Under the pieces are notes generated by a model that saw only the letters and a list, made by a program, of their open reading frames with translations, was not told the origin of the DNA and ran no database searches. A stretch of DNA of 64,000 nucleotides from a phage, in sequence record PZ452584.1. The stretch is one strand, 5' to 3'. The position numbers were made by a program, and so were the translations under genes. Of the stretch, positions 1 through 64,000 are shown piece by piece. Numbering within the stretch: position 1 is the stretch's first letter; each line of letters starts with the position of its first letter.

Positions 1-1836
<1,836 letters not shown>

Positions 1837-1864
1837 TATTAAAGCATATTAAAGAGGATTAAAA

Positions 1865-3844
1865 ATGACTTTATTATCTCCGGGCATTGAGCTCAAAGAA
1901 ACTACGGTTCAAAGCACCGTGGTTAATAACTCTACTGGTACAGCAGCTTTGGCCGGTAAATTCCAGTGGGGTCCTGCTTTTCAGATTAAACAGGTTACAA
2001 ATGAAGTAGATTTAGTTAATACTTTTGGTCAACCAACCGCTGAAACTGCTGACTATTTTATGTCTGCGATGAATTTCTTGCAGTACGGAAATGACTTACG
2101 AGTAGTTCGTGCTGTTGATAGAGATACCGCTAAAAACTCATCTCCGATTGCCGGTAATATTGAATACACAATTTCTACCCCAGGTAGTAACTACGCAGTT
2201 GGAGATAAAATCACGGTCAAATATGTTTCAGATGCTATTGAAACTGAAGGTAAAATTACTGAAGTAGACACAGATGGAAAAATTAAGAAAATTAATATTC
2301 CTACTGCAAAAATTATCGCTAAAGCTAAAGAAGTCGGTGAATATCCAACACTAGGTTCTAACTGGACTGCGGAAATTTCTTCATCTTCCTCTGGTTTAGC
2401 TGCAGTAATAACCCTTGGAAAAATTATTACTGATTCTGGTATTTTATTAGCTGAAATTGAAAATGCTGAAGCTGCTATGACAGCGGTTGACTTTCAAGCA
2501 AATCTTAAAAAATACGGAATTCCAGGAGTAGTAGCGCTTTATCCAGGCGAATTAGGCGATAAAATTGAAATTGAAATCGTATCTAAAGCTGACTATGCAA
2601 AAGGAGCTTCTGCATTACTCCCAATTTATCCAGGTGGTGGTACTCGTGCATCTACTGCCAAAGCAGTGTTTGGATATGGACCACAAACTGATTCACAGTA
2701 TGCTATTATAGTTCGTCGTAATGATGCTATTGTTCAAAGCGTTGTTCTTTCAACTAAGCGCGGTGAAAAAGATATTTACGATAGTAACATCTATATCGAT
2801 GACTTTTTCGCAAAAGGCGGCTCAGAATATATTTTTGCAACTGCACAAAACTGGCCAGAAGGCTTCTCTGGAATTTTAACTCTGTCTGGTGGATTATCAT
2901 CAAATGCTGAAGTAACAGCAGGAGATTTGATGGAAGCTTGGGACTTCTTTGCTGACCGTGAATCTGTTGACGTTCAACTGTTTATTGCAGGTTCTTGTGC
3001 CGGTGAATCTTTAGAAACAGCATCTACTGTCCAAAAACACGTCGTTTCAATTGGGGATGCTCGCCAGGATTGCTTAGTATTGTGCTCACCACCGCGTGAA
3101 ACTGTAGTTGGAATTCCTGTAACTCGTGCTGTTGATAACTTAGTCAATTGGAGAACTGCGGCAGGTTCATACACTGATAATAACTTTAATATCAGTTCAA
3201 CCTACGCAGCAATCGACGGTAACTACAAATATCAGTATGACAAATATAATGATGTGAATCGTTGGGTTCCATTAGCAGCTGATATTGCTGGTTTATGTGC
3301 AAGAACTGATAACGTATCTCAGACTTGGATGTCACCAGCTGGTTATAATCGTGGCCAGATTCTTAACGTTATTAAACTTGCTATTGAAACTCGCCAAGCT
3401 CAGCGCGACCGTTTATACCAAGAAGCTATCAACCCGGTAACCGGTACAGGTGGTGATGGTTACGTATTGTATGGTGATAAAACAGCTACTTCTGTTCCTT
3501 CTCCATTTGATCGTATTAACGTTCGTCGTCTGTTTAATATGTTGAAAACGAACATAGGACGTAGTTCAAAATATCGTTTGTTCGAATTAAACAATGCGTT
3601 TACTCGTTCATCATTCCGCACAGAAACTGCCCAATACTTACAGGGAATTAAAGCTCTCGGTGGAATTTATGAATATCGTGTAGTTTGCGATACAACAAAT
3701 AACACTCCGTCAGTAATTGATAGAAATGAGTTTGTTGCAACATTCTACATCCAACCTGCGCGCAGTATAAATTATATTACTTTGAATTTCGTCGCAACTG
3801 CTACTGGTGCAGATTTCGATGAGTTAACTGGTCTTGCAGGTTAA
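1865..3844 (+). CDS. 18: Contractile tail sheath protein
   Basis: 659 aa, same length as T4 gp18; position after 17; late promoter upstream. Confidence 0.96.
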   Translation: MTLLSPGIELKETTVQSTVVNNSTGTAALAGKFQWGPAFQIKQVTNEVDLVNTFGQPTAETADYFMSAMNFLQYGNDLRVVRAVDRDTAKNSSPIAGNIEYTISTPGSNYAVGDKITVKYVSDAIETEGKITEVDTDGKIKKINIPTAKIIAKAKEVGEYPTLGSNWTAEISSSSSGLAAVITLGKIITDSGILLAEIENAEAAMTAVDFQANLKKYGIPGVVALYPGELGDKIEIEIVSKADYAKGASALLPIYPGGGTRASTAKAVFGYGPQTDSQYAIIVRRNDAIVQSVVLSTKRGEKDIYDSNIYIDDFFAKGGSEYIFATAQNWPEGFSGILTLSGGLSSNAEVTAGDLMEAWDFFADRESVDVQLFIAGSCAGESLETASTVQKHVVSIGDARQDCLVLCSPPRETVVGIPVTRAVDNLVNWRTAAGSYTDNNFNISSTYAAIDGNYKYQYDKYNDVNRWVPLAADIAGLCARTDNVSQTWMSPAGYNRGQILNVIKLAIETRQAQRDRLYQEAINPVTGTGGDGYVLYGDKTATSVPSPFDRINVRRLFNMLKTNIGRSSKYRLFELNNAFTRSSFRTETAQYLQGIKALGGIYEYRVVCDTTNNTPSVIDRNEFVATFYIQPARSINYITLNFVATATGADFDELTGLAG

Positions 3845-3860
3845 TACGGTGCATTCTAAA

Positions 3861-3878
3861 GGCCTGTTTCGGCAGGCC
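3861..3878 (+). terminator. Hairpin after gene 18
   Basis: GGCCTG-TTTCGG-CAGGCC. Confidence 0.6.
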
Positions 3879-3879
3879 A

Positions 3880-3887
3880 TATAAATA
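3880..3887 (+). promoter_or_regulatory. Late promoter TATAAATA upstream of gene 19 (distal)
   Basis: Exact motif after hairpin. Confidence 0.65.
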
Positions 3888-3938
3888 CACTATATCCTTA
3901 ATTCTTTAATTCTATATGCCCTAGGTTAAACATAGGGA

Positions 3939-3946
3939 TATAAATA
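3939..3946 (+). promoter_or_regulatory. Late promoter TATAAATA upstream of gene 19 (proximal)
   Basis: Exact motif 15 nt before ATG. Confidence 0.7.
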
Positions 3947-3960
3947 CTACAGAGGCTAAT

Positions 3961-4452
3961 ATGTTTGTAGATGATGTAACACGAGCGTTTGAATCTGGTG
4001 ATTTTGCTCGACCTAACTTATTCCAAGTAGAAATTTCTTATCTTGGACAAAATTTTACGTTTCAATGTAAAGCCACTGCTTTACCAGCTGGTATTGTAGA
4101 AAAAATTCCAGTCGGATTTATGAACCGTAAAATTAACGTAGCAGGCGATCGTACATTCGATGACTGGACTGTTACAGTAATGAACGATGAAGCTCATGAT
4201 GCTCGCCAGAAGTTCGTTGATTGGCAAAGCATTGCTGCGGGGCAAGGAAACGAAATTACTGGTGGAAAACCTGCAGAGTATAAAAAGAGCGCTATCGTTC
4301 GTCAATATGCTCGTGACGCTAAAACAGTAACAAAAGAAATTGAAATTAAAGGTCTGTGGCCTACTAACGTGGGTGAACTTCAATTGGATTGGGATTCAAA
4401 CAACGAAATCCAAACATTTGAAGTAACTCTTGCTCTCGATTATTGGGAATAA
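3961..4452 (+). CDS. 19: Tail tube protein
   Basis: 163 aa, T4 gp19-like; two TATAAATA motifs upstream. Confidence 0.95.
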   Translation: MFVDDVTRAFESGDFARPNLFQVEISYLGQNFTFQCKATALPAGIVEKIPVGFMNRKINVAGDRTFDDWTVTVMNDEAHDARQKFVDWQSIAAGQGNEITGGKPAEYKKSAIVRQYARDAKTVTKEIEIKGLWPTNVGELQLDWDSNNEIQTFEVTLALDYWE

Positions 4453-4459
4453 AATGAAT

Positions 4460-4473
4460 GGGGAGAAATCCCC
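4460..4473 (+). terminator. GAAA-loop hairpin after gene 19
   Basis: GGGGA-GAAA-TCCCC. Confidence 0.5.
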
Positions 4474-4484
4474 ATCCTGCTTAA

Positions 4485-6109
<1,625 letters not shown>

Positions 6110-6110
<1 letters not shown>

Positions 6111-6349
6111 TGGAAGGTTTAATTGAAGCTATTAAATCAAACGACCTCGTAGCCGCTCGTAAATTATTTGCTGAAGCCATGGCTGCAAGAACGATTGATT
6201 TAATTAAAGAAGAAAAAATCGCTATCGCTCGTAATTTCTTAATCGAAGGTGAAGAACCTGAAGACGAGGATGAAGATGATGACGAAGATAGCGATGATAA
6301 AGACGACAAAAAAGACAAAGACTCTGACGAAGACGAGGATGATGAATAA
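6110..6349 (+). CDS. 67: Prohead core protein with acidic C-terminal tail
   Basis: 79 aa; D/E-rich C-terminus; position between 20 and 68 as in T4. Confidence 0.85.
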
Positions 6350-6774
6350 TGCTTCTGATCCCTGAAACTCATGAATTAGTTCTCGAGAATGTCGAAGCAC
6401 TTATTCCTGAAGCACAGGGTCGCTTTGACGAATTGTCTTCTGCTTTAAATAAAGACGATATAAATACAATTGTCGAGAATATGCTTGATGATGAAACTGA
6501 TTTAGCGGTTGCATTAGCTTCTATTAATGAAAATATGCCGTTAAATGAATTCATCGTTAAACATGTTTCTGCCCGTGGTGAAATTACTCGCACTAAAGAT
6601 CGCAAAACCCGCGAACGAAATGCATTTCAAACCACTGGGTTGTCTAAAGCAAAACGTAGACAAATTGCTCGTAAAGCTACCAAAACGAAGATTGCCAATC
6701 CAGCAGGTCAATCTCGTGCTCAGCGTAAGCGTAAAAAAGCTCTTAAACGCCGTAAAGCATTAGGATTAAGCTAA
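6349..6774 (+). CDS. 68: Prohead core protein with basic C-terminal tail
   Basis: 141 aa; K/R-rich C-terminus; T4 gene order. Confidence 0.85.
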
Positions 6775-7412
6775 TGAATGAACCCCAATTACTAATTGAA
6801 ACTTGGGGTCAACCTGGCGAAATTATTGATGGCGTACCAATGCTTGAATCTCATGATGGAAAAGACTTAGGTTTAAAACCGGGTTTATACATCGAAGGAA
6901 TATTCATGCAAGCGGAAGTCGTCAATAGAAATAAACGTCTTTATCCAAAACGTATATTAGAAAAAGCGGTAAAAGACTATATTAATGAGCAAGTTTTAAC
7001 TAAACAAGCTCTCGGAGAATTAAATCATCCTCCACGCGCTAATGTTGACCCGATGCAAGCCGCTATCATTATAGAAGATATGTGGTGGAAAGGAAATGAC
7101 GTATACGGACGAGCTCGTGTTATTGAAGGTGACCACGGTCCTGGAGATAAATTAGCAGCTAATATTCGTGCCGGATGGATTCCAGGAGTTTCTTCTCGTG
7201 GATTAGGTTCATTGACTGACACAAATAAAGGTTATCGTATCGTAAACGAAGGATTCAAATTAACTGTAGGTGTTGATGCAGTATGGGGTCCAAGTGCTCC
7301 AGATGCATGGGTAACTCCTAAGGAAATTACCGAATCACAGACGGCGGAAGCCGATACAAGTGCCGATGACGCCTATATGGCTCTCGCAGAGGCCATGAAA
7401 AAAGCGTTATAA
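6774..7412 (+). CDS. 21: Prohead core protease
   Basis: 212 aa, T4 gp21 length and position. Confidence 0.94.
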   Translation: MNEPQLLIETWGQPGEIIDGVPMLESHDGKDLGLKPGLYIEGIFMQAEVVNRNKRLYPKRILEKAVKDYINEQVLTKQALGELNHPPRANVDPMQAAIIIEDMWWKGNDVYGRARVIEGDHGPGDKLAANIRAGWIPGVSSRGLGSLTDTNKGYRIVNEGFKLTVGVDAVWGPSAPDAWVTPKEITESQTAEADTSADDAYMALAEAMKKAL

Positions 7413-7415
7413 ATA
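7408..7415 (+). promoter_or_regulatory. Late promoter TATAAATA for gene 22
   Basis: Exact motif. Confidence 0.7.
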
Positions 7416-7442
7416 TTATTATCTAAACAACAGGACTACAAA

Positions 7443-8252
7443 ATGCTTAAAGAACAACTGATTGCCGAAGCGCAGAAAATTGATGCTTCCGTTGCTCTTG
7501 ATAGTATTTTCGAATCAGTTAATATTTCTCCGGAAGCAAAAGAAACTTTCGGCACTGTATTCGAAGCTACCGTCAAGCAGCACGCCGTTAAATTAGCTGA
7601 ATCTCATATCGCTAAAATTGCTGAAAAAGCAGAAGAAGAAGTAGAAAAAAATAAAGAAGAAGCCGAAGAAAAAGCTGAGAAGAAAATCGCTGAGCAAGCT
7701 TCTAAATTCATTGACCATCTTGCAAAAGAATGGCTCGCTGAAAATAAATTAGCAGTTGATAAAGGCATCAAAGCCGAACTGTTTGAATCCATGCTTGGTG
7801 GATTAAAAGAGCTCTTTGTTGAACACAACGTTGTTGTTCCAGAAGAATCAGTTGATGTTGTAGCTGAAATGGAAGAAGAGCTGCAAGAACATAAAGAAGA
7901 ATCAGCTCGTCTGTTCGAAGAACTCAATATGCGCGACGCATATATCAATTATGTGCAGCGTGAAGTGGCATTGAGCGAAAGTACTAAAGATCTGACTGAG
8001 TCTCAAAAAGAAAAAGTCTCTGCTCTGGTCGAAGGTATGGATTATTCAGATGAATTCTCAAATAAATTGAGTGCCATCGTAGAAATGGTGAAGAAGTCTA
8101 ATAAAGATGAAAGCACTATTACTGAGGGTATAAATACTCCTGATACTGAAGCAGCCGGACTGAATTTCGTCACTGAAGCTGTAGAAGATAAAGCTGCACA
8201 GGGTGCAGAAGATATTGTAAGTGTATATGCGAAAGTCGCATCTCGTTTCTAA
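7443..8252 (+). CDS. 22: Prohead scaffolding core protein
   Basis: 269 aa, E/K-rich coiled-coil composition; late promoter upstream. Confidence 0.93.
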   Translation: MLKEQLIAEAQKIDASVALDSIFESVNISPEAKETFGTVFEATVKQHAVKLAESHIAKIAEKAEEEVEKNKEEAEEKAEKKIAEQASKFIDHLAKEWLAENKLAVDKGIKAELFESMLGGLKELFVEHNVVVPEESVDVVAEMEEELQEHKEESARLFEELNMRDAYINYVQREVALSESTKDLTESQKEKVSALVEGMDYSDEFSNKLSAIVEMVKKSNKDESTITEGINTPDTEAAGLNFVTEAVEDKAAQGAEDIVSVYAKVASRF

Positions 8253-8270
8253 TTTTAAAGGTTAACACAA

Positions 8271-9836
8271 ATGACTATCAAAACTAAAGCTGAACTTTTG
8301 AACAAATGGAAGCCATTACTGGAAGGTGAAGGTTTACCGGAAATTGCTAATAGCAAACAAGCGATTATCGCTAAAATCTTTGAAAACCAGGAAAAAGATT
8401 TCCAGACAGCTCCGGAATATAAAGACGAAAAAATTGCTCAGGCATTCGGTTCTTTCTTAACAGAAGCTGAAATCGGCGGTGACCACGGTTACAATGCTAC
8501 TAACATTGCTGCAGGTCAGACTTCTGGCGCAGTAACTCAGATTGGCCCAGCTGTTATGGGTATGGTACGTCGTGCTATTCCTAACCTGATTGCTTTCGAT
8601 ATTTGTGGTGTTCAGCCGATGAACAGCCCGACTGGCCAGGTATTCGCACTGCGCGCAGTATACGGTAAAGACCCAATCGCTTCCGATGCTAAAGAAGCAT
8701 TCCACCCAATGTATGGTCCAGATGCAATGTTCTCTGGTCAGGGTGCTGCTAAGAAATTCCCAGCTCTGGCTGCTAGCACACAAACCACAGTAGGTGATAT
8801 CTATACTCACTTCTTCCAGGAAACTGGTACTGTATATCTGCAAGCTTCTGTTCAAGTAACAATCGATGCTGGCGCGACTGATGCTGCTAAATTAGATGCT
8901 GAAATTAAGAAACAAATGGAAGCTGGTGCACTGGTAGAAATCGCTGAAGGTATGGCTACTTCTATCGCTGAACTTCAGGAAGGTTTCAACGGTTCTACCG
9001 ATAACCCATGGAATGAAATGGGCTTCCGTATCGATAAACAAGTTATCGAAGCTAAATCTCGTCAGCTGAAAGCTGCTTACTCTATCGAATTAGCACAAGA
9101 CCTCCGCGCTGTTCACGGTATGGATGCTGATGCTGAACTGTCTGGTATTCTGGCTACCGAAATCATGCTGGAAATCAACCGTGAAGTTGTTGATTGGATT
9201 AACTACTCCGCTCAGGTTGGTAAATCTGGTATGACCCTGACTCCGGGTTCTAAAGCTGGTGTATTCGACTTCCAGGATCCGATTGATATTCGTGGTGCTC
9301 GCTGGGCGGGTGAATCCTTTAAAGCTCTGTTGTTCCAGATTGACAAAGAAGCAGTTGAAATTGCTCGTCAGACCGGTCGTGGTGAAGGTAACTTCATTAT
9401 CGCTTCCCGTAACGTAGTTAACGTTCTGGCTTCAGTTGATACCGGCATTTCTTATGCTGCACAGGGTCTGGCTACCGGCTTTAACACTGATACTACCAAG
9501 TCAGTATTTGCTGGTGTTCTGGGTGGTAAATACCGTGTATATATCGACCAGTATGCTAAACAGGATTATTTCACTGTAGGTTATAAAGGTCCGAATGAAA
9601 TGGATGCTGGTATTTACTATGCTCCATATGTAGCTCTGACTCCGCTGCGTGGTTCCGATCCGAAGAACTTCCAACCGGTAATGGGGTTCAAAACTCGTTA
9701 CGGTATCGGTATCAACCCATTTGCAGAATCCGCTGCTCAGGCTCCGGCTTCTCGCATCCAGAGCGGTATGCCTTCTATTCTGAATAGCCTTGGTAAAAAC
9801 GCTTACTTCCGCCGTGTATATGTTAAAGGTATCTAA
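8271..9836 (+). CDS. 23: Major capsid protein
   Basis: 521 aa; high-expression codon usage; UUCG hairpin terminator downstream. Confidence 0.97.
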   Translation: MTIKTKAELLNKWKPLLEGEGLPEIANSKQAIIAKIFENQEKDFQTAPEYKDEKIAQAFGSFLTEAEIGGDHGYNATNIAAGQTSGAVTQIGPAVMGMVRRAIPNLIAFDICGVQPMNSPTGQVFALRAVYGKDPIASDAKEAFHPMYGPDAMFSGQGAAKKFPALAASTQTTVGDIYTHFFQETGTVYLQASVQVTIDAGATDAAKLDAEIKKQMEAGALVEIAEGMATSIAELQEGFNGSTDNPWNEMGFRIDKQVIEAKSRQLKAAYSIELAQDLRAVHGMDADAELSGILATEIMLEINREVVDWINYSAQVGKSGMTLTPGSKAGVFDFQDPIDIRGARWAGESFKALLFQIDKEAVEIARQTGRGEGNFIIASRNVVNVLASVDTGISYAAQGLATGFNTDTTKSVFAGVLGGKYRVYIDQYAKQDYFTVGYKGPNEMDAGIYYAPYVALTPLRGSDPKNFQPVMGFKTRYGIGINPFAESAAQAPASRIQSGMPSILNSLGKNAYFRRVYVKGI

Positions 9837-9851
9837 TCTTTGACGATTTAA

Positions 9852-9867
9852 GGGACCTTCGGGTCCC
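9852..9867 (+). terminator. UUCG-loop hairpin after gene 23
   Basis: GGGACC-TTCG-GGTCCC then T-rich. Confidence 0.7.
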
Positions 9868-9884
9868 TTTAGTTGTTTTTATGG

Positions 9885-9892
9885 TATAAATA
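9885..9892 (+). promoter_or_regulatory. Late promoter TATAAATA for gene 24
   Basis: Exact motif. Confidence 0.75.
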
Positions 9893-9919
9893 AATCATAT
9901 AAACCAAAAGGAAAGCGCA

Positions 9920-11203
9920 ATGGCTAAAATCAACGAACTTCTGCGCGAATCAACCACAACGAATAGCAACTCAATCGGTCGCCCAAATCTCGTTGCTTTG
10001 ACTCGCGCTACCACTAAATTAATATATTCTGACATTGTAGCAACGCAAAGAACTAATCAACCTGTTGCTGCTTTTTATGGTATCAAATACCTTAACCCAG
10101 ACAACGAATTTACATTTAAAACTGGTGCTACTTATGCTGGCGAAGCTGGATATGTAGACCGAGAACAAATCACAGAATTAACAGAAGAGTCTAAATTAAC
10201 TCTCAATAAAGGCGATTTATTCAAATATAATAATATCGTTTATAAAGTATTAGAAGATACACCATTTGCTGATATTGAAGAAAGCGACTTAGAGTTAGCT
10301 CTTCAGATTGCAATTGTTCTTTTAAAGGTTCGTCTATTTTCTGACGCAGCGTCAACAAGCAAATTTGAAAGCTCTGATAGTGAAATTGCGGATGCTAGAT
10401 TCCAGATTAATAAATGGCAAACCGCAGTTAAATCTCGTAAACTTAAAACTGGCATCACAGTTGAATTAGCACAAGATTTAGAAGCAAATGGATTCGATGC
10501 TCCTAATTTCTTGGAAGATTTGCTTGCAACTGAAATGGCAGATGAAATCAATAAAGATATTCTGCAGTCTTTGATTACAGTGTCAAAACGCTATAAAGTT
10601 ACAGGAATTACTGATAGTGGATTCATCGATTTGAGTTATGCATCTGCACCTGAAGCTGGTCGTTCATTATACCGAATGGTATGTGAAATGGTTTCGCATA
10701 TCCAAAAAGAATCAACTTATACAGCAACGTTCTGTGTTGCTTCAGCTCGTGCTGCTGCGATTCTTGCTGCATCAGGTTGGTTAAAACATAAACCAGAAGA
10801 TGATAAATATCTTTCACAAAATGCCTACGGGTTCTTAGCTAATGGTTTACCGCTTTATTGCGATACTAATAGCCCATTAGATTATGTAATCGTTGGTGTA
10901 GTAGAAAATATCGGTGAAAAAGAAATTGTTGGATCAATTTTCTATGCTCCGTATACAGAAGGTCTTGACTTAGATGACCCTGAACATGTAGGTGCATTTA
11001 AAGTTGTAGTTGACCCAGAAAGTTTGCAGCCATCTATCGGTTTATTAGTTAGATATGCTTTATCTGCAAATCCTTACACTGTAGCAAAAGATGAAAAAGA
11101 AGCAAGAATAATTGATGGTGGAGACATGGATAAAATGGCGGGTCGTTCAGATTTGTCTGTTTTATTAGGTGTTAAGCTACCAAAAATTATCATTGATGAA
11201 TAA
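9920..11203 (+). CDS. 24: Capsid vertex protein (paralogue of major capsid protein)
   Basis: 427 aa; late promoter at 9885; T4 order. Confidence 0.94.
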   Translation: MAKINELLRESTTTNSNSIGRPNLVALTRATTKLIYSDIVATQRTNQPVAAFYGIKYLNPDNEFTFKTGATYAGEAGYVDREQITELTEESKLTLNKGDLFKYNNIVYKVLEDTPFADIEESDLELALQIAIVLLKVRLFSDAASTSKFESSDSEIADARFQINKWQTAVKSRKLKTGITVELAQDLEANGFDAPNFLEDLLATEMADEINKDILQSLITVSKRYKVTGITDSGFIDLSYASAPEAGRSLYRMVCEMVSHIQKESTYTATFCVASARAAAILAASGWLKHKPEDDKYLSQNAYGFLANGLPLYCDTNSPLDYVIVGVVENIGEKEIVGSIFYAPYTEGLDLDDPEHVGAFKVVVDPESLQPSIGLLVRYALSANPYTVAKDEKEARIIDGGDMDKMAGRSDLSVLLGVKLPKIIIDE

Positions 11204-11209
11204 AACAAA

Positions 11210-11225
11210 GGGACCTTTCGGTCCC
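11210..11225. terminator. Bidirectional hairpin between 24 and rnlB
   Basis: GGGACC-TTTC-GGTCCC flanked by A- and T-runs. Confidence 0.7.
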
Positions 11226-11232
11226 TTTTTAT

Positions 11233-12237
11233 TTAACTTACTAATTCAATCCAAGCCGGACGAAGTACATCTTGTACCATTTTAACTAATTCCTTCTTAA
11301 CCAAAGAAGGATTATCCGCTTGAGTTAGAGTAATATCTTCACGAGAAGTTTCTTCCAAAATATCTTGAACAGTTAACCCCATCACCTTTCCAAAATCTTT
11401 TGGACCAATTTCGCCAATTTTAGAAATAACGTTATTTACTCGGTTCAGTGTAACGTAACAAGCTAAAATTCCCACCAATTTGTTATCAGCTTCTGATAGT
11501 TCAACTTTAGCTTTAATAGGCTTATCAGACTTTTTCTTTTCACTAAATTTAGAGTTCTTGCATTTAATTGCTACACGATTGCCATTAGGCATCCAAGAAG
11601 GATAACAAGGTTTCAATACATATCCTTCAGCGGTAAATACTTCGCCTTTTGCTTCGGCATTCCAAACGCATTTATTTGCATCAACTAATCCAGCATGGTC
11701 TACTGTAAAATTATAATCTTGGACGACAGAATCTAAATCATTTGGCAATTTAATAAGCTCTTCAAATTTACCGCGACCTAAAAGCGGAGCCATTTTAAAT
11801 TTAAATGTATTACAGAATGATTCCATCATATAATCATCGACATAAGTCACATCACCACTTTCTGTAGTAACAATAATGTCAAATACATAAAAATCTTTAT
11901 CGCCATAATCAACATTCTTCTGAATGCCAGGTCCAGCGAATTCGCCAAAAACTTGATAAGATACAACCGCTGAAGTTTCCATAATATCTTGCACTGCTTC
12001 GATAGAATCAGCGTAATTCTTTAGAATAATTTCATACCCAAAGAAATCTTCAGCAGGAAGAATAGGACCAGTGCGTTTAGCGCAAGTTACTTTATCACGC
12101 TCAATAATCAATGAGAAATTTGTACCATGAATCTTTTCACGAGCTACCCATTCGCCGCCAGTCAATCCCAAGCTATAAAGTTTTTCAATAAATTTAGAGT
12201 TGTAATGATTTTCAAGACTGCTATACTTTTTAAACAT
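11233..12237 (-). CDS. rnlB: RNA ligase 2
   Basis: 334 aa; nucleotidyltransferase lysine motif EKIHGTN; matches T4 Rnl2 from memory. Confidence 0.92.
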
Positions 12238-12246
12238 AATTAATCC

Positions 12247-12525
12247 TCAGAATGTAATTTCTAACCAATCACCATCACGCTGATCACTATTAACTTTAAA
12301 ATTAAATCCTTCTTTTCTCAGCCAATCACCAATTTCTTCAGTAATCAATTTATCGCGAGCAGTACAATAATAACTAAAATATGTTTTACCTTGTTCGGCT
12401 GCTTTATTAGCAAGTTCTGAAAAATCTTTAATAAAACACTCTAGCTTAAACTGTTTACTTTTTAATGCTTTTTCACGTAATTGATTAGCAAAAGATTCAT
12501 TTTCATAAAGATCATACTGTTCCAT
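12247..12525 (-). CDS. Hypothetical protein (position of T4 24.2)
   Basis: 92 aa ORF; synteny only. Confidence 0.6.
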   Translation of the reverse strand: MEQYDLYENESFANQLREKALKSKQFKLECFIKDFSELANKAAEQGKTYFSYYCTARDKLITEEIGDWLRKEGFNFKVNSDQRDGDWLEITF

Positions 12526-12727
12526 TTTTCACCTTTTTATTAATATGTCTTTTTCTATAGACAACTTTTTCTCGAGTTTCAAATTTATTCTTAGCAGTCA
12601 TAGCTCGAGCCCATAATACAGCCACTTCTTTCGCCTGTAAGTTTAATTCACGAGCAATTTCAATGAATGACTTTCCAGACTCATGAAGAGTAAACACCAC
12701 AACCTCAGTTCTCATAATCAATCTCAT
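12512..12727 (-). CDS. Hypothetical small protein, possible helix-turn-helix (position of T4 24.3)
   Basis: 71 aa ORF; synteny; true start may be internal. Confidence 0.5.
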   Translation of the reverse strand: MRLIMRTEVVVFTLHESGKSFIEIARELNLQAKEVAVLWARAMTAKNKFETREKVVYRKRHINKKVKNGTV

Positions 12728-12796
12728 GTTATCGAGTTGGTGCCATTATATACATCATTTTCTGATTGTGTTTTGTGTGCTTTCAAAATGAAGAAA

Positions 12797-12810
12797 GGGG
12801 CCGAAGCCCC
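12797..12810 (-). terminator. Hairpin downstream of hoc
   Basis: GGGGC-CGAA-GCCCC. Confidence 0.6.
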
Positions 12811-12816
12811 TTATGA

Positions 12817-14523
12817 TTATGGATAGGTATAGATGATACCAGTTTCTAAAGCAGTTTTATGAATGATGTATCCATTACGCGATTCTTGAACATCAACTTC
12901 TGGATAGTCTTTCATCATCTTCTGAAGCGTATAACGATGCAGGTAGTATTTACTATCTGGATCTTCAGTTTTCCAATCTTTACCTTCTTCAGTCATTTTT
13001 TGGATTTCATCCATAACCCACCAACCGCACCAGATGTAAGCTGAAGTACGATGTGGAAGAGGATGGACATAAGGTAATTCACCTTCTGGTTCCGGAGCAA
13101 CTTTATCAGTCACTTGAACTTGACCTTCTGCTGTAATAGTTTTGCTATCATAGTCATCTGCAGTAACGACGGCAGTCACTTCAATAGTTTGACTTCCAAC
13201 AGATGAAGTATCAACGGTATATACATTAGTTGATCCTTCTACTGGAGAAGAATCTTTCTTCCATGAATAAGTAATTTGTGCCGGTTCGGGTGCACCAGTA
13301 ACATTAGCTGTAAATGTAGCCGAAGCATCTTGTTGAACGTTAATAGAAGGAGGAGTCAATGTAACCTGTGGATTCATTGTCTTCTTATTAACCGTTAATG
13401 ATACTTCATTAGAAGTAACTGTTTTTGCGTCATAATCCGTTGCTGTTACTTGGGCTACGCATTTAATTCTTTTTACTCCAACTGCAGTAGGAGTATAGCT
13501 AAATGTAGCGGAAGTTGCTTCACTAATTTGTGAATCATCTACATACCACTGATACGTAGCAGATGCTCCATCAGGTTGAGAAGCTAAAGCGGCGGTAAAT
13601 TCAACAGCTGTTCCAATTACTCCGGCAACAGGATTAGCAGGAGTTACAGCTAAGGTGGTCGTTTGTGTTTTCTTGTTAACAGTCAAAGATACTTCATTCG
13701 AAGTAACTTCCTTTTCATTGTAATTTTCTGCAGTTACTTGGGCTACGCATTTAATTCTTTTTACTCCACTTGTAGTTGGAGTGTAATTGAACGTAGCATT
13801 AGTTTCTCCAATAACTTGAGAACTGTCAACATACCATTTATATGTAGCAGACGCTCCAACGGGTCGAGAAGCTAAGGCAGCAGTAAATTGAACTGGGGTT
13901 CCAATTACTGCTGCTGGAGGACTATCAGGAGTTACTGCCAAAGTAGTTGTCTGCTCCTTTTTATTAACAGTCAGTGATACTTCATTAGAAGTAACGCTTA
14001 GTGCATCATAATCTGTCGCAGTTACTTGAGCCACACACTTAATTTTTTTAACTCCGCTTGTGGCAGGAGTGTAATTGAATGTAGCGCTAGTTGCTTCGTC
14101 CACAGGAGAACCGTCAACGTACCACTGGTATGTGGCGTTTGCACCAGATGGCTGCGAAGCTAAAGCGGCTGTAAATTGAACAGCTGTTCCGATTACTCCA
14201 GCGTCAGGGCTATTAGGAGTTACAGCTAAGGTGGTCGTTTGTGTCTTATTTTGAACTGTGATAGTTGTAGAAGCTTCTGCTGTTTCAGCTTCAGCTTCTG
14301 GAACTGTATTTGTTGCAACTACTTTAATAGTTTTTTGTCCAGCAGGCCCCTTTAATACATAATTAAAAGTTGCTTCAGCTCCATCTTGTGGAACATTATC
14401 TACGCTCCAAGCATAGGTAATAGTTCCACCTTCAGTTTGACCACTGGGTGCAGCAGTAAACTGCTTGGTTTCATCAATAACCCCTGTAGGTGTTTTAGGA
14501 GTTATATCAACTGTAAAAGTCAT
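12817..14523 (-). CDS. hoc: Hoc, highly immunogenic outer capsid protein with five Ig-like repeats
   Basis: 568 aa; N- and C-terminal regions match T4 Hoc; three near-identical ~96-aa Ig-like repeats visible. Confidence 0.92.
   Translation of the reverse strand: MTFTVDITPKTPTGVIDETKQFTAAPSGQTEGGTITYAWSVDNVPQDGAEATFNYVLKGPAGQKTIKVVATNTVPEAEAETAEASTTITVQNKTQTTTLAVTPNSPDAGVIGTAVQFTAALASQPSGANATYQWYVDGSPVDEATSATFNYTPATSGVKKIKCVAQVTATDYDALSVTSNEVSLTVNKKEQTTTLAVTPDSPPAAVIGTPVQFTAALASRPVGASATYKWYVDSSQVIGETNATFNYTPTTSGVKRIKCVAQVTAENYNEKEVTSNEVSLTVNKKTQTTTLAVTPANPVAGVIGTAVEFTAALASQPDGASATYQWYVDDSQISEATSATFSYTPTAVGVKRIKCVAQVTATDYDAKTVTSNEVSLTVNKKTMNPQVTLTPPSINVQQDASATFTANVTGAPEPAQITYSWKKDSSPVEGSTNVYTVDTSSVGSQTIEVTAVVTADDYDSKTITAEGQVQVTDKVAPEPEGELPYVHPLPHRTSAYIWCGWWVMDEIQKMTEEGKDWKTEDPDSKYYLHRYTLQKMMKDYPEVDVQESRNGYIIHKTALETGIIYTYP
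13375..14238 (-). repeat. Three tandem ~288-bp repeats encoding Ig-like domains within hoc
   Basis: DNA repeat units visibly similar; protein units begin TTTLAVTP. Confidence 0.85.
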
Positions 14524-14532
14524 AAGTTATCC

Positions 14533-15213
14533 TTATTTTAATGTTACGAAAGAAGAATTGCGTGTTTCACGAATTAAAACTGATCCGTCACGGTTAATGT
14601 AATAAATTAAGCTAAATAATGTTTGGTGCGCAGAAGCATGCTCAAAACTGGTTGGGTGAGATTTCCAATCAGGAGTTTCAGCAATCCATTGATAAATCCA
14701 CCAAGGAACGGTACAAAATCCTGGATTTTTTCCTAATAGTTGAAGATTTGGGCTAAAGTTTTCCGGAAGAGTAAATACAGACGGCTTTTCAGATTCAATA
14801 ATCTCAGCTACAGCCTGTTCGAATTTTTCTTCAACAAAAGGAGTATCTTCAATCAAAACTGAGGTATTTTCAGGAATTTTATCCGTTTCTACTACTTCAA
14901 TTTTAATGTCAGATTTAACCGGAGAATCAATCAGAAGTGCTGCTTCTGGATTGACTTCTTCATCGTCATATTTTAATCCCTCTGCAGCATCAGCAGCATC
15001 AATTAAGTCTTTAATAGATAACCCATCAGTCTCCGGCATGGGTTCACTAGCGAGCTTCTGGAGGGCTTCTTCAATATCAACAACGATATTATCAAAAGAT
15101 TTATTCTTTTTGACCTTTATACCAAACTGTTCAGCATATTCAGCTAATTTAGCTTTAGCTTCTTTATTATCATCAAGAGCCTTCAGCTCTGCAATATAAT
15201 CTTTATCTATCAT
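14533..15213 (-). CDS. inh: Inh, inhibitor of prohead protease
   Basis: 226 aa; position downstream of hoc as in T4. Confidence 0.85.
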   Translation of the reverse strand: MIDKDYIAELKALDDNKEAKAKLAEYAEQFGIKVKKNKSFDNIVVDIEEALQKLASEPMPETDGLSIKDLIDAADAAEGLKYDDEEVNPEAALLIDSPVKSDIKIEVVETDKIPENTSVLIEDTPFVEEKFEQAVAEIIESEKPSVFTLPENFSPNLQLLGKNPGFCTVPWWIYQWIAETPDWKSHPTSFEHASAHQTLFSLIYYINRDGSVLIRETRNSSFVTLK

Positions 15214-15226
15214 AATATTTCCTCAG

Positions 15227-15234
15227 TATAAATA
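15227..15234 (+). promoter_or_regulatory. Late promoter TATAAATA for uvsW
   Basis: Exact motif 30 nt before ATG. Confidence 0.7.
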
Positions 15235-15263
15235 TAGATATATTTATTACATGGTATTTAGAC

Positions 15264-16775
15264 ATGACTGACATTAAAGTACATTTTTATGATTTTAGTC
15301 ACGTGAGAATTGATTGTGAAGAAAGTACATTTCATGAACTCCGTGATTTCTTTAGCTTTGAAGCTGATGGGTATCGTTTTAATCCGAAGTACAGATATGG
15401 CCACTGGGATGGACGAATCCGTCTTTTAGATTATAATCGACTTCTTCCATTCGGCTTAGTCGGGCAAATTAAAAAGTTCTGTGATAACTTTGGCTATAAA
15501 GCCTGGATTGACCCACAAATTAACGAAAAAGAAGAATTATCAAGAAAAGATTTTGATGAATGGCTTTCTAAATTAGAAATTTATTCAGGAAATAAAAGAA
15601 TTGAACCACATTGGTATCAAAAAGATGCAGTGTTCGAAGGATTAGTTAATCGTCGTAGAATTCTTAATCTTCCAACATCCGCCGGTAAATCTTTAATTCA
15701 AGCTTTGCTTGCGCGATATTATTTGGAAAATTATGAAGGTAAAATTCTTATCATTGTTCCAACAACTGCTTTGACAACTCAGATGGCTGATGACTTTGTT
15801 GACTATCGTTTATTCAGTCATGCAATGATAAAGAAAATTGGTGGCGGAGCATCAAAAGATGATAAATATAAAAATGATGCACCAGTCGTTGTTGGTACAT
15901 GGCAAACTGTAGTTAAACAACCGAAAGAATGGTTCTCACAGTTTGGAATGATGATGAATGATGAATGTCATCTTGCTACAGGAAAAAGTATTTCATCTAT
16001 CATATCAGGTTTAAATAACTGCATGTTTAAATTTGGTCTATCAGGTTCATTACGTGATGGCAAAGCTAATATCATGCAGTATGTTGGAATGTTTGGTGAA
16101 ATATTTAAGCCAGTAACGACTTCTAAATTAATGGAAGATGGACAAGTAACTGAGTTAAAAATTAATAGTATTTTTCTTCGTTATCCCGATGAGTTTACTA
16201 CTAAATTAAAGGGAAAAACTTACCAAGAAGAAATAAAAATTATTACTGGGCTTAGTAAAAGAAATAAATGGATCGCTAAATTAGCTATTAAGCTTGCGCA
16301 AAAAGATGAAAACGCTTTTGTCATGTTTAAACATGTATCGCATGGTAAAGCTATTTTCGATTTAATTAAAAATGAATACGATAAAGTTTATTACGTATCA
16401 GGGGAAGTTGATACCGAAACCCGCAATATAATGAAAACCTTAGCTGAAAACGGTAAAGGAATAATTATAGTAGCTAGTTATGGTGTATTTTCTACTGGTA
16501 TTTCAGTTAAAAATCTGCATCACGTTGTTTTAGCGCACGGTGTTAAATCAAAAATCATTGTATTACAAACAATCGGTCGTGTATTACGTAAGCATGGTTC
16601 TAAGACAATAGCAACAGTCTGGGACCTCATAGATGATTGTGGTGTTAAGCCAAAATCTGCTAATACGAAAAAGAAATATGTTCATTTGAACTATCTTTTA
16701 AAACACGGCATTGATCGTATTCAGCGCTACGCAGATGAAAAATTTAATTACGTAATGAAAACAGTTAATTTATAA
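15264..16775 (+). CDS. uvsW: UvsW DNA/RNA helicase (SF2)
   Basis: 503 aa; Walker A PTSAGKS, DECH box; late promoter at 15227. Confidence 0.95.
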   Translation: MTDIKVHFYDFSHVRIDCEESTFHELRDFFSFEADGYRFNPKYRYGHWDGRIRLLDYNRLLPFGLVGQIKKFCDNFGYKAWIDPQINEKEELSRKDFDEWLSKLEIYSGNKRIEPHWYQKDAVFEGLVNRRRILNLPTSAGKSLIQALLARYYLENYEGKILIIVPTTALTTQMADDFVDYRLFSHAMIKKIGGGASKDDKYKNDAPVVVGTWQTVVKQPKEWFSQFGMMMNDECHLATGKSISSIISGLNNCMFKFGLSGSLRDGKANIMQYVGMFGEIFKPVTTSKLMEDGQVTELKINSIFLRYPDEFTTKLKGKTYQEEIKIITGLSKRNKWIAKLAIKLAQKDENAFVMFKHVSHGKAIFDLIKNEYDKVYYVSGEVDTETRNIMKTLAENGKGIIIVASYGVFSTGISVKNLHHVVLAHGVKSKIIVLQTIGRVLRKHGSKTIATVWDLIDDCGVKPKSANTKKKYVHLNYLLKHGIDRIQRYADEKFNYVMKTVNL

Positions 16776-16787
16776 GGGCTTCGGCCC
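16776..16787 (+). terminator. Hairpin after uvsW
   Basis: GGGC-TTCG-GCCC then TTT. Confidence 0.6.
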
Positions 16788-16800
16788 TTTGGAGAAAAAG

Positions 16801-17031
16801 ATGTTACTAGAATTTAAACAATTTCTTTATGAAGCTTCTATTGACGAATTTATGGGTAAAATTGCCTCTTGTCAAACGATAGAAGGTTTAGAAGAACTTG
16901 AAGCTTATTACAAGAAAAGAGTTAAAGAAACTGAATTAAAAGATACTGATGACATCTCAGTCAGAGATGCTTTGGCAGGAAAAAGAGCTGAATTAGAAGA
17001 TTCAGACGATGAAGTAGAAGAAAGCTTTTAA
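16801..17031 (+). CDS. uvsW.1: UvsW.1 small acidic protein
   Basis: Start moved to ATG 16801 (GGAG at 16791); 76 aa; track ORF starts at TTG 16789. Confidence 0.8.
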   Translation: MLLEFKQFLYEASIDEFMGKIASCQTIEGLEELEAYYKKRVKETELKDTDDISVRDALAGKRAELEDSDDEVEESF

Positions 17032-17086
17032 ATTAAAAAAGGCCCAACCAAAAAGGAAGGGCCAAAACTATAGACTAAAGGTCACA

Positions 17087-17254
17087 CTATAGCAAAAGTT
17101 GTGTTTCATTTAATTGTTCTTCCGAACTTTCTGAAACTGGTAGTTCTTTAATGTAATTATAGCAAGGCCCAGGATGTACAGGACCTTTGTCTGTTTCAAC
17201 AACCAATGCAGAATCGATTGGAGTTTTACAGACAACACAAATCTTATCTGACAT
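17087..17254 (-). CDS. Small CxxC protein (uvsY-downstream ORF, not in ORF track)
   Basis: 55-codon ORF read by hand; GAGGAG 6 nt before ATG; TATAAATA at 17280-17287. Confidence 0.6.
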   Translation of the reverse strand: MSDKICVVCKTPIDSALVVETDKGPVHPGPCYNYIKELPVSESSEEQLNETQLLL

Positions 17255-17279
17255 GATTGTCTCCTCTAAATTATATATC

Positions 17280-17287
17280 TATTTATA
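17280..17287 (-). promoter_or_regulatory. Late promoter TATAAATA for small ORF 17087..17254
   Basis: Motif on minus strand followed by GAGGAG SD. Confidence 0.6.
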
Positions 17288-17507
17288 CAACTCTCATATG
17301 CATATCAATGCCCATATCTTTAGAATAAAAATATTCATCAAGATATCCGGCAAATTTTCCTTTAATATAAAGGACATCTTCACCACATGGGTGGTCGGCC
17401 AGGATACGAATATCCTGACGCTTGAGATTATACTTTTTCATTAAGAATTGAATTTCCGTTTCGAATTCTTCTTCATAATTAAAAGCATCATCAATATTAT
17501 ATCTCAT
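17283..17507 (-). CDS. Hypothetical small protein downstream of uvsY
   Basis: 74 aa ORF; start overlaps uvsY stop. Confidence 0.65.
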   Translation of the reverse strand: MRYNIDDAFNYEEEFETEIQFLMKKYNLKRQDIRILADHPCGEDVLYIKGKFAGYLDEYFYSKDMGIDMHMRVV

Positions 17508-17920
17508 TATTTTCCAGCCTCAAATGCCCGCATGTCTTGAATATGCTTAATAGCAAATCCACGTGATTTAATAGCATCAAGAGCTCCGCTACAGAAATCC
17601 AATAAAATTCCCCAATATTGTAATGAAGTATCAACTTTTAAAACATCCTTATCAGCTGATAGAACTGTCTTCATTTCTGATTTCTCGTAACGATCCATAC
17701 TAAATTCATCACCATCTCCTCGTCCCGAGTAGTAGTCTAATTTAGCTTTAAGAGCAACTTTTTTCTGTGCATCAATTCTAAGCATTTCCTTTTTAATACT
17801 TGAATGCTTATTAAGCCATTTACTATATAACATCACATTATTAGCTGCTTCATACTGCAATTTAGTCGAATCTATAAACACATCTTTCTTCAATTCTTCT
17901 TGAAGATCTTCTAATCTCAT
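17507..17920 (-). CDS. uvsY: UvsY recombination mediator
   Basis: 137 aa as in T4; MotA-box middle promoter upstream. Confidence 0.93.
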   Translation of the reverse strand: MRLEDLQEELKKDVFIDSTKLQYEAANNVMLYSKWLNKHSSIKKEMLRIDAQKKVALKAKLDYYSGRGDGDEFSMDRYEKSEMKTVLSADKDVLKVDTSLQYWGILLDFCSGALDAIKSRGFAIKHIQDMRAFEAGK

Positions 17921-17950
17921 ATTGTTCTCTATTCAATTGTTATTGGATGG

Positions 17951-17978
17951 ACTTAGATTCATTATACCACGTTTTAAC
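17951..17978 (-). promoter_or_regulatory. MotA-dependent middle promoter for uvsY
   Basis: Minus-strand ATGCTTCA box, 13-nt spacer, TATAAT. Confidence 0.6.
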
Positions 17979-17986
17979 GTGAAGCA

Positions 17987-18385
17987 TTATACTCTATTAC
18001 TGGAAGCCAGTTGCAGTTTTATCTGCTCAATATCATCGGGGTTATCGATGACCGAAAAGCGTATTTCTACTATCAGAGTATAATCATCATAAACTGGTAT
18101 TACATTAACTGATAATTTATCAATACGTGGCTCATAGTTTCTTACTGCGCTTTCGATATTGCGCTCAACTGTGTCAGCAGTAAGAGGAGTCATATTTTCA
18201 AAAAGCTGGTCGGACAAATCACATCCAAATTCAGGGTCAAACGGTCTTGAACCTTTTCTTGTTGTAATAATTCCCAAAAGACTGTTTTTAATTGACCTTA
18301 ATCCAAGCGATCTGGAAACGTCTTTGTCCCAGTCCATTTTCATTTCTGGGTCGATGTCAGAATAAAGCTTATTAATATTTGCCAT
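17987..18385 (-). CDS. 25: Baseplate wedge protein gp25 (lysozyme-like fold)
   Basis: 132 aa; T4 order 25-26 divergent from 51. Confidence 0.92.
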   Translation of the reverse strand: MANINKLYSDIDPEMKMDWDKDVSRSLGLRSIKNSLLGIITTRKGSRPFDPEFGCDLSDQLFENMTPLTADTVERNIESAVRNYEPRIDKLSVNVIPVYDDYTLIVEIRFSVIDNPDDIEQIKLQLASSNRV

Positions 18386-19011
18386 TATAGTAACTCAAAG
18401 AACTCTTTGAGGCCTCTTATTACATGAGCATGGGTTTTTCCACACTCTGGACATTTAATTGGAACAGCCAAATAAACGGTAGGCTTTAAAAGCATATCTT
18501 TTATAGCTACAATATCTGACTCTGTGATGATAGAATATAAATCTTCTAGTTCCTTTTCATTTAAGTCTTCAACTGGAATGCTTTCCCCGTTAGCATGAAT
18601 CGTTTCTATGCATGATACTATCATGTGGGCTATATTTTTATCATCAAAAATTTTAGGGTATCGGAATTTAATTTTAATGTCACCTAGTGTATACCAGAGG
18701 TCTTCTGGTGCATCTATTTGTGTATGTAATAGATTTATATGGGTTGGTATTTCAGTTCCACAGGTGCACTTCCAGGAGTTTTCGTGATTAACTTCACCAA
18801 GAGAATGTGTCCATAAATGAATCAACAGTAGTTCTGATTCTTGGCGGTTTAAATCTTTTGCATTTGTGCAGTCTTTGATTAGCTTTTTAACAATTACTTC
18901 TACAGAACCATTATTTTTGGCAGTAATAAGTTCTAGATATTCTTTAAGCGTGAATGCGCGACAGTTGATTATTTTAGAACCAACTCTCACATCAAATTTG
19001 TATTCATACAT
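18385..19011 (-). CDS. 26: Baseplate hub protein gp26
   Basis: 208 aa; late promoter at 19033-19040 on minus strand. Confidence 0.9.
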
Positions 19012-19032
19012 ATTTAGCTCCTTTATTTATCA

Positions 19033-19040
19033 TATTTATA
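19033..19040 (-). promoter_or_regulatory. Late promoter TATAAATA for genes 26-25
   Basis: Minus-strand motif overlapping the plus-strand one. Confidence 0.65.
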
Positions 19041-19044
19041 AATA
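19037..19044 (+). promoter_or_regulatory. Late promoter TATAAATA for gene 51
   Basis: Exact motif. Confidence 0.7.
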
Positions 19045-19061
19045 GAATAAAAGGAGCATCT

Positions 19062-19814
19062 ATGGCAAACATTATTCGTTGTAAATTACCAGATGGTGTT
19101 CATCGTTTTAAACCATTTACGGTAGAAGATTATCGAGATTTTTTGTTAGTTCGAAACGATATAGAACATCGGTCACCACAAGAACAAAAAGAAGTAATTG
19201 CTGATTTAATTGCTGATTATTTTGGAGACTATCCAAAGACTTGGCAACCATTTATATTTTTGCAGGTATTTGTAGGGTCAATAGGTAAAACTAAAGTACC
19301 AGTCACATTCGTGTGTCCAAAATGTAAAAAAGAAAAGACAGTTCCATTTGAAATATACCAAAAAGAATTAAAGGAGCCTGTTTTTGATGTAGCTAATGTT
19401 AAAATTAAATTAAAGTTTCCTTCTGAGTTTTATGAAAATAAAGCAAAGATGATTACTGAAAATATTCATTCTGTTCAAGTAGATGAAATATGGTATGATT
19501 GGAAGGAAATTAGTGAATCAAGCCAAATAGAACTTGTTGATGCCATCGAGATAGAAACATTAGAAAAAATTCTCGATGCAATGAATCCTATTAATTTAAC
19601 ATTGCACATGTCGTGTTGTAATAAGTATGTAAAAAAATACACTGATATAGTAGATGTGTTTAAGCTATTAGTTAACCCAGATGAGATATTTACTTTTTAT
19701 CAAATTAATCACACACTTGTAAAAAGTAATTATAGCTTAAATTCAATAATGAAAATGATTCCTGCCGAGCGCGGATTCGTATTAAAACTGATTGAGAAGG
19801 ATAAACATCAATGA
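19062..19814 (+). CDS. 51: Baseplate hub assembly catalyst gp51
   Basis: 250 aa; late promoter at 19037. Confidence 0.9.
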
Positions 19815-20986
19815 GTATGTTACAACGCCCTGGATATCCAAATCTCAGCGTTAAATTATTTGATAGCTACGACGCTTGGAGTAATAATAGATTTGTTGAA
19901 TTAGCTGCTACTATTACCACATTAACTATGCGGGATTCTCTTTATGGACGAAATGAAGGAATGCTGCAGTTTTATGATTCTAAAAATATCCACACAAAAA
20001 TGGATGGAAATGAAATAATTCAAATTTCTGTAGCTAATGCAAACGATATTAATAATGTTAAAACACGAATTTATGGATGCAAGCATTTTTCCGTGTCAGT
20101 AGATTCAAAAGGCGATAACATCATTGCTATTGAATTGGGAACTATTCATTCTATAGAAAATCTTAAATTTGGTAGACCGTTTTTCCCTGATGCAGGTGAA
20201 TCTATAAAAGAAATGCTTGGCGTCATTTATCAAGACCGTACATTATTAACTCCAGCTATAAATGCTATAAATGCTTATGTTCCTGATATTCCATGGACTA
20301 GCACATTTGAAAACTATTTGTCATATGTTAGAGAAGTTGCTCTAGCTGTAGGAAGCGACAAATTTGTATTTGTGTGGCAAGACATCATGGGAGTTAACAT
20401 GATGGACTATGATATGATGATAAACCAAGAACCATATCCAATGATTGTCGGCGAGCCATCTTTAATAGGTCAATTCATCCAAGAATTAAAATACCCATTA
20501 GCATATGATTTCGTTTGGTTGACTAAATCGAATCCTCACAAACGTGACCCAATGAAAAATGCTACTATCTATGCGCATTCATTTTTAGATTCTTCATTGC
20601 CAATGATTACTACGGGAAAGGGCGAAAACTCTATTGTAGTGTCAAGGTCAGGTGCTTATTCTGAAATGACTTATAGGAATGGATATGAAGAAGCTATTCG
20701 TCTTCAGACTATGGCACAGTATGATGGTTACGCTAAGTGTTCTACTGTCGGTAATTTTAACTTGACTCCTGGTGTTAAAATTATTTTTAATGATAGTAAA
20801 AACCAATTTAAAACAGAATTTTACGTTGATGAAGTTATCCATGAATTATCCAATAATAATTCAGTAACTCATCTATATATGTTCACTAATGCAACGAAAC
20901 TGGAAACAATAGACCCAGTTAAGGTTAAAAATGAATTTAAATCTGATACTACCACTGAAGAAAGTAGTTCTTCCAATAAGCAATAA
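19811..20986 (+). CDS. 27: Baseplate hub protein gp27
   Basis: 391 aa as in T4. Confidence 0.94.
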
Positions 20987-21464
20987 AGAAGTTTCTATTC
21001 CTAAAATGGGTCTTAAACATTATAACATTTTAAAAGATGTTAAAGGTCCTGATGAAAATTTAAAACTTCTTATTGATTCTATTTGTCCGAATTTATCACC
21101 GGCAGAAGTTGATTTCGTTTCTATTCATTTATTGGAATTTAATGGAAAGATTAAATCTCGTAAAGAAATAGATGGTTATACTTATGACATTAATGATGTT
21201 TATGTGTGCCAAAGATTAGAATTTCAATACCAAGGAAATACATTTTATTTTAGACCTCCTGGAAAATTTGAACAATTTTTAACGGTGAGCGATATGTTAT
21301 CCAAATGCTTGCTTAAGGTCAATGATGAAGTTAAAGAAATTAATTTTCTTGAGATGCCAGCATTCGTTTTAAAATGGGCAAATGATATTTTTACAACTTT
21401 AGCAATTCCTGGCCCTAATGGTCCAATAACCGGAATTGGCAATATTATTGGATTATTTGAATGA
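20931..21464 (+). CDS. 28: Baseplate hub distal subunit gp28
   Basis: 177 aa; overlaps 27 3' end. Confidence 0.9.
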
Positions 21465-23233
21465 AAAAGCCACAAGAAATGCAAACGATGCGTAGAAAAG
21501 TTATTTCAGATAATAAACCAACACAGGAAGCGGCTAAATCCGCTTCTAACACTTTATCTGGACTTAACGATATATCTACGAAATTGGATGATGCTCAAGC
21601 TGCTTCTGAATTAATTGCTCAAACTGTCGAAGAAAAATCGAATGAAATAATTGGAGCAATTGACAGCGTAGAAAACGCAGTGAGTGATACTACTGCTGGT
21701 TCTGAGTTAATTGCTGAAACTGTTGAAATTGGCAACAATATTAATAAAGAAATAGGTGAATCACTCGGGAGCAAATTAGATAAATTAACAAGTTTACTAG
21801 AGCAAAAAATTCAGACAGCTGGAATTCAACAAACCGGAACTAGTTTAGCAGTAGTCGAAAATGCTATTCCTGTTAAAGTTGTTGAGGATGATACAGCCGA
21901 ATCTGTGGGTCCTTTATTACCGGCCCCCGAAGCAGTTAATAATGATCCTGATGCTGATTTTTTCCCTACCCCTCAGCCAGTTGAGCCCAAACAAGAATCA
22001 CCAGAAGAAAAACAGAAAAAAGAAGCATTTAACTTAAAATTATCTCAAGCTTTAGATAAATTAACAAAGACAGTTGATTTTGGATTTAAAAAATCCATTT
22101 CAATTACTGATAAAATATCAAGCATGCTATTTAAGTACACCATCAGTGCTGCTATTGAAGCTGCTAAAATGACTGCAATGATATTGGCTGTTGTTGTTGG
22201 AATAGACCTGTTGATGGTTCATTTTAAATACTGGTCAGATAAATTTTCAAAAGCCTGGGATTTATATGATACTAACTTTAATAAATTCTCTACCGAAACC
22301 GGAACATGGGGTCCTTTATTACAGAGCATCTTTGGTTCTATTGATAAAATTAGACAACTTTGGGAAGAGGGAGATTGGGGTGGATTGACAGCAGCTATTG
22401 TTGAAGGACTCGGAAGTGTTCTTTTTAATTTAGGTGAACTTATTCAATTAGGTATGGCTAAATTATCTGCAGCAATTCTTCGAGTCATTCCTGGCATGAA
22501 GGATACTGCTGATGAAGTAGAAGGAAGAGCACTAGAAAATTTCCAAAATTCTACTGGAGCATCTCTCAATAAAGAAGACCAGGAAAAAGTTGCAAATTAT
22601 CAAGATAAACGAATGAACGGAGACCTTGGTCCGATAGCAAAAGGATTAGATAAAATTGCTAATTGGAAAACTCGTGCATCTAATTGGATTCGTGGGGTTG
22701 ATAATAAAGAAGCACTAACTACCGACGAAGAACGTGCAGCAGAAGAAGAAAAATTAAAGCAGCTTTCACCTGAAGAAAGAAAAAATGCTTTAATGAAGGC
22801 TAATGAAGCACGTGCCGCGATGATTCGTTTTGAAAAATATGCTGATTCAGCTGATATGAGTAAAGACTCAACGGTTAAATCAGTTGAAGCTGCCTATGAA
22901 GACCTTAAAAAACGGATGGATGACCCGGATTTAAATAATTCACCGGCAGTTAAAAAAGAACTTGCTGCTAGATTTTCTAAAATTGATGCTACTTATCAAG
23001 AGCTCAAGAAAAATCAGCCTAATGCCAAACCTGAAACTTCTGCTAAATCGCCAGAAGCGAAACAGGTCCAGGTTATTGAAAAGAACAAAGCACAGCAAGC
23101 TCCTGTTCAACAAGCATCTCCTTCAATCAATAATACTAATAATGTTATTAAGAAAAATACTGTCGTTCATAATATGACACCTGTCACGAGCACGACTGCT
23201 CCTGGTGTATTTGATGCGACTGGAGTTAATTAA
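21461..23233 (+). CDS. 29: Baseplate hub / tail length determinator gp29
   Basis: 590 aa as in T4. Confidence 0.93.
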   Translation: MKKPQEMQTMRRKVISDNKPTQEAAKSASNTLSGLNDISTKLDDAQAASELIAQTVEEKSNEIIGAIDSVENAVSDTTAGSELIAETVEIGNNINKEIGESLGSKLDKLTSLLEQKIQTAGIQQTGTSLAVVENAIPVKVVEDDTAESVGPLLPAPEAVNNDPDADFFPTPQPVEPKQESPEEKQKKEAFNLKLSQALDKLTKTVDFGFKKSISITDKISSMLFKYTISAAIEAAKMTAMILAVVVGIDLLMVHFKYWSDKFSKAWDLYDTNFNKFSTETGTWGPLLQSIFGSIDKIRQLWEEGDWGGLTAAIVEGLGSVLFNLGELIQLGMAKLSAAILRVIPGMKDTADEVEGRALENFQNSTGASLNKEDQEKVANYQDKRMNGDLGPIAKGLDKIANWKTRASNWIRGVDNKEALTTDEERAAEEEKLKQLSPEERKNALMKANEARAAMIRFEKYADSADMSKDSTVKSVEAAYEDLKKRMDDPDLNNSPAVKKELAARFSKIDATYQELKKNQPNAKPETSAKSPEAKQVQVIEKNKAQQAPVQQASPSINNTNNVIKKNTVVHNMTPVTSTTAPGVFDATGVN

Positions 23234-23241
23234 GGAATAAT

Positions 23242-24336
23242 ATGGCAATTGTTAAAGAAATAACTGCTGATTTAATTAAAAAGTCCGGTGAGAAAATTTC
23301 AGCCGGACAGAGCACTAAATCAGAAGTAGGAACTAAAACATACACAGCCCAGTTTCCAACTGGGCGTGCTAGTGGTAATGACACTACAGGGGACTTCCAG
23401 GTAACAGATCTATATAAGAATGGATTATTATTTACTGCATACAATATGTCATCTAGGGATTCTGGAAGTCTTAGATCGATGAGATCTAACTACTCTTCTT
23501 CATCTTCGAGTATTTTACGTACAGCCAGAAACACTATCAGTAATACAGTATCAAAACTGTCAAATGGATTAATATCAGATAATAATTCAGGAACAATAAG
23601 TAAAGCCCCTGTTGCAAATATTCTTTTACCAAGATCTAAATCCGATGTTGATACATCATCACATAGATTTAATGATGTTCAAGAAAGTCTTATCAGCAGA
23701 GGCGGAGGTACTGCTACTGGTGTGCTAAGTAATATTGCTTCAACTGCAGTATTTGGGGCACTGGAAAGTATAACACAAGGTATAATGGCTGATAATAATG
23801 AACAGATTTATACGACAGCAAGAAGTATGTATGGTGGCGCTGAAAATAGAACTAAAGTGTTTACATGGGATTTGACTCCACGTTCCACAGAAGATTTAAT
23901 GGCTATTATTAATATCTATCAATATTTTAACTATTTTTCTTATGGTGAAACGGGTAAATCTCAATATGCTGCTGAAATAAAGGGGTATTTAGATGATTGG
24001 TATCGTTCTACGTTAATTGAACCTTTATCTCCGGAAGACGCAGCTAAAAATAAAACACTATTTGAGAAAATGACATCGAGTTTAACTAACGTTCTAGTAG
24101 TTTCAAACCCGACAATTTGGATGGTGAAAAACTTTGGTGCAACATCTAAGTTTGATGGAAAAACGGAAATATTTGGTCCATGCCAAATACAAAGCATCAG
24201 ATTTGATAAAACGCCTAATGGTAACTTTAACGGATTAGCTATTGCTCCAAACCTCCCTAGTACATTTACTCTTGAGATTACTATGAGAGAAATTATCACG
24301 TTAAACCGTGCTTCTTTATATGCGGGGACTTTTTAA
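23242..24336 (+). CDS. 48: Baseplate tail tube cap gp48
   Basis: 364 aa as in T4. Confidence 0.93.
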   Translation: MAIVKEITADLIKKSGEKISAGQSTKSEVGTKTYTAQFPTGRASGNDTTGDFQVTDLYKNGLLFTAYNMSSRDSGSLRSMRSNYSSSSSSILRTARNTISNTVSKLSNGLISDNNSGTISKAPVANILLPRSKSDVDTSSHRFNDVQESLISRGGGTATGVLSNIASTAVFGALESITQGIMADNNEQIYTTARSMYGGAENRTKVFTWDLTPRSTEDLMAIINIYQYFNYFSYGETGKSQYAAEIKGYLDDWYRSTLIEPLSPEDAAKNKTLFEKMTSSLTNVLVVSNPTIWMVKNFGATSKFDGKTEIFGPCQIQSIRFDKTPNGNFNGLAIAPNLPSTFTLEITMREIITLNRASLYAGTF

Positions 24337-25301
24337 TGTATTCTTTAGAGGAATTTAATAATCAAGCAATAAACGCAGATTTCCAACGTAATAATATGTT
24401 TAGCTGCGTTTTTGCGACAACTCCATCAACTAAAAGCTCTTCGTTGATAAGTTCAATTAGCAACTTTTCTTATAATAACTTGGGTCTAAATTCAGATTGG
24501 TTAGGATTGACTCAAGGCGATATTAATCAGGGAATTACCACGCTAATTACAGCTGGCACACAAAAACTGATAAGAAAATCAGGGGTTAGTAAATATCTTA
24601 TTGGTGCCATGAGTCAACGTACAGTTCAAAGTTTATTGGGCTCATTTACAGTTGGTACATATTTAATTGACTTCTTTAATATGGCATATAACTCATCTGG
24701 ATTGATGATATATTCTGTAAAAATGCCAGAGAATAGATTATCCTATGAAACTGACTGGAACTATAATTCCCCTAATATTCGTATAACTGGGAGAGAATTA
24801 GACCCTTTGGTTATTTCATTTAGGATGGATTCAGAAGCTTGTAACTATCGTGCAATGCAAGACTGGGTTAATGCTGTTCAAGACCCAGTAACTGGATTAC
24901 GTGCTTTGCCACAAGATGTCGAGGCAGATATTCAGGTTAATCTTCATTCTCGTAATGGATTACCTCATACTGCGGTGATGTTCACCGGATGCATTCCAAT
25001 ATCAGTGAGCGCTCCTGAGTTATCATATGATGGAGATAACCAAATAACTACATTTGATGTTACTTTTGCGTATAGAGTGATGCAGGCTGGAGCAGTTGAT
25101 AGGCAAGCTGCGCTTGAATGGCTTGAATCTGCTGCTATAAATGGTATTCAAAGCGTTCTCGGAAATAGTGGAGGTGTTACTGGACTATCTAATTCGCTTT
25201 CACGACTCAGTAGATTAGGGGGAACTGCAGGAAGCATTTCAAACATTAATACTATGACAGGAATTGTCAATTCGCAAAGTAAAATATTAGGAGCAATATA
25301 A
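24336..25301 (+). CDS. 54: Baseplate tail tube initiator gp54
   Basis: 321 aa; hairpin terminator at 25306. Confidence 0.93.
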   Translation: MYSLEEFNNQAINADFQRNNMFSCVFATTPSTKSSSLISSISNFSYNNLGLNSDWLGLTQGDINQGITTLITAGTQKLIRKSGVSKYLIGAMSQRTVQSLLGSFTVGTYLIDFFNMAYNSSGLMIYSVKMPENRLSYETDWNYNSPNIRITGRELDPLVISFRMDSEACNYRAMQDWVNAVQDPVTGLRALPQDVEADIQVNLHSRNGLPHTAVMFTGCIPISVSAPELSYDGDNQITTFDVTFAYRVMQAGAVDRQAALEWLESAAINGIQSVLGNSGGVTGLSNSLSRLSRLGGTAGSISNINTMTGIVNSQSKILGAI

Positions 25302-25305
25302 CAAC

Positions 25306-25323
25306 GGGGACCTTTCGGTCCCC
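25306..25323. terminator. Bidirectional hairpin between 54 and alt.-3
   Basis: GGGGACC-TTTC-GGTCCCC. Confidence 0.7.
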
Positions 25324-25329
25324 ATATTT

Positions 25330-25620
25330 TTATTTGCGGAATGAAATGAAAGCAGAAACTGAAGCAACTAAACTGTCTTCAATATAAACTTCAATTTTTA
25401 CCGGAGCTTCTGATTCAAATTTACCTGTTACTACACCTTGGAAAATACTTTCAGTCTGTTCTGGCTTTGAAAAATTTTCAGAAGGAAAAATTCCGAACTT
25501 TTTATCTGTTCCAAAAATTTTGATAAATTCATCGTAAACTGCTTCATTAAAAGCATTATCAGCAGGAATAACGCCTTCAACTACAAGTTCTTGACCTAAA
25601 AAGCGTAAAGAAGATTTCAT
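25330..25620 (-). CDS. Hypothetical protein (alt.-3 position) with early promoter
   Basis: 96 aa; GAGGA SD; early promoter cassette immediately upstream. Confidence 0.7.
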   Translation of the reverse strand: MKSSLRFLGQELVVEGVIPADNAFNEAVYDEFIKIFGTDKKFGIFPSENFSKPEQTESIFQGVVTGKFESEAPVKIEVYIEDSLVASVSAFISFRK

Positions 25621-25627
25621 TTTGTGT

Positions 25628-25681
25628 TCCTCATGTTATGTCAGTAAGACTACTATAACACAACACGAGGGACTTGTAAAC
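25628..25681 (-). repeat. 54-bp early promoter + leader cassette, copy 1
   Basis: Identical to 40285..40338. Confidence 0.9.
25652..25681 (-). promoter_or_regulatory. Early promoter (GTTTACA-17-TATAGT)
   Basis: T4 early consensus -35 GTTTAC with sigma70-like -10. Confidence 0.7.
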
Positions 25682-27738
25682 TACATTTTGAACTTTTTAG
25701 ACATTCCGTTGATGTTAACCAAAGAAGCCAAGATTTGAGAAACTTCGTTTTCCTCTTCTTTTGATTCTTCTACAAGGAATTGATTAAATCCAGCCATTGG
25801 GCGAACTTCACCAGTTTCCATTAGATGGTCGCCATCATATACTGATTCTTCTAATTGTTCAGAAGGAGGAACGATTGTACCTTCGATTAGATACTTGTTA
25901 TAAGCAGTTTCTTTCATAAAGTACGTGCTCACTTTATTAATCTTCAGTAAAATTCCACGTGGTAGAATAACTTCAGCTTCTGATGGAAATCCTGATAAAT
26001 GACCCGGAACGATAACTTTAATTCGCTCAGCTCCTTTAATTACCATACCCACGCTAGTTTCAGCATCTTCATTAGCATATGTAGAATGACTACCCATATG
26101 CATCAAATCTTCTGCATCAACAGAACCTTCTCCTTCGCCAGAAAATACTGCACCGGAATCATCTAGAGCCATATAGTTTTTACCATGCTCACCGAAGATA
26201 TTTGGTTTAAGCGATGTGGATACGAAGTTCTTGAAATAGAACATTTTGTTTTCAATGTTATGACGCAAAGTTTTAAAGGTAACTTCTTGTCCACGGTAAA
26301 GTGTAGTTCCTGGAGGAAGAACTGAACCTTTAGCGAATGCAGAATCCAACGTCTCGATGTGCTTAATAGCTCGTTCCATATATTCTTCACGGGTAGAATC
26401 TGGTTTACCCAAAAGGAACGAGTTCATTTCAACATATGAATCTGCACAATAATCTTCAATTACATCAGATTCAGCTTGAGTTAATCCTTTTGGAGTTACT
26501 TCGGTGCTTGCGTATTCATATGCCTGAGCGGCAGATTCATTAATCAATTTATAAATGCCATTCATGACAAATTGAATAATAGCTGTCTTTTCATCTGGCG
26601 TAGCTTTAGAACCTTTAACTAAATCATTGATAATTTTCTTAATAACATCAAAGCTATTAGAAATATTAATGTCAGCAAGATCGCTTAAAATTTTATCAGT
26701 TTTATAATCAAAGAATTCTTTATTCTTTAAATATTCTTGAGAACCTTGATATGTTATATCGCTCTGCAACTTGATAGATGGATCACGTAAACGCGCATGG
26801 GCTAATGCAATATGATTTCGGAAGTTTTCTAGTTCATAATCGCTAGATTTAAAACGAGAAGCACTCCTCATACCACCGATAGCTCCTTTGCTGAAGTTTG
26901 AACCAATCTGAATAACGCCAGAGTTCATTGGTCCTTCTGCTTTATATACCGGAACTTTAGATTCAAACTCTTGATATTTCTTAGCAGCGAAGCTATCACC
27001 CTGAAGTGAAGCATCAACAGTAGAATATTGAGCTTGTGCTGCTAATCGACGACTAATTTTAGTTTTCTGAATAACAGCTTGGTCCGTGCGCTTATCATTT
27101 TCTAAAGCAATAGAAGCAGCAACAGCGACAGCTTTAGGAACAGCATTACCTGTTTTAACGTCTACATAAACATCACCAACCTTTGATTCAACTTTTGTGA
27201 ATAACTCAGTTGAAATAGGAGGTACACCTGGAATGTCTTCTAAATTGGCATTTTTACGGTAAACCATAATATATGCATACTTTTTATCATAGTCCCAGAT
27301 TTCCTTTAAAAGAACATATCGACCTGCTCCTTTAGTACGTACTAAACGGTCAGCAATAACTTGCATTTGACGAGCAGCGCCATTTGTTTTACTTTTTAGT
27401 ACGCGGAATAGGCATGCGTCAATTTTATACTGTTTCATTGTTTGAAGAGCAGTATCAAAAACAGCATTAATGACGCCAATTGGATTTCCACCCAAGTTTC
27501 TAAGCTTAACCAGCGATAATTTCTCGTTGACACCTATCATTACGATATGCATCATTTTATCGCCTGGCTTAACGTTTTTATTCGTATCACCACCAGAGGT
27601 GTATGTACAAAATCTAAATCCAGGAAGCACGCTTTCTTCGCCGGCTTGAATAGCAAAAATTTGTGGTATTTTATGCTTAGGATTTAAGTTAACAACCGGC
27701 GCCGAAGCGCCGTCAAATAATTCTGTAATAAGTTCCAT
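25681..27738 (-). CDS. Alt-like ADP-ribosyltransferase paralogue (full length)
   Basis: 685 aa; N-terminal ~200 aa near-identical to Alt; Arg / STS / EAE motifs retained. Confidence 0.88.
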   Translation of the reverse strand: MELITELFDGASAPVVNLNPKHKIPQIFAIQAGEESVLPGFRFCTYTSGGDTNKNVKPGDKMMHIVMIGVNEKLSLVKLRNLGGNPIGVINAVFDTALQTMKQYKIDACLFRVLKSKTNGAARQMQVIADRLVRTKGAGRYVLLKEIWDYDKKYAYIMVYRKNANLEDIPGVPPISTELFTKVESKVGDVYVDVKTGNAVPKAVAVAASIALENDKRTDQAVIQKTKISRRLAAQAQYSTVDASLQGDSFAAKKYQEFESKVPVYKAEGPMNSGVIQIGSNFSKGAIGGMRSASRFKSSDYELENFRNHIALAHARLRDPSIKLQSDITYQGSQEYLKNKEFFDYKTDKILSDLADINISNSFDVIKKIINDLVKGSKATPDEKTAIIQFVMNGIYKLINESAAQAYEYASTEVTPKGLTQAESDVIEDYCADSYVEMNSFLLGKPDSTREEYMERAIKHIETLDSAFAKGSVLPPGTTLYRGQEVTFKTLRHNIENKMFYFKNFVSTSLKPNIFGEHGKNYMALDDSGAVFSGEGEGSVDAEDLMHMGSHSTYANEDAETSVGMVIKGAERIKVIVPGHLSGFPSEAEVILPRGILLKINKVSTYFMKETAYNKYLIEGTIVPPSEQLEESVYDGDHLMETGEVRPMAGFNQFLVEESKEEENEVSQILASLVNINGMSKKFKM

Positions 27739-27741
27739 GAT

Positions 27742-29835
27742 TTATCCTTGAACGAACTTGTAAGGCATGTTTGTAATATCTATGCAAGACGCAATAATTC
27801 CAAGAGATGATTCTACTTTCTGTTTAACATTTGATGAAACAAATGATGCAAAGTCAACTCTGTCTTCTACTTCAATATCACCTGTCATTGCAACTACTTC
27901 GCCGGTTTCCATTAGACGGTCGCCGTCATAAATTACCGATTCGGTGAGTTCTTCCGTAGTCATAACTTCAGCTTGAATGAGTTTTGTATTATTAGATGTT
28001 GTTCCGTCATTATTAGAAGCATCAGTTATTTTATTAACTTTGACCATCAATCCGCGCGGTAGAATAACTTCAGCTTCTGTTGCTATTCCGAGACTTCCTG
28101 GATATACAACATTAACTTTATGAGCTCCATCAATTGCCCATCCTATTTGAACTTTAACGTATTCAGGATTTTCTTTATACGCTCTTATTTCGTTTGGATT
28201 AATAGTTATTCCTTCTTCATTTTTATCAACTGTCAATTCATTACGAGCTTCTGGTTCTAAAAGACCAATACCAGCATGTGTAATTCCAAAACGTCCAAAA
28301 ATGATAGGAGTTAAAGAAGTAGATACAAAATTTCTGAAATAGAACACTTTATTTTTAACTAGTGCTTCGTATATAGGAGCAGTCATACTTTGAGCACGAT
28401 AAACTGTGATGCCTTCCGGTATGCGGTCACCATTTTCAAAAGCTGAATCTAAGTTATTTATAGCAGATTCAATTTCTTTTTCACTCATTACATCATATCG
28501 TTCTGGATTGTAACGACCTAAAAGAAGATTATTGATGTCTGTATATCCTGAACCACAATACTCTCTAATGCCGCGCTTTTGTGATGGAGTATATTTAGAA
28601 CCATCACGGGCAATAGTAATATCAATCATTGGACCTGCACCAATTCCGGAAAAACTATAAATCATTCGTTTGAGGAATTTAGTTTTTGCCGCATTCCAGG
28701 CATTTTTAGTTATTTCTCCCCAGACTTCATCTGACTGCCCTTTACGAGTTTTATTATGTTTATCAAGCCAATTATCTTTGTATTCTTCAAAGAATTTATT
28801 AACAGCTGCTGCGTATTTCTCTAAACATTTTATTGAAGTAGTTGGTTCATTTTTGATTGCGTTAAAAATTACATCTTTAATTTTTTCTGAAACTTCATCA
28901 ACCTCACTTTTTGAAAAGAATTTATAGTCATAGTGAAGTTCATTCGCAGTTCCTTCGGCAATAATTTTTGCTGCCTTAGTTTTAGAAGCTAATGAATTAA
29001 TTCCAAGCTTCATTTCTTCTGCTTCGGGAATTAAAGGAGCGGTAGCAGGTTTATTGAAATTAGCTGCGGTAGATTCATACTTCTGGAATAATTCACTTTC
29101 AAATCTAGAAGATTCCAATGATTGACTTTGCGCAATTGCTCTACGGGAAATTTTAACTTTAACGATTACAGCTTGGTCAGAACGTTTATCATTTTCTTGT
29201 GCAATAGATGCTGCAATTGCCTCATTTTTAGTTACTTGAGCCCCAGTATCTTTATTGATATAAACATCACCGACCTTCGATTCAACTTTAGTAAAGAGCT
29301 CGGTACTAATTTCCGGAACTCCTGGAATGTCTTCTAGTGATGCATTTTTGCGATGTATAAGAATATATGCATACTTTTTATCATAATCCCAGAGTTCCTT
29401 AAGAAGGACGTATCTGCCACCTGAACGACTACGGATAAGTCTATCAGCAATAACTTGAATTTGTCGAGCTTGACCAGCGGTTTTAGACTTAAGAATACGG
29501 AGCATACAGGCATCAATTTTATACTGACGCATAGTTTGCATTGCAACAGTAAAAACTGAATTGATATAATTAATTGGGCTTGGACCAAGACCTTTCAATT
29601 TAGCAATTGAACCTTTAGCAGTTAATGTAAAAGGAACAATATGCATCATTTTATCGCCCATTTTTAAATCGCGATTAGTATCACCTCCAGATGTATAGGT
29701 ACATAAACGAAAGCCTGGTTGTTCAATTGCATCATCAACATGAACTGAAAAAATTTGTGGTATTTTCTTCTTTGGATTTAAGTTTGTAATCGGAAGAGTA
29801 GTATCTTCGTCAAATAATTCTGTAATGAGTTCCAT
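27742..29835 (-). CDS. alt: Alt ADP-ribosyltransferase (capsid-packaged, modifies host RNA polymerase)
   Basis: 697 aa from ATG 29835; N-terminus MELITELFDEDTTLPITNLNPKK; R-STS-EAE motifs; minus-strand late promoter at 29859. Confidence 0.93.
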   Translation of the reverse strand: MELITELFDEDTTLPITNLNPKKKIPQIFSVHVDDAIEQPGFRLCTYTSGGDTNRDLKMGDKMMHIVPFTLTAKGSIAKLKGLGPSPINYINSVFTVAMQTMRQYKIDACMLRILKSKTAGQARQIQVIADRLIRSRSGGRYVLLKELWDYDKKYAYILIHRKNASLEDIPGVPEISTELFTKVESKVGDVYINKDTGAQVTKNEAIAASIAQENDKRSDQAVIVKVKISRRAIAQSQSLESSRFESELFQKYESTAANFNKPATAPLIPEAEEMKLGINSLASKTKAAKIIAEGTANELHYDYKFFSKSEVDEVSEKIKDVIFNAIKNEPTTSIKCLEKYAAAVNKFFEEYKDNWLDKHNKTRKGQSDEVWGEITKNAWNAAKTKFLKRMIYSFSGIGAGPMIDITIARDGSKYTPSQKRGIREYCGSGYTDINNLLLGRYNPERYDVMSEKEIESAINNLDSAFENGDRIPEGITVYRAQSMTAPIYEALVKNKVFYFRNFVSTSLTPIIFGRFGITHAGIGLLEPEARNELTVDKNEEGITINPNEIRAYKENPEYVKVQIGWAIDGAHKVNVVYPGSLGIATEAEVILPRGLMVKVNKITDASNNDGTTSNNTKLIQAEVMTTEELTESVIYDGDRLMETGEVVAMTGDIEVEDRVDFASFVSSNVKQKVESSLGIIASCIDITNMPYKFVQG

Positions 29836-29858
29836 CATATCCTCTCTAGTGTTTATTC

Positions 29859-29866
29859 TATTTATA
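29859..29866 (-). promoter_or_regulatory. Late promoter TATAAATA for alt
   Basis: Minus-strand motif 25 nt upstream of alt ATG. Confidence 0.7.
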
Positions 29867-29874
29867 AAATTAAA

Positions 29875-29886
29875 GGCCCGAAGGCC
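29875..29886 (-). terminator. Hairpin between ligase-side ORF and alt promoter
   Basis: GGCC-CGAA-GGCC flanked by T/A runs. Confidence 0.55.
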
Positions 29887-29887
29887 T

Positions 29888-30076
29888 TTAATAATCTAGT
29901 GGTAAGAGAGTACGGTATATTTCAAACTTTGGACCTTTTTCATAGGCATCAAATGTTTCTGTGAATTTATTATAAGCATATGCATCTACAAATTCGAGAA
30001 TGACTTGTGATACAGAAGTAGAAACATCTCCACCTTCTTTTTGAGCAATGACAATTGTTTCTAAGTAAGCTTTCAT
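29888..30076 (-). CDS. Hypothetical small protein between alt and ligase
   Basis: 62 aa ORF; start overlaps ligase stop. Confidence 0.5.
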   Translation of the reverse strand: MKAYLETIVIAQKEGGDVSTSVSQVILEFVDAYAYNKFTETFDAYEKGPKFEIYRTLLPLDY

Positions 30077-31536
30077 AGACCAGTTACCTCATGAAAATCA
30101 CCAAATACATCCTCGAATGTATTAGCTTTAGTTTTATCTTCACGTAAACGAATCGCAATCGGAAGAAATAATTTAACGTAATCAGTGCGGCCATCAGATT
30201 TTAACCAACCGTTGCATTCGCACTCTAGAATTTTTCCAATATAATAATTTTGGTTTTCCATAATGCGAGTACGGTCAAGTTCATGCGATTTTACACCTGC
30301 TTTATCTTTTAAGCCTGAACCAGCATTTACTTTAATTTTTCCACACTCTGACTCAAGAATAAATCCACCTGCTTTAGTAGGGTCTTTACGGTGAGGATAA
30401 ATTCCTACAATTTTTAAATCAACATCAATTACTTCTTTAAATTTATAGAGATTTTTTGAACGAGCATTTTCCCATAATCCATCGATATTTTTGAGAATAA
30501 TACCTTCAAGACCTTGGTCAATATACTTTTTATAAATTACCTTAGCTTCATCTAGGTTATTTACTACCTGGTTTTCAATTAAAATTACTTTATCATATCC
30601 TGATGTCATTTGTTCTAGTTTAGAAAAACGTACATCATATTTTAAACGAAACACCGGAAGACCATATATTTCTACTAATGGAACATAGTCCCAGACCTGA
30701 AACTTCATGCATTGAGCTTCTTTTTCTGAAATAGTTCCCTTCAAAGATTTATTGGCAATTCCATTAGATGTAGTACGTGATTCAGCTACTTCGGCGAATT
30801 CTTTAGCTTTACTAATTTCAGGATAAGCATCAAAAAGAAAATCTAGGCCTTCTGGTTCCTTTTCAACTTGCTCATGGTATACCAATTCGCCATCAATTAA
30901 CACACCTTCTGGATGAATCTGGCGGGCTTCAGCGGTCATTTTGATTAACTCTTCTTTGAGAAGGTCTAATCCTAGATATTCATTACCAGCTCGTGATAAA
31001 AGACGAACATCATCTAATTCATCACCTTTAACTTCAGCAAAACACCGAGCTCCATCAGCTTTTAATTGGGCAAAGGCTGGAAATTTGATATTCTTATTAA
31101 TGCCTTTTTCATCATAAGAACTTGCAAGCATTTGAGGTTGTTCAGGAATTAAACCTGGCCAAACTTTGTTTGCAATAGATACTGATGCACCGCATTCAAG
31201 GTCTCGCATCATCACCCGACGCAAAACTTCAACATCATCTTTTTTACCATCAGTAATATATCCAGTTAATTCCTCAATTGCCGCATTTCCAGTCAATTTC
31301 CGAGTAGCTAACGTGAATTCAATGAAGTCAAGCATATCGGTAAGAGTCAACATTCCAAAACTCTGGGTAGCAATACCCGGTTTAGGCCATTTCTTGATAT
31401 AATACTGTAACCCACGAGAATAAGTCAGACGATATACTCGTTTAAGCAATTCATTATCTTTATTCTTTTCAAGAATTGCTTGCTTCTGCTTAGTTGAACC
31501 AATAGATGCTATTTCGTTCAGAATTTTAAGAATCAT
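30073..31536 (-). CDS. 30: ATP-dependent DNA ligase
   Basis: 487 aa; KxDG adenylation motif (LKADGARC). Confidence 0.95.
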   Translation of the reverse strand: MILKILNEIASIGSTKQKQAILEKNKDNELLKRVYRLTYSRGLQYYIKKWPKPGIATQSFGMLTLTDMLDFIEFTLATRKLTGNAAIEELTGYITDGKKDDVEVLRRVMMRDLECGASVSIANKVWPGLIPEQPQMLASSYDEKGINKNIKFPAFAQLKADGARCFAEVKGDELDDVRLLSRAGNEYLGLDLLKEELIKMTAEARQIHPEGVLIDGELVYHEQVEKEPEGLDFLFDAYPEISKAKEFAEVAESRTTSNGIANKSLKGTISEKEAQCMKFQVWDYVPLVEIYGLPVFRLKYDVRFSKLEQMTSGYDKVILIENQVVNNLDEAKVIYKKYIDQGLEGIILKNIDGLWENARSKNLYKFKEVIDVDLKIVGIYPHRKDPTKAGGFILESECGKIKVNAGSGLKDKAGVKSHELDRTRIMENQNYYIGKILECECNGWLKSDGRTDYVKLFLPIAIRLREDKTKANTFEDVFGDFHEVTGL

Positions 31537-31802
31537 TGTTCATCCTTTAGAGTTTGGTTTACAGCTCTATTATAAATCAATTCATCATTAAGCTCAGGCA
31601 AAGACCTATGATATGTAGTTCTAACTTTATTTCCTTGCATCCAGTGCTTGACGTAAATGAAACCTTGTTCTACGCATTTTTTAAAAATTCGTTCGTCTTT
31701 TTGAGCTCGGAATTCTGGATTGCATCTAAAAAATTGATTTACGTGACCGTAATCACGTGTAGTATTACCTTCATTTTCATAAATAGTGTGAACAACAAAC
31801 AT
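31533..31802 (-). CDS. Hypothetical protein (30.1 position)
   Basis: 89 aa; synteny. Confidence 0.65.
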   Translation of the reverse strand: MFVVHTIYENEGNTTRDYGHVNQFFRCNPEFRAQKDERIFKKCVEQGFIYVKHWMQGNKVRTTYHRSLPELNDELIYNRAVNQTLKDEQ

Positions 31803-32641
31803 TAGAATGCTCCTTGGAAAATATTATCACCACCAGTAGGTCTATTATACAAATACTCTATGCCACCAGGTTTAATATAGTTCCATGTCTGAAACGGATG
31901 TGTCTGATATGGATGATATAGATGATTATAAGGATTAAATCCAGGAGTTCTCCAGGTAGTATTCCAAGGAAAAGAATCGTTTTTGATCATCTTCTCAATT
32001 ACATCTTTTATAACTTTTTCACTATCAAAACTTTCTTTATTTTCCTTCGATGGAAAAAGCTTATTCTCTACATCATTCCATGTATAAACTCGCTGCGCAG
32101 TTTTTGGAATACTGTCACGCTCCCCTCGAGCCATCCAATAAACAGGAACATTTAATATTTCACTCGCATGATCGCAGTGGTGAGCGAGATCGTCAATATA
32201 ACAAATTACGTTATATTTCTCTTTTGCCTTTTTGAACAACTCTTCTTTTGAAGAATCATGACCACACATCAATACTTCTGAGAAGGCACCAGGAAAAAGA
32301 GCATTCAAATTAAATTGACGATTCAGCAGAGCGTCAATAGAATCACCCAATGCTGTAACAGCTACAAAATTATAATCTTCTTTTAATTTGTTAATTACAC
32401 ACAGGGCATCTTTATACGGAGACAAGTAACGAATAAAATCTGAACGATTGTATTTTTCAATTAACTTGACGCCAAGTTCTTCGTCACAATTAAAGAGTTT
32501 ACCTGGAGAAATAAATTTCTCATCTTGGATCATTTTTAAAATATGTTCTAACGGAAGATTATATTTCTGAGCAAAATAAGGAAGGCCTGATTGCCAGCTT
32601 AAACATACTCCATCAATATCAGTTAAAATAGTAGGCTTCAT
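31802..32641 (-). CDS. HAD-superfamily hydrolase-like protein (30.2 position)
   Basis: 279 aa; N-terminal DxDG motif ILTDIDGVC. Confidence 0.75.
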   Translation of the reverse strand: MKPTILTDIDGVCLSWQSGLPYFAQKYNLPLEHILKMIQDEKFISPGKLFNCDEELGVKLIEKYNRSDFIRYLSPYKDALCVINKLKEDYNFVAVTALGDSIDALLNRQFNLNALFPGAFSEVLMCGHDSSKEELFKKAKEKYNVICYIDDLAHHCDHASEILNVPVYWMARGERDSIPKTAQRVYTWNDVENKLFPSKENKESFDSEKVIKDVIEKMIKNDSFPWNTTWRTPGFNPYNHLYHPYQTHPFQTWNYIKPGGIEYLYNRPTGGDNIFQGAF

Positions 32642-33102
32642 AGAGAGTCTCTTAATAGGTTTAACACATCAATAAATTCAGCTTCGGTTAGTATTGTATC
32701 ATCTTTTGTTAGACCACTAGCCATGCTGTGCTTCAAAACTTTTCCTTTCGAGGCTAGTAATGCATCACGAAAGCCCTTGTTTTGAATCGCTGCTTCAAAA
32801 TATGCATTTGTGTATAATTCTTTCCACGCTGTGGAGTATCTTGAAAACGGAACTCCAAGCCAGAAGAGGGTCCCACGGTCCTGAGCTCTAGCATAAGACC
32901 TTCCAGCTTGTTGGGCGGCAAGCCCGGATAACCCAAATACACGACGTTGTTGTTCAACATTTTTCACCTTGCATCCTTGGAGGAATCCTTCAAGACCTCC
33001 AAATTGAATACCATCCATGACGAAAGGCCATTGGGCAAAATTACTTAATGCGCATGATGGCCATCTAAAATTGCTTCTAATCTCTAACTCAGACATTTTC
33101 AA
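32638..33102 (-). CDS. NADAR / YbiA-family protein (30.3 position)
   Basis: 154 aa; LSNFAQWP...DG...EGFLQGCK resembles E. coli YbiA core FSNFAAWP...DG...EHYFQAQK. Confidence 0.75.
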   Translation of the reverse strand: MKMSELEIRSNFRWPSCALSNFAQWPFVMDGIQFGGLEGFLQGCKVKNVEQQRRVFGLSGLAAQQAGRSYARAQDRGTLFWLGVPFSRYSTAWKELYTNAYFEAAIQNKGFRDALLASKGKVLKHSMASGLTKDDTILTEAEFIDVLNLLRDSL

Positions 33103-33295
33103 TACTTATAATTTCAACATCAGCCCAATGACCATAGCAAGGAAGACGAAATTCAACTGGCCAGTTAGGGTCCTTTTCTAATATAATAGACTTAACTTGC
33201 GGTTCTTCGTGTTCATCAGTATACGGATTTTTATCTGTTACTTTATATGTTACCTTAATGTACTGAATTCCAAAAATCTTATTAATTATATTCAT
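33089..33295 (-). CDS. Hypothetical protein (30.4 position)
   Basis: 68 aa ORF. Confidence 0.6.
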   Translation of the reverse strand: MNIINKIFGIQYIKVTYKVTDKNPYTDEHEEPQVKSIILEKDPNWPVEFRLPCYGHWADVEIISIENV

Positions 33296-33489
33296 ACTAA
33301 TTCCTTTAGTCCGTAGATAGGAGATAATTCATCGCCCATACGAAGGTCTTCATTTCCATCTACCCAAGAAACAATATAAGCCTCTTTTACTTGAACATTT
33401 CCCAATTTAAATGCGGGTAAAACCTTAGAAATTAATCCAGGTATACCAACTCCCTTTAATTCAACGGTTTGGCCTAAAAAGAATTTCAT
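33292..33489 (-). CDS. Hypothetical protein (30.5 position)
   Basis: 65 aa ORF. Confidence 0.6.
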   Translation of the reverse strand: MKFFLGQTVELKGVGIPGLISKVLPAFKLGNVQVKEAYIVSWVDGNEDLRMGDELSPIYGLKELV

Positions 33490-33776
33490 TAGAACCTCAT
33501 CTGAAAACCATGTGATTTAACATTACCGCCATTAATATCAGAACTATTAATTTCACGTGCAATTGAGGGATCAATGTCAATTTCGCCATTAAGTTTAATG
33601 ATAGACAAAGTATCACGCCCATTTACTGTGCGGAACTCTAAAGGACAAACTACATCAACGTAGTTTTTAATCGATTCACTGGTAGGCTGCAAATGAGCAG
33701 GAAGGTCTTTAGGCGCCTTTGAGAAAACTACTTCACAGAAATTTTTGCGGGTGTCAAAATAAGTAGTCATAAACAT
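33489..33776 (-). CDS. Hypothetical protein (30.6 position)
   Basis: Start trimmed to ATG 33776 (GAGGA 7 nt upstream); the 189-aa track version runs through a hairpin, promoter and terminator. Confidence 0.6.
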   Translation of the reverse strand: MFMTTYFDTRKNFCEVVFSKAPKDLPAHLQPTSESIKNYVDVVCPLEFRTVNGRDTLSIIKLNGEIDIDPSIAREINSSDINGGNVKSHGFQMRF

Positions 33777-33829
33777 AACATTTTCCTCAGTAAAGGGCCG
33801 AAGCCCTTTTCTTTTGTTTGTGTAAGATA

Positions 33830-33859
33830 ATACTATCACAAAGGAACCGTACTGTAAAC
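33830..33859 (-). promoter_or_regulatory. Early promoter candidate (GTTTACA-17-TAGTAT)
   Basis: Motif between a terminator hairpin and the 30.6 leader. Confidence 0.5.
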
Positions 33860-33889
33860 AACTTTGTGCAATCTTTGGAAAATAAAAAA

Positions 33890-33907
33890 GGACTCCCGAA
33901 GGAGTCC
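33890..33907 (-). terminator. Intrinsic terminator after 30.7
   Basis: GGACTCC-TTCG-GGAGTCC plus U6 on minus strand. Confidence 0.7.
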
Positions 33908-33912
33908 TCAAC

Positions 33913-34089
33913 TTATGCTTTCTGCTTACCAAAACGAGAAGCATCATCTCGAAGAACCGCACGTGCTCGGCGCATGATCTTCTCAACAGTTTGATTGATA
34001 CGAGAGTTCGACCCACGCTTGTAACCAGCGCGTTTAGAATCACCAACTTTCTTTTCAACTGCTTTCTTTGCTTTAGCTTGTTTTGCCAT
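33913..34089 (-). CDS. Small lysine/arginine-rich protein (30.7 position)
   Basis: 58 aa from ATG 34089; followed by UUCG hairpin plus U-tract. Confidence 0.55.
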   Translation of the reverse strand: MAKQAKAKKAVEKKVGDSKRAGYKRGSNSRINQTVEKIMRRARAVLRDDASRFGKQKA

Positions 34090-34487
34090 TATAAATTCTC
34101 TTTTAAATGAAAATGCAGGACTTATTGGCATTGCCTGCGCAAGCCCTCAAGGGGAACATAGGTTTTTGGATATTTAACGACCAGGATAACCATAAACCCG
34201 TCATCATACCTTATAGCTCTTATCTGTTGCACACCGTTAGCTTAAAGGTTCCGGGTTCGATTTCTCGAGGATAAGATATATACTGATGGATATATAGGCC
34301 TTGAGGCGTACTCCCGATTGGCCATCACCTCGGGGTAGCATGCACTTGCCGCTATAAGAATAACATTCAAGAGGTACACCATAAAACTGCCGAGGTCTTA
34401 AAACTATAATGATTCGCAAATCATTAATCAGACAGTTCGATGGCTCCTCGATTTTAGCTCACACTAAGGCAGTGAATCTCCAATAAA

Positions 34488-34736
34488 TTACTTCAATGTT
34501 ACCACAAAGTGACGAACTGCTTTTCGTGCAGCAGAAGCCAGAGGCTTAGCATACTTAAGTTCATCTTTTTCCTGAAGCTCGGCAGCTAATGCAGTTTGAG
34601 CAGGATTCAGATGTTTGAAATAACGCAGGATTTCAAGAGCTTCGGCTTCAACATCAATAGATGCGCCATAGTTTTCGTGACCATTATTCCATGCGTTTCG
34701 TTGCAGTTCAAGAGCGTGTTGTAATTGTTTAATCAT
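34488..34736 (-). CDS. rIII: rIII lysis-inhibition accessory protein
   Basis: 82 aa as in T4; position upstream of 31. Confidence 0.9.
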   Translation of the reverse strand: MIKQLQHALELQRNAWNNGHENYGASIDVEAEALEILRYFKHLNPAQTALAAELQEKDELKYAKPLASAARKAVRHFVVTLK

Positions 34737-34875
34737 TTAAAAATTCTCGTTAGAGATTAAAACTCGGTAGTCACGTTCTTCTGAATTTCATCTTCTTTCG
34801 ACAGATCTCTCAGTTGTAGACTACCACATAGAATTGTTCGGTTAACTTATTATTCCGACACCCAATTCATATTAT

Positions 34876-34883
34876 TATTTATA
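34876..34883 (-). promoter_or_regulatory. Late promoter TATAAATA upstream of rIII
   Basis: Exact motif on minus strand just after gene 31 stop. Confidence 0.5.
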
Positions 34884-35219
34884 TCACTTATAAAGACACG
34901 GAATAGCTTTATAGTGACAAGTAACAAATTTTTGTTTAATTTCTTTTGGCTGCTTAAGACCCAGAGCTACAAAAGGATGCGGAACATTTCGAATTTGACC
35001 AACTGGAAGAGAAGTCAAATCACCAACTTCGCAGAAACCTTCAGGAACATCAGGACCAACAGAGTGAACTACACACAGTTCAGGAACTTCACCTTGAACA
35101 CGTTTACCGATAATAAGTCCTGATTCTGTAACTTCTTCATCACCAGCCTGTGCGGGTTCAGAAACTAAAATAACATATTCACCGACAGCACGAATTGGTA
35201 GCTGTTGTACTTCAGACAT
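34884..35219 (-). CDS. 31: Gp31 co-chaperonin (GroES analogue for capsid folding)
   Basis: 111 aa; MotA middle promoter upstream. Confidence 0.93.
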
Positions 35220-35249
35220 CGTTTTTCCTTTTTGTTAACAGATGAATTA

Positions 35250-35276
35250 ATAATAACAAATAATTCTTAAAGCATT
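35250..35276 (-). promoter_or_regulatory. MotA-dependent middle promoter for gene 31
   Basis: AATGCTTTA box, 12-nt spacer, TATTAT. Confidence 0.6.
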
Positions 35277-35584
35277 TATTTACCAATAAATTGGAGCAAA
35301 TGCTCAACTTTCATACCATTAACGGAAATCAATTTGTCAATAGAAAAACCTCGCCATGCACCAAGCTCAACATCAAATACTGGAATCATGTCAGTAGATT
35401 CTTTCCGAGTAGATTCAGTCAATTTACCGGTTTGCATGGTTGGCATAAAGTCTGCATCACGAGTACCTTTCATAGTACGAATAGTACCATCAGACTTTTC
35501 AAAAACTACGTTTGAAACACCCATTGACAATTTAGTTTTCAAAATTTCACGAATTGCTACTTTTTGTTCAGTCGTCAGTTTCAT
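35276..35584 (-). CDS. Hypothetical protein (31.1 position)
   Basis: 102 aa. Confidence 0.65.
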   Translation of the reverse strand: MKLTTEQKVAIREILKTKLSMGVSNVVFEKSDGTIRTMKGTRDADFMPTMQTGKLTESTRKESTDMIPVFDVELGAWRGFSIDKLISVNGMKVEHLLQFIGK

Positions 35585-35821
35585 TTATTTACCTATTACA
35601 GTTTTAATATGAGTTGTTCCACGTTCTTTAAGGGTGGAAAGTAATTTTTGGCATTTTTCTAAATCAGATTTCCAACTATATGGTCTATCAATACTAGTCC
35701 AATCAGTTTTATAATACTGCTTCCATTTAGAGAAAAAATACTTCTTATACTCTACAGCAAATGAAATGTTCTCGTTGGAATAAGAACTAATTGCAGTGAG
35801 TTGTACCAAACGAAATTTCAT
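35585..35821 (-). CDS. Hypothetical protein (31.2 position)
   Basis: 78 aa. Confidence 0.6.
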   Translation of the reverse strand: MKFRLVQLTAISSYSNENISFAVEYKKYFFSKWKQYYKTDWTSIDRPYSWKSDLEKCQKLLSTLKERGTTHIKTVIGK

Positions 35822-36402
35822 TATTCACCACAGAATTCGTTGATATTTTCCCAGTTTAACTTATTCAAGTTTTTCTTAGGAACATTAAACACTTCAATAC
35901 CCGCATTTCGCAGAATATCATCCCAGCCAGGTTTATTTTTATCGTATGTTTCGCAATAAACTAGCTTTTTAATACCAGATTGAGCTATCGCTTTTGCGCA
36001 ATCCGGACAAGGAGAAAGTGTTACATACATAGTAGCACCTTCAATAGAAGAACCATTTCGTGCAGCAAACAAAATTGCATTTAGTTCAGCATGAATTTCA
36101 TTTTTAGACGACCATTCAGAGTGAGCGCTACGGTGTTCTTTCGCCAAGACAAAGCGATCGGTTGAACCAAATGATACGCATTCAGGCTTATGACCTTGAA
36201 TGATAGTGTGTTTAGGCTTATTCAACAACCAACCTTGCTCAGCAGCATAATCACAACAGTTCACACCCCCTGCGGGTGAACCATTATACCCAGTAGAAAT
36301 AATACGTCCATTCTTTTCAATTACTGCTCCTACCTTCCAGGAGCAACATTTTGATTCCTGTGATACTAAATATGCAATTTGAAGTACTGTACTCGCTTTC
36401 AT
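35821..36402 (-). CDS. cd: dCMP deaminase
   Basis: 193 aa; zinc motifs HAELNAI and PCPDC. Confidence 0.95.
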   Translation of the reverse strand: MKASTVLQIAYLVSQESKCCSWKVGAVIEKNGRIISTGYNGSPAGGVNCCDYAAEQGWLLNKPKHTIIQGHKPECVSFGSTDRFVLAKEHRSAHSEWSSKNEIHAELNAILFAARNGSSIEGATMYVTLSPCPDCAKAIAQSGIKKLVYCETYDKNKPGWDDILRNAGIEVFNVPKKNLNKLNWENINEFCGE

Positions 36403-36737
36403 TTCATAATCACCAGATAAGCAGATTTAGCAGTTTCAACACGATAAATTTCGTGACGAAGTTTAGTTATACTTTTAATAACAGAACTAATTATATTCTG
36501 CCCATCTTTAAAGCGGTTTTTCTTATCAATAAAAACTGCGCCAGTCATCTTTTTGTGAATCTCAACTGGATACTTCGTCACAATAATAGCATCATACACA
36601 GAAGGATGAATACTATTCACCAGAGCATCATTCATTAAAGTTATTCTAATGAACTGTGCTGTTTCAGAATCAAGCGCTCTATGATCGCCAGTATCATTTT
36701 CAAGACAATTATTAATTATATCAGTTAAATTCATCAT
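36399..36737 (-). CDS. Hypothetical protein (cd.1 position)
   Basis: 112 aa. Confidence 0.6.
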   Translation of the reverse strand: MMNLTDIINNCLENDTGDHRALDSETAQFIRITLMNDALVNSIHPSVYDAIIVTKYPVEIHKKMTGAVFIDKKNRFKDGQNIISSVIKSITKLRHEIYRVETAKSAYLVIMK

Positions 36738-36973
36738 AGTACGCCATACACCCTTTGTGCTTCAACTAATCCATCAAAATCCAGTTTAAGATGCGATATT
36801 TGATCGCCATCACCTGGATTCACAATTACTAATACTGAACGAGGAGTTTCGGTAATAACACGAACCGATGTTTCAGGAAATCGTTCAGAAACCTTATTTA
36901 CTAATTCCTGTGCAAATAGTTTAACTTTTTCTTGGAATTCTTTAACAGTAATTGGTTTTTCACTTAGCAGCAT
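36734..36973 (-). CDS. Hypothetical protein (cd.2 position)
   Basis: 79 aa; early promoter candidate upstream. Confidence 0.6.
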   Translation of the reverse strand: MLLSEKPITVKEFQEKVKLFAQELVNKVSERFPETSVRVITETPRSVLVIVNPGDGDQISHLKLDFDGLVEAQRVYGVL

Positions 36974-37002
36974 TTTGTTTTCCTCATTTGTTTGGTAGAG
37001 CT

Positions 37003-37032
37003 ATAATATCACAACTCTACCGTAAAGTAAAC
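37003..37032 (-). promoter_or_regulatory. Early promoter candidate for cd.2
   Basis: GTTTACT-17-TATTAT; -10 lies inside a 7-bp inverted repeat. Confidence 0.4.
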
Positions 37033-37034
37033 TA

Positions 37035-37310
37035 TTAAATCGCTTTGAATTCCGCAGTTTGAGATTCAAAACGAATATCGCCTTTGATGACTAGCTCAGC
37101 ATCAAGACCGAATACAACAATGATATGCGCAGAACCTGGATACAGCGTAATGGCAACAGAATCCACTTGGTCTGGAAGCAAAGTATTCAATACATGAGTC
37201 ACTTGAGCATGAATTCGAAGCTCGGCTGCGTTATCAAGTTTTTCAAACATGTTATTAGCGATAATTTGGCTAAACACTACTTCTACGATTTTAGAGTAAG
37301 TCGGAAACAT
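37035..37310 (-). CDS. Hypothetical protein (cd.3 position)
   Basis: Start trimmed to ATG with GAGG SD (MFPTYSK). Confidence 0.55.
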   Translation of the reverse strand: MFPTYSKIVEVVFSQIIANNMFEKLDNAAELRIHAQVTHVLNTLLPDQVDSVAITLYPGSAHIIVVFGLDAELVIKGDIRFESQTAEFKAI

Positions 37311-37312
37311 AT

Positions 37313-37513
37313 TTACCTCACATAATTTTCTTCGAGCCAATCAATAACATCCAACGCATTATCAAAAGTTGAACCATCTACTTTGTCTTCTGTTTCATAA
37401 TCAAGAACATCTAAACCTACTCTTCCATCAACAATAGGCCATAAACAAAATAGATATTTCTTTTCTTTTTCAATTTTATCACAAAGACGATAAATCTTTT
37501 CTATGTTATTCAT
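37313..37513 (-). CDS. Hypothetical protein (cd.4 position)
   Basis: 66 aa. Confidence 0.55.
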   Translation of the reverse strand: MNNIEKIYRLCDKIEKEKKYLFCLWPIVDGRVGLDVLDYETEDKVDGSTFDNALDVIDWLEENYVR

Positions 37514-37702
37514 AAGTTTTCCATGGTAAAGGCAGTTTAGTTTTCTTTACTGTTAGTTCAATATCAGGATTCTTTTCTCTTAATTTAAGGCATTCCTCCC
37601 AAGCTCTGATTTCACTAGTGAATACACAAAATTGCCCATTACTAGTACCGACTAAACCACTATTTACAATAATAATAGCCCAAGTTTCATGATGCCACGC
37701 CA

Positions 37703-37703
<1 letters not shown>
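37506..37703 (-). CDS. Hypothetical protein (cd.5 position)
   Basis: 65 aa. Confidence 0.55.
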
Positions 37704-38906
<1,203 letters not shown>

Positions 38907-38910
<4 letters not shown>

Positions 38911-39137
38911 TTATTTTTCTCAACCAATGATTGAATATAATCATGCAGGTCTTTAGATGCTTTACCCCACTTATTTTGATATTCATTTTTAAGATTAGCC
39001 CGAGATTGAGCTAATAAAACATCATTAGTTGGAGGTAAAGATTCTAATCGTTGAATCTGACGTCCATAAATCATTGCAGCCATCTCAGATTCATAAATCA
39101 ATCCTTTGAGATGTTCAAATTGATGCCATGAAATCAT
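38907..39137 (-). CDS. Hypothetical protein
   Basis: 76 aa. Confidence 0.55.
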
Positions 39138-39433
39138 TTACATTTATCCTCTTTTAACTCTTGACGATAATAACATATCATAGTTTTTTGGTCATGTACA
39201 TATCGTTTTACATCATTAAGCCAAATACGAAATTCCTGGGAATCTTCAAATGGCATACCGACCCAAGCTTTACCATCAATAACTTTAACTTGCCAAGATA
39301 GTTTAGCTTCATCATATGACTTTATTTGTACAGGCCAATTAGGATGAACTGTTTCTTTCTTTACTTCTAGAGGCTTTGTCGAACAACCAACTAGAAGACC
39401 AATAGATAATATTACTGCCGATAGTTTAATCAT
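39134..39433 (-). CDS. Outer-membrane spanin (lipoprotein)
   Basis: 99 aa; signal peptide with lipobox LLVGC; adjacent to i-spanin candidate. Confidence 0.75.
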   Translation of the reverse strand: MIKLSAVILSIGLLVGCSTKPLEVKKETVHPNWPVQIKSYDEAKLSWQVKVIDGKAWVGMPFEDSQEFRIWLNDVKRYVHDQKTMICYYRQELKEDKCK

Positions 39434-39783
39434 TTAGAAAGGTCCTGGATGTCTTCTGCGAACTTGTTGAAGGAGTTGTTGATTTGTTTTTCAACCAATC
39501 CTGGCTTATGAGCCACCACATCCGCCTTCTTTGCATCTTTGCGCAGTTTTTCATTTTCACGCTCAATAGCAGCAATTGCCTCACGATTTTTATTATTCAT
39601 CGCATCAATATAATTATACTGAATTCGCAAATTATCTAATGCTAAAGCGTTTTCATTGGCTGTTTTTGTAATTTCAGTAACTGATGTTTCTAATCTTTCT
39701 ACCTTATTTTTTAAAATAATAGATGTTCCACCCAATGCTATTACAATTAATAGTAAACCTGCTGTCGTATTACTTAATTGCAT
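39430..39783 (-). CDS. Inner-membrane spanin (N-terminal TM, coiled coil)
   Basis: 117 aa; hydrophobic N-terminus then coiled-coil-like sequence. Confidence 0.75.
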   Translation of the reverse strand: MQLSNTTAGLLLIVIALGGTSIILKNKVERLETSVTEITKTANENALALDNLRIQYNYIDAMNNKNREAIAAIERENEKLRKDAKKADVVAHKPGLVEKQINNSFNKFAEDIQDLSK

Positions 39784-40280
39784 AAAGTTTTAATAACCTC
39801 TATAATATCGTCTTGAGAAAGACCGTTAATTAAAATATGATGTTCAGCTGGAGATTTAGAAATTTTAAAGCATGCCTCAACATCTTCTGCCATATCCGAT
39901 GCACTACGATTTGGATTACTAATTCCAAGACGATGCTTTCCAGTCAAAGGATTAACGATGATATAGCATTTGCAGCTATTGATATGAACATTGGGCTGAG
40001 TCTGATTAATGAACACTTCGCAATCATACTTAGCGAGTTGATTTTCTAAAAAGACTTTCATCTCTTCAACCGCATCAGGAAGCATATCACGGGCTTGCTC
40101 AAGACGACGATTTCGATATTCTTTAATGGTCGTTTTCCGCTTGACTTGCTTAGCTAAATCTTTCTTAAGATCGGTGATATATCCAACTCGACGATTTCCT
40201 TTGAATACAGAAATCCCATCTGTAGTATCACCGTATGCTTCAACGACCATTTCAGTAGTAATAAGCTGCAAATCCATCAT
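39774..40280 (-). CDS. alc: Alc, host transcription termination factor
   Basis: 168 aa; position between spanins and rnlA; early promoter cassette upstream. Confidence 0.85.
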   Translation of the reverse strand: MMDLQLITTEMVVEAYGDTTDGISVFKGNRRVGYITDLKKDLAKQVKRKTTIKEYRNRRLEQARDMLPDAVEEMKVFLENQLAKYDCEVFINQTQPNVHINSCKCYIIVNPLTGKHRLGISNPNRSASDMAEDVEACFKISKSPAEHHILINGLSQDDIIEVIKTLCN

Positions 40281-40284
40281 AAAG

Positions 40285-40338
40285 TCCTCATGTTATGTCA
40301 GTAAGACTACTATAACACAACACGAGGGACTTGTAAAC
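40285..40338 (-). repeat. 54-bp early promoter + leader cassette, copy 2
   Basis: Identical to 25628..25681. Confidence 0.9.
40309..40338 (-). promoter_or_regulatory. Early promoter for alc (second copy of cassette)
   Basis: Identical to promoter at 25652..25681. Confidence 0.7.
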
Positions 40339-40341
40339 AGC

Positions 40342-41929
<1,588 letters not shown>

Positions 41930-41956
41930 AATAAAATGGGCCTTGCGGCCCACTCC

Positions 41957-43135
41957 TTAAAAGTATTTTTTAAAACTCATCATAACTTTATCATCAACAT
42001 CATTATCAATCTGTGCAACAAGGTAAGATGACAGTTCTACTTCTTGTGGCGCGGATTGAACATTATCAGAATTAAGATATTCACGAATCCAAGGATATGG
42101 ATGTTTAACCGGAGCATCGGTAATTGGGCATGGAAGACCACACTGTTTCATACGAGATACAGTTAAGTAATCAATAAAGCTCCACATGCTATTTGTATTT
42201 AATCCAGGAACATCGCCATCTTTAAATAAATGAACTGCCCAATCTTTTTCTTGGCGGTTAACTTCCATGAAAATATCAACTGCTTCTTGTTCACACTCTT
42301 GAGCAATTTTAACCCATTCATCACCATCAGTGCCAAGTTGAAGTTGACGAATAATATATTGTGTGCCTTTAAGGTGAAGCTGTTCATCACGTGCAATGAA
42401 CTTCATAATCTTGGCATTACCTTCCATGATTTCCATGTTCTTATGGAAGTTAAAGGTACATGCGAAAGATACATAAAAACGAATAGCTTCCAATGCGTTG
42501 ATTACATGCAAACAGAGGTAAAGAGATTTCATTAAAGCACGTTTAGCTTCGGCTTCTTGTTTAATAGCTCTGTTTAAACGAAAGTCGGCATCAGGAGATT
42601 CTTTAGCTAGTTCTACAAATTCTTTAGCATTTTCCCATTCACGGGTTTTAATCAGAACATCATCATAATAACGTCCAATTGATTCAGCACGTTTCATAAT
42701 AGCTTCATCTAATACAATCTCATCAAATACCTTTGACGGATCAGTATAAAGATTTCGCATGATATGAGTATATGAACGACTATGAATAGTTTCACTAAAA
42801 GTCCATGTAGCAACCCATGTATCAAGGCTTGGGTCTGAAATTAATGACATAAGTACAGCAGACGGCGCACGACCCTGAATGCTATCCAAAAGTGATTGAT
42901 ACTTCAGATTATTAGTAAAAATATTCTGCTGATACTGAGGAAGCTTATTAAACTGTGCAGCATCCATCATTAAGTTTACTTCTTCCGGGCGCCAGAAAAA
43001 TGATAAGGACTTTTCTGTGAGTTCTTCAAATACTCGATGCCGTTGAATATCATAACGCGCAATACCAAGACCTGAACCAAAAAACATAGGTTCTTTTAAA
43101 ACATCAACTGGGTTTGTATTAAAAACTGTGCTCAT
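41957..43135 (-). CDS. nrdB: Ribonucleotide reductase beta subunit, uninterrupted
   Basis: 392 aa continuous ORF; no intron. Confidence 0.95.
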   Translation of the reverse strand: MSTVFNTNPVDVLKEPMFFGSGLGIARYDIQRHRVFEELTEKSLSFFWRPEEVNLMMDAAQFNKLPQYQQNIFTNNLKYQSLLDSIQGRAPSAVLMSLISDPSLDTWVATWTFSETIHSRSYTHIMRNLYTDPSKVFDEIVLDEAIMKRAESIGRYYDDVLIKTREWENAKEFVELAKESPDADFRLNRAIKQEAEAKRALMKSLYLCLHVINALEAIRFYVSFACTFNFHKNMEIMEGNAKIMKFIARDEQLHLKGTQYIIRQLQLGTDGDEWVKIAQECEQEAVDIFMEVNRQEKDWAVHLFKDGDVPGLNTNSMWSFIDYLTVSRMKQCGLPCPITDAPVKHPYPWIREYLNSDNVQSAPQEVELSSYLVAQIDNDVDDKVMMSFKKYF

Positions 43136-43186
43136 AAATTTTCCGCTTAGTTAATAGTTAGTGACTCGTCCGTGAGTCAAATTATA

Positions 43187-45451
43187 TCATAATTTACAGG
43201 ATGAACAATCTTCAGCTTTTGGAGTTTCTATTTCATAATCATCAGTACCAGAACCATCACGGGTATTATGATAATAGAAATTTTTAATGCCATAATACCA
43301 TCCGTATAGCATATCATCAATCATTATTGACATTGGAACCTTTCCTTTTGGAAAAATCTGTGGGTCATAATATGTATTCGCCGAAGCTGATTGACATACC
43401 CATTTCAGCATAATAGCTACCTGCGTAAGATAAGGTTTATTACCTTTCTTAGCTAATTTCCATGTATAATCATATAGGTCTATGTTATGTTCAATATTGG
43501 GCACGACTTGATTAAAGGAACCCTCTTTTGATTCTTTAACAGAGACTGGTCCACGTGGAGGCTCGATACCGTTTGTACTGTTAGAAACTTGGGAAGATGA
43601 CTCACATGGCATAAGTGCTGATAGTGTGCTATTACGGATGCCAAAGAGCTTAAGGTCTTCCCGCAGCGACGACCAGTCACAAACGTATTTTGGAGCTGCG
43701 ATTTGGTCAATCTTTTTATTGTACCAGTCGATAGGTAATTCGCCTCGAGACCAACGAGTGTCTGAATAATATTCGCAAGGTCCTTTTTCTTTGGCGAGCT
43801 TAATGGATGCTTTAATGAGTCCATACTGTAATCTCTCAAATAGTTCATGTGTTAAATCGTTAGCATCTTCATAAGAAGCAAAGTTACTTGCCAGCCAAGC
43901 TGCATAGTTAGTAACACCTACACCAAGGTTACGACGCTTTTTAGCTTTTTCTGCTTCAGGAACTGGATATCCTTGGTAATCCAAAAGATTATCAAGAGCA
44001 CGAACTTGAACTTCTGCCAATTCATTAATTTTATCTTGGTCTTGCCAATCGAAGTTATCCAACACAAATGCAGATAACGTGCACAATCCAATTTCAGCAT
44101 CAGGGCTATTCACATCATTTGTTGGAATAGCAATTTCACAACACAAGTTACTCTGACGAATAGGTGCCTTTTCACGAATAAACGGAGTATAGTTATTCGT
44201 ATTATCAATGAACTGCACATAAATCCTTGCTGTTCCTGAGCGTTCAGTCATGAGCAATTCAAATAGTTCACGGGCTTTAATACGCTTTTTACGAATATTA
44301 GGGTCTTTTTCTGCTGCTTCGTATAATTCACGGAAACGGTCTTGGTCTTTAAAATAAGAATAATAAAGCTCACCACCCATTTCATGCGGACTGAACAAAG
44401 TAATGTAATCATTCTTTCCGAATCGTTCCATCATCAAATCATTCAGCTGAACACCATAATCCATATGACGAATGCGGTTTTCTTCTACGCCTTTGTTATT
44501 TTTCAAAACGAGAAGATTTTCAACTTCCAAATGCCAAATAGGATAATAAGCAGTAGCAGCGCCGCCACGAATTCCACCCTGTGAACATGATTTAACTGCG
44601 GTCTGAAAATGTTTCCAAAAAGGAATAACACCAGTATGGCGTACTTCACCCATGCCAATCTTAGAACCTTCGGCACGAATCATACCAACGTTAATACCAA
44701 TTCCAGCGCGTTTAGAGATATATTCAACAATTGAAGCGGAAGCCTTATTGATAGACTTTAATGAATCACCTGCCTCAATAACAACGCATGAACTAAACTG
44801 TCGAGTCGGAGTACGACAACCAGCCATAATAGGAGTTGGCAATGAAATCTGTCGAGTAGATACTGCTTCATAAAAACGGATAACATGTTTTAATCTATCA
44901 ACAGGTTCATCTTGATGCAGTGCCATTCCAATAGTCATAAATGCAAACTGTGGAGTTTCATAAATTTGACCAGTGGTTTTATCTTTGACTAGATATTTTT
45001 CTTTTAATTGCATCGCCCCGGAATAAGTAAATTCCATATCCCGCTCGTGCTTAATTTTTGATTCTAAAAATGTAATTTCTTCTGCTGAATATTTTGACAA
45101 TAATTCAGGGTCATATTTACCTTCATTTACACAGTAAGAAATATGGTCAATAAATGAACGTGGTTCATACTGCCCATAAACATGCTTACGAAGAGCAAAC
45201 ATTAAACAGCGTGCAGCTACATATTGATAATCAGGTTCTTCAACCGAAATAGAATTCGCAGCGGCCTTAATGACAATAGTCTGAATATCATCAGTTGTCA
45301 TTCCATCACGGAGATATGATTTAATATTTTCATATAATTCATAAGGATCTACTGATGTTCCCTCAGCTGCCCAAGATAAAACTTTAATAATTTTTTGTGG
45401 ATCAAAGCTCTGAGAAACACCACTACTTTTGATAACATTAATTAATTGCAT
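43187..45451 (-). CDS. nrdA: Ribonucleotide reductase alpha subunit
   Basis: 754 aa; class I RNR large subunit. Confidence 0.96.
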   Translation of the reverse strand: MQLINVIKSSGVSQSFDPQKIIKVLSWAAEGTSVDPYELYENIKSYLRDGMTTDDIQTIVIKAAANSISVEEPDYQYVAARCLMFALRKHVYGQYEPRSFIDHISYCVNEGKYDPELLSKYSAEEITFLESKIKHERDMEFTYSGAMQLKEKYLVKDKTTGQIYETPQFAFMTIGMALHQDEPVDRLKHVIRFYEAVSTRQISLPTPIMAGCRTPTRQFSSCVVIEAGDSLKSINKASASIVEYISKRAGIGINVGMIRAEGSKIGMGEVRHTGVIPFWKHFQTAVKSCSQGGIRGGAATAYYPIWHLEVENLLVLKNNKGVEENRIRHMDYGVQLNDLMMERFGKNDYITLFSPHEMGGELYYSYFKDQDRFRELYEAAEKDPNIRKKRIKARELFELLMTERSGTARIYVQFIDNTNNYTPFIREKAPIRQSNLCCEIAIPTNDVNSPDAEIGLCTLSAFVLDNFDWQDQDKINELAEVQVRALDNLLDYQGYPVPEAEKAKKRRNLGVGVTNYAAWLASNFASYEDANDLTHELFERLQYGLIKASIKLAKEKGPCEYYSDTRWSRGELPIDWYNKKIDQIAAPKYVCDWSSLREDLKLFGIRNSTLSALMPCESSSQVSNSTNGIEPPRGPVSVKESKEGSFNQVVPNIEHNIDLYDYTWKLAKKGNKPYLTQVAIMLKWVCQSASANTYYDPQIFPKGKVPMSIMIDDMLYGWYYGIKNFYYHNTRDGSGTDDYEIETPKAEDCSSCKL

Positions 45452-45768
45452 AAGTCCTCAACTTGAAAATCGTCTTTAAACAATCGGTTAACTATATGAG
45501 CTATTATATCACCATGACACGGCTTTGGTTTACATGTGCATCCTAGCCTCATTCCACGTAAAGGCTCTAAATGTGCTTTAGTTATTTCTCCGGATTTAAT
45601 TCGACGTATAAAATCTTTTTTGAATAATTCAATGGCAGCCTCCCGGCTGCCAGCATCTTTACCGACGTAATTTCCCCAAAATGTACCACGGTGAATATTA
45701 ACATCAAAGTCGGATTTATATTTATTCACTACCTGGCATAGACGGCCCGCGCGGCGATAATTCGTCAT
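45442..45768 (-). CDS. Hypothetical Cys/His-motif protein
   Basis: 108 aa; [13 protein letters not shown] cluster. Confidence 0.6.
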
Positions 45769-45997
45769 ATTGTTTTTCCGTTAAAACAGTAATATCATAG
45801 TAACAATCTGAAGAAGTTTTAACTGTAGAAATTTTATTATCAAAATACTCACGAGTCATTTTATGAGTATAATATTTTTTGCCATAAATGATAATAGGCT
45901 GATTTGGTCCTGGAACTTCTAACTCGCTTGGATTAGGAAGTGTAAAAAGAACTACACCAGAAGTATCTTTAAATCGTAAAATCATATATCCTCGCAA
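45722..45997 (-). CDS. Hypothetical protein
   Basis: 91 aa; overlaps next ORF by 47 nt. Confidence 0.5.
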
Positions 45998-46008
45998 TTA
46001 AATTAAAA

Positions 46009-46869
46009 TTATACCGCCATTTTTCCTTTCAAGACACCGTAGGACTGATAATCTTTGAGAACGAAATCTTTAGGCCTGAGTTTAAGAACATATTCCAATT
46101 GTTCTTTAGTAGAAAGATAACGGAATTTATAAGGCAATCCGCCTATTACCAGTTCACAAAGCTCTTTAGGTTCACGACGCAAAATTTCTTTGCATTGTTC
46201 TACATGATTCATATAGATATGAGTATTACCACCAGAAAATATCAAATCTCCTGGAGTAAGATTACACATCTTAGCTATAATATGAACTAACGCAGCATAT
46301 GATGCAATATTAAATGGAAGGCCGAGAAAAACATCTACTGATCGTTGATACCACTGCAAATCCAAATAGCCATTACGCACATTAAACTGATAGAACATAT
46401 GACAAGGCGGTAATGCCATCTGCTTGATTTCAGCTGGATTCCATGCTGAAACGATTTGACGTCGATCAGTTGGTAATTTTTTAATACGATCAATAACTTC
46501 TACAATTTGGTCTACACCGCCAAAATCACGCCACTGTTTTCCATAAATTGGACCAAGTTCACCGCTATGGTATCCTAAATCTTTTGCTTGATTTTCGTAA
46601 TTTTCATCCCAGACTGTTTTGCCTTGGATTAACGAATCATGCTGAATTAATCGTAAATCATTGACATTTGTGCTTCCTGATAAAAACCATATTAACTCAG
46701 CAATGCAAGCTTTCCAAGCGAGCTTTTTAGTTGTTACCGCAGGAAAACCTTTAGTTAAATCCCAACGCAATTTAGTACCGAACAAAGCAATTGTTCCTGT
46801 GCCTGTTCGGTCATCGGTTTCATAACCATTTTCAAAAATGTCTTTAATTAAATCTTGGTATTGTTTCAT
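46009..46869 (-). CDS. td: Thymidylate synthase, uninterrupted
   Basis: 286 aa continuous; active-site LPPCH present; no intron. Confidence 0.95.
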   Translation of the reverse strand: MKQYQDLIKDIFENGYETDDRTGTGTIALFGTKLRWDLTKGFPAVTTKKLAWKACIAELIWFLSGSTNVNDLRLIQHDSLIQGKTVWDENYENQAKDLGYHSGELGPIYGKQWRDFGGVDQIVEVIDRIKKLPTDRRQIVSAWNPAEIKQMALPPCHMFYQFNVRNGYLDLQWYQRSVDVFLGLPFNIASYAALVHIIAKMCNLTPGDLIFSGGNTHIYMNHVEQCKEILRREPKELCELVIGGLPYKFRYLSTKEQLEYVLKLRPKDFVLKDYQSYGVLKGKMAV

Positions 46870-46914
46870 TTAGTACCTTATATAAATTATAATACATTTT
46901 ATGAAGCTAAATAA

Positions 46915-47274
46915 TCAATACGGTTTAGCATCAAATTTTCTCTCAATTTCAGGTGTGAAATATAATTCTTTACCGCGTTTGGAAAAGCGACCAATAATAT
47001 GATAATTATTCTCATCAAACGTAATATTACCAATATCCATAGCTTTCAACCAAATATCGATATTTCTATCCAGCTTTATGTCAAAATTCCAATACGGAGA
47101 ACTATTACCAAAAATACTACAAGCGGATTCAGTGAAACAGCTACTATAAATCTTGTCTTTAGGAACTACTAATTGATAGACACCTTTAATAAACTGAGGA
47201 CCTTGCCATTTTGGCTGTTTCGCGTCTTTTTCTAATAGAATAGGATAATAATTAAAATTCATATTTTCCGCCAC
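46915..47274 (-). CDS. Hypothetical protein inserted between frd and td
   Basis: 119 aa ORF; not expected between frd and td in T4. Confidence 0.6.
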   Translation of the reverse strand: MAENMNFNYYPILLEKDAKQPKWQGPQFIKGVYQLVVPKDKIYSSCFTESACSIFGNSSPYWNFDIKLDRNIDIWLKAMDIGNITFDENNYHIIGRFSKRGKELYFTPEIERKFDAKPY

Positions 47275-47282
47275 GCGTTATT

Positions 47283-47867
<585 letters not shown>

Positions 47868-48110
47868 TCAAAACCCCCTTTCAATAAACCATTCAGTGGC
47901 TTTATTAGCATCAAAGAATAATTCTTCATATGTCTTTTCTTTGTTTTCAAAAACTGTCACACAAACACGTTGACATTCTCCACAGTATTCTTCTGACATA
48001 CTTAAAGCGTCAGAAAACATTTCTTTAAATTCATTTAAATCAGGATTATGCAATGCGTTAAAAATTGCATAATCAAATTCATCATTCATAAATTCAAATA
48101 CAAAAATCAT
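47868..48110 (-). CDS. Hypothetical protein
   Basis: 80 aa. Confidence 0.55.
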   Translation of the reverse strand: MIFVFEFMNDEFDYAIFNALHNPDLNEFKEMFSDALSMSEEYCGECQRVCVTVFENKEKTYEELFFDANKATEWFIERGF

Positions 48111-48120
48111 ATTGTTTTCC

Positions 48121-48363
48121 TTAAACAGACTTTTTCACAATTTTCCAATCAGCTTTAAACTGCTCGACGTCAGAGTGATGAATCCAGAAACCAGATGAGC
48201 TACCATCTTCATAAAGAGGACAACCATCGCACTCATCTTTCCAACCCATCGCGCATAAAGTTTCTTCAGCTTTTTCCAGAGCTTCTGGATTGTTACCCTG
48301 GATTGTAAAGTACCATTTGCCTTTAACTTCTGAATCTTTGATGCTCTCACGTTGTAATTTCAT
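48121..48363 (-). CDS. Hypothetical protein
   Basis: 80 aa; overlapping alternative-frame ORF 48135..48350 disregarded. Confidence 0.55.
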   Translation of the reverse strand: MKLQRESIKDSEVKGKWYFTIQGNNPEALEKAEETLCAMGWKDECDGCPLYEDGSSSGFWIHHSDVEQFKADWKIVKKSV

Positions 48364-48440
48364 TTTATTCTCCAGTGTTTTAGTTGTTAACTCAGTATGG
48401 GACCATTATGTCATAGCCCCATTTGGTTGTACACTACTTT

Positions 48441-48812
48441 TTACTGAATATTAAAAGTTGCTTTAATCAGTGCAATGACTTCTGCCGCATTTTTATGATT
48501 TACCTGCACATGAATGGTTTGGGTATCAATATCAGGAGCATCGCCATCAACTTCCAGGAAGTGACAGAATTCCCATTCAGCGAGTTCAAAGTACTCGTCA
48601 GCATTATCATAAACAGACTTCAGGATGGTGCCATCTTTCATTTCAACTTTTTCGACAAAATAATCACCGTCGATATAACACATGTCCAGGACTTTAAAGG
48701 AACTGCCATGTTGTTCCATAATCTTAATCATGCGCGAATTGTTATCAGGACTACCAGCGATGAATTGTTTTTTGGCAGCAGGGTCTAATACGTAAAATTT
48801 ACCAATTTCCAT
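48441..48812 (-). CDS. Hypothetical protein, paralogue of 48871..49251
   Basis: Start at ATG 48812 (GAGGA SD); early promoter at 48842-48871. Confidence 0.6.
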   Translation of the reverse strand: MEIGKFYVLDPAAKKQFIAGSPDNNSRMIKIMEQHGSSFKVLDMCYIDGDYFVEKVEMKDGTILKSVYDNADEYFELAEWEFCHFLEVDGDAPDIDTQTIHVQVNHKNAAEVIALIKATFNIQ

Positions 48813-48841
48813 TTTATTTTCCTCATGTAGTTGATAGGGTA

Positions 48842-48871
48842 ATAGTATCACACTACTACCCTACTGTAAAC
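48842..48871 (-). promoter_or_regulatory. Early promoter candidate (GTTTACA-17-TACTAT)
   Basis: Consensus-like elements 25 nt upstream of ORF start 48812. Confidence 0.55.
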
Positions 48872-49251
48872 TACTTTTTGAAAGTTTTTCGCAAAAGTTC
48901 AATGATTTCATCTACATTGTTTTCATCTACAATGCAGTGAATTTTTGTTACGCCAGAAACCTTGTCTTTGACTTCAACTTCTTCAGAAGTCGGTTCTTTA
49001 TACTCACGAAAACAATGAAATTCGTCTTCGCAAATTTCTAAAAGTCTATCTTTGAGGTAAAAATGCTTTCCATTTGCGCATTCAATGTGTTTTACTGCTT
49101 TATATCCATTAGCGACGGAAACTTCTTTAACTTCAAACCATCCGCCATTATCTCGAATCGCTTTAACTATTGATGAATTAGAACGTGGGCTATAATTAAT
49201 AAATGTATCAATAAGTCTTGGAACAAGCTCATACTTTTTACCGGTATACAT
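48871..49251 (-). CDS. Hypothetical protein, paralogue of 48441..48812
   Basis: 126 aa; shared pattern with neighbour. Confidence 0.6.
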   Translation of the reverse strand: MYTGKKYELVPRLIDTFINYSPRSNSSIVKAIRDNGGWFEVKEVSVANGYKAVKHIECANGKHFYLKDRLLEICEDEFHCFREYKEPTSEEVEVKDKVSGVTKIHCIVDENNVDEIIELLRKTFKK

Positions 49252-49296
49252 TACGTTTTCCTCATTTTAATAGGGGCTGTAATAGCCCCTCGATAA

Positions 49297-49527
49297 TTAT
49301 TGTTCAATCAGTCCCATGTAAAATTCTGCGTCTTCAGAATCCATGCCATCACAATATTCATTAGCCATAAAGCGGGTAAGGTCTTCAAGAGGACCTTCAA
49401 TGACAATAGAAAAATTGCAATAATTGGGATCATCATGAATACTTGTGATACTAAGTTCAGGATAACGATTACGAATAATTTCTTCGATATATTCAAAATC
49501 AACGATGTCAATATCAACTTTAGCCAT
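49297..49527 (-). CDS. Hypothetical acidic protein
   Basis: Start at MAKVDIDIV with GAGGA SD; early promoter 49571-49600. Confidence 0.55.
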
Positions 49528-49570
49528 ATTATTTTCCTCTTTAATCATCAGCAGTATTGCCGATAGTTGT

Positions 49571-49600
49571 ATAGTACCATGGAAGAACAGGGATGTAAAC
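49571..49600 (-). promoter_or_regulatory. Early promoter candidate (GTTTACA-17-TACTAT)
   Basis: Consensus-like elements upstream of ORF 49297..49527. Confidence 0.55.
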
Positions 49601-49633
49601 CGTTTTGTGAAAAAATTTTAAAATAAAAAAAGG

Positions 49634-49651
49634 GACCTCTAGGGTCCCCGA
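49634..49651 (-). terminator. Intrinsic terminator after gene 32
   Basis: GGGACC-CTAGA-GGTCCC followed by U-run on minus strand; coordinates approximate. Confidence 0.6.
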
Positions 49652-49671
49652 TTAATTAGTAATATAATCTA

Positions 49672-50580
49672 TTAAAGGTCATTCAAAAGGTCATCCAGGT
49701 CCGTGTCATCAGCACTAGATGAACTGCCAGAGCTTGAGCTCATAAAATCATCTTCAGTTTTTGTATTGAAGTCATCAACATTGAATGCATCCAAATCATC
49801 AGCAACTTTATCAGCTTTCTTAGCAGCAGTTGCAGCGGCACCGCCCATCACAGCAGTTCCCATAACTTGACCGAATTTAGTATTCAGTTCTTCAAACGAT
49901 TTGAATTTATCTTTAGAAGTCATTTCAGAAAGGTCAACCATTTGTTCGAACAGTTCTTTCTGGAAAGATTCATCGTCAATGTTTGGAATCGCAGATTGAT
50001 TCAGGAATTTAGATTCGTCGTAGTTACTAAATCCGGAAACTTGTTTAACTTTCAGTACAAAGTTAGCACCTTCCCACGGACAAGTTACATCAACCGGAGT
50101 TTCACCCATTTCAACATCAACTGCAATCATTGCGTTGATTTTATCCCAGATTTTCTTACCGAAACGGTATTTAAATACTTTACCTTCATTTTCTGGAGCA
50201 GCTGGGTCTTTTACTACAAGAATGTTAGCCCAGTAAGAAGTTTTACGTTTAACAAGACCGTACTCTTTATTGTCAGTGTTGTACAAATCATTTTTACTGA
50301 TGTACTGACATACTGGGCAAGAATCGTAATCACCATGGGTAGATGAACATGTTTCAATATACCATTTACCATTTTTCTTGAAACCGTGATTTACAAGAAT
50401 TGCGAATGGTGCTTGTTCATCATTTTTAGACGGAAGAAAACGAATTACTGCTTGACCGTTACCCGCATTATCGAGTTTCAGTTTCCACTCGCCTTTATCT
50501 TCAGAAGAAAAACCACCTTTATTTCCAGCCAGTTTAGCCATTTGTGCAGCGAGTTCAGCAGTAGATTTACGTTTAAACAT
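49672..50580 (-). CDS. 32: Single-stranded DNA-binding protein gp32
   Basis: 302 aa; acidic Ser-rich C-terminus; characteristic AU-rich leader. Confidence 0.97.
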
Positions 50581-50663
50581 TTTTATTTCCTTTTTAATTT
50601 AATTAACAGTTGGTGCTATGACGATGTATGACCTCATAGCTGGTCAGTGAGATAATTATAATC
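50581..50663 (-). promoter_or_regulatory. Gene 32 mRNA leader / autoregulatory translational operator
   Basis: AU-rich UUAAAUUAAAAAGGAAAUAAAAAUG immediately 5' of gene 32. Confidence 0.7.
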
Positions 50664-50671
50664 TATTTATA
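50664..50671 (-). promoter_or_regulatory. Late promoter TATAAATA upstream of gene 32
   Basis: Exact motif on minus strand. Confidence 0.55.
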
Positions 50672-50679
50672 ATAAGCAA

Positions 50680-51333
50680 TTAATACTTGCAAGATTTCAC
50701 AGTTTCAATGAAAACACTTTTAGCTTTCTGTGAATCAATATTTAAAATTTTTCTATAAGCTTTTAACTTTATAGAATAATTATTCCAAACTAAATTATCA
50801 GTCTGTTCATCATGTTTATCAATTATATTTAAAAACGAATCAAGTAAGATAAACGTCTCAAACGAAATTATATTCGATTGAAGCAGTTTAAAAATATAAC
50901 TTGACTGAACTTTTGGATTATATTCAAAGATTTCTTTAAAAGCAGAAACTTCAACTTTCTTACTAAAATAATAAATGTTGCGAATATCTTCTTCAAACTT
51001 AAATTTAATTTGCTTTAAGCGTCCGATATATTCACGATAAAACACAAGTGCATCAGCGTCAGAGATGTCACCAATCCAAGCATCTTGGTTAGCAACAAGA
51101 TTGCTTATAAAGATTAAAGCAAGTTCCTTTAATTTATATTTTTCTGATAACTTCTGGAAAAAATACTTATCCCTTCGCTTTTGATAAGCGGCATCAGACA
51201 CCCGCATGCACCAATTATACTTAATTACATCATACTTTCCATTCATATGCTGTTTTATCATTAAGTATAATTTATAAACTGATTTACCATCAATGTATCT
51301 TTCACCACCAGCAGGCATGCGGAGTTTAATCAT
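50680..51333 (-). CDS. 59: Helicase loader gp59
   Basis: 217 aa as in T4. Confidence 0.93.
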   Translation of the reverse strand: MIKLRMPAGGERYIDGKSVYKLYLMIKQHMNGKYDVIKYNWCMRVSDAAYQKRRDKYFFQKLSEKYKLKELALIFISNLVANQDAWIGDISDADALVFYREYIGRLKQIKFKFEEDIRNIYYFSKKVEVSAFKEIFEYNPKVQSSYIFKLLQSNIISFETFILLDSFLNIIDKHDEQTDNLVWNNYSIKLKAYRKILNIDSQKAKSVFIETVKSCKY

Positions 51334-51668
51334 AGCAGAAAATCTAATGTATTAGTTTTTTCACAACGAACAACAGAAGGACGTAAAAGATTTTCGTCAA
51401 TAGCTTCTGACTGAATTTTTTCAATTATACCCGAAGGAATAAATTTAGCAAATTGAGTTTCAGGAATAGAGTTTTCTTCCAAGAATGCTGTTGTAGCTTC
51501 AAGATAACTCATTCCAAACTCTTCTACCATTTTTTCAATAATAAATCCATTTTCTTGACGATCAAGAAGCTTTGCTATTTCATCCTTTTCTTTCTTAATT
51601 GAAAGTTCTTTTTCTGAAAGACCGGTCTCATCGACCGGACGAATATCATTTAGAGAAAACTGTGTCAT
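51330..51668 (-). CDS. 33: Late transcription co-activator gp33
   Basis: 112 aa from MTQFSLND. Confidence 0.9.
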   Translation of the reverse strand: MTQFSLNDIRPVDETGLSEKELSIKKEKDEIAKLLDRQENGFIIEKMVEEFGMSYLEATTAFLEENSIPETQFAKFIPSGIIEKIQSEAIDENLLRPSVVRCEKTNTLDFLL

Positions 51669-51915
51669 AAAGTTCAACTACCTCTTCAGTTTCAGCTTCA
51701 AACACATCACGATTATCTTTATGATACAAAGCTAATAGACGATTAAACATCTTACCATCAACGCCAAGTTCATCTTTAGCACGAATTCGAATATCTTTAA
51801 TCAGTTCATTATAACCGGAAATTTTCAGTTTATGATCAGATGCTTCTTTAATAAATTTAGCCAAGTCTTCGCCATGGATAGCTTCATCAAATTCAACCAT
51901 TTCTTTTTTAGCCAT
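51646..51915 (-). CDS. dsbA: DsbA double-stranded DNA-binding protein
   Basis: 89 aa; T4 order. Confidence 0.88.
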   Translation of the reverse strand: MAKKEMVEFDEAIHGEDLAKFIKEASDHKLKISGYNELIKDIRIRAKDELGVDGKMFNRLLALYHKDNRDVFEAETEEVVELYDTVFSK

Positions 51916-51923
51916 TATTCACC

Positions 51924-52841
51924 TCAAAATTCATTAATGCTATTAGTTAATTTAGAAAGACCCGCTTTTACAAAATATGAATAAATTTTGCCACGCGGTG
52001 GTAATTTATATGAATTATAGTAATTCACAATGTTTGAAGCAATATTATCAGGAATATAATCAAAATCAATTAGAACTAAATTTTCTTTATAACGATTATA
52101 TTCAGATTCTGTGAGAAGCACCTTAGCTTGCTCACGGTCATTAGCAATAGCTTCAACGATTGAAGTTTTCATTGAAGGAGTTCGTTCACCTTCAACTCTG
52201 GTAAACCAAAAGTCAGATCGTACTTTAACTGAAGCAACGTTATCCTTTTTGTCGCCTTTAAGGATTTTAGTCATACAGTCAATTTCAGCAGAACCGCTTT
52301 TAATTTTAACCCATTTCTTGTGCATCGGTGACCATTGCTTAACATTTGGGTATTTGTGAAGCTGTGTAAAGTCACCATCCGATGAAATGATTAAAATCTT
52401 ATGTCCTTCTAAAGAGAACTTTTTAACAAGAACAGCAATGTGGTCATCTGCTTCATACTTATCAATATCCATAACAATGTATGGCATATAAGCTTTCAAT
52501 TCATCTATAACTTTATGACTGGATTCAAAATAACCTTCCCAGTCCCAAGTAGATTCTTCTCGTGCTTTTCCACGGTTTTTCTTATAATAATACGCGAAAT
52601 CACGACGCCAGTATCCAGATTTCGCATTATCAATACACAGTACAATTTTAGTGTATCCAAGCGTTTTTGCTTTTTTGACATTAAACTTAATTGAGTTCAA
52701 TATCAAATGACGAACCATTGATAAATTAATTTTTTCTTTATCTGGGAAGTTTACTAAAGCAGTTGAAAGCGCAATTTGACTAAAGTCAATAAAGCAAATT
52801 CCTTCTTTGTAATCTTCATCCAGCATCATTTCTAAATCCAT
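51924..52841 (-). CDS. rnh: RNase H (5'-3' exonuclease / flap endonuclease)
   Basis: 305 aa from MDLEMML; track start 52856 is a possible alternative. Confidence 0.92.
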   Translation of the reverse strand: MDLEMMLDEDYKEGICFIDFSQIALSTALVNFPDKEKINLSMVRHLILNSIKFNVKKAKTLGYTKIVLCIDNAKSGYWRRDFAYYYKKNRGKAREESTWDWEGYFESSHKVIDELKAYMPYIVMDIDKYEADDHIAVLVKKFSLEGHKILIISSDGDFTQLHKYPNVKQWSPMHKKWVKIKSGSAEIDCMTKILKGDKKDNVASVKVRSDFWFTRVEGERTPSMKTSIVEAIANDREQAKVLLTESEYNRYKENLVLIDFDYIPDNIASNIVNYYNSYKLPPRGKIYSYFVKAGLSKLTNSINEF

Positions 52842-52870
52842 ATGAACCTCGTTCAATTAGTGAGATTTCT

Positions 52871-52900
52871 ATTATATACCATCCAAATCTTAAAGTAAAC
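52871..52900 (-). promoter_or_regulatory. Early promoter for rnh (GTTTACT-17-TATAAT)
   Basis: Perfect -10, GTTTAC-type -35. Confidence 0.6.
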
Positions 52901-52903
52901 AAG

Positions 52904-52911
52904 TATAAATA
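52904..52911 (+). promoter_or_regulatory. Late promoter TATAAATA for gene 34
   Basis: Exact motif 35 nt before ATG. Confidence 0.75.
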
Positions 52912-52945
52912 CTTATTATTGAAAACACAATAGGAGCCCGGGAGA

Positions 52946-55900
52946 ATGGCCGAGATTAAAAGAAAGTTCAGAGCAGAAGACGGTCTGGACGCAGGTGGTG
53001 ATAAAATAATCAACGTAGCTTTAGCTGATCGTGCCGTAGGAACTGACGGTGTTAACGTTGATTACTTAATTCAAGAAAACACAGTTCAACAATACGATCC
53101 AACTCGTGGATATTTAAAAGATTTTGTAATCATTTATGATAACCGCTTTTGGGCTGCTATAAATGATATTCCGAAACCAGCAGGAGCTTTTAATAGCGTA
53201 CGCTGGAGAGCATTACGTACTGATGCAAACTGGACAACTGTTTCATCAGGACCTTATCAATTAAAGTCAGGCGAATCAATTTCAGTTGATACTGCAGCCG
53301 GTAATGACATTACATTTACTTTACCATCTACCCCAATTGACGGTGATACTATCGTTCTCCAAGATATTGGAGGAAAACCTGGAGTTAATCAAGTTTTAAT
53401 TACAGCTCCGGTACAAAGCATTGTAAATTTTAGAGGTCAGCAAGTACGTTCAGTACTAATGACTCATCCAAAATCACAGATAGTTTTAATTTTTAGTAAT
53501 CGTCTGTGGCAAATGTATGTCGCTGATTATAGTAGAGAAGCTGTAGTTGTAACGCCTGCGAGTCTCTATCAGGCTCAATCAAACGATTTTATCGTACGTA
53601 GATTTACTTCTGCTGCACCAATTAATGTTAAACTTCCAAGATTTGCTAATCATGGCGATATTATTAATTTCGTTGATTTAGATAAATTAAATCCTCTTTA
53701 TCACACAATTGTTACTACATATGATGAAACAACTTCAGTACAAGAAGTTGGAACTCATTCCATTGAAGGTCGTACATCGATTGACGGTTTCTTGATGTTT
53801 GATGATAATGAGAAATTGTGGAGATTGTTTGACGGGGATAGTAAAGCGCGTTTACGCATTATAACGACTAATTCTAATATTCGTCCAAATGAAGAAGTTA
53901 TGGTATTTGGTGCGAATAACGGAACAGCTCAGACAATTGAACTTCAGCTTCCGACTGATATTTCTGTTGGTGATACTGTCAAAATTTCCATGAATTACAT
54001 GAGAAAAGGACAAACGGTTAAAATCAAAGCTGCAGGTGAAGATAAAATTGCTTCTTCAGTTCAATTGCTGCAATTCCCAAAACGCTCAGAATATCCACCT
54101 GAAGCTGAGTGGGTTACAGTTCAAGAATTAGTTTTTAACGGTGAAACTAATTATGTTCCAGTTTTGGAGCTTGCTTATATTGAAGATTCTGATGGAAAAT
54201 ATTGGGTTGTACAGCAAAACGTTCCAACTGTAGAAAGAGTAGATTCTTTAAATGATTCTACTAGAGCAAGATTAGGGGTAATTGCTTTAGCTACGCAAGC
54301 TCAAGCTAATGCTGATTTAGAAAATTCTCCACAAAAAGAATTGGCAATTACTCCAGAAACGTTAGCTAATCGTACTGCTACAGAAACTCGTAGAGGTATT
54401 GCAAGAATAGCAACTACTGCTCAAGTTAACCAGGATACTACATTCTCTTTTGCTGATGACCTTATCATTACTCCTAAAAAGCTGAATGAAAGAACGGCTA
54501 CTGAAACTCGTAGAGGTATTGCTGAAATTGCTACACAGCAAGAAACTAATACAGGAACCGATGATACTACAATCATTACTCCTAAAAAGCTTCAAGCTCG
54601 TCAAGGTTCTGAATCATTATCTGGTATTGTAACCTTTGTATCTACTGCAGGTGCTACTCCAGCTTCTAGCCGTGAATTAAATGGTACGAATGTTTATAAT
54701 AAAAACACTAATAATTTAGTTGTTTCGCCTAAAGCTTTGGATCAGTATAAAGCTACTCCAACGCAGCAAGGTGCAGTAATTTTAGCAGTTGAAAGTGAAG
54801 TAATTGCTGGACAAAGTCAGGAAGGATGGGCAAATGCTGTTGTAACGCCAGAAACGTTACATAAAAAGACATCAACTGATGCAAGAATTGGTTTAATTGA
54901 AATTGCTACACAAAGTGAAGTTAATACAGGAACTGACTATACACGTGCAGTCACTCCTAAAACTTTAAATGACCGTAGAGCAACTGAAAGTTTAAGTGGT
55001 ATAGCTGAAATTGCTACGCAAGTTGAATTCGACGCAGGCGTCGACGATACTCGTATCTCTACACCATTAAAAATTAAAACCAGATTTAATAGTACTGATC
55101 GTACTTCTGTTGTTGCTCTATCTGGATTAGTTGAATCAGGAACTCTCTGGGACCATTATACACTTAATATTCTTGAAGCAAATGAGACACAGCGTGGTAC
55201 ACTTCGTGTAGCTACACAGGTCGAAGCTGCTGCAGGAACACTAGATAATGTTTTAATAACTCCTAAAAAGCTTTTAGGTACTAAATCTACCGAATCGCAA
55301 GAAGGTGTTATTAAAGTTGCAACTCAGTCTGAAGCTGTGGCTGGAACGTCAGCAAATACTGCTATATCTCCAAAAAATTTAAAATGGATTGTGCAGAGTG
55401 AACCTACCTGGGCAGCTACTACTGCGATAAGAGGTTTTGTTAAAACTTCATCTGGTTCAATTACATTCGTTGGTAATGATACAGTCGGTTCTACTCAAGA
55501 TTTAGAACTGTATGAGAAAAATAGCTATGCAGTATCACCATATGAATTAAACCGTGTATTAGCAAATTATCTGCCGTTAAAAGCAAAAGCTGTAGATAGT
55601 AATTTATTGGATGGTCTAGATTCATCTCAGTTCATTCGTAGGGATATTGCACAGACGGTTAATGGTTCACTAACCTTAACCCAACAAACGAATCTGAGTG
55701 CCCCTCTTGTATCATCTAGTACTGGTGAATTTGGTGGTTCATTGGCCGCTAATAGAACATTTACCATCCGTAATACAGGAGCCCCGACCAGTATCGTTTT
55801 CGAAAAAGGTCCTGCATCTGGGGCAAATCCTGCACAGTCAATGAGTATTCGTGTATGGGGTAACCAATTTGGCGACGGTAGTGATACAACACGTTCTACT

Positions 55901-56815
55901 GTATTTGAAGTTGGCGATGATACATCTTATCACTTTTATTCTCAACGTAATAAAGATGGTAATATAGCGTTTAGCATTAATGGTACTGTAATGCCAATAA
56001 ATGTTAATGCTTCAGGAACATTGAATGCAAATGGTGTAGCAACATTTGGTAATTCAGTCACTGCAACTGGTGAAATTATTTCTCGAAGCGCAAATGCTTT
56101 CCGTGCTATTAACGGAAATTATGGTTTCATTGTTCGCAATGATGGATCAGTAACGAATTTTATGCTTACTGCATCGGGTGATCAGACTGGCGGATTTAAT
56201 GGATTGCGTCCTTTAGCTATCAATAATGCATCTGGTCAAGTAACGATTGGTGAAAGCTTAATTATTGCCAAAGGTGCTACTATAAATTCAGGCGGTTTGA
56301 CTGTTAACTCGAGAATTCGTTCTCAGGGTACTAAAACATCTGATTTATACACCCGCGCTCCAACATCTGATACAGTAGGATTCTGGTCAATTGATATTAA
56401 CGATTCAGCCACTTATAATCAATTCCCTGGTTATTTTAAAATGGTTGAAAAAACTAATGAAGTGACTGGACTTCCATACTTAGAACGTGGTGAAGAGGTT
56501 AAATCTCCTGGTACACTGACTCAGTTTGGTAACACACTTGATTCGCTTTACCAAGATTGGATTACTTATCCAACAACACCAGAAGCGCGCACCACTCGCT
56601 GGACACGTACATGGCAGAAAACCAAAAACTCTTGGTCAAGTTTTGTTCAGGTATTTGACGGAGGTAACCCTCCTCAGCCATCTGATATCGGTGCTTTACC
56701 ATCTGATAATGCTATAATGGGTAATCTTACTATTCGTGATTTCTTACGAATTGGTAATGTTCGCATTATTCCTGACCCAGTGAATAAAACTGTTAAATTT
56801 GAATGGGTTGAATAA
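52946..56815 (+). CDS. 34: Long tail fiber proximal subunit
   Basis: 1289 aa; late promoter at 52904; internal ~38-aa repeats. Confidence 0.96.
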   Translation: MAEIKRKFRAEDGLDAGGDKIINVALADRAVGTDGVNVDYLIQENTVQQYDPTRGYLKDFVIIYDNRFWAAINDIPKPAGAFNSVRWRALRTDANWTTVSSGPYQLKSGESISVDTAAGNDITFTLPSTPIDGDTIVLQDIGGKPGVNQVLITAPVQSIVNFRGQQVRSVLMTHPKSQIVLIFSNRLWQMYVADYSREAVVVTPASLYQAQSNDFIVRRFTSAAPINVKLPRFANHGDIINFVDLDKLNPLYHTIVTTYDETTSVQEVGTHSIEGRTSIDGFLMFDDNEKLWRLFDGDSKARLRIITTNSNIRPNEEVMVFGANNGTAQTIELQLPTDISVGDTVKISMNYMRKGQTVKIKAAGEDKIASSVQLLQFPKRSEYPPEAEWVTVQELVFNGETNYVPVLELAYIEDSDGKYWVVQQNVPTVERVDSLNDSTRARLGVIALATQAQANADLENSPQKELAITPETLANRTATETRRGIARIATTAQVNQDTTFSFADDLIITPKKLNERTATETRRGIAEIATQQETNTGTDDTTIITPKKLQARQGSESLSGIVTFVSTAGATPASSRELNGTNVYNKNTNNLVVSPKALDQYKATPTQQGAVILAVESEVIAGQSQEGWANAVVTPETLHKKTSTDARIGLIEIATQSEVNTGTDYTRAVTPKTLNDRRATESLSGIAEIATQVEFDAGVDDTRISTPLKIKTRFNSTDRTSVVALSGLVESGTLWDHYTLNILEANETQRGTLRVATQVEAAAGTLDNVLITPKKLLGTKSTESQEGVIKVATQSEAVAGTSANTAISPKNLKWIVQSEPTWAATTAIRGFVKTSSGSITFVGNDTVGSTQDLELYEKNSYAVSPYELNRVLANYLPLKAKAVDSNLLDGLDSSQFIRRDIAQTVNGSLTLTQQTNLSAPLVSSSTGEFGGSLAANRTFTIRNTGAPTSIVFEKGPASGANPAQSMSIRVWGNQFGDGSDTTRSTVFEVGDDTSYHFYSQRNKDGNIAFSINGTVMPINVNASGTLNANGVATFGNSVTATGEIISRSANAFRAINGNYGFIVRNDGSVTNFMLTASGDQTGGFNGLRPLAINNASGQVTIGESLIIAKGATINSGGLTVNSRIRSQGTKTSDLYTRAPTSDTVGFWSIDINDSATYNQFPGYFKMVEKTNEVTGLPYLERGEEVKSPGTLTQFGNTLDSLYQDWITYPTTPEARTTRWTRTWQKTKNSWSSFVQVFDGGNPPQPSDIGALPSDNAIMGNLTIRDFLRIGNVRIIPDPVNKTVKFEWVE

Positions 56816-56823
56816 GAGGTATT

Positions 56824-57942
56824 ATGGAAAAATTTATGGCAGAGTTTGGACAAGGATATGTCCAAACGCCATTTTTATCGGAAAGCAATTCAGTAAGATA
56901 CAAAATAAGTATAGCGGGTTCTTGCCCGCTTTCTACTGCAGGACCACCATATGTTAAATTTCAGGATAATCCTGTAGGAAGTCAAACATTTAGCGCAGGC
57001 CTTCATTTAAGAGTTTTTGACCCTTCCACCGGAGCATTAGTTGATAGTAAGTCATATGCTTTTTCGACTTCAAATGATACTACATCTGCTGCCTTTGTTA
57101 GTTTCATGAATTCTATTTCAAGCAATAGACTTGTTGCTATATTAACTAACGGAAAGGTTAATTTTCCTCCTGAAGTACTATCTTGGTTAAGAACAGCAGG
57201 AACGTCTGCTTTTCCATCTGACTCTGTATTGTTAAGATTTGATGTATCATATGCTGCTTTTTACACTTCTTCTAAAAGAGCTATTGCATTAGAGCATGTT
57301 AAATTAAGTAATAGAAAAAGCACAGATGATTATCAAACTATTTTAGATGTTGTATTTGACAGTTTAGAAGACGTTGGAGCTACCGGGTTTCCAAGAAGAA
57401 CATATGAAAGCGTTGAGCAATTCATGTCAGCAGTTGGTGGAACTAATAACGAAATTGCGCGTCTACCAACTTCATCCGCGATAAGTAAACTTTCTGACTA
57501 CAATTTAATTCCTGGTGATGTGCTTTATCTTAAAGCACAACTATATGCTGATGCAGATTTACTCGCTCTTGGAACTACGAATATATCTATTAGATTTTAT
57601 AATGAATCGGATGGATATATTTCTTCAACACACGCTGAGTTTACTGGTCAAGCTGGGTCATGGGAATTAAAGGAAGACTATGTAGTTGTTCCTGAAAATG
57701 CAGTAGGATTTACGATATATGCACAAAGAACTGCACAAGCAGGTCAAGGTGGCATGAGGAATTTAAGTTTTTCTGAAGTATCAAGAAATGGCGGAATTTC
57801 AAAACCTGCAGAATTTGGCGTCAATGGTATTCGAGTTAATTATGTCTGTGAATCTGCTTCACCTCCAGATATAATGGTACTTCCTACACAAGCATCGTCT
57901 AAAACTGGTAAAGTGTTTGGACAAGAATTTAGAGAAGTATAA
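56824..57942 (+). CDS. 35: Long tail fiber hinge connector
   Basis: 372 aa. Confidence 0.92.
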   Translation: MEKFMAEFGQGYVQTPFLSESNSVRYKISIAGSCPLSTAGPPYVKFQDNPVGSQTFSAGLHLRVFDPSTGALVDSKSYAFSTSNDTTSAAFVSFMNSISSNRLVAILTNGKVNFPPEVLSWLRTAGTSAFPSDSVLLRFDVSYAAFYTSSKRAIALEHVKLSNRKSTDDYQTILDVVFDSLEDVGATGFPRRTYESVEQFMSAVGGTNNEIARLPTSSAISKLSDYNLIPGDVLYLKAQLYADADLLALGTTNISIRFYNESDGYISSTHAEFTGQAGSWELKEDYVVVPENAVGFTIYAQRTAQAGQGGMRNLSFSEVSRNGGISKPAEFGVNGIRVNYVCESASPPDIMVLPTQASSKTGKVFGQEFREV

Positions 57943-57947
57943 ATTGA

Positions 57948-57965
57948 GGGAGCCTTCGGGTTCCC
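57948..57965 (+). terminator. Hairpin after gene 35
   Basis: GGGAGCC-TTCG-GGTTCCC then T-run. Confidence 0.7.
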
Positions 57966-57974
57966 TTTTTTCTT

Positions 57975-57982
57975 TATAAATA
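57975..57982 (+). promoter_or_regulatory. Late promoter TATAAATA for gene 36
   Basis: Exact motif. Confidence 0.7.
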
Positions 57983-58005
57983 CTATTAAAATAAAGGGGC
58001 ATACA

Positions 58006-58671
58006 ATGGCTGATTTAAAAGTAGGTTCAACAACTGGAGGCTCTGTCATTTGGCATCAAGGAAATTTTCCATTGAATCCAGCCGGTGACGATGTACTCTA
58101 TAAATCATTTAAAATATATTCAGAATATAATAAACCACAAGCTGATGATAACGATTTCGTTTCTAAAGCTAATGGTGGTACTTATGCATCAAAGGTAACA
58201 TTTAACGGCGGTGTCCAAGTCCCGTATGCTCCAAACATCATGAACCCATGCGGTATTTATGGGGGTAACGGTGATGGTGCTACTTTTGATAAAGCAAATA
58301 TCGATATTGTTTCGTGGTATGGCGTAGGATTTAAATCGTCATTTGGTTCAACAGACCGAACTGTTGTAATTAATACACGCAATGGTGATATTAGTACAAA
58401 AGGTACAGTGGCTGCATCAAAACAAGTAAAAAGTGATGCGGCTGCTCCTATAGCAGCGAATGATCTTACTAGAAAGGACTATGTTGATGGAGCAATAAAT
58501 ATTGTTACAGCAAACGCAAACTCTAGGGTATTACGCTCTGGAGACACTATGACAGGAAATTTAACTGCGCCAAACCTTTTTTCACAGAATCCTGCATCTC
58601 AACCCTCACATGTTCCACGATTTGATCAAATTGTTATTAAGGATTCTGTTCAAGATTTCGGCTATTATTAA
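58006..58671 (+). CDS. 36: Long tail fiber distal connector
   Basis: 221 aa; late promoter at 57975. Confidence 0.92.
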   Translation: MADLKVGSTTGGSVIWHQGNFPLNPAGDDVLYKSFKIYSEYNKPQADDNDFVSKANGGTYASKVTFNGGVQVPYAPNIMNPCGIYGGNGDGATFDKANIDIVSWYGVGFKSSFGSTDRTVVINTRNGDISTKGTVAASKQVKSDAAAPIAANDLTRKDYVDGAINIVTANANSRVLRSGDTMTGNLTAPNLFSQNPASQPSHVPRFDQIVIKDSVQDFGYY

Positions 58672-58679
58672 GAGGACTT

Positions 58680-61600
58680 ATGGCTACTTTAAAACAAATA
58701 CAATTTAAAAGAAGCAAAACCGCAGGAGCACGTCCTGCCGCTTCAGTATTAGCCGAAGGTGAATTGGCTATAAACTTAAAAGACCGTGTACTTTTTACTA
58801 AAGATGACCAAGGAAATATTATTGATCTTGGTTTTGCTAAGGGCGGTAGTATTGACGGGAATGTTATTCATATAGGAAACTATAACCAAACTGGTGATTA
58901 TACTTTAAATGGCGCATTAACTCAGACAGGTAATTTTAATTTAACTGGTATTGCTCGAGTAACTCGCGATATTATTGCCGCTGGGCAGATTATGACTGAA
59001 GGCGGAGAACTTATTACAAAAAGTTCAGGTACAGCACATGTTCGTTTTTTCGATGGCAATAGCCGCGAACGTGGAATCATTTATGCCCCGGCTAATGATG
59101 GTTTAACTACACAAGTACTTAATATCAGGGTTCAAGACTATGCCGCTGGTAGCGAAAGCACTTATGCATTTTCAGGCAGTGGCCTATTTACTTCACCTGA
59201 AGTATCAGCATGGAAATCTATTTCGTCTCCACAAATTCTGACCGACAAAGTTATTACAAACGGGAAGAAGACAGGCGATTATGATATCTATTCATTATCA
59301 AATAACACTCCATTGGCAGAAAGCGAAACGGCTATTAACCACCTCCGTGTTATGCGAAATGCTGTAGGAGCAGGTATTTTCCACGAAGTTAATGTTAATG
59401 ACGGAATAACCTGGTATTCCGGAGATGGCTTAAACACTTATCTTTGGTCGTTTAACTGGTCCGGTGGATTGAAAGCGGGTCATTCTATTTCTGTAGGTCT
59501 TCCTCACGGTTCTAAAAATTATTCAGAAATGGGCACGGCTTCTATTGCTTTAGGAGATAATGATACTGGGTTTCAATGGCATCAGGACGGATATTATTTT
59601 AGCGTTAATAATGGAATAAAAACGTTTTTATTTAGTCCCAGCGAAACAACTAGCCTAAGAAAATTTGTAGCTGGATATTCTACTAACGGAACCGATTTAA
59701 CTACTCCTCCGACTGAAAACTATGCTCTTGCTACTGTCGTGACATATCACGATAATAACGCGTTTGGAGATGGCCAGACTCTTTTAGGATATTATCAAGG
59801 CGGTAATTATCATCACTATTTCCGTGGTAAAGGTACTACAAACATTAATACTCACGGCGGTTTGTTAGTTACTCCCGGTAATGTAGATGTGGTCGGCGGC
59901 ATGGTTACCATTGATGGTAAAAATTATGCTTCTAGTGTGCTTTTTAAAGGAAATACTACAGGATATAGTTCAGTTGATAATATAGAGCTCAAAGTTTGGG
60001 GTGACACTTTTAATACGGTAGGTGGTACTCGTAAAAACGTAATGGAAACATCTGATGCTACTGGCTGGATGCATTATATTCAACGAACTACAGCAGGTAA
60101 AGTTGAGTCCTATTTAAATGGTACCATGAATGTAAATGAAAGCATCAACGTCAGTAAAGAAGTTAACGCCTCTGGCACTATTGCTAGTAATGCTGTCAAT
60201 GCGCTTCGCATTTGGAATGCAGATTATGGAGCCATTTTTAGACGTTCAGAAGGCAGTCTTCATATTATTCCAACTGCTTATGGTGAAGGCAAAAATGGTG
60301 ATATCGGTCCACTTCGCCCGTTTAGTATGGCTTTAGATACCGGTAAAGTTACTATTCCAGATTTACAATCAAGTTACAATACGTTCGCTGCGAACGGCTA
60401 TATTAAATTTGTTGGTCATGGAGCGGGTGCTGGCGAATATGATATTCAATACGACCAAGCAGCTCCCATTTTCCAGGAAATCGATGATGATGCCGTAAGT
60501 AAATATTACCCAATTGTTAAGCAAAAATACCTTCAAGGTAAAGCTGTGTGGTCTTTAGGTACTGAAATAGAATCTGGTACTTTTATTTTACATCATTTAA
60601 AAGAAGATGGAACACAAGCCCATACCTCAAGATTTAATGCTGATGGTACAGTTAACTTCCCTGATAACGTGCAGGTTGGTGGGGGTGAAGCTACTATTGG
60701 CAAAAATGGTAACATCTGGTCTGATATCTGGAAAACGTTTACTTCTGCCGGTGATGTAACCAATCTTCTTGGTGCTGTCTATAGCCGTGTTTCAAAAGAA
60801 GGCGATACGCTGACAGGCCGCTTAACTATTAATGCCAACTCGGATGCTATTGTTATTAACAGTGCTGCAACCGAATCTGGTTATGTGAAAGGACAAAAAG
60901 CAGGCGTTGATAACTGGTATGTAGGTAATGGCGGCGCCGATAATGCTCTATCGTTTTATAGTTTCAGAACCAATTCAGGCGTTAATATTCATAATAGTGG
61001 AGAAATTGCTTTAGCTCCTCAAGGGTCGGATACTTTTTATTTTAATAGGGACCGTCTTTATATAAAGGGTTCGCACTGGGTTGCACATAAATCTGGCGCT
61101 TGGGCCGACCAATGGGGCTTAGAAGCTCCTGTGTTTGTGGATTTTGGTAATGTTGGTAATGATAGTTATTATCCTATTATTAAAGGAAGATCTGGTATTA
61201 CGAATGAAGGATACATATCTGGTGTTGATTTTGGTATGCGACGCATTACTAATAACTGGGCACAAGGTATTATCCGTGTAGGTAATCAGGAAAACGGTTC
61301 CGACCCACAAGCTATCTATGAATTTCACCACAATGGAGTTATGTATGTTCCTAACATGGTTAAAACCGGAGCAAGATTATCAGCTGGCGCTGGTGACCCG
61401 GTGTGGCAAGGCGCATGCGTTGCTATTGGTGATAATGATACCGGATTAGTTCATGGTGGTGATGGGCGAATTAATATGGTTGCAAATGGAGTGCATATTG
61501 CTTCATGGTCTTCATCCCATCATGAACACACTGGGCTTTGGGGCACCGACGGCGCGTTTTGGACTGAAACCGGAAGAGCTATTATTTCATTTGGACATTT

Positions 61601-61988
61601 AATTCAACAGAATGACAGCTATTCAACATATGTCCGCGATGTTTATGTCCGCTCTGATATTCGTGTTAAAAAGAACCTCGTTAAATTTGAAAATGCTTCT
61701 GAGAAGCTTTCTAAAATTAACGGTTACACTTATATGCAGAAGCGAGGCCTAGATGAAGAAGGTAATCAGAAATGGGAACCTAACGCCGGTTTGATAGCTC
61801 AAGAAGTTCAAGCTATTTTACCAGAATTAGTTGAAGGTGACCCGGATGGTGAAGCTTTACTTCGTTTGAACTATAATGGTATAATTGGTTTAAATACAGC
61901 TGCAATCAATGAGCATACTGCAGAAATTGCAGAACTTAAGTCAGAGATTGAAGAGCTTAAAAAATTAGTTAAATCATTGTTAAAATAA
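58680..61988 (+). CDS. 37: Long tail fiber distal subunit with C-terminal intramolecular chaperone domain
   Basis: 1102 aa; C-terminal SDIRVKKN motif followed by coiled coil, typical of auto-cleaving chaperone domains. Confidence 0.92.
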
Positions 61989-61993
61989 TAAGA

Positions 61994-62007
61994 GGGGCTT
62001 CGGCCCC
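61994..62007 (+). terminator. Hairpin between 37 and 38 (possible attenuator)
   Basis: GGGGC-TTCG-GCCCC. Confidence 0.55.
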
Positions 62008-62019
62008 TTGGAGGTTTAT

Positions 62020-62793
62020 ATGGCAGTTGAAGGACCGTGGGTAGGATGGTCTGCGAGGGTACAAACTGGAGACCCTTGGATGGGTGGTGCCGCGCAGAGA
62101 TTGAGAATGGGAATTCCGTTTTGGATGAGTAATATGATAGGTCGATCTGTTGAAGTAATTCACACCCTTGGAGCAGACCATAACTTCAATGGTCAATGGT
62201 TCCGAGACAGATGTTTTGAGGCAGGTAGTACACCTATAGTGTTTAATATCACTGGAGATTTAGTATCATATTCTAAAGATGTTCCTTTATTCTTCATGTA
62301 TGGAGATACACCGAATGAATATGTTCAGTTGAATATACACGGCGTAACGATGTATGGACGTGGCGGTAATGGCGGTAGCAATAGTCCTGGCTCAGCTGGA
62401 GGTCATTGTATTCAAAACGATATTGGTGGGAGACTAAGAATTAATAATGGTGGAGCTATTGCAGGCGGCGGTGGCGGCGGTGGCGGTGGTAACAGGGGTA
62501 GACTAGTATTTGGTGGTGGCGGTGGTCGCCCATTCGGCGGTGGCGGGTCTTCCTCTCATATGAGTTCTGCTGCAACCGCTGGCACCATTTACGCTCCGGG
62601 TGCAGGATCTGTCGGTGAGGGGTCTCTTAGTGCATATACAGGCGGGTCTGGTGGTGAAGTTGGCTCCGCAGGAGGTAGATGTAATACTCACGGTACCGGT
62701 ACAGAATATGACGGCGGTGCTGCTGGTTATGCCGTCATAGGGTCTGCTCCAACGTGGATAAATGTTGGAGCAATATATGGTCCAAGAGTATAA
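62020..62793 (+). CDS. 38: T2-type receptor-recognising adhesin with glycine-rich motifs
   Basis: 257 aa from ATG 62020 (GGAGG SD); poly-Gly blocks [22 protein letters not shown]. Confidence 0.9.
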
Positions 62794-62823
62794 TTTGAAT
62801 AAATATCCTTAAAAGGAGGGTCT

Positions 62824-63480
62824 ATGGCAGCACCTAGAATATCATTTTCGCCCTCTGATATTCTATTTGGTGTTCTAGATCGCTTGTTCAAAGATAACGC
62901 TACCGGGAAAGTTCTTGCTTCCCGGGTAGCTGTCGTAATTCTTTTATTTATGATGGCGATTGTTTGGTATAGGGGAGATAGTTTCTTTGAGTACTATAAG
63001 CAATCAAAGTATGAAACATACAGTGAAATTATTGAAAAGGAAAGAACTGCACGCTTTGAATCTGTCGCCCTGGAACAACTCCAGATAGTTCATATATCAT
63101 CTGAGGCAGACTTTAGTGCGGTATATTCTTTCCGCCCTAAAAACTTAAACTATTTTGTTGATATTATAGCATACGAAGGAAAATTACCTTCAACAATAAG
63201 CGAAAAATCACTTGGAGGATATCCTGTTGATAAAACTATGGATGAATATACAGTTCATTTAAATGGACGTCATTATTATTCCAACTCAAAATTTGCTTTT
63301 TTACCAACTAAAAAGCCTACTCCCGAAATAAACTACATGTACAGTTGTCCATATTTTAATTTGGATAATATCTATGCTGGAACGATAACCATGTACTGGT
63401 ATAGAAATGATCATATAAGTAATGACCGCCTTGAATCAATATGTGCTCAGGCGGCCAGAATATTAGGAAGGGCTAAATAA
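62824..63480 (+). CDS. t: Holin
   Basis: 218 aa; single N-terminal TM and large periplasmic domain; matches T4 T. Confidence 0.95.
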   Translation: MAAPRISFSPSDILFGVLDRLFKDNATGKVLASRVAVVILLFMMAIVWYRGDSFFEYYKQSKYETYSEIIEKERTARFESVALEQLQIVHISSEADFSAVYSFRPKNLNYFVDIIAYEGKLPSTISEKSLGGYPVDKTMDEYTVHLNGRHYYSNSKFAFLPTKKPTPEINYMYSCPYFNLDNIYAGTITMYWYRNDHISNDRLESICAQAARILGRAK

Positions 63481-63753
63481 TTATTTGTTCGTATACATCT
63501 CTAGATATCGATATACACCCTCAAAACCCTCGTTGAATTCGTCGATGAGGGTTTTCTTATCTTCTTGGGTTAATTCAGAAACAATTTTACGGAATGAATT
63601 CTGATTTAACTTTCTACATTCATGCGTTACTCCAATCTCATTCAGAAATGCAATAAAATTAGCACGATTCTCAACAATATCTTCTCTGGAAAATTTAATC
63701 AAAATAGACGCAACAGTAATAATTTCACGAACTGTATCAATGTTTTTATTCAT
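63481..63753 (-). CDS. asiA: Anti-sigma70 factor AsiA
   Basis: 90 aa; matches T4 AsiA. Confidence 0.93.
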   Translation of the reverse strand: MNKNIDTVREIITVASILIKFSREDIVENRANFIAFLNEIGVTHECRKLNQNSFRKIVSELTQEDKKTLIDEFNEGFEGVYRYLEMYTNK

Positions 63754-63765
63754 TAACTATACCAC

Positions 63766-63918
63766 TCAATTAGTTGACTTTGTTATAATATCATCAGACG
63801 CTTGATTTGTAAACTGGTCTGTGTTATTTTCTTCAAAAATTTTTTCTACGAATTCCTTGAACGACTCACGTTCCTGAGCTACATTATGCTCGATTACCTT
63901 TTCAAGATTATGACTCAT
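63766..63918 (-). CDS. Small hypothetical protein (below ORF-track cutoff)
   Basis: 50-aa ORF read by hand; ATGA start/stop overlap with upstream gene. Confidence 0.45.
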   Translation of the reverse strand: MSHNLEKVIEHNVAQERESFKEFVEKIFEENNTDQFTNQASDDIITKSTN

Positions 63919-64000
63919 TCGAAATAATCTTCAATTTCGTAATCATGGACATAAAACATTATAGTTTTTAATATATCATCAATACTTTTTCCTGGAGCTG
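63915..64000 (-). CDS. 3' end of a minus-strand gene continuing past the window (arn region in T4)
   Basis: Open frame to window edge ending ...DYEIEDYFE. Confidence 0.5.
   Translation of the reverse strand, partial: APGKSIDDILKTIMFYVHDYEIEDYFE

Follow-up and report, generated by a model that had tools for sequence, protein, structure and literature searches.

Group I introns and free-standing homing-endonuclease genes of the seg and mob types are distributed patchily among the T-even phages, and the role of endonuclease-poor phages such as T2 as homing recipients is textbook knowledge (PMC2988022, PMC2993671, PMC2790892). According to published reviews, T4 is an outlier in this group: 15 homing-endonuclease genes are listed for T4, 11 for T6 and a single one for T2 (Petrov et al. 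2010, Table 5; PMC2993671). When T4 and T2 are crossed, the latter is the classical recipient (PMC2790892, PMC2988022); for instance, it has neither mobE nor the nrdB intron and acquires both from T4 (PMC2790892). The targets of several of these enzymes are well described. I-TevI cleaves at the motif 5'-CNNNG-3', natively CAACG, of which C1 and G5 are required (PMC5009752), with a cut spacing of 23/25 nt from the intron insertion site (PMC2988022). I-TevIII cuts 14 and 16 bp upstream of its insertion site (PMC1865063), and for MobE a nick site and a proposed two-part target have been located in nrdB (PMC2790892).

Here, we compare these systems with a 64-kb stretch of phage DNA (64,000 nt, record PZ452584.1), referred to as the window in the following. 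We consider it very likely that the window belongs to a Tequatrovirus, a T4-like coliphage, carrying T2/AR1-type empty-site alleles at td-nrdA-nrdB-denA, 23/24, inh/uvsW and 32/59, and that these loci are probable recipients for homing. The T2/AR1-type arrangement is the commonest state among sequenced relatives, and T4 is the exception. Most T4 relatives, T2 included, are already documented to have intron-free td and nrdB genes without accompanying seg or mob genes, so that this state is usual and nothing new.

td and nrdB are uninterrupted

The two genes and the sites within them are the following:

46009..46869, minus strand: td, thymidylate synthase, 286 aa, uninterrupted (ORF list; Pfam Thymidylat_synt, E = 1.3e-94, residues 2-286)
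46320..46321, minus strand: empty td intron insertion site, GGC|CTT (junction alignments)
46343..46347, minus strand: CAACG, I-TevI cleavage motif (sequence and spacing checked)
41957..43135, minus strand: nrdB, ribonucleotide reductase small subunit, 392 aa, uninterrupted (ORF list; phrog_86, E = 4.5e-154)
42459..42460, minus strand: empty nrdB intron insertion site, GCAT|GTACC (junction alignments)
42986..43022, minus strand: nrdB nt 114-150, the region that MobE nicks in T2 (sequence comparison)

The first-pass annotation had described both genes as continuous and had proposed an alignment against the T4 exon junctions. This alignment bears the description out: td and nrdB match the spliced T4 exons exactly, the introns are precisely missing at each junction, and neither gene needs splicing. 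In global alignments, td is collinear with T4 exon 1 (94.5% identity) and exon 2 (90.5%), without the T4 intron of ~1.0 kb (1017 nt by RefSeq coordinates). Its junction reads TTTTTCTCGGC|CTTCCATTTAATATT, and junction alignments place this empty site at the exact position where the introns of T4, T6 and HP3 sit. At the CAACG motif, the top strand would be cut 23 nt before the insertion site, so that td retains a CNNNG motif at the 23-25 nt spacing of I-TevI.

The primary binding region of I-TevI comprises ~20 bp around the insertion site; counted within -7..+6, td of the window differs from intron-deleted T4 at six of 14 positions (-7, -6, -4, -1, +3 and +6). All six differences are synonymous, and they are clustered (permutation P = 0.0004 for this specific site, 0.024 for any window in the gene). 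T2 shares four of them and has another substitution at -4, so that T2 and the window differ at just two positions in the binding region (-4 and -1). The insertion-site sequence TCTCGGC|CTTCCA is identical in the window, AR1 and JB75. Immediately before the site, the window has TCTCGGC where 10 of 11 sampled intron-bearing alleles have CTTGGGT (the eleventh, F27, ends its exon in CTTAGGT), and CTTGGGT was found in none of the 17 sampled intron-less alleles. Four of these seven positions are changed between TCTCGGC and CTTGGGT, including the U of the conserved U-G wobble at the 5' splice site.

Likewise, nrdB is collinear with the T4 exons in a global alignment, and the 598-nt T4 intron is precisely missing; identity to T4 is 97.8% in exon 2 and 86.5% in the final 89 nt of exon 1. 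NrdB has 392 residues in the window and 388 in T4; intron remains were rejected as the source of this difference, which a 12-nt net indel in a hypervariable segment accounts for. From -30 to +40 around the insertion site, -5 and -2 are the only positions at which the window and the intron-deleted T4 substrate disagree, and the I-TevIII cut positions would map near 42474-42476. The features given for MobE recipients in PMC2790892 are found here as well: codon 42 is AAG (43010-43012), it is followed by the block encoding FFWRPEE, and no mobE gene lies upstream. The AAG codon is shared with T2, AR1 and HP3, while T4 has CGG and T6 has AAA. The polymorphic block of the MobE region reads EKSLS, which is nearer to HP3 and T6 than to T2 (EKQLS).

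Neighbouring genes and empty spacers

The surrounding genes and the spacers that hold endonuclease genes in T4 are arranged as follows:

41519..41953, minus strand: denA, endonuclease II (Pfam GIY-YIG, E = 5.4e-6, 27.1 bits against a cutoff of 22.6; phrog_1111 'endonuclease', E = 2.2e-65)
43136..43186, minus strand: nrdA-nrdB spacer, 51 nt (nrdB.1 and mobE, 700 nt, in T4; an HNH/NUMOD3 endonuclease gene in T6)
43187..45451, minus strand: nrdA, ribonucleotide reductase large subunit, 754 aa (ORF list; 96.2% nucleotide identity to T4 140420-143546)
45442-45768, minus strand: nrdA.1, as in T4
45722-45997, minus strand: nrdA.2, as in T4
50581..50679, minus strand: gene 59-gene 32 spacer, 99 nt, identical in sequence to that of T2 (segG in T4)
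15214..15263, unstranded: inh-uvsW spacer, 50 nt (segE in T4)
9837..9919, unstranded: gene 23-gene 24 spacer, 83 nt (segD in T4)

The nrdA.1 and nrdA.2 genes (45442..45997) correspond to Pfam DUF4326 and DUF5496 and are collinear with T4 at 96% identity. No gene stands between nrdA and nrdB, and the 51-nt spacer that separates them is near-identical to those of T2 and AR1. A terminator-like hairpin was sought in this spacer and not found, in agreement with the description of mobE-less phages (PMC2790892). Gene 32 has 42-50 matches per 50 nt with T2, and 473 database records match the inh-uvsW junction at 99% identity or more.

With 83, 50, 51 and 99 nt, the four spacers are too short to contain an ORF. 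The claim that no seg or mob ORF is present at inh-uvsW and 32-59 thus holds, tblastn and profile searches being negative as well. The 23-24 and nrdA-nrdB spacers likewise contain no such ORF.

DenA had been named as the only GIY-YIG protein, and within the 64-kb window tblastn, Pfam and profile searches agree. It lies downstream of nrdB, in the same place as in T4, and shares 99.3% amino-acid identity with T4 DenA over 144 aa; judged by its sequence, it is the orthologue of this host-DNA degrader and no homing endonuclease.

Searches for introns and homing endonucleases

The searches covered the 64-kb window, which corresponds to T4 coordinates ~96.7-161.4 kb; the nrdD intron and nine other T4 endonuclease sites lie outside this range, and the phage may still carry homing-endonuclease genes elsewhere in its genome. 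Within it, segD, segE, the nrdB intron with I-TevIII, nrdB.1 and mobE, the td intron with I-TevI, and segG are all missing. By synteny, these are six clean absences relative to T4, with no compensating nuclease-encoding insertion elsewhere in the window. The gaps between blastn matches measure 60 nt in the window against 789 in T4 at the segD site, 19 against 635 at segE, 55 against 700 at nrdB.1 and mobE, and 35 against about 620 at segG, while the introns themselves (T4 143548-144564 and 138458-139055) have no blastn match in the window.

Protein-level searches gave the same picture. In tblastn searches of the window with all 15 T4 seg, mob and I-Tev proteins, no match was better than E = 0.015, and the best matches of I-TevI (E = 4.7) and I-TevIII (E = 0.32) fell at unrelated positions. 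GIY-YIG and HNH profiles built from T4 proteins detected no homing endonuclease among 876 six-frame ORFs, the best match being DenA at E = 0.19, and no window-specific ORF was assigned to a nuclease family in Pfam, PHROGs or NCBIfam. Neither free-standing seg (GIY-YIG) or mob (HNH) genes of ~140-265 aa at 23/24, inh/uvsW, nrdA/nrdB and 32/59, nor, by tblastn and profiles, a GIY-YIG or HNH ORF with a DNA-binding module inside td or nrdB were found. An Rfam scan of the window returned no match, but it also missed T4's own introns and carries no weight.

Empty sites are the majority state

The first-pass annotation had implied that empty sites are rare. This is not the case: across a set of 50,697 phage records, they are the majority state at all five junctions counted, and about 70-78% of the records matching each junction are uninterrupted, counted per database record with GenBank/RefSeq duplicates and other genera included. 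At the td junction, 716 of 1024 records are uninterrupted, a class that takes in short ORF-less introns, such as those of UPWr_E2 and 236Ecol005PP, since pieces less than 575 nt apart were joined; the full T4-type intron is present in 201. For nrdB, the numbers are 1215 of 1549 uninterrupted and 118 with the intron. The remaining junctions are uninterrupted in 594 of 766 (nrdA-nrdB), 443 of 613 (32-59) and 519 of 745 records (inh-uvsW).

The window is one more T2/AR1-type example and matters little beyond correct annotation. Its practical value is modest: crosses on homing or marker exclusion could use the phage as their recipient, and its junction sequences provide a single further case for the link between the presence of an intron and the exon sequence with which it pairs.

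Recipient status and alternative readings

The phage had also been proposed as a natural recipient for invasion by introns or homing endonucleases. This appears plausible by analogy, since target-site features are retained and since T2, which has the same architecture, is the classical recipient. The retained features are the CAACG motif at its spacing, codon 42 AAG with FFWRPEE, the nrdB site region, which is near-identical to a proven intron-deleted T4 substrate, and gene 32 with its upstream spacer, both nearly as in T2. In a mixed infection with an endonuclease-bearing relative, e.g. T4, T6 or RB3, homing into the loci of the window would be probable. The cuts to be expected are those of I-TevI in td at CAAC|G (23-25 nt upstream of the insertion site), of RB3-type I-TevIII in nrdB (14-16 nt upstream of its insertion site) and of SegG in gene 32, in addition to a nick by MobE at codon 42 of nrdB. 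In the ensuing double-strand-break repair, the donor would be the template, and its intron or endonuclease gene would enter the recipient along with adjacent donor sequence.

The opposite reading is that the empty sites are resistant, or 'immune', alleles, in which synonymous changes in the recognition regions make the phage a poor recipient. The tight cluster of six synonymous td differences and the absence of the intron-linked CTTGGGT from the sampled intron-less alleles speak for it, as does the view that MobE-bearing phages are themselves protected by polymorphism in nrdB nt 114-131 (PMC2790892). If true, it would contribute to an explanation for the survival of intron-less alleles in the face of super-Mendelian homing. 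However, CAACG keeps both critical bases, C1 and G5, and its distance from the insertion site, homing endonucleases such as I-TevI tolerate multiple target-site substitutions (PMC5009752), and T2 is still invaded by T4 (PMC2790892) although it shares most of the window's td differences and has its own at -4. Moreover, nrdB has at codon 42 the same AAG at which T2 is nicked. We therefore regard resistance as unlikely. The same holds for its population-level form, in which intron-less td alleles are a standing 'immunity' polymorphism selected for weaker I-TevI binding or for blocked splicing of an incompletely co-converted intron; such a polymorphism could be part of the reason that ~70% of the sequenced td genes have not been invaded despite super-Mendelian homing, but we give it little credence, as co-conversion and the need for exon-intron pairing explain the CTTGGGT association more simply.

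A recent precise deletion of introns and endonuclease genes, e.g. by recombination with spliced cDNA or with an intron-less relative, would fit absences that are exact to the nucleotide relative to T4. It would also fit the 320-nt ORF-less td intron of HP3, MLP2 and ESh30, which at ~97% identity indicates that intron status changes between near relatives. Yet such a loss should have left CTTGGGT behind, and the window has TCTCGGC, as do the intron-less AR1 and JB75. Furthermore, its spacers are almost base-for-base those of T2 and AR1, a pattern of whole empty-site alleles exchanged by ordinary recombination rather than of independent deletions. Recent loss thus appears very improbable. Because the TCTCGGC type is seen only in intron-less alleles among those sampled, the empty td site most likely represents a never-invaded allele or an old intron loss. 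In summary, we favour the reading of the window as a set of ordinary empty-site alleles that are probably open to homing.

Comparison with known phages

A T2/T6-like backbone had been suggested for this phage. The T2 part stands, the architecture being the same, while the T6 part does not, given the td intron with I-TevI and the HNH gene between nrdA and nrdB in T6. In T2 (AP018813), td (861 nt) and nrdB (1179 nt, 392 aa) are both continuous, the nrdA-nrdB and 59-32 spacers measure 51 and 99 nt, a small extra ORF lies between td and frd, and the region from rnlA to gene 36 is free of seg, mob and I-Tev genes, all as in the window. T2 is collinear with the window over 37670-48373 and 48810-58653; the collinear stretch extends over 10.7 kb at 94.5% identity for T2 and over 8.2 kb at 96.6% for AR1. 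The gp38 adhesin is also of the T2 type (Pfam GP38 adhesin, E = 2.6e-69). The window further carries an extra FRD2 paralogue at 48441-48851, which is not present in T2. Nucleotide identity to T2 is only 92-95% in the rnlA to gene 36 region, or about 92-97% in the comparison of the backbone, and the NrdB hypervariable segment is a different allele. Because of this level of identity, the phage is, by its sequence, a distinct mosaic Tequatrovirus with a T2-type backbone and not T2 itself.

AR1 (AP011113) and JB75 (MH355584) have the same gene order as the window and no introns in td and nrdB, and the td junction of JB75 is 99.3% identical. AR1 deviates in its T2-type NrdB variable segment and in an extra ORF (ar1_245) downstream of frd. 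HP3, MLP2 and ESh30 are the highest-scoring database matches for the region (about 97%) and share the nrdB allele including its variable segment, the nrdA-nrdB spacer and the td-frd ORF, but, unlike the window, they have a 320-nt group I intron in td, which lacks the I-TevI ORF and follows an exon ending in CTTGGGT.

T6 (AP018814) resembles the window in its empty 32-59 junction, its continuous nrdB and the ORF between td and frd. By contrast, it has a 1016-nt td intron encoding I-TevI (with GIY-YIG, zinc finger and DNA-binding domains), an endonuclease of 213 aa encoded by its HNH/NUMOD3 gene, and a T4-type NrdB allele of 388 aa. Finally, T4 (NC_000866) has the same gene order, with 94-98% identity across most of the window, but in this span also contains segD, segE, an nrdB intron with a defective I-TevIII, nrdB.1, mobE, a td intron with I-TevI, and segG; it has no ORF between frd and td, its gp38 is of the T4 type, and its Hoc is shorter.

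The window and its relatives

Against a T4 reference joined from four annotated stretches, the window aligns in the same orientation to positions 96,672-161,397, with 94-98% identity over most of its length. Among 50,697 phage records searched with megablast, about 500 Tequatrovirus genomes cover the td-nrdB region; the closest to it (ESh30, MLP2, HP3 and AR1) reach 97% identity, and none is identical. This collinearity with T4, together with the lack of an identical record, marks the source of the window as a mosaic T4-like coliphage that is absent as such from the phage collection. The exact td junction sequence was found in one IMG/VR contig, which is only 95.5% identical to the window and represents a different phage.

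Genes of the td-nrdB region (ORF list)
41519-41953, minus strand: denA
41957-43135, minus strand: nrdB, 392 aa (phrog_86, E = 4.5e-154, full length)
43187-45451, minus strand: nrdA, 754 aa
within the region, minus strand: nrdA.1 and nrdA.2
46009-46869, minus strand: td, 286 aa (Thymidylat_synt, E = 1.3e-94, full length)

Continuity of td and nrdB

The first-pass annotation had described td and nrdB as free of introns, and alignment to the T4 loci bears this out: both genes are continuous, the T4 introns are precisely missing, and at the exon junctions the exon-matching blocks abut exactly, with no intron sequence between them. In a global alignment, T4 exon 1 pairs with window td positions 1-548/549 and exon 2 with the rest of the gene; the T4 td intron (approximately 1.0 kb; 1017 nt by RefSeq coordinates) is missing, and the point of its insertion falls between window positions 46321 and 46320. 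Likewise, the 598-nt T4 intron is exactly missing from nrdB, with the insertion site between 42460 and 42459. As each continuous ORF has the length of the spliced product, there is no space for a hidden intron.

At gathering thresholds, Rfam detected no group I intron anywhere in the window, but this result is uninformative: in the T4 control (positions 12000-21000 of the reference locus), it also failed to find the td and nrdB introns known to be there, probably because their endonuclease ORFs break up the model. We have therefore discounted the negative, and for ORF-containing phage introns Rfam negatives should not be trusted. Scans of 41400-47400 for sigma-70 promoters and terminators yielded counts at shuffle background, and the terminator scan found no terminator-like hairpin in the nrdA-nrdB spacer.

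NrdB has 392 residues versus 388 in T4, the four added residues falling within a hypervariable stretch at approximately residues 172-205 (window about 42520-42620, minus strand). Among the close relatives compared, this segment occurs as three alleles, shared by the window and HP3, by AR1 and T2 (both 392 aa), and by T4 and T6 (388 aa), and is flanked by sequence of 94-98% identity. The MobE nick site is on one side of the segment and the intron insertion site on the other, so the segment may mark the limits of recombination or co-conversion.

Endonuclease genes in the window

Mapped against T4, the window cleanly lacks T4 DNA at six places.

Elements of T4 absent from the window (T4 map)
9847-9908: segD; remaining spacer 83 nt
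15250-15270: segE; remaining spacer 50 nt
nrdB insertion site: nrdB intron with I-TevIII
43135-43191: nrdB.1 and mobE; remaining spacer at the mobE site 51 nt
td insertion site: td intron with I-TevI
50643-50679: segG; remaining spacer 99 nt

The absence of segE and segG, with spacers of 50 and 99 nt, agrees with the initial observation that neither the inh-uvsW nor the 32-59 region carries a seg- or mob-type ORF. In tblastn, the full set of 15 seg, mob and I-Tev proteins of T4 had no match below E = 0.015 in the window. The SegF match at that value (29394-29059, 25% identity) was judged a chance match, as it falls inside alt, a gene collinear with its T4 counterpart at 95.6% identity. GIY-YIG and HNH profiles from the T4 proteins matched none of 876 six-frame window ORFs. 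The window segments missing from T4, namely the second Alt paralogue, the 100-aa, 119-aa and 80-aa ORFs, the second FRD2 paralogue and the T2-type gp37/gp38, were checked singly and showed zero nuclease signatures in Pfam, PHROGs and NCBIfam. DenA, 99.3% identical to T4 DenA by tblastn, thus stands as the sole GIY-YIG protein, as first proposed, by tblastn, profiles and domain databases alike; this holds for the 64-kb window, and nine further T4 endonuclease sites, including nrdD, fall outside it.

The 119-aa ORF (46915-47274, minus strand) lies between frd and td, whose T4 counterparts overlap directly. As a candidate novel free-standing endonuclease it was rejected: Pfam, NCBIfam and PDB are all without a match, the only hit being phrog_1928 (function unknown), and its presence in T2, T6, AR1 and HP3 led us not to treat it as a homing-endonuclease gene. 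Downstream of frd, an 80-aa ORF and the second FRD2-family paralogue (48441-48851, minus strand, adjoining frd.2) are both missing in T4.

The td exon sequence at the insertion site

Around the insertion site, a 14-nt stretch of td holds six synonymous differences between the window and T4 (-7, -6, -4, -1, +3 and +6; negative positions denote the upstream exon), a clustering in excess of codon-position-preserving permutations (P = 0.0004 here; P = 0.024 for a stretch of this kind anywhere in the gene). We compared 28 td alleles, drawn from the loci of the reference phages, rank-spread database matches and IMG/VR. Exon 1 ends in CTTGGGT in 10 of the 11 intron-bearing alleles and in none of the 17 intron-less ones, which end in TCTCGGC (window, AR1, JB75), TCTTGGT (T2), CCTCGGT, CTTGGGA, CTTGGGC or CTTAGGT. 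The remaining intron-bearing allele belongs to a phage of another genus, Mosigvirus F27, in which the exon end CTTAGGT is followed by an intron start of TAATTTAGG, as compared to CTTGGGT and TAATTGAGG in T4; its intron is approximately 90% identical to that of T4, in a variant 5' exon/intron context.

CTTGGGT is the exon side of the helix by which the internal guide sequence of the intron pairs with the 5' exon. When the exon end and the intron 5' end were folded, the T4 exon gave the expected pairing and the window exon a shifted one, in folds that are illustrative only, with non-significant z-scores. Because I-TevI cuts 23-25 nt upstream, this stretch is always co-converted with the intron, and the simplest reading of the allele survey is that CTTGGGT travels with it. 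If so, the window allele, which ends in TCTCGGC, most likely does not stem from a recent precise intron loss.

Short td introns occur in the highest-scoring database matches, among them HP3 (6423-6736 of its locus), MLP2 and ESh30, and also in UPWr_E2 and 236Ecol005PP. These 320-nt group I introns lack the I-TevI ORF and are 98% identical to the ends of the T4 intron, of which they are ORF-less derivatives. Standard annotation renders such genes as two 'thymidylate synthase' CDSs.

Susceptibility to homing

In mixed infections of T4 and T2, the endonucleases of T4 cleave the DNA of T2; as the breaks are repaired, T4 elements pass into the progeny together with the markers that flank them (PMC2790892, PMC2988022). 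The first-pass annotation considered the window phage a natural recipient of this kind, and this is likely, given that target features are kept for I-TevI, MobE, I-TevIII and SegG; the loci may be regarded as putative recipients susceptible to these enzymes. In td, the I-TevI motif CAACG lies 23 nt upstream of the insertion site (46347-46343), with its critical positions C1 and G5 (PMC5009752) intact. In nrdB, codon 42 is AAG, followed by an FFWRPEE block; this codon is nicked by MobE in T2 and is reported for all mobE-less phages (PMC2790892). I-TevIII cuts at -14/-16, and intron-deleted T4 nrdB is a proven substrate (PMC1865063), from which the window differs only at -5 and -2 within -30 to +40, with the same cut positions. 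Finally, in gene 32, the SegG target, and in the spacer upstream of it, the window is nearly identical to T2.

It is less likely that the window td is an allele resistant to I-TevI: T2 is known to be susceptible, CAACG is intact in the window, and homing endonucleases are reportedly tolerant of sequence change.

Other genes

Several further loci depart from T4. Hoc (12817-14523, minus strand) is an expanded capsid-decoration protein of 568 aa, compared to 376 aa in T4, with an added repeat unit of approximately 300 nt (13666-13971 re-matches T4 110748-111053) and several Ig/PKD domains in Pfam. Two full-length Alt-type ADP-ribosyltransferase genes stand in tandem (25681-27738 and 27742-29838, minus strand; 685 and 698 aa, both ADPrib_exo_Tox), whereas T4 has a single alt and the degenerate remnants alt.-1 and alt.-2, annotated as an old duplication. 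A 100-aa ORF between pseT and pseT.1 (38608-38910, minus strand; phrog_2364) has no T4 equivalent; T6 and T2 have ORFs at the same position. Lastly, gp37 (58680-61988, plus strand, 1102 aa) has a C-terminal Peptidase_S74 intramolecular chaperone domain, and gp38 (62008-62793, plus strand, 261 aa) is a Gly-rich T2-type adhesin, not a T4-type assembly chaperone.

Comparison with T2, AR1 and T6

Of the T2/T6-like backbone initially suggested, the T2 half stands, and the T6 half fails on the very features under discussion. T2 (AP018813) and AR1 (AP011113) share the window arrangement exactly (td 861 nt, nrdB 1179 nt, nrdA-nrdB spacer 51 nt), and both have the small ORF that separates td from frd. 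The 59-32 spacer of 99 nt is identical in sequence in the window and T2, the one phage compared, and the T2-type gp38 is consistent with the T2-like label. T6, by contrast, carries a 1016-nt td intron, whose ORF has the I-TevI GIY-YIG, zinc-finger and DNA-binding domains, and an HNH/NUMOD3 gene of 213 aa in its nrdA-nrdB interval.

To estimate the frequency of empty sites, the phage collection was queried with 150-nt probes, each with one junction at its centre.

Junction states in the phage collection (counts are records, duplicates and other genera included)
td: 1024 matched; 716 uninterrupted (including short ORF-less introns, as nearby pieces were joined); 201 with T4-type intron
nrdB: 1549 matched; 1215 uninterrupted; 118 with T4-type intron
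nrdA-nrdB: 766 matched; 594 uninterrupted
32-59: 613 matched; 443 uninterrupted
inh-uvsW: 745 matched; 519 uninterrupted

Empty sites are clearly the majority state at these junctions. The intron-less, endonuclease-free state is a well-known phenomenon, and the literature agrees: homing-endonuclease genes number 15 in T4, 11 in T6, 1 in T2 and 0 in RB26 and RB69 (Petrov et al., PMC2993671).

Follow-up and report, generated by a model that had tools for sequence, protein, structure and literature searches.

The DUF4326 family is reportedly united with two others in a RapZ-C-DUF488-DUF4326 clade recognised by Burroughs and Aravind in 2023, and the Aravind laboratory is said to have placed this RapZ-C/DUF488/DUF4326 branch in the rhodanese-phosphatase superfamily and to have predicted that its members act on phosphorylated ribose, be it part of a nucleotide, an ADP-ribose derivative or a nucleic-acid end. 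The family is represented in phage T4 by the product of nrdA.1, a gene of 327 nt located at 142671–142997. Our literature search found no experimental work on either NrdA.1 or DUF4326. [quoted passage not shown]

We analysed the corresponding gene in a stretch of 64,000 nucleotides of phage DNA (sequence record PZ452584.1), which is called the window in the following. The scan of this DNA uncovered nothing new in that the gene, its family and its motif, which is the signature of the family, are already catalogued in databases and a computational prediction of the function has already been published. Its interest lies in the presence of an invariant Cys/His centre in a protein of roughly 100 residues from the best-studied phage, the biochemistry of which is easy to test.

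Identity and Genomic Context of nrdA.1

The window is a segment of a Tequatrovirus (T4-type) genome, and its region 45300–46100 shares 98–99.4% identity with Shigella phage ESh25, Escherichia phages AR1 and RB3 and about 490 other records. The 108-aa ORF with a Cys/His peptide that had been noted in the initial annotation is indeed present at 45442..45768 on the minus strand; it starts with ATG, consists of 108 codons plus stop (327 nt), and codes for a single DUF4326 domain according to the ORF listing and Pfam, with the same gene being annotated in T4 and AR1. The genes on the minus strand are arranged in the order frd (47283–47864), an unannotated-type ORF of 119 aa between frd and td (46915–47274), td, nrdA.2, nrdA.1, nrdA and nrdB (41957–43135). 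The td gene for thymidylate synthase (46009..46869, minus strand) is intron-less and was assigned from its ORF and the annotation of near-identical phages, while nrdA for the large subunit of ribonucleotide reductase (43187..45451, minus strand) was assigned from its ORF and the annotations in related phages. The gene had been described as lying immediately downstream of td, but it is actually the second one after td, with nrdA.2 (45722..45985, minus strand) sitting in between. The latter codes for a protein of 87 aa from the ATG at 45985, which directly follows a GAGGA sequence, and its product matches the Pfam family DUF5496 over positions 1–87 of 87 (E 1.8e-59) as well as PHROG 2458.

The protein encoded in the window is 96% identical to T4 NrdA.1 (NP_049846), from which it differs in residues 5–7 and 12 and in nothing material otherwise. 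T4 nrdA.1 has the same neighbours, and both phages share the position of the gene and the overlaps of 47 nt and 10 nt with the adjoining genes. In contrast, T4 contains introns in td and nrdB and mobE nearby, which are missing in the phage of the window. An Rfam search of both strands detected neither a group I intron nor any other RNA element, and scanning for promoters and terminators gave background levels only.

NrdA.1 matches the Pfam model of DUF4326 (PF14216) with E 1.3e-21 and 77.5 bits at a cut-off of 25, its residues 12–90 corresponding to model positions 2–81 of 82, and it also matches PHROG 464 ('unknown function') with E 1.2e-48. The HMM search that had been suggested as a check thus identified the family. 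NrdA.1 contains the family motifs G-N-(P), C-x-C-x-P and C-H-(G/A)-D. Position 34 is occupied by Tyr instead of the usual Pro, as is also the case in other Tequatrovirus homologues. Neither NCBIfam nor PADLOC yielded a match for NrdA.1 or NrdA.2. Searching with tblastn, we obtained matches to nrdA.1 in 1958 of 50,697 GenBank phage records (about 4%), and 2555 cluster representatives of a library clustered at 50% matched at E ≤ 0.001. Because of the Pfam, PHROG and tblastn matches and the identical layout annotated in T4 and AR1, the ORF is a genuine gene, the long-annotated nrdA.1 of phage T4, and not a chance ORF. The family extends to giant viruses, as indicated by a search of IMG/VR with a degenerate DNA pattern that codes for nothing but G-C-x-C-x-P-x2-C-H-G-D: it returned 120 loci, including some from giant-virus bins, and 118 of these contain an ORF matching the DUF4326 HMM.

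Overlapping Genes and Start Codon

The gene overlaps with both of its neighbours on the minus strand. The 47-nt overlap noted initially (45722..45768) proved to be genuine and is annotated with an identical gene layout in T4 and AR1, but its partner is the upstream gene nrdA.2, of which it contains the last 15 codons and the stop codon, together with codons 1–16 of nrdA.1. At the other end, the 3' end of nrdA.1 and the start codon region of nrdA share 10 nt (45442..45451), as is likewise the case in the annotations of T4 and AR1.

The start sites of the two genes had been flagged as needing resolution. For nrdA.2, a start at the TTG at 45997 is unnecessary, as DUF5496 matches end to end from the ATG at 45985. 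For nrdA.1, the sequence, the homologues and the structural model agree on the ATG at 45768 as the only usable start. Its Shine-Dalgarno sequence is weak (GGA, 8 nt upstream). None of the codons in frame between M1 and C11 in the window is an ATG, GTG or TTG. A start at the GTG of V14 was considered and rejected: it would delete the conserved residues 11–13, of which C11 is invariant among T4-like homologues and V13 is conserved family-wide, and it would cut the modelled strand 12–15, which was predicted with a pLDDT of about 97. Because there is no alternative between M1 and C11 and a start at V14 removes conserved residues, the ATG at 45768 is retained and the overlap of 47 nt is taken as real. 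T4, AR1 and the window do not differ in this start codon or in the sequence preceding it.

Residues 1–10 of NrdA.1 form a leader of low confidence in the model (block pLDDT 61), and homologues from other genera start 2 or 3 residues before C11, in the form M-K-x-C-R-V-V-N-K-Y. The two base differences between AR1 and the window within the overlap are synonymous for NrdA.2 and replace R5 and R6 of NrdA.1 by His. Because these changes are silent only in NrdA.2, the overlap appears to be constrained in the nrdA.2 frame, at least to about residue 10 of NrdA.1. In Kanagawavirus IME523, which lacks nrdA.2, the genes td, nrdA.1 and nrdA abut and share bases of their stop and start codons, and therefore the overlap in Tequatrovirus seems to have arisen as a side effect when nrdA.2 was inserted.

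Conserved Residues and Predicted Structure

The signature loop G76-C77-T-C79-K-P81-K-P-C84-H85-G86-D87 is encoded at 45508..45543 on the minus strand, where the codons, checked by hand, read from 45543 to 45508 as GGA TGC ACA TGT AAA CCA AAG CCG TGT CAT GGT GAT. This direct reading corrects the spacing C-x-C-x5-C-H given in the initial annotation to C77-x-C79-x4-C84-H85. The loop is the predicted active or ligand site, and a second conserved motif, R27-G-T-F-W-G32-N33 (45670..45690, minus strand; family consensus R-G-S-x-W-G-N-P), is a candidate for contacts to a phosphate or another anion.

Conservation was counted over 153 aligned domains from 149 representatives with at most 50% mutual identity. 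C77, C84 and H85 were each present in 151 of these domains, C79 and P81 in 149 each, D87 in 143 and G86 in 141; outside the loop, the counts were 147 for N33, 141 for G32, 140 for R27 and 131 for R42. The same columns were invariant in two further alignments, A2 of 105 sequences and A5 of 57 multidomain proteins. Among 31 close homologues, C11, C77, C79, P81, C84, H85 and G86 were all invariant, and the conservation of C11 and C107 is confined to T4-like phages. Conservation of the Cys and His positions among homologues, on which the initial proposal of such a site had been staked, was therefore confirmed. Judged by the alignments, the Cys/His cluster is a functional site, because C77, C79, P81, C84 and H85 are near-invariant across a divergent family.

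A structural model built from the 31 close homologues was mediocre (pLDDT 76.6), and AlphaFold produced a model with a pLDDT of 89.8 and a pTM of 0.82 from the diverse alignment of 105 sequences. The latter contains a strand at 12–15, short strand elements at 22–28 and helices at 42–59 and 64–70, followed in the C-terminal part by a strand at 74–77, a loop at 78–84 and helices at 85–96 and 103–106. C77 ends the core strand, C79 and P81 are located on the loop, and C84 and H85 are at the N-terminus of the helix. The predicted model therefore shows the arrangement expected of a rhodanese-phosphatase protein, with a Cys at the end of a core strand followed by a loop and a helix. We did not find the C-x5-R signature with an Arg at the helix start, as known from the PTP/DSP type, since the segment C77-TCKPKPC-H85-G86-D87 contains no Arg. 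The only mimic of the C-x5-R spacing is C79-x5-H85. PDB sequence searches with the NrdA.1 protein and the family profile returned only noise, and a Foldseek search against PDB gave nothing at E < 1.9.

Profile alignment by hhalign linked DUF4326 to DUF488 over 58 columns with E 8.5e-5, a probability of 60% and the motifs in register, pairing the segment ...LGC77T-C79KP81KPC84H85GD... with ...LLC-SEHKP-HHC-H-RR... of DUF488. The DUF488 alignment was built from one of two loci in which DUF488 and DUF4326 genes occur together, and because it is of low diversity, the support for a homology of the two profiles that includes the Cys...Cys-His loop is moderate. NrdA.1 did not match the DUF488 Pfam model. 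In both of these phage or prophage loci (L026 and L100), the DUF488 gene is located directly upstream of the DUF4326 gene in the same operon. Alignment of DUF4326 with RapZ-C by hhalign was not significant, either with a single sequence, with an alignment of 100 sequences (E 0.17) or in global mode; in this non-significant alignment, N33 is set on N188 of the N-P-H190 motif of RapZ.

The site had initially been suggested to serve either metal binding or catalysis. While its conservation holds, the apparent homology shifts the balance to catalysis or ligand binding, because the loop can be aligned to the C...P..CH-R motif in DUF488 and appears to correspond by fold to the anion loop of RapZ-CTD. 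The cluster probably forms the active site of an enzyme.

Fused Domains and Gene Neighbours

In a set of 57 representatives of more than 135 aa, we found DUF4326 fused to mSLOG in nine members, to YAcAr-SLOG in seven, to a DprA-like domain in three, to NADAR in four plus one with a DarT1-associated NADAR, and to TIR in one; tandem repeats of DUF4326 also occur. The survey independently reproduces the pattern of fusions that the Aravind laboratory has reported. Giant-virus homologues of the anti-Avs protein ORF83 have also been noted to carry DUF4326 at their C-terminal end (EVADES preprint). PADLOC reported no defence system for an mSLOG-DUF4326 protein. No constant operon partner was present among 156 immediate same-strand neighbours, which belong to heterogeneous families; the commonest ones are Pif1 helicase, DUF488 and dCMP deaminase with two cases each, and RtcB, RNA ligase, HAD_SAK_2, Metallophos, exonucleases, SSB, RNR and thioredoxin are among those represented by single cases.

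Proposed Function and Alternatives

With middling confidence, we propose that NrdA.1 is a small Cys-dependent enzyme acting on phosphorylated ribose, as it occurs in nucleotides, ADP-ribose derivatives and nucleic-acid ends. The protein consists of a stand-alone DUF4326 domain and belongs, as a small alpha/beta protein, to the RapZ-C/DUF488/DUF4326 branch. Its C77-x-C79-x-P81-x2-C84-H85-G-D loop, leading from the end of the core strand to the N-terminus of the helix, would lie where rhodaneses and PTPs have their catalytic Cys loop and RapZ-CTD its anion pocket. C77 would then be the superfamily-equivalent nucleophile and C84/H85 a second dyad, which together may constitute a nucleophilic or acid-base centre, and R27, N33 and R42 may provide contacts to a phosphate or nucleotide. 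Candidate substrates would be the phosphorylated ribose of a nucleotide, a small molecule derived from NAD or ADP-ribose, or a nucleic-acid end. In T4, NrdA.1 would be made early, its gene being transcribed together with td and nrdA and linked to them in translation.

The same loop may alternatively be read as a Cys3His metal site, in which zinc (or, less likely, an iron-sulfur centre) would staple strand, loop and helix together or act as a catalytic metal, the cysteines being ligands and not nucleophiles. Such a site is the main alternative, although we consider it less likely than the enzyme. It would account for the four near-invariant residues of ligand type, C77, C79, C84 and H85, within 9 positions and for the lack of an Arg in the loop; the invariant P81 and the frequent P83 suggest a rigid knuckle over an NH-rich anion cradle, the aligned DUF488 segment C-S-E-H-K-P-H-H-C-H-R is likewise rich in metal ligands, and domains as small as this one (about 85 residues) often need a metal. 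However, C84 and H85 are adjacent at the N-terminus of a helix, and two ligands of the same ion are not commonly arranged in this way, AlphaFold predicted a confident fold of ordinary alpha/beta secondary structure for the domain, and in RapZ-CTD, the solved protein closest to it in structure, the apparently equivalent loop binds an anion instead of a metal. Because the first Cys and the His are all that RapZ has of the cluster, the ancestral role of the loop would not have been that of a four-ligand metal site. RapZ-CTD itself serves as an RNA adaptor and has its ligand pocket at this loop, and phages are known to have 'sponge' proteins of similar size; both facts would fit a non-catalytic NrdA.1 that binds or senses a sugar phosphate, nucleotide or RNA and acts by sequestration or as an adaptor. 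This appears improbable to us, since an almost complete invariance of three Cys, one His and one Asp over very divergent viruses, bacteria and giant viruses would typify chemistry more than binding, and the tandem repeats and the fusions to enzymatic domains suggest a catalytic module.

The location of the gene would also agree with an accessory role in the RNR and dNTP synthesis of the phage, e.g., as a thiol-disulfide relay or a maturation factor using three redox cysteines. In T4-type phages, nrdA.1 is translationally contiguous with nrdA, the order td|nrdA.1|nrdA with touching stop and start codons is present in Kanagawavirus and nrdA.1|nrdA in Acinetobacter phage Acj61, and a DUF4326 gene follows nrdB in Klebsiella phage KM2. 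Even the unrelated jumbo phage Asteriusvirus BF17 carries a DUF4326 gene between nrdD for an anaerobic RNR and the gene for a presumed activase. We nevertheless regard this role as very improbable: relatives of class I or III RNR were detected within three genes on either side at only 4 of 118 diverse viral loci, some of them clearly T4-like, in a screen by single-sequence phmmer with T4-type NrdA and NrdB and the anaerobic reductase of BF17, by which class II RNRs would probably be missed. The immediate neighbours are otherwise heterogeneous, the fused domains are SLOG, NADAR and TIR and never RNR or thioredoxin-type domains, and the label 'NrdA-like' on DUF4326 proteins appears to have been propagated from the gene name. 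With linkage at 4 of 118 loci, an RNR-accessory role as a family-wide property was rejected. The linkage was seen only in Straboviridae and Asteriusvirus, and we treat it as a lineage-specific gene position and not as a property of the family.

Returning to the proposed enzyme on phosphorylated ribose, we suggest, much more tentatively, that NrdA.1 may be a Cys-dependent phosphoesterase or transferase on ribose-linked phosphates that serves T4-type phages in counter-defence, either by destroying or re-routing an immune signal derived from NAD or ADP-ribose or by repairing a nucleic-acid end modified by the host. The candidate defence system PDC-M45 (DuOB-DUF488) is a host system named in this context, and its operons carry a DUF4326 gene. 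If the counter-defence reading were true, a function would be assigned to a domain of thousands of phages and giant viruses. DUF4326 is found in phages as well as giant viruses, recurs in fusions with domains for the binding or cleavage of nucleotides of the NAD/ADP-ribose type, and could have a role in an NAD/ADPr arms race.

Comparison with Known Systems

PTP, DSP, PTEN and Cdc25 phosphatases and rhodaneses use C-x5-R, whereas NrdA.1 is devoid of this canonical signature. The similarity to NADAR/YbiA proteins (PF08719; PDB 8bau, 2b3w) is weak and may reflect local topology only; NrdA.1 does not match Pfam NADAR, and NADAR enzymes are not known to be Cys-dependent. DUF488 (PF04343/PF22751) shares the core L-x-C-...-K-P-x-x-C-H followed by a helix and provides counterparts for C77, P81, C84 and H85. 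It differs from DUF4326 by an Arg after C-H (C-H-R-R) in place of G-D, by Glu or His at the position of C79, which makes this residue specific for DUF4326, and by a loop that is longer by one residue. The anion pocket of RapZ-CTD (PDB 5o5s; PF22740) is built from the C247-T-G-G-K-H-R loop and the N-P-H motif, and it appears to be fold-equivalent to the signature loop of NrdA.1, with the first Cys and the His as the residues retained from the cluster.

Genomic context of DUF4326 genes

In PHROGs and GenBank, the annotations 'ribonucleotide reductase NrdA-like' and 'RNR alpha subunit' are attached to some DUF4326 proteins, including PHROG 24867 and the products of the DUF4326 genes in two viral loci (L008, 3010-3315; L009, 2857-3267). 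These labels seem to have been carried over from the gene name nrdA.1 and not to reflect homology to NrdA. An association of a DUF4326 gene with ribonucleotide reductase genes is present in Escherichia phage BF17 (Asteriusvirus; L003, 2983-3315), where the gene is flanked by an anaerobic ribonucleotide reductase gene and by a 471-nt gene also labelled as anaerobic RNR, which probably codes for the activase. This association apparently arose independently of the T4 lineage.

A different setting was found in a Pantoea agglomerans provirus (L026, IMGVR_UViG_2871755987_000002), which contains a minus-strand operon of three genes adjoining the terminase gene and coding for a dual OB-fold protein (DuOB), a DUF488 protein and an mSLOG::DUF4326 fusion (300-1977). 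The DuOB and DUF488 proteins match components A and C of the PADLOC candidate defence system PDC-M45; there is no PADLOC model for the fusion protein. The same pair of DUF488 and mSLOG::DUF4326 genes recurs in another locus (L100, 822-1921). This gene arrangement connects DUF4326 with a candidate system for defence or nucleic-acid processing. The domain also occurs in tandem, with two or three copies per protein in some proteins, as in P0063 (352 aa) and P0087 (305 aa), and one giant-virus contig carries two distinct DUF4326 genes separated by about 1.4 kb (L016, 639-2430).

Gene arrangement around nrdA.1

The nrdA.2 gene (45722-45985, minus strand) codes for a DUF5496 protein of 87 aa. Because Kanagawavirus IME523 lacks this gene, with td abutting nrdA.1, and another small ORF occupies its position in Acinetobacter phage Acj61, nrdA.2 looks, from these gene orders, like an insertion in the Tequatrovirus lineage. 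Both minus-strand frames are coding in the stretch shared by nrdA.2 and nrdA.1 (45722-45768), which contains the unusually GC-rich run CGCCGCGCGGGCCG and reaches a local GC content of up to 0.447, compared to about 0.33 nearby. The base changes between phage AR1 and the window in this stretch are silent for nrdA.2 and alter NrdA.1 at residues 5-6 (R to H), a site where T4 NrdA.1 reads S-S-V.

Further differences from T4 concern the neighbouring genes. While frd overlaps td directly in T4, the two genes are separated in the window by an ORF of 119 aa (46915-47274, minus strand), which showed no Pfam match and may be an inserted accessory gene; its AR1 counterpart, ar1_242, is labelled only as hypothetical protein, 'best matched to T6'. 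The td and nrdB genes of T4 carry introns with I-TevI and I-TevIII, whereas the reading frames of td (46009-46869) and nrdB (41957-43135), both on the minus strand, are unbroken in the window, and an Rfam search across the full 64 kb detected no group I intron. Finally, nrdA and nrdB adjoin, with only 43136-43186 intervening, whereas mobE/nrdB.1 sits between them in T4.

Follow-up and report, generated by a model that had tools for sequence, protein, structure and literature searches.

Genes 36, 37 and 38 and the holin gene t follow one another near the right end of the 64,000-nt stretch of phage DNA analyzed here (the window), and the coordinates of these genes and of the features within them are collected in Table 1. 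Gene 37, which ends in an intramolecular chaperone (IMC) domain, is separated by 31 nt from the ATG of gene 38, which is followed by holin t. The flanks are T4-like: gp36 is 93.7% identical in amino acid sequence to its T4 counterpart, compared with 80% for Ac3 and 79% for T2, and holin t is 99.5% identical to that of T4. The TATAAATA motif ahead of gene 36 we take, from established knowledge of T4 late promoters, to be where late transcription of 36-37-38 probably begins. A match to PHROG 1699 ('long tail fiber protein distal subunit') spans the full length of gp37, whose open reading frame agrees with the 1102 residues given to it by a preceding sequence-only reading of the same DNA. The start of gene 38 is assigned to the ATG at 62020, as all homologs begin with MAV; on the same ground, an upstream TTG start at 62008 (261 aa) in the mechanical ORF list was dropped.

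Table 1. Features of the long tail fiber locus, in window coordinates.
Feature	Position	Strand	Description	Basis
Late-promoter motif	57975..57982	+	T4-type, TATAAATA, upstream of gene 36	Exact motif match
Gene 36	58006..58671	+	Distal connector of the long tail fiber, 221 aa; left flank	Pfam Phage_T4_gp36, E 1.3e-47
Gene 37	58680..61988	+	Long tail fiber distal subunit precursor, 1102 aa, 119.1 kDa	ORF
Predicted mature gp37	58680..61652	+	aa 1-991, 106.7 kDa	Cleavage position from S16 alignment
Predicted autoproteolytic site	61650..61655	+	R991 / S992	S16 alignment
IMC domain, Peptidase_S74	61653..61985	+	aa 992-1102, 111 aa, 12.4 kDa	PF13884
Heptad-repeat segment	61920..61973	+	aa 1081-1098, within the long C-terminal helix of the IMC	Sequence position
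UUCG-tetraloop hairpin	61993..62008	+	AGGGGC-UUCG-GCCCCU, gene 37 stop to gene 38 ribosome-binding site	Scan
Shine-Dalgarno of gene 38	62010..62014	+	GGAGG, 5 nt before ATG	Read from sequence
Gene 38	62020..62793	+	Putative receptor-binding adhesin, 257 aa, 25.8 kDa	Pfam and PDB matches
gp38 N-terminal attachment domain	62020..62139	+	aa 1-40, Trp prongs W7, W20, W35	Gp38_N
Glycine-rich motifs alternating with hypervariable loops	62356..62727	+	gp38 aa 113-236	Alignment to S16 and PP01 polyglycine domains
Holin gene t	62824..63480	+	Right flank	Pfam Phage_holin_T, E 4.3e-118

The extreme C-terminus of gp37 (aa 992-1102 of 1102), downstream of the fiber proper described by PHROG 1699, is a Peptidase_S74 domain. 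PF13884 matches aa 992-1051 at 49 bits, the cut-off being 22 (E 7.5e-13, profile positions 1-57 of 58), and the Peptidase_S74 score, like those of the two gp38 domains described below (GP38 and Gp38_N), exceeds the curated Pfam cut-off. With such scores, a chance match is out of the question. A homolog search with the C-terminal 222 residues of gp37 returned 23 proteins, mostly fragments, and PF13884 is present in 23 of the 23, a set that does not speak to the breadth of the family. The motif SDIRVKKN begins at residue 992 (nt 61653), immediately after the codon for R991 (nt 61650). In a 21-sequence alignment of PF13884 homologs, S992, D993 and K997 are invariant, placing a Ser-x4-Lys motif right where the domain begins, in which Ser992 and Lys997 form a putative catalytic dyad.

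The gp37 region spanning aa 911-1102 aligns, IMC included, to the S16 gp37 construct 6f45_A (E 3.6e-44). Around the predicted site, DVYVR^SDIRVKK of the window pairs with DLNVS^SDRRIKK of S16, whose gp37 cleavage position and autoproteolytic release after trimer folding have been described (PMC7917993). By this alignment, cleavage between R991 and S992 should free the 12.4-kDa IMC and expose the docking tip for gp38. In T2 and T6, too, gp37 undergoes proteolysis and gp38 caps the fiber, and autoproteolytic release has been shown for T2 (Drexler 1986, cited in PMC3157838).

An AF2 monomer model depicts the IMC with pLDDT values of 78-96 as a small α/β unit that leads into a long helix at its end (query residues 185-221, corresponding to gp37 aa 1065-1101), a single helix that includes the heptad segment. 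In the same model, pLDDT falls below 50 for aa 881-991; the trimeric tip is poorly modeled, and the IMC half alone is usable. A Foldseek search with this model retrieved, as its best PDB matches, the ICA domain of MyRF (7dc3; E 3.4e-5, TM 0.67) and, weakly, the IMC of endoNF (3gw6; E 0.06, high rmsd). The query also contained the disordered N-terminal half of the model, which accounts for the weakness of the endoNF match; the fold test was carried by MyRF ICA. The endosialidase and tailspike IMCs, including endoNF (3GW6), and MyRF ICA (7DC3) have in common with the window IMC the Pfam family, the Ser-x4-Lys motif, the C-terminal location, the long helix and, to judge by the model, the fold; structural alignment gives ~24% identity to the window IMC for MyRF ICA, and the weak endoNF match ~12%. 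Whereas the endosialidase IMC is tied to an enzymatic tailspike, that of the window is tied to a β-helical fiber tip that receives a separate adhesin. The sequence-only reading had pointed to SDIRVKKN and a coiled-coil segment at the end of gp37, found here at aa 992 and aa 1081-1098, and had proposed an autoproteolytic-type chaperone domain; the Pfam S74 match, the invariant Ser, Asp and Lys residues and the S74-like IMC fold present in the AF2 model of the C-terminus bear this out.

The protein next to gp37 has the domain structure of an adhesin. Pfam GP38 (PF05268) covers aa 45-257 with its full profile (233.9 bits, E 2.5e-69), Gp38_N (PF21721) covers aa 1-40 (70.3 bits, E 1.3e-19), and PHROG 2056 'host specificity' matches with E 1.6e-104. 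Among structures, gp38 aligns to S16 gp38 (6f45_D; E 6.5e-52, aa 1-254) and to the receptor-binding domain of PP01 gp38 (9v85; E 1.6e-78). The N-terminal residues W7, W20 and W35 align with W7, W20 and W36 of S16, where the Trp prongs that dock into the gp37 trimer and the polyglycine sandwich have been described (PMC6851490), and the N-terminal segment of gp38 co-varies with the type of gp37 tip. As the sequence-only reading had noted, gp38 is rich in glycine, which makes up 25% of the protein overall and 37% of aa 110-240. The long runs comprise nine (aa 149-157), five (aa 165-169) and four (aa 173-176) glycines, and further runs lie at aa 115-119, 127-128, 136-137, 144-145, 208-212, 218-219 and 232-233. 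Across gp38 alignments, the glycine motifs are conserved and the segments in between vary; aa 113-236 is the predicted polyglycine-II sandwich with its receptor-contact loops. The proposal that this gene encodes an adhesin rather than a T4-type gp38 is thus upheld by the GP38 profile, the S16 and PP01 matches and the 47% identity to T2 gp38.

The surface onto which gp38 would dock is the last ~110 residues of mature gp37 (aa 881-991), of which aa 911-991 align to the tip of 6f45_A. This tip contains a 12-residue His-rich segment (with SSSHHEHTG, plus GA), and it is 76-82% identical to the tips of close Ac3-group relatives. As judged from the GenBank relatives compared, to which it is at most 82% identical, the tip is a previously unseen allele. 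An exact-sequence look-up in a 15-billion-protein collection found neither the window gp37 nor the window gp38.

With these domain identities, conserved residues and predicted fold, the gene 37-38 region is very likely the receptor module at the distal end of a Tequatrovirus long tail fiber, in the common adhesin (T2/S16-class) format. In such a module, gp37 would be made as a 1102-residue precursor whose last 111 residues act as an S74-type chaperone, driving trimerization and folding of the β-helical tip. The chaperone would then cut itself off between R991 and S992 in an autoproteolytic step that depends on Ser992 and Lys997, and the exposed trimeric tip would take up one gp38 monomer through its N-terminal helical bundle and Trp7, Trp20 and Trp35. 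The cleavage event, the 3:1 gp37:gp38 stoichiometry and the receptor are predicted by homology. The glycine-rich motifs of gp38 would build a polyglycine-II sandwich that displays hypervariable loops toward an outer-membrane protein, most likely OmpA to judge by loop sequences of the 'type 2' OmpA-binding gp38 group. The sequence-only reading thus recognized the host-recognition tip correctly, yet this is well-known biology with nothing mechanistically new. Knowledge of gp37 processing goes back to 1986 and that of the Ac3 cassette to 1998; the modular make-up of gp38 has been recognized since 2011, and the atomic structure has been available since 2018. The value is chiefly one of annotation, namely that this phage carries a common adhesin-type fiber tip.

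The closest relatives of the module are those of Ac3 (AF060870, OK040907) and VEc74 (MT932213), which have the gene order of the window and near-equal protein lengths (1103 and 257 aa). Nucleotide identity to Ac3 over the whole cassette is 92.3%; gp38 is 97.3% identical to that of Ac3 and 96.5% to that of VEc74, the IMC is 96-97% identical in both, and for the tip (aa 881-991) identity drops to 80-82%. Ac3 differs in having a T2-like gp36, whereas that of the window is T4-like. The S16 fiber (PDB 6F45; Dunne et al. 2018) shares the trimeric gp37 tip with a self-cleaving IMC and a gp38 composed of a Trp-prong attachment domain, a β-helix and a polyglycine-II sandwich (PMC6851490, PMC7917993), and aligns to gp37 aa 911-1102 and gp38 aa 1-254 of the window. 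However, S16 gp38 is just 47% identical to that of the window, its gp37 tip does not have the 12-residue His-rich segment, and it binds Salmonella OmpC, whereas OmpA is predicted here.

T2 (AP018813), whose receptor we take from established knowledge to be FadL/OmpF, belongs to the same class. Its gp37 carries the cleavage motif YIRSDIR and is processed, and its gp38 is an adhesin with glycine-rich motifs (PMC3157838). However, T2 gp37 has 1341 residues and is 31% identical to that of the window, T2 gp38 has 262 residues and is 47% identical, and the T2 gp38 attachment domain differs (MAIVGVPGWIG...). With 31% identity to T2 and 30% to T4, the window gp37 is equally far from both. The label 'T2-type' in the sequence-only reading therefore holds for the architecture but not for the sequence, which places the cassette in the Ac3/VEc74 lineage (gp38 97%, gp37 ~85%). 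In T4, the module has the same genome position. Conservation with T4 extends to the flanking genes 36 and t and to the first ~56 codons of gene 37, and the gp37 shaft (aa 1-640) is 36% identical. T4 gp37 differs in having its own receptor-binding tip and no S74 domain, and T4 gp38, a Tfa-like chaperone, is unrelated.

The receptor was predicted from the C-terminal half of gp38. Over aa 110-257 (148 residues), the window differs from FL12 at 7 positions, from EV240 at 9 and from FL18 at 20, with identical loop lengths, compared with 33 differences, including two indels, from the Tsx-dependent FL23. Identity in this receptor-binding half is 94-95% for FL12 and EV240, 89% for FL20 and 85% for FL18. 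The hypervariable loops (HVS) match FL12, EV240 and FL18 in length and sequence, and both indel signatures, a short NRGRL loop and a long GEGSLSAY loop, are OmpA-type and not Tsx-type. FL12 and FL18 need OmpA, and FL12, FL18 and FL20 belong to the OmpA-binding 'type 2' gp38 subgroup (PMC12032242; Lutz et al. 2025). EV240 has likewise been shown by experiment to need OmpA, and its gp38 confers OmpA specificity on another phage into which it is moved (bioRxiv 10.64898/2026.04.02.716166). From this kinship, the receptor of gp38 is probably E. coli OmpA, a testable prediction made from sequence alone that helps in phage choice or engineering. The adhesins of FL12 and EV240 differ in being 259 residues long, 2 more than in the window, and FL12 gp38 has a T2/T6-like N-terminal attachment domain paired with a different gp37 tip (22% identity, aa 881-991).

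That the architecture is as described and the receptor is Tsx, another porin or LPS is possible but doubtful, given the OmpA-type signatures of both loop indels and the identity of the binding half to FL12 and EV240. The C-terminal half of gp38 is still 80% identical to that of Tsx-dependent FL23, the type 2 OmpA adhesins are phylogenetically near Tsx binders (PMC12032242), from which they may derive, and one loop substitution can change the receptor, as Q206L does in RB68 gp38 by switching it from OmpF to OmpW (bioRxiv 10.64898/2026.04.02.716166). Relative to both FL12 and EV240, the window shows G174A, S183A, A184G, A243T and I247Q (window residue first); of these, G174 and I247 are absent from all three OmpA-proven adhesins (FL12, EV240 and FL18), and S183 and A243 are unlike FL12 and EV240. 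The literature search found no receptor assignment for Ac3, whose gp38 is 97% identical, and Ac3 does not infect O157:H7 (PMC6027323). Less probable again is a shift or extension of the receptor or OmpA-variant range through G174, S183, A184, A243 and I247, to which the gp37 tip allele might add; it would resemble the single-residue switch of RB68.

Relative to T4, the module is a replacement. Homology to T4 DNA (91-98% in other parts of the window) breaks off at 58,846 and picks up again at 62,799, the cassette replacing T4 sequence across 58,847-62,798, and in 200-nt windows both T4 and T2 give fragmentary matches at most inside it. The mosaic junction suggested by the sequence-only reading is therefore real relative to T4, but it is no peculiarity of this phage, as VEc74, the nearest relative overall, has the same cassette in the same context and the adhesin type predominates, with 842 phage records versus 297; published work on T-even phages likewise has the adhesin-type module as the prevailing one (PMC3157838, PMC6851490). 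Since the adhesin format is the majority in the group, T4 is the odd one out. Among full-length matches to the 24.7-kb upstream backbone, VEc74 also ranks first in identity (96.4%), and it combines a T4-like gp36 with this cassette at the corresponding site, identity being 94-99% across much of the cassette.

It is unlikely that the module was lately acquired from a T2-like donor into a T4-like genome, with the junctions at ~58,850 and ~62,800 marking a recent host-range swap. The breaks in T4 homology, the fragmentary T4 and T2 matches inside the cassette, the T4-like gp36 beside Ac3-like gp37 and gp38, and the change of best-matching phage along gp37 would agree with such an event, but VEc74 already holds the T4-like gp36 and the cassette at the same site, and most of the group has the adhesin format. 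T2 is itself ruled out as close relative or donor by sliding-window DNA and protein identities, being no nearer than T4 for gp37. Within gp37, which is 84.5-85.9% identical to Ac3 and VEc74, patches of 55-73% identity occur: compared with Ac3 they span aa 561-700 and 701-880, and compared with VEc74 aa 381-560 and 701-880. On the DNA, patches lie at 59,800-60,100 and 60,400-61,600. The best-matching phage shifts by segment among VEc74, Ac3, FL23 and FL18, which argues for repeated recombination. This is consistent with a shared cassette of some age that recombination within the gene has reshuffled, a process already known from Ac3.

That the S74 domain is a decayed remnant kept uncleaved on the mature fiber is very improbable. 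IMC cleavage in this phage is a prediction, but the Ser/Asp/Lys motif and other family-invariant residues are intact, and a retained IMC would sit on the docking surface for gp38 (PMC7917993). Moreover, the IMC is 95-97% identical in close Ac3-group relatives, whereas the adjacent tip is just 76-82% identical, and conservation of the IMC beside a divergent tip points to purifying selection. A T4-type arrangement, with the gp37 C-terminus as adhesin and gp38 as a Tfa-like assembly chaperone absent from the virion, has gene order and gene name alone in its favor and is effectively ruled out, as gp38 has no similarity to T4 gp38 (BLASTP E 0.92) and no such Pfam or PHROG match, the gp37-T4 alignment stops at ~aa 640, the T4 needle-tip domain is absent, and the window encodes both a GP38 adhesin domain and an S74 domain.

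Scans of all 64,000 nt of the window against Rfam and for tRNAs gave no hits. The UUCG-tetraloop hairpin between genes 37 and 38 is energetically unexceptional, its 46-nt context having a minimum free energy of -14.1 kcal/mol (z-score -1.3). What stands out is solely its conservation between phages: it is kept in T2, FL12, BF15, T6 and T4, with stem changes that preserve pairing, and together with the gene 38 ribosome-binding site it is identical in Ac3 and VEc74.

The 3' end of the window holds a full Tequatrovirus long-tail-fiber operon, recognized from its ORF list and Pfam matches, and the interval under study (61650–62793) opens with the gp37 Arg991 codon and closes with the gene 38 stop codon. 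Gene 38 starts at an ATG with a GGAGG ribosome-binding site 5 nt before it; the TTG at 62008 given by a mechanical ORF list was rejected as a start, since all homologues begin with MAV. The late-promoter motif TATAAATA is found 19 times in the window, against 8.6 expected by chance, and two of these copies sit immediately before genes 34 (52904) and 36 (57975). Scans of positions 1–64000 gave neither a tRNA gene nor an Rfam family at its gathering threshold.

Coordinates of the tail-fiber operon and of other features in the window
Feature	Position	Description
gene 34	52946–56815	proximal subunit
gene 35	56824–57942	connector
hairpin	57946–57967	after gene 35; UUCG loop, then T-run
gene 36	58006–58671	distal connector
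gene 37	58680–61988	distal subunit, 1102 aa
hairpin	61993–62008	UUCG tetraloop, between gene 37 stop and gene 38 ribosome-binding site
gene 38	62020–62793	adhesin, 257 aa
gene t	62824–63480	holin
hoc	12817–14523 (-)	head-decoration protein Hoc, 568 aa
alt region, ORF 1	25681–27738 (-)	685 aa
alt region, ORF 2	27742–29838 (-)	698 aa
sites of missing T4 mobile elements	9847–9905, 15250–15270, 42459–42462, 43135–43191	flanking genes directly joined (megablast against T4)
T4 segment absent	33806/33807	about 780 bp of T4 (129,475–130,258; genes 30.7 and 30.8)
region near pseT	38608–38904	295-bp stretch without T4 counterpart

Gp38 is an adhesin of the T2 type, as the sequence-only reading had proposed, and not a relative of T4 gp38, to which no similarity is detectable (E 0.92). 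It matches the Pfam families GP38 adhesin (E 2.5e-69) and Gp38_N (E 1.3e-19), and aligns with the structures of S16 gp38 (6f45_D, res. 1–254 of the window protein, E 6.5e-52) and of the PP01 gp38 receptor-binding domain (9v85, E 1.6e-78). Trp7, Trp20, and Trp35 are conserved counterparts of the anchoring tryptophans of S16 gp38. Homologue alignments show conservation of the glycine-rich motifs that make up the polyglycine-II sandwich and variation in the intervening segments; glycine makes up 25% of the protein and 37% of residues 110–240, with runs of 9, 5, and 4, which raises the local G+C to 0.51. With T4 gp37, the window gp37 shares only the shaft, to about residue 640, at 36% identity.

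The gp37 C-terminus forms an intramolecular chaperone domain (IMC, res. 992–1102). Both motifs quoted in the earlier reading are present, SDIRVKK from residue 992 and an 18-residue segment from residue 1081. The Pfam family Peptidase_S74 ('chaperone of endosialidase') matches residues 992–1051 (E 7.5e-13; 49 bits, cut-off 22 bits), PHROGs is consistent with the Pfam assignments of gp37 and gp38, and the S16 gp37 C-terminal construct 6f45_A matches residues 911–1102, through the chaperone domain (E 3.6e-44). Ser992, Asp993, and Lys997 are invariant in an alignment of residues 881–1102 with 20 homologues from the database, each of which has PF13884; we take the Ser992/Lys997 spacing to be the Ser-x4-Lys motif of the Peptidase_S74 family. 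An AlphaFold2 model computed from the homologue alignment, a monomer in which the obligately trimeric upstream tip is not resolved, has a confident chaperone half (pLDDT 78–96) with a single long helix at its end. Its best Foldseek match in the PDB is the MyRF 'intramolecular chaperone auto-processing' domain 7dc3 (E 3.4e-5; TM 0.67 on the target), followed by the endosialidase intramolecular chaperone 3gw6 (E about 0.06). The Pfam match, the invariant Ser/Asp/Lys, and these two structures support the expected S74-like fold. The two findings that the sequence-only reading named as refuting it, alignment of gp38 with T4 gp38 and lack of an S74-like fold in gp37, were thus both looked for, and neither was made.

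S16 gp37 trimerizes and then cleaves off its own last 113 residues at DLNVS^SDRRIKK, exposing the gp38 docking surface (PMC7917993); the gp37 trimer has hydrophobic pockets in which three tryptophans hold gp38 (PMC6851490). T2 and T6 gp37 lose their C-terminus by proteolysis, and gp38 caps the fiber (PMC3157838, citing Drexler et al. 1986). The aligned position in the window reads DVYVR^SDIRVKK, where cleavage would yield a mature gp37 of 991 aa (106.7 kDa) and a chaperone fragment of 111 aa (12.4 kDa). By homology, we infer gp37 cleavage, 3:1 assembly, and receptor contact through gp38.

Motifs, domains, and structure matches confirm the original observation and support its main interpretation. 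The label 'T2-type' holds for architecture, as T2 and T6 also have a YIRSD.R motif in gp37 and an adhesin gp38, but not for sequence, which belongs to the Ac3/VEc74 lineage. Across the cassette, the gene 37/38 sequence that replaces T4 sequence (58,847–62,798), nucleotide identity is 92.3% to Ac3 and 90.1% to VEc74, with 97.3% and 96.5% amino acid identity in gp38 and 84.5% and 85.9% in gp37. T2 and T4 give only fragmentary nucleotide matches; T2 gp38 and gp37 are 47% and 31% identical, T4 gp38 is unrelated, and T4 gp37 is 30% identical. The exact gp37 and gp38 sequences are absent from a 15-billion-protein collection, and both are new alleles. A gp37 with an IMC, a gp38 adhesin of the polyglycine type, their gene order, and their mosaic evolution are all long known; the sequence of a close relative dates from 1998, and the structure of a homologous complex from 2018.

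The proposed mosaic junction is real relative to T4. Identity to T4 is 91–98% over most of the window outside the cassette, and the homology ends at 58,846, around codon 56 in gene 37, and restarts at 62,799, so that there is a cassette boundary. The boundary is not special to this phage, however, because the adhesin form is described as predominant among phages of the T4 superfamily (PMC3157838, PMC6851490), homologues of the gp38 adhesin were detected by tblastn in 842 phage records versus 297 for T4-type gp38, and VEc74, which of all full-length matches to the 24.7-kb backbone upstream has the highest identity (96.4%), joins a T4-like gene 36 to the same cassette.

The best-matching phage changes along gp37: VEc74 for residues 61–380 (98%), Ac3 for 381–560 (100%; VEc74 73%), VEc74 and FL23 for 561–700 (89%; Ac3 55%), and FL18 for 701–880 (87%), while close Ac3-group relatives are 76–82% identical over 881–991 and 95–97% over the IMC. 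No match in the whole phage collection exceeds 83.5% nucleotide identity over 60350–61650. Gp38 is also modular: FL12 and BF15 have a window-type receptor-binding half, but their N-terminal attachment segment is T2/T6-like and matches another gp37 tip, and in FL23 a window-type N-terminal segment precedes a binding half of the Tsx type. Recombinational shuffling of this kind has been described before for the locus. The segment-wise gp37 matches and modular gp38 argue for a cassette that is probably old, shared, and repeatedly re-assorted, rather than for a recent T2-to-T4 swap.

The gp38-docking tip of gp37 (res. 881–991; 61320–61652) is its least conserved part relative to close Ac3-group phages; its gp38 N-terminal partner is 98–99% conserved. 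The tip holds an 18-residue His-rich segment, 12 residues of which are absent from S16 gp37, and the closest matches to residues 881–1102 are two metagenomic fragments (P0001 and P0002, 88–89%). Two short mosaic patches lie outside the cassette: in gene 34 (55600–56200), the window is T4-like to about 55,900 and then Ac3-like, with VEc74 matching all along; in gene 36 (58100–58400), it is T4/VEc74-like (91–96% nucleotide identity), and Ac3 and T2 fall to 27–71%.

OmpA is the probable receptor of gp38, judged from its receptor-binding half (res. 110–257). This half differs at 7, 9, and 20 positions from those of the OmpA phages FL12, EV240, and FL18, with the same loop lengths, and at 33, two indels included, from that of the Tsx phage FL23. 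Deletion of ompA abolishes infectivity of FL12, FL18, and FL20 (PMC12032242), and EV240 gp38 passes OmpA specificity to a Tsx phage (bioRxiv 10.64898/2026.04.02.716166). The few differences, equal loop lengths, and receptor data underlie the prediction. It is tempered by the finding that one substitution in a loop is enough to change the receptor from OmpF to OmpW (bioRxiv 10.64898/2026.04.02.716166), and by a few window gp38 residues that are absent from OmpA-proven adhesins. A shift of the receptor or of the range of OmpA variants through these loop substitutions and the divergent tip of gp37 would be mildly novel but is quite improbable.

The hairpin between genes 37 and 38 is kept in all T-evens compared, T4 included, with stem changes that preserve pairing (GAGGGC...GCCCTC in T2/FL12, GGGCC...GGCCC in BF15). 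It marks the left boundary of gene 38 in each phage compared and is therefore a candidate RNA stability/processing element or recombination anchor for gene 38 exchange.

Elsewhere, the window lacks the T4 homing-endonuclease genes segD, segE, and mobE and the nrdB group I intron with I-TevIII. The hoc locus is 576 bp longer than in T4 (gene of 1131 nt, about 376 aa), corresponding to two additional Ig-like repeats of ~96 aa (TTLAVTP...VSLTVNKK units). Among GenBank phage records, A6-6 alone matches the gene in a single piece (93.3%), and the remaining best full-coverage matches are split in two and span about 1419 nt. The alt region of T4 consists of one alt gene and alt.-1/-2 remnants; in the window, about 2.7 kb of this region has no T4 megablast match, and it has two large tandem ORFs. 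Annotations of several relatives list two ADP-ribosyltransferases.
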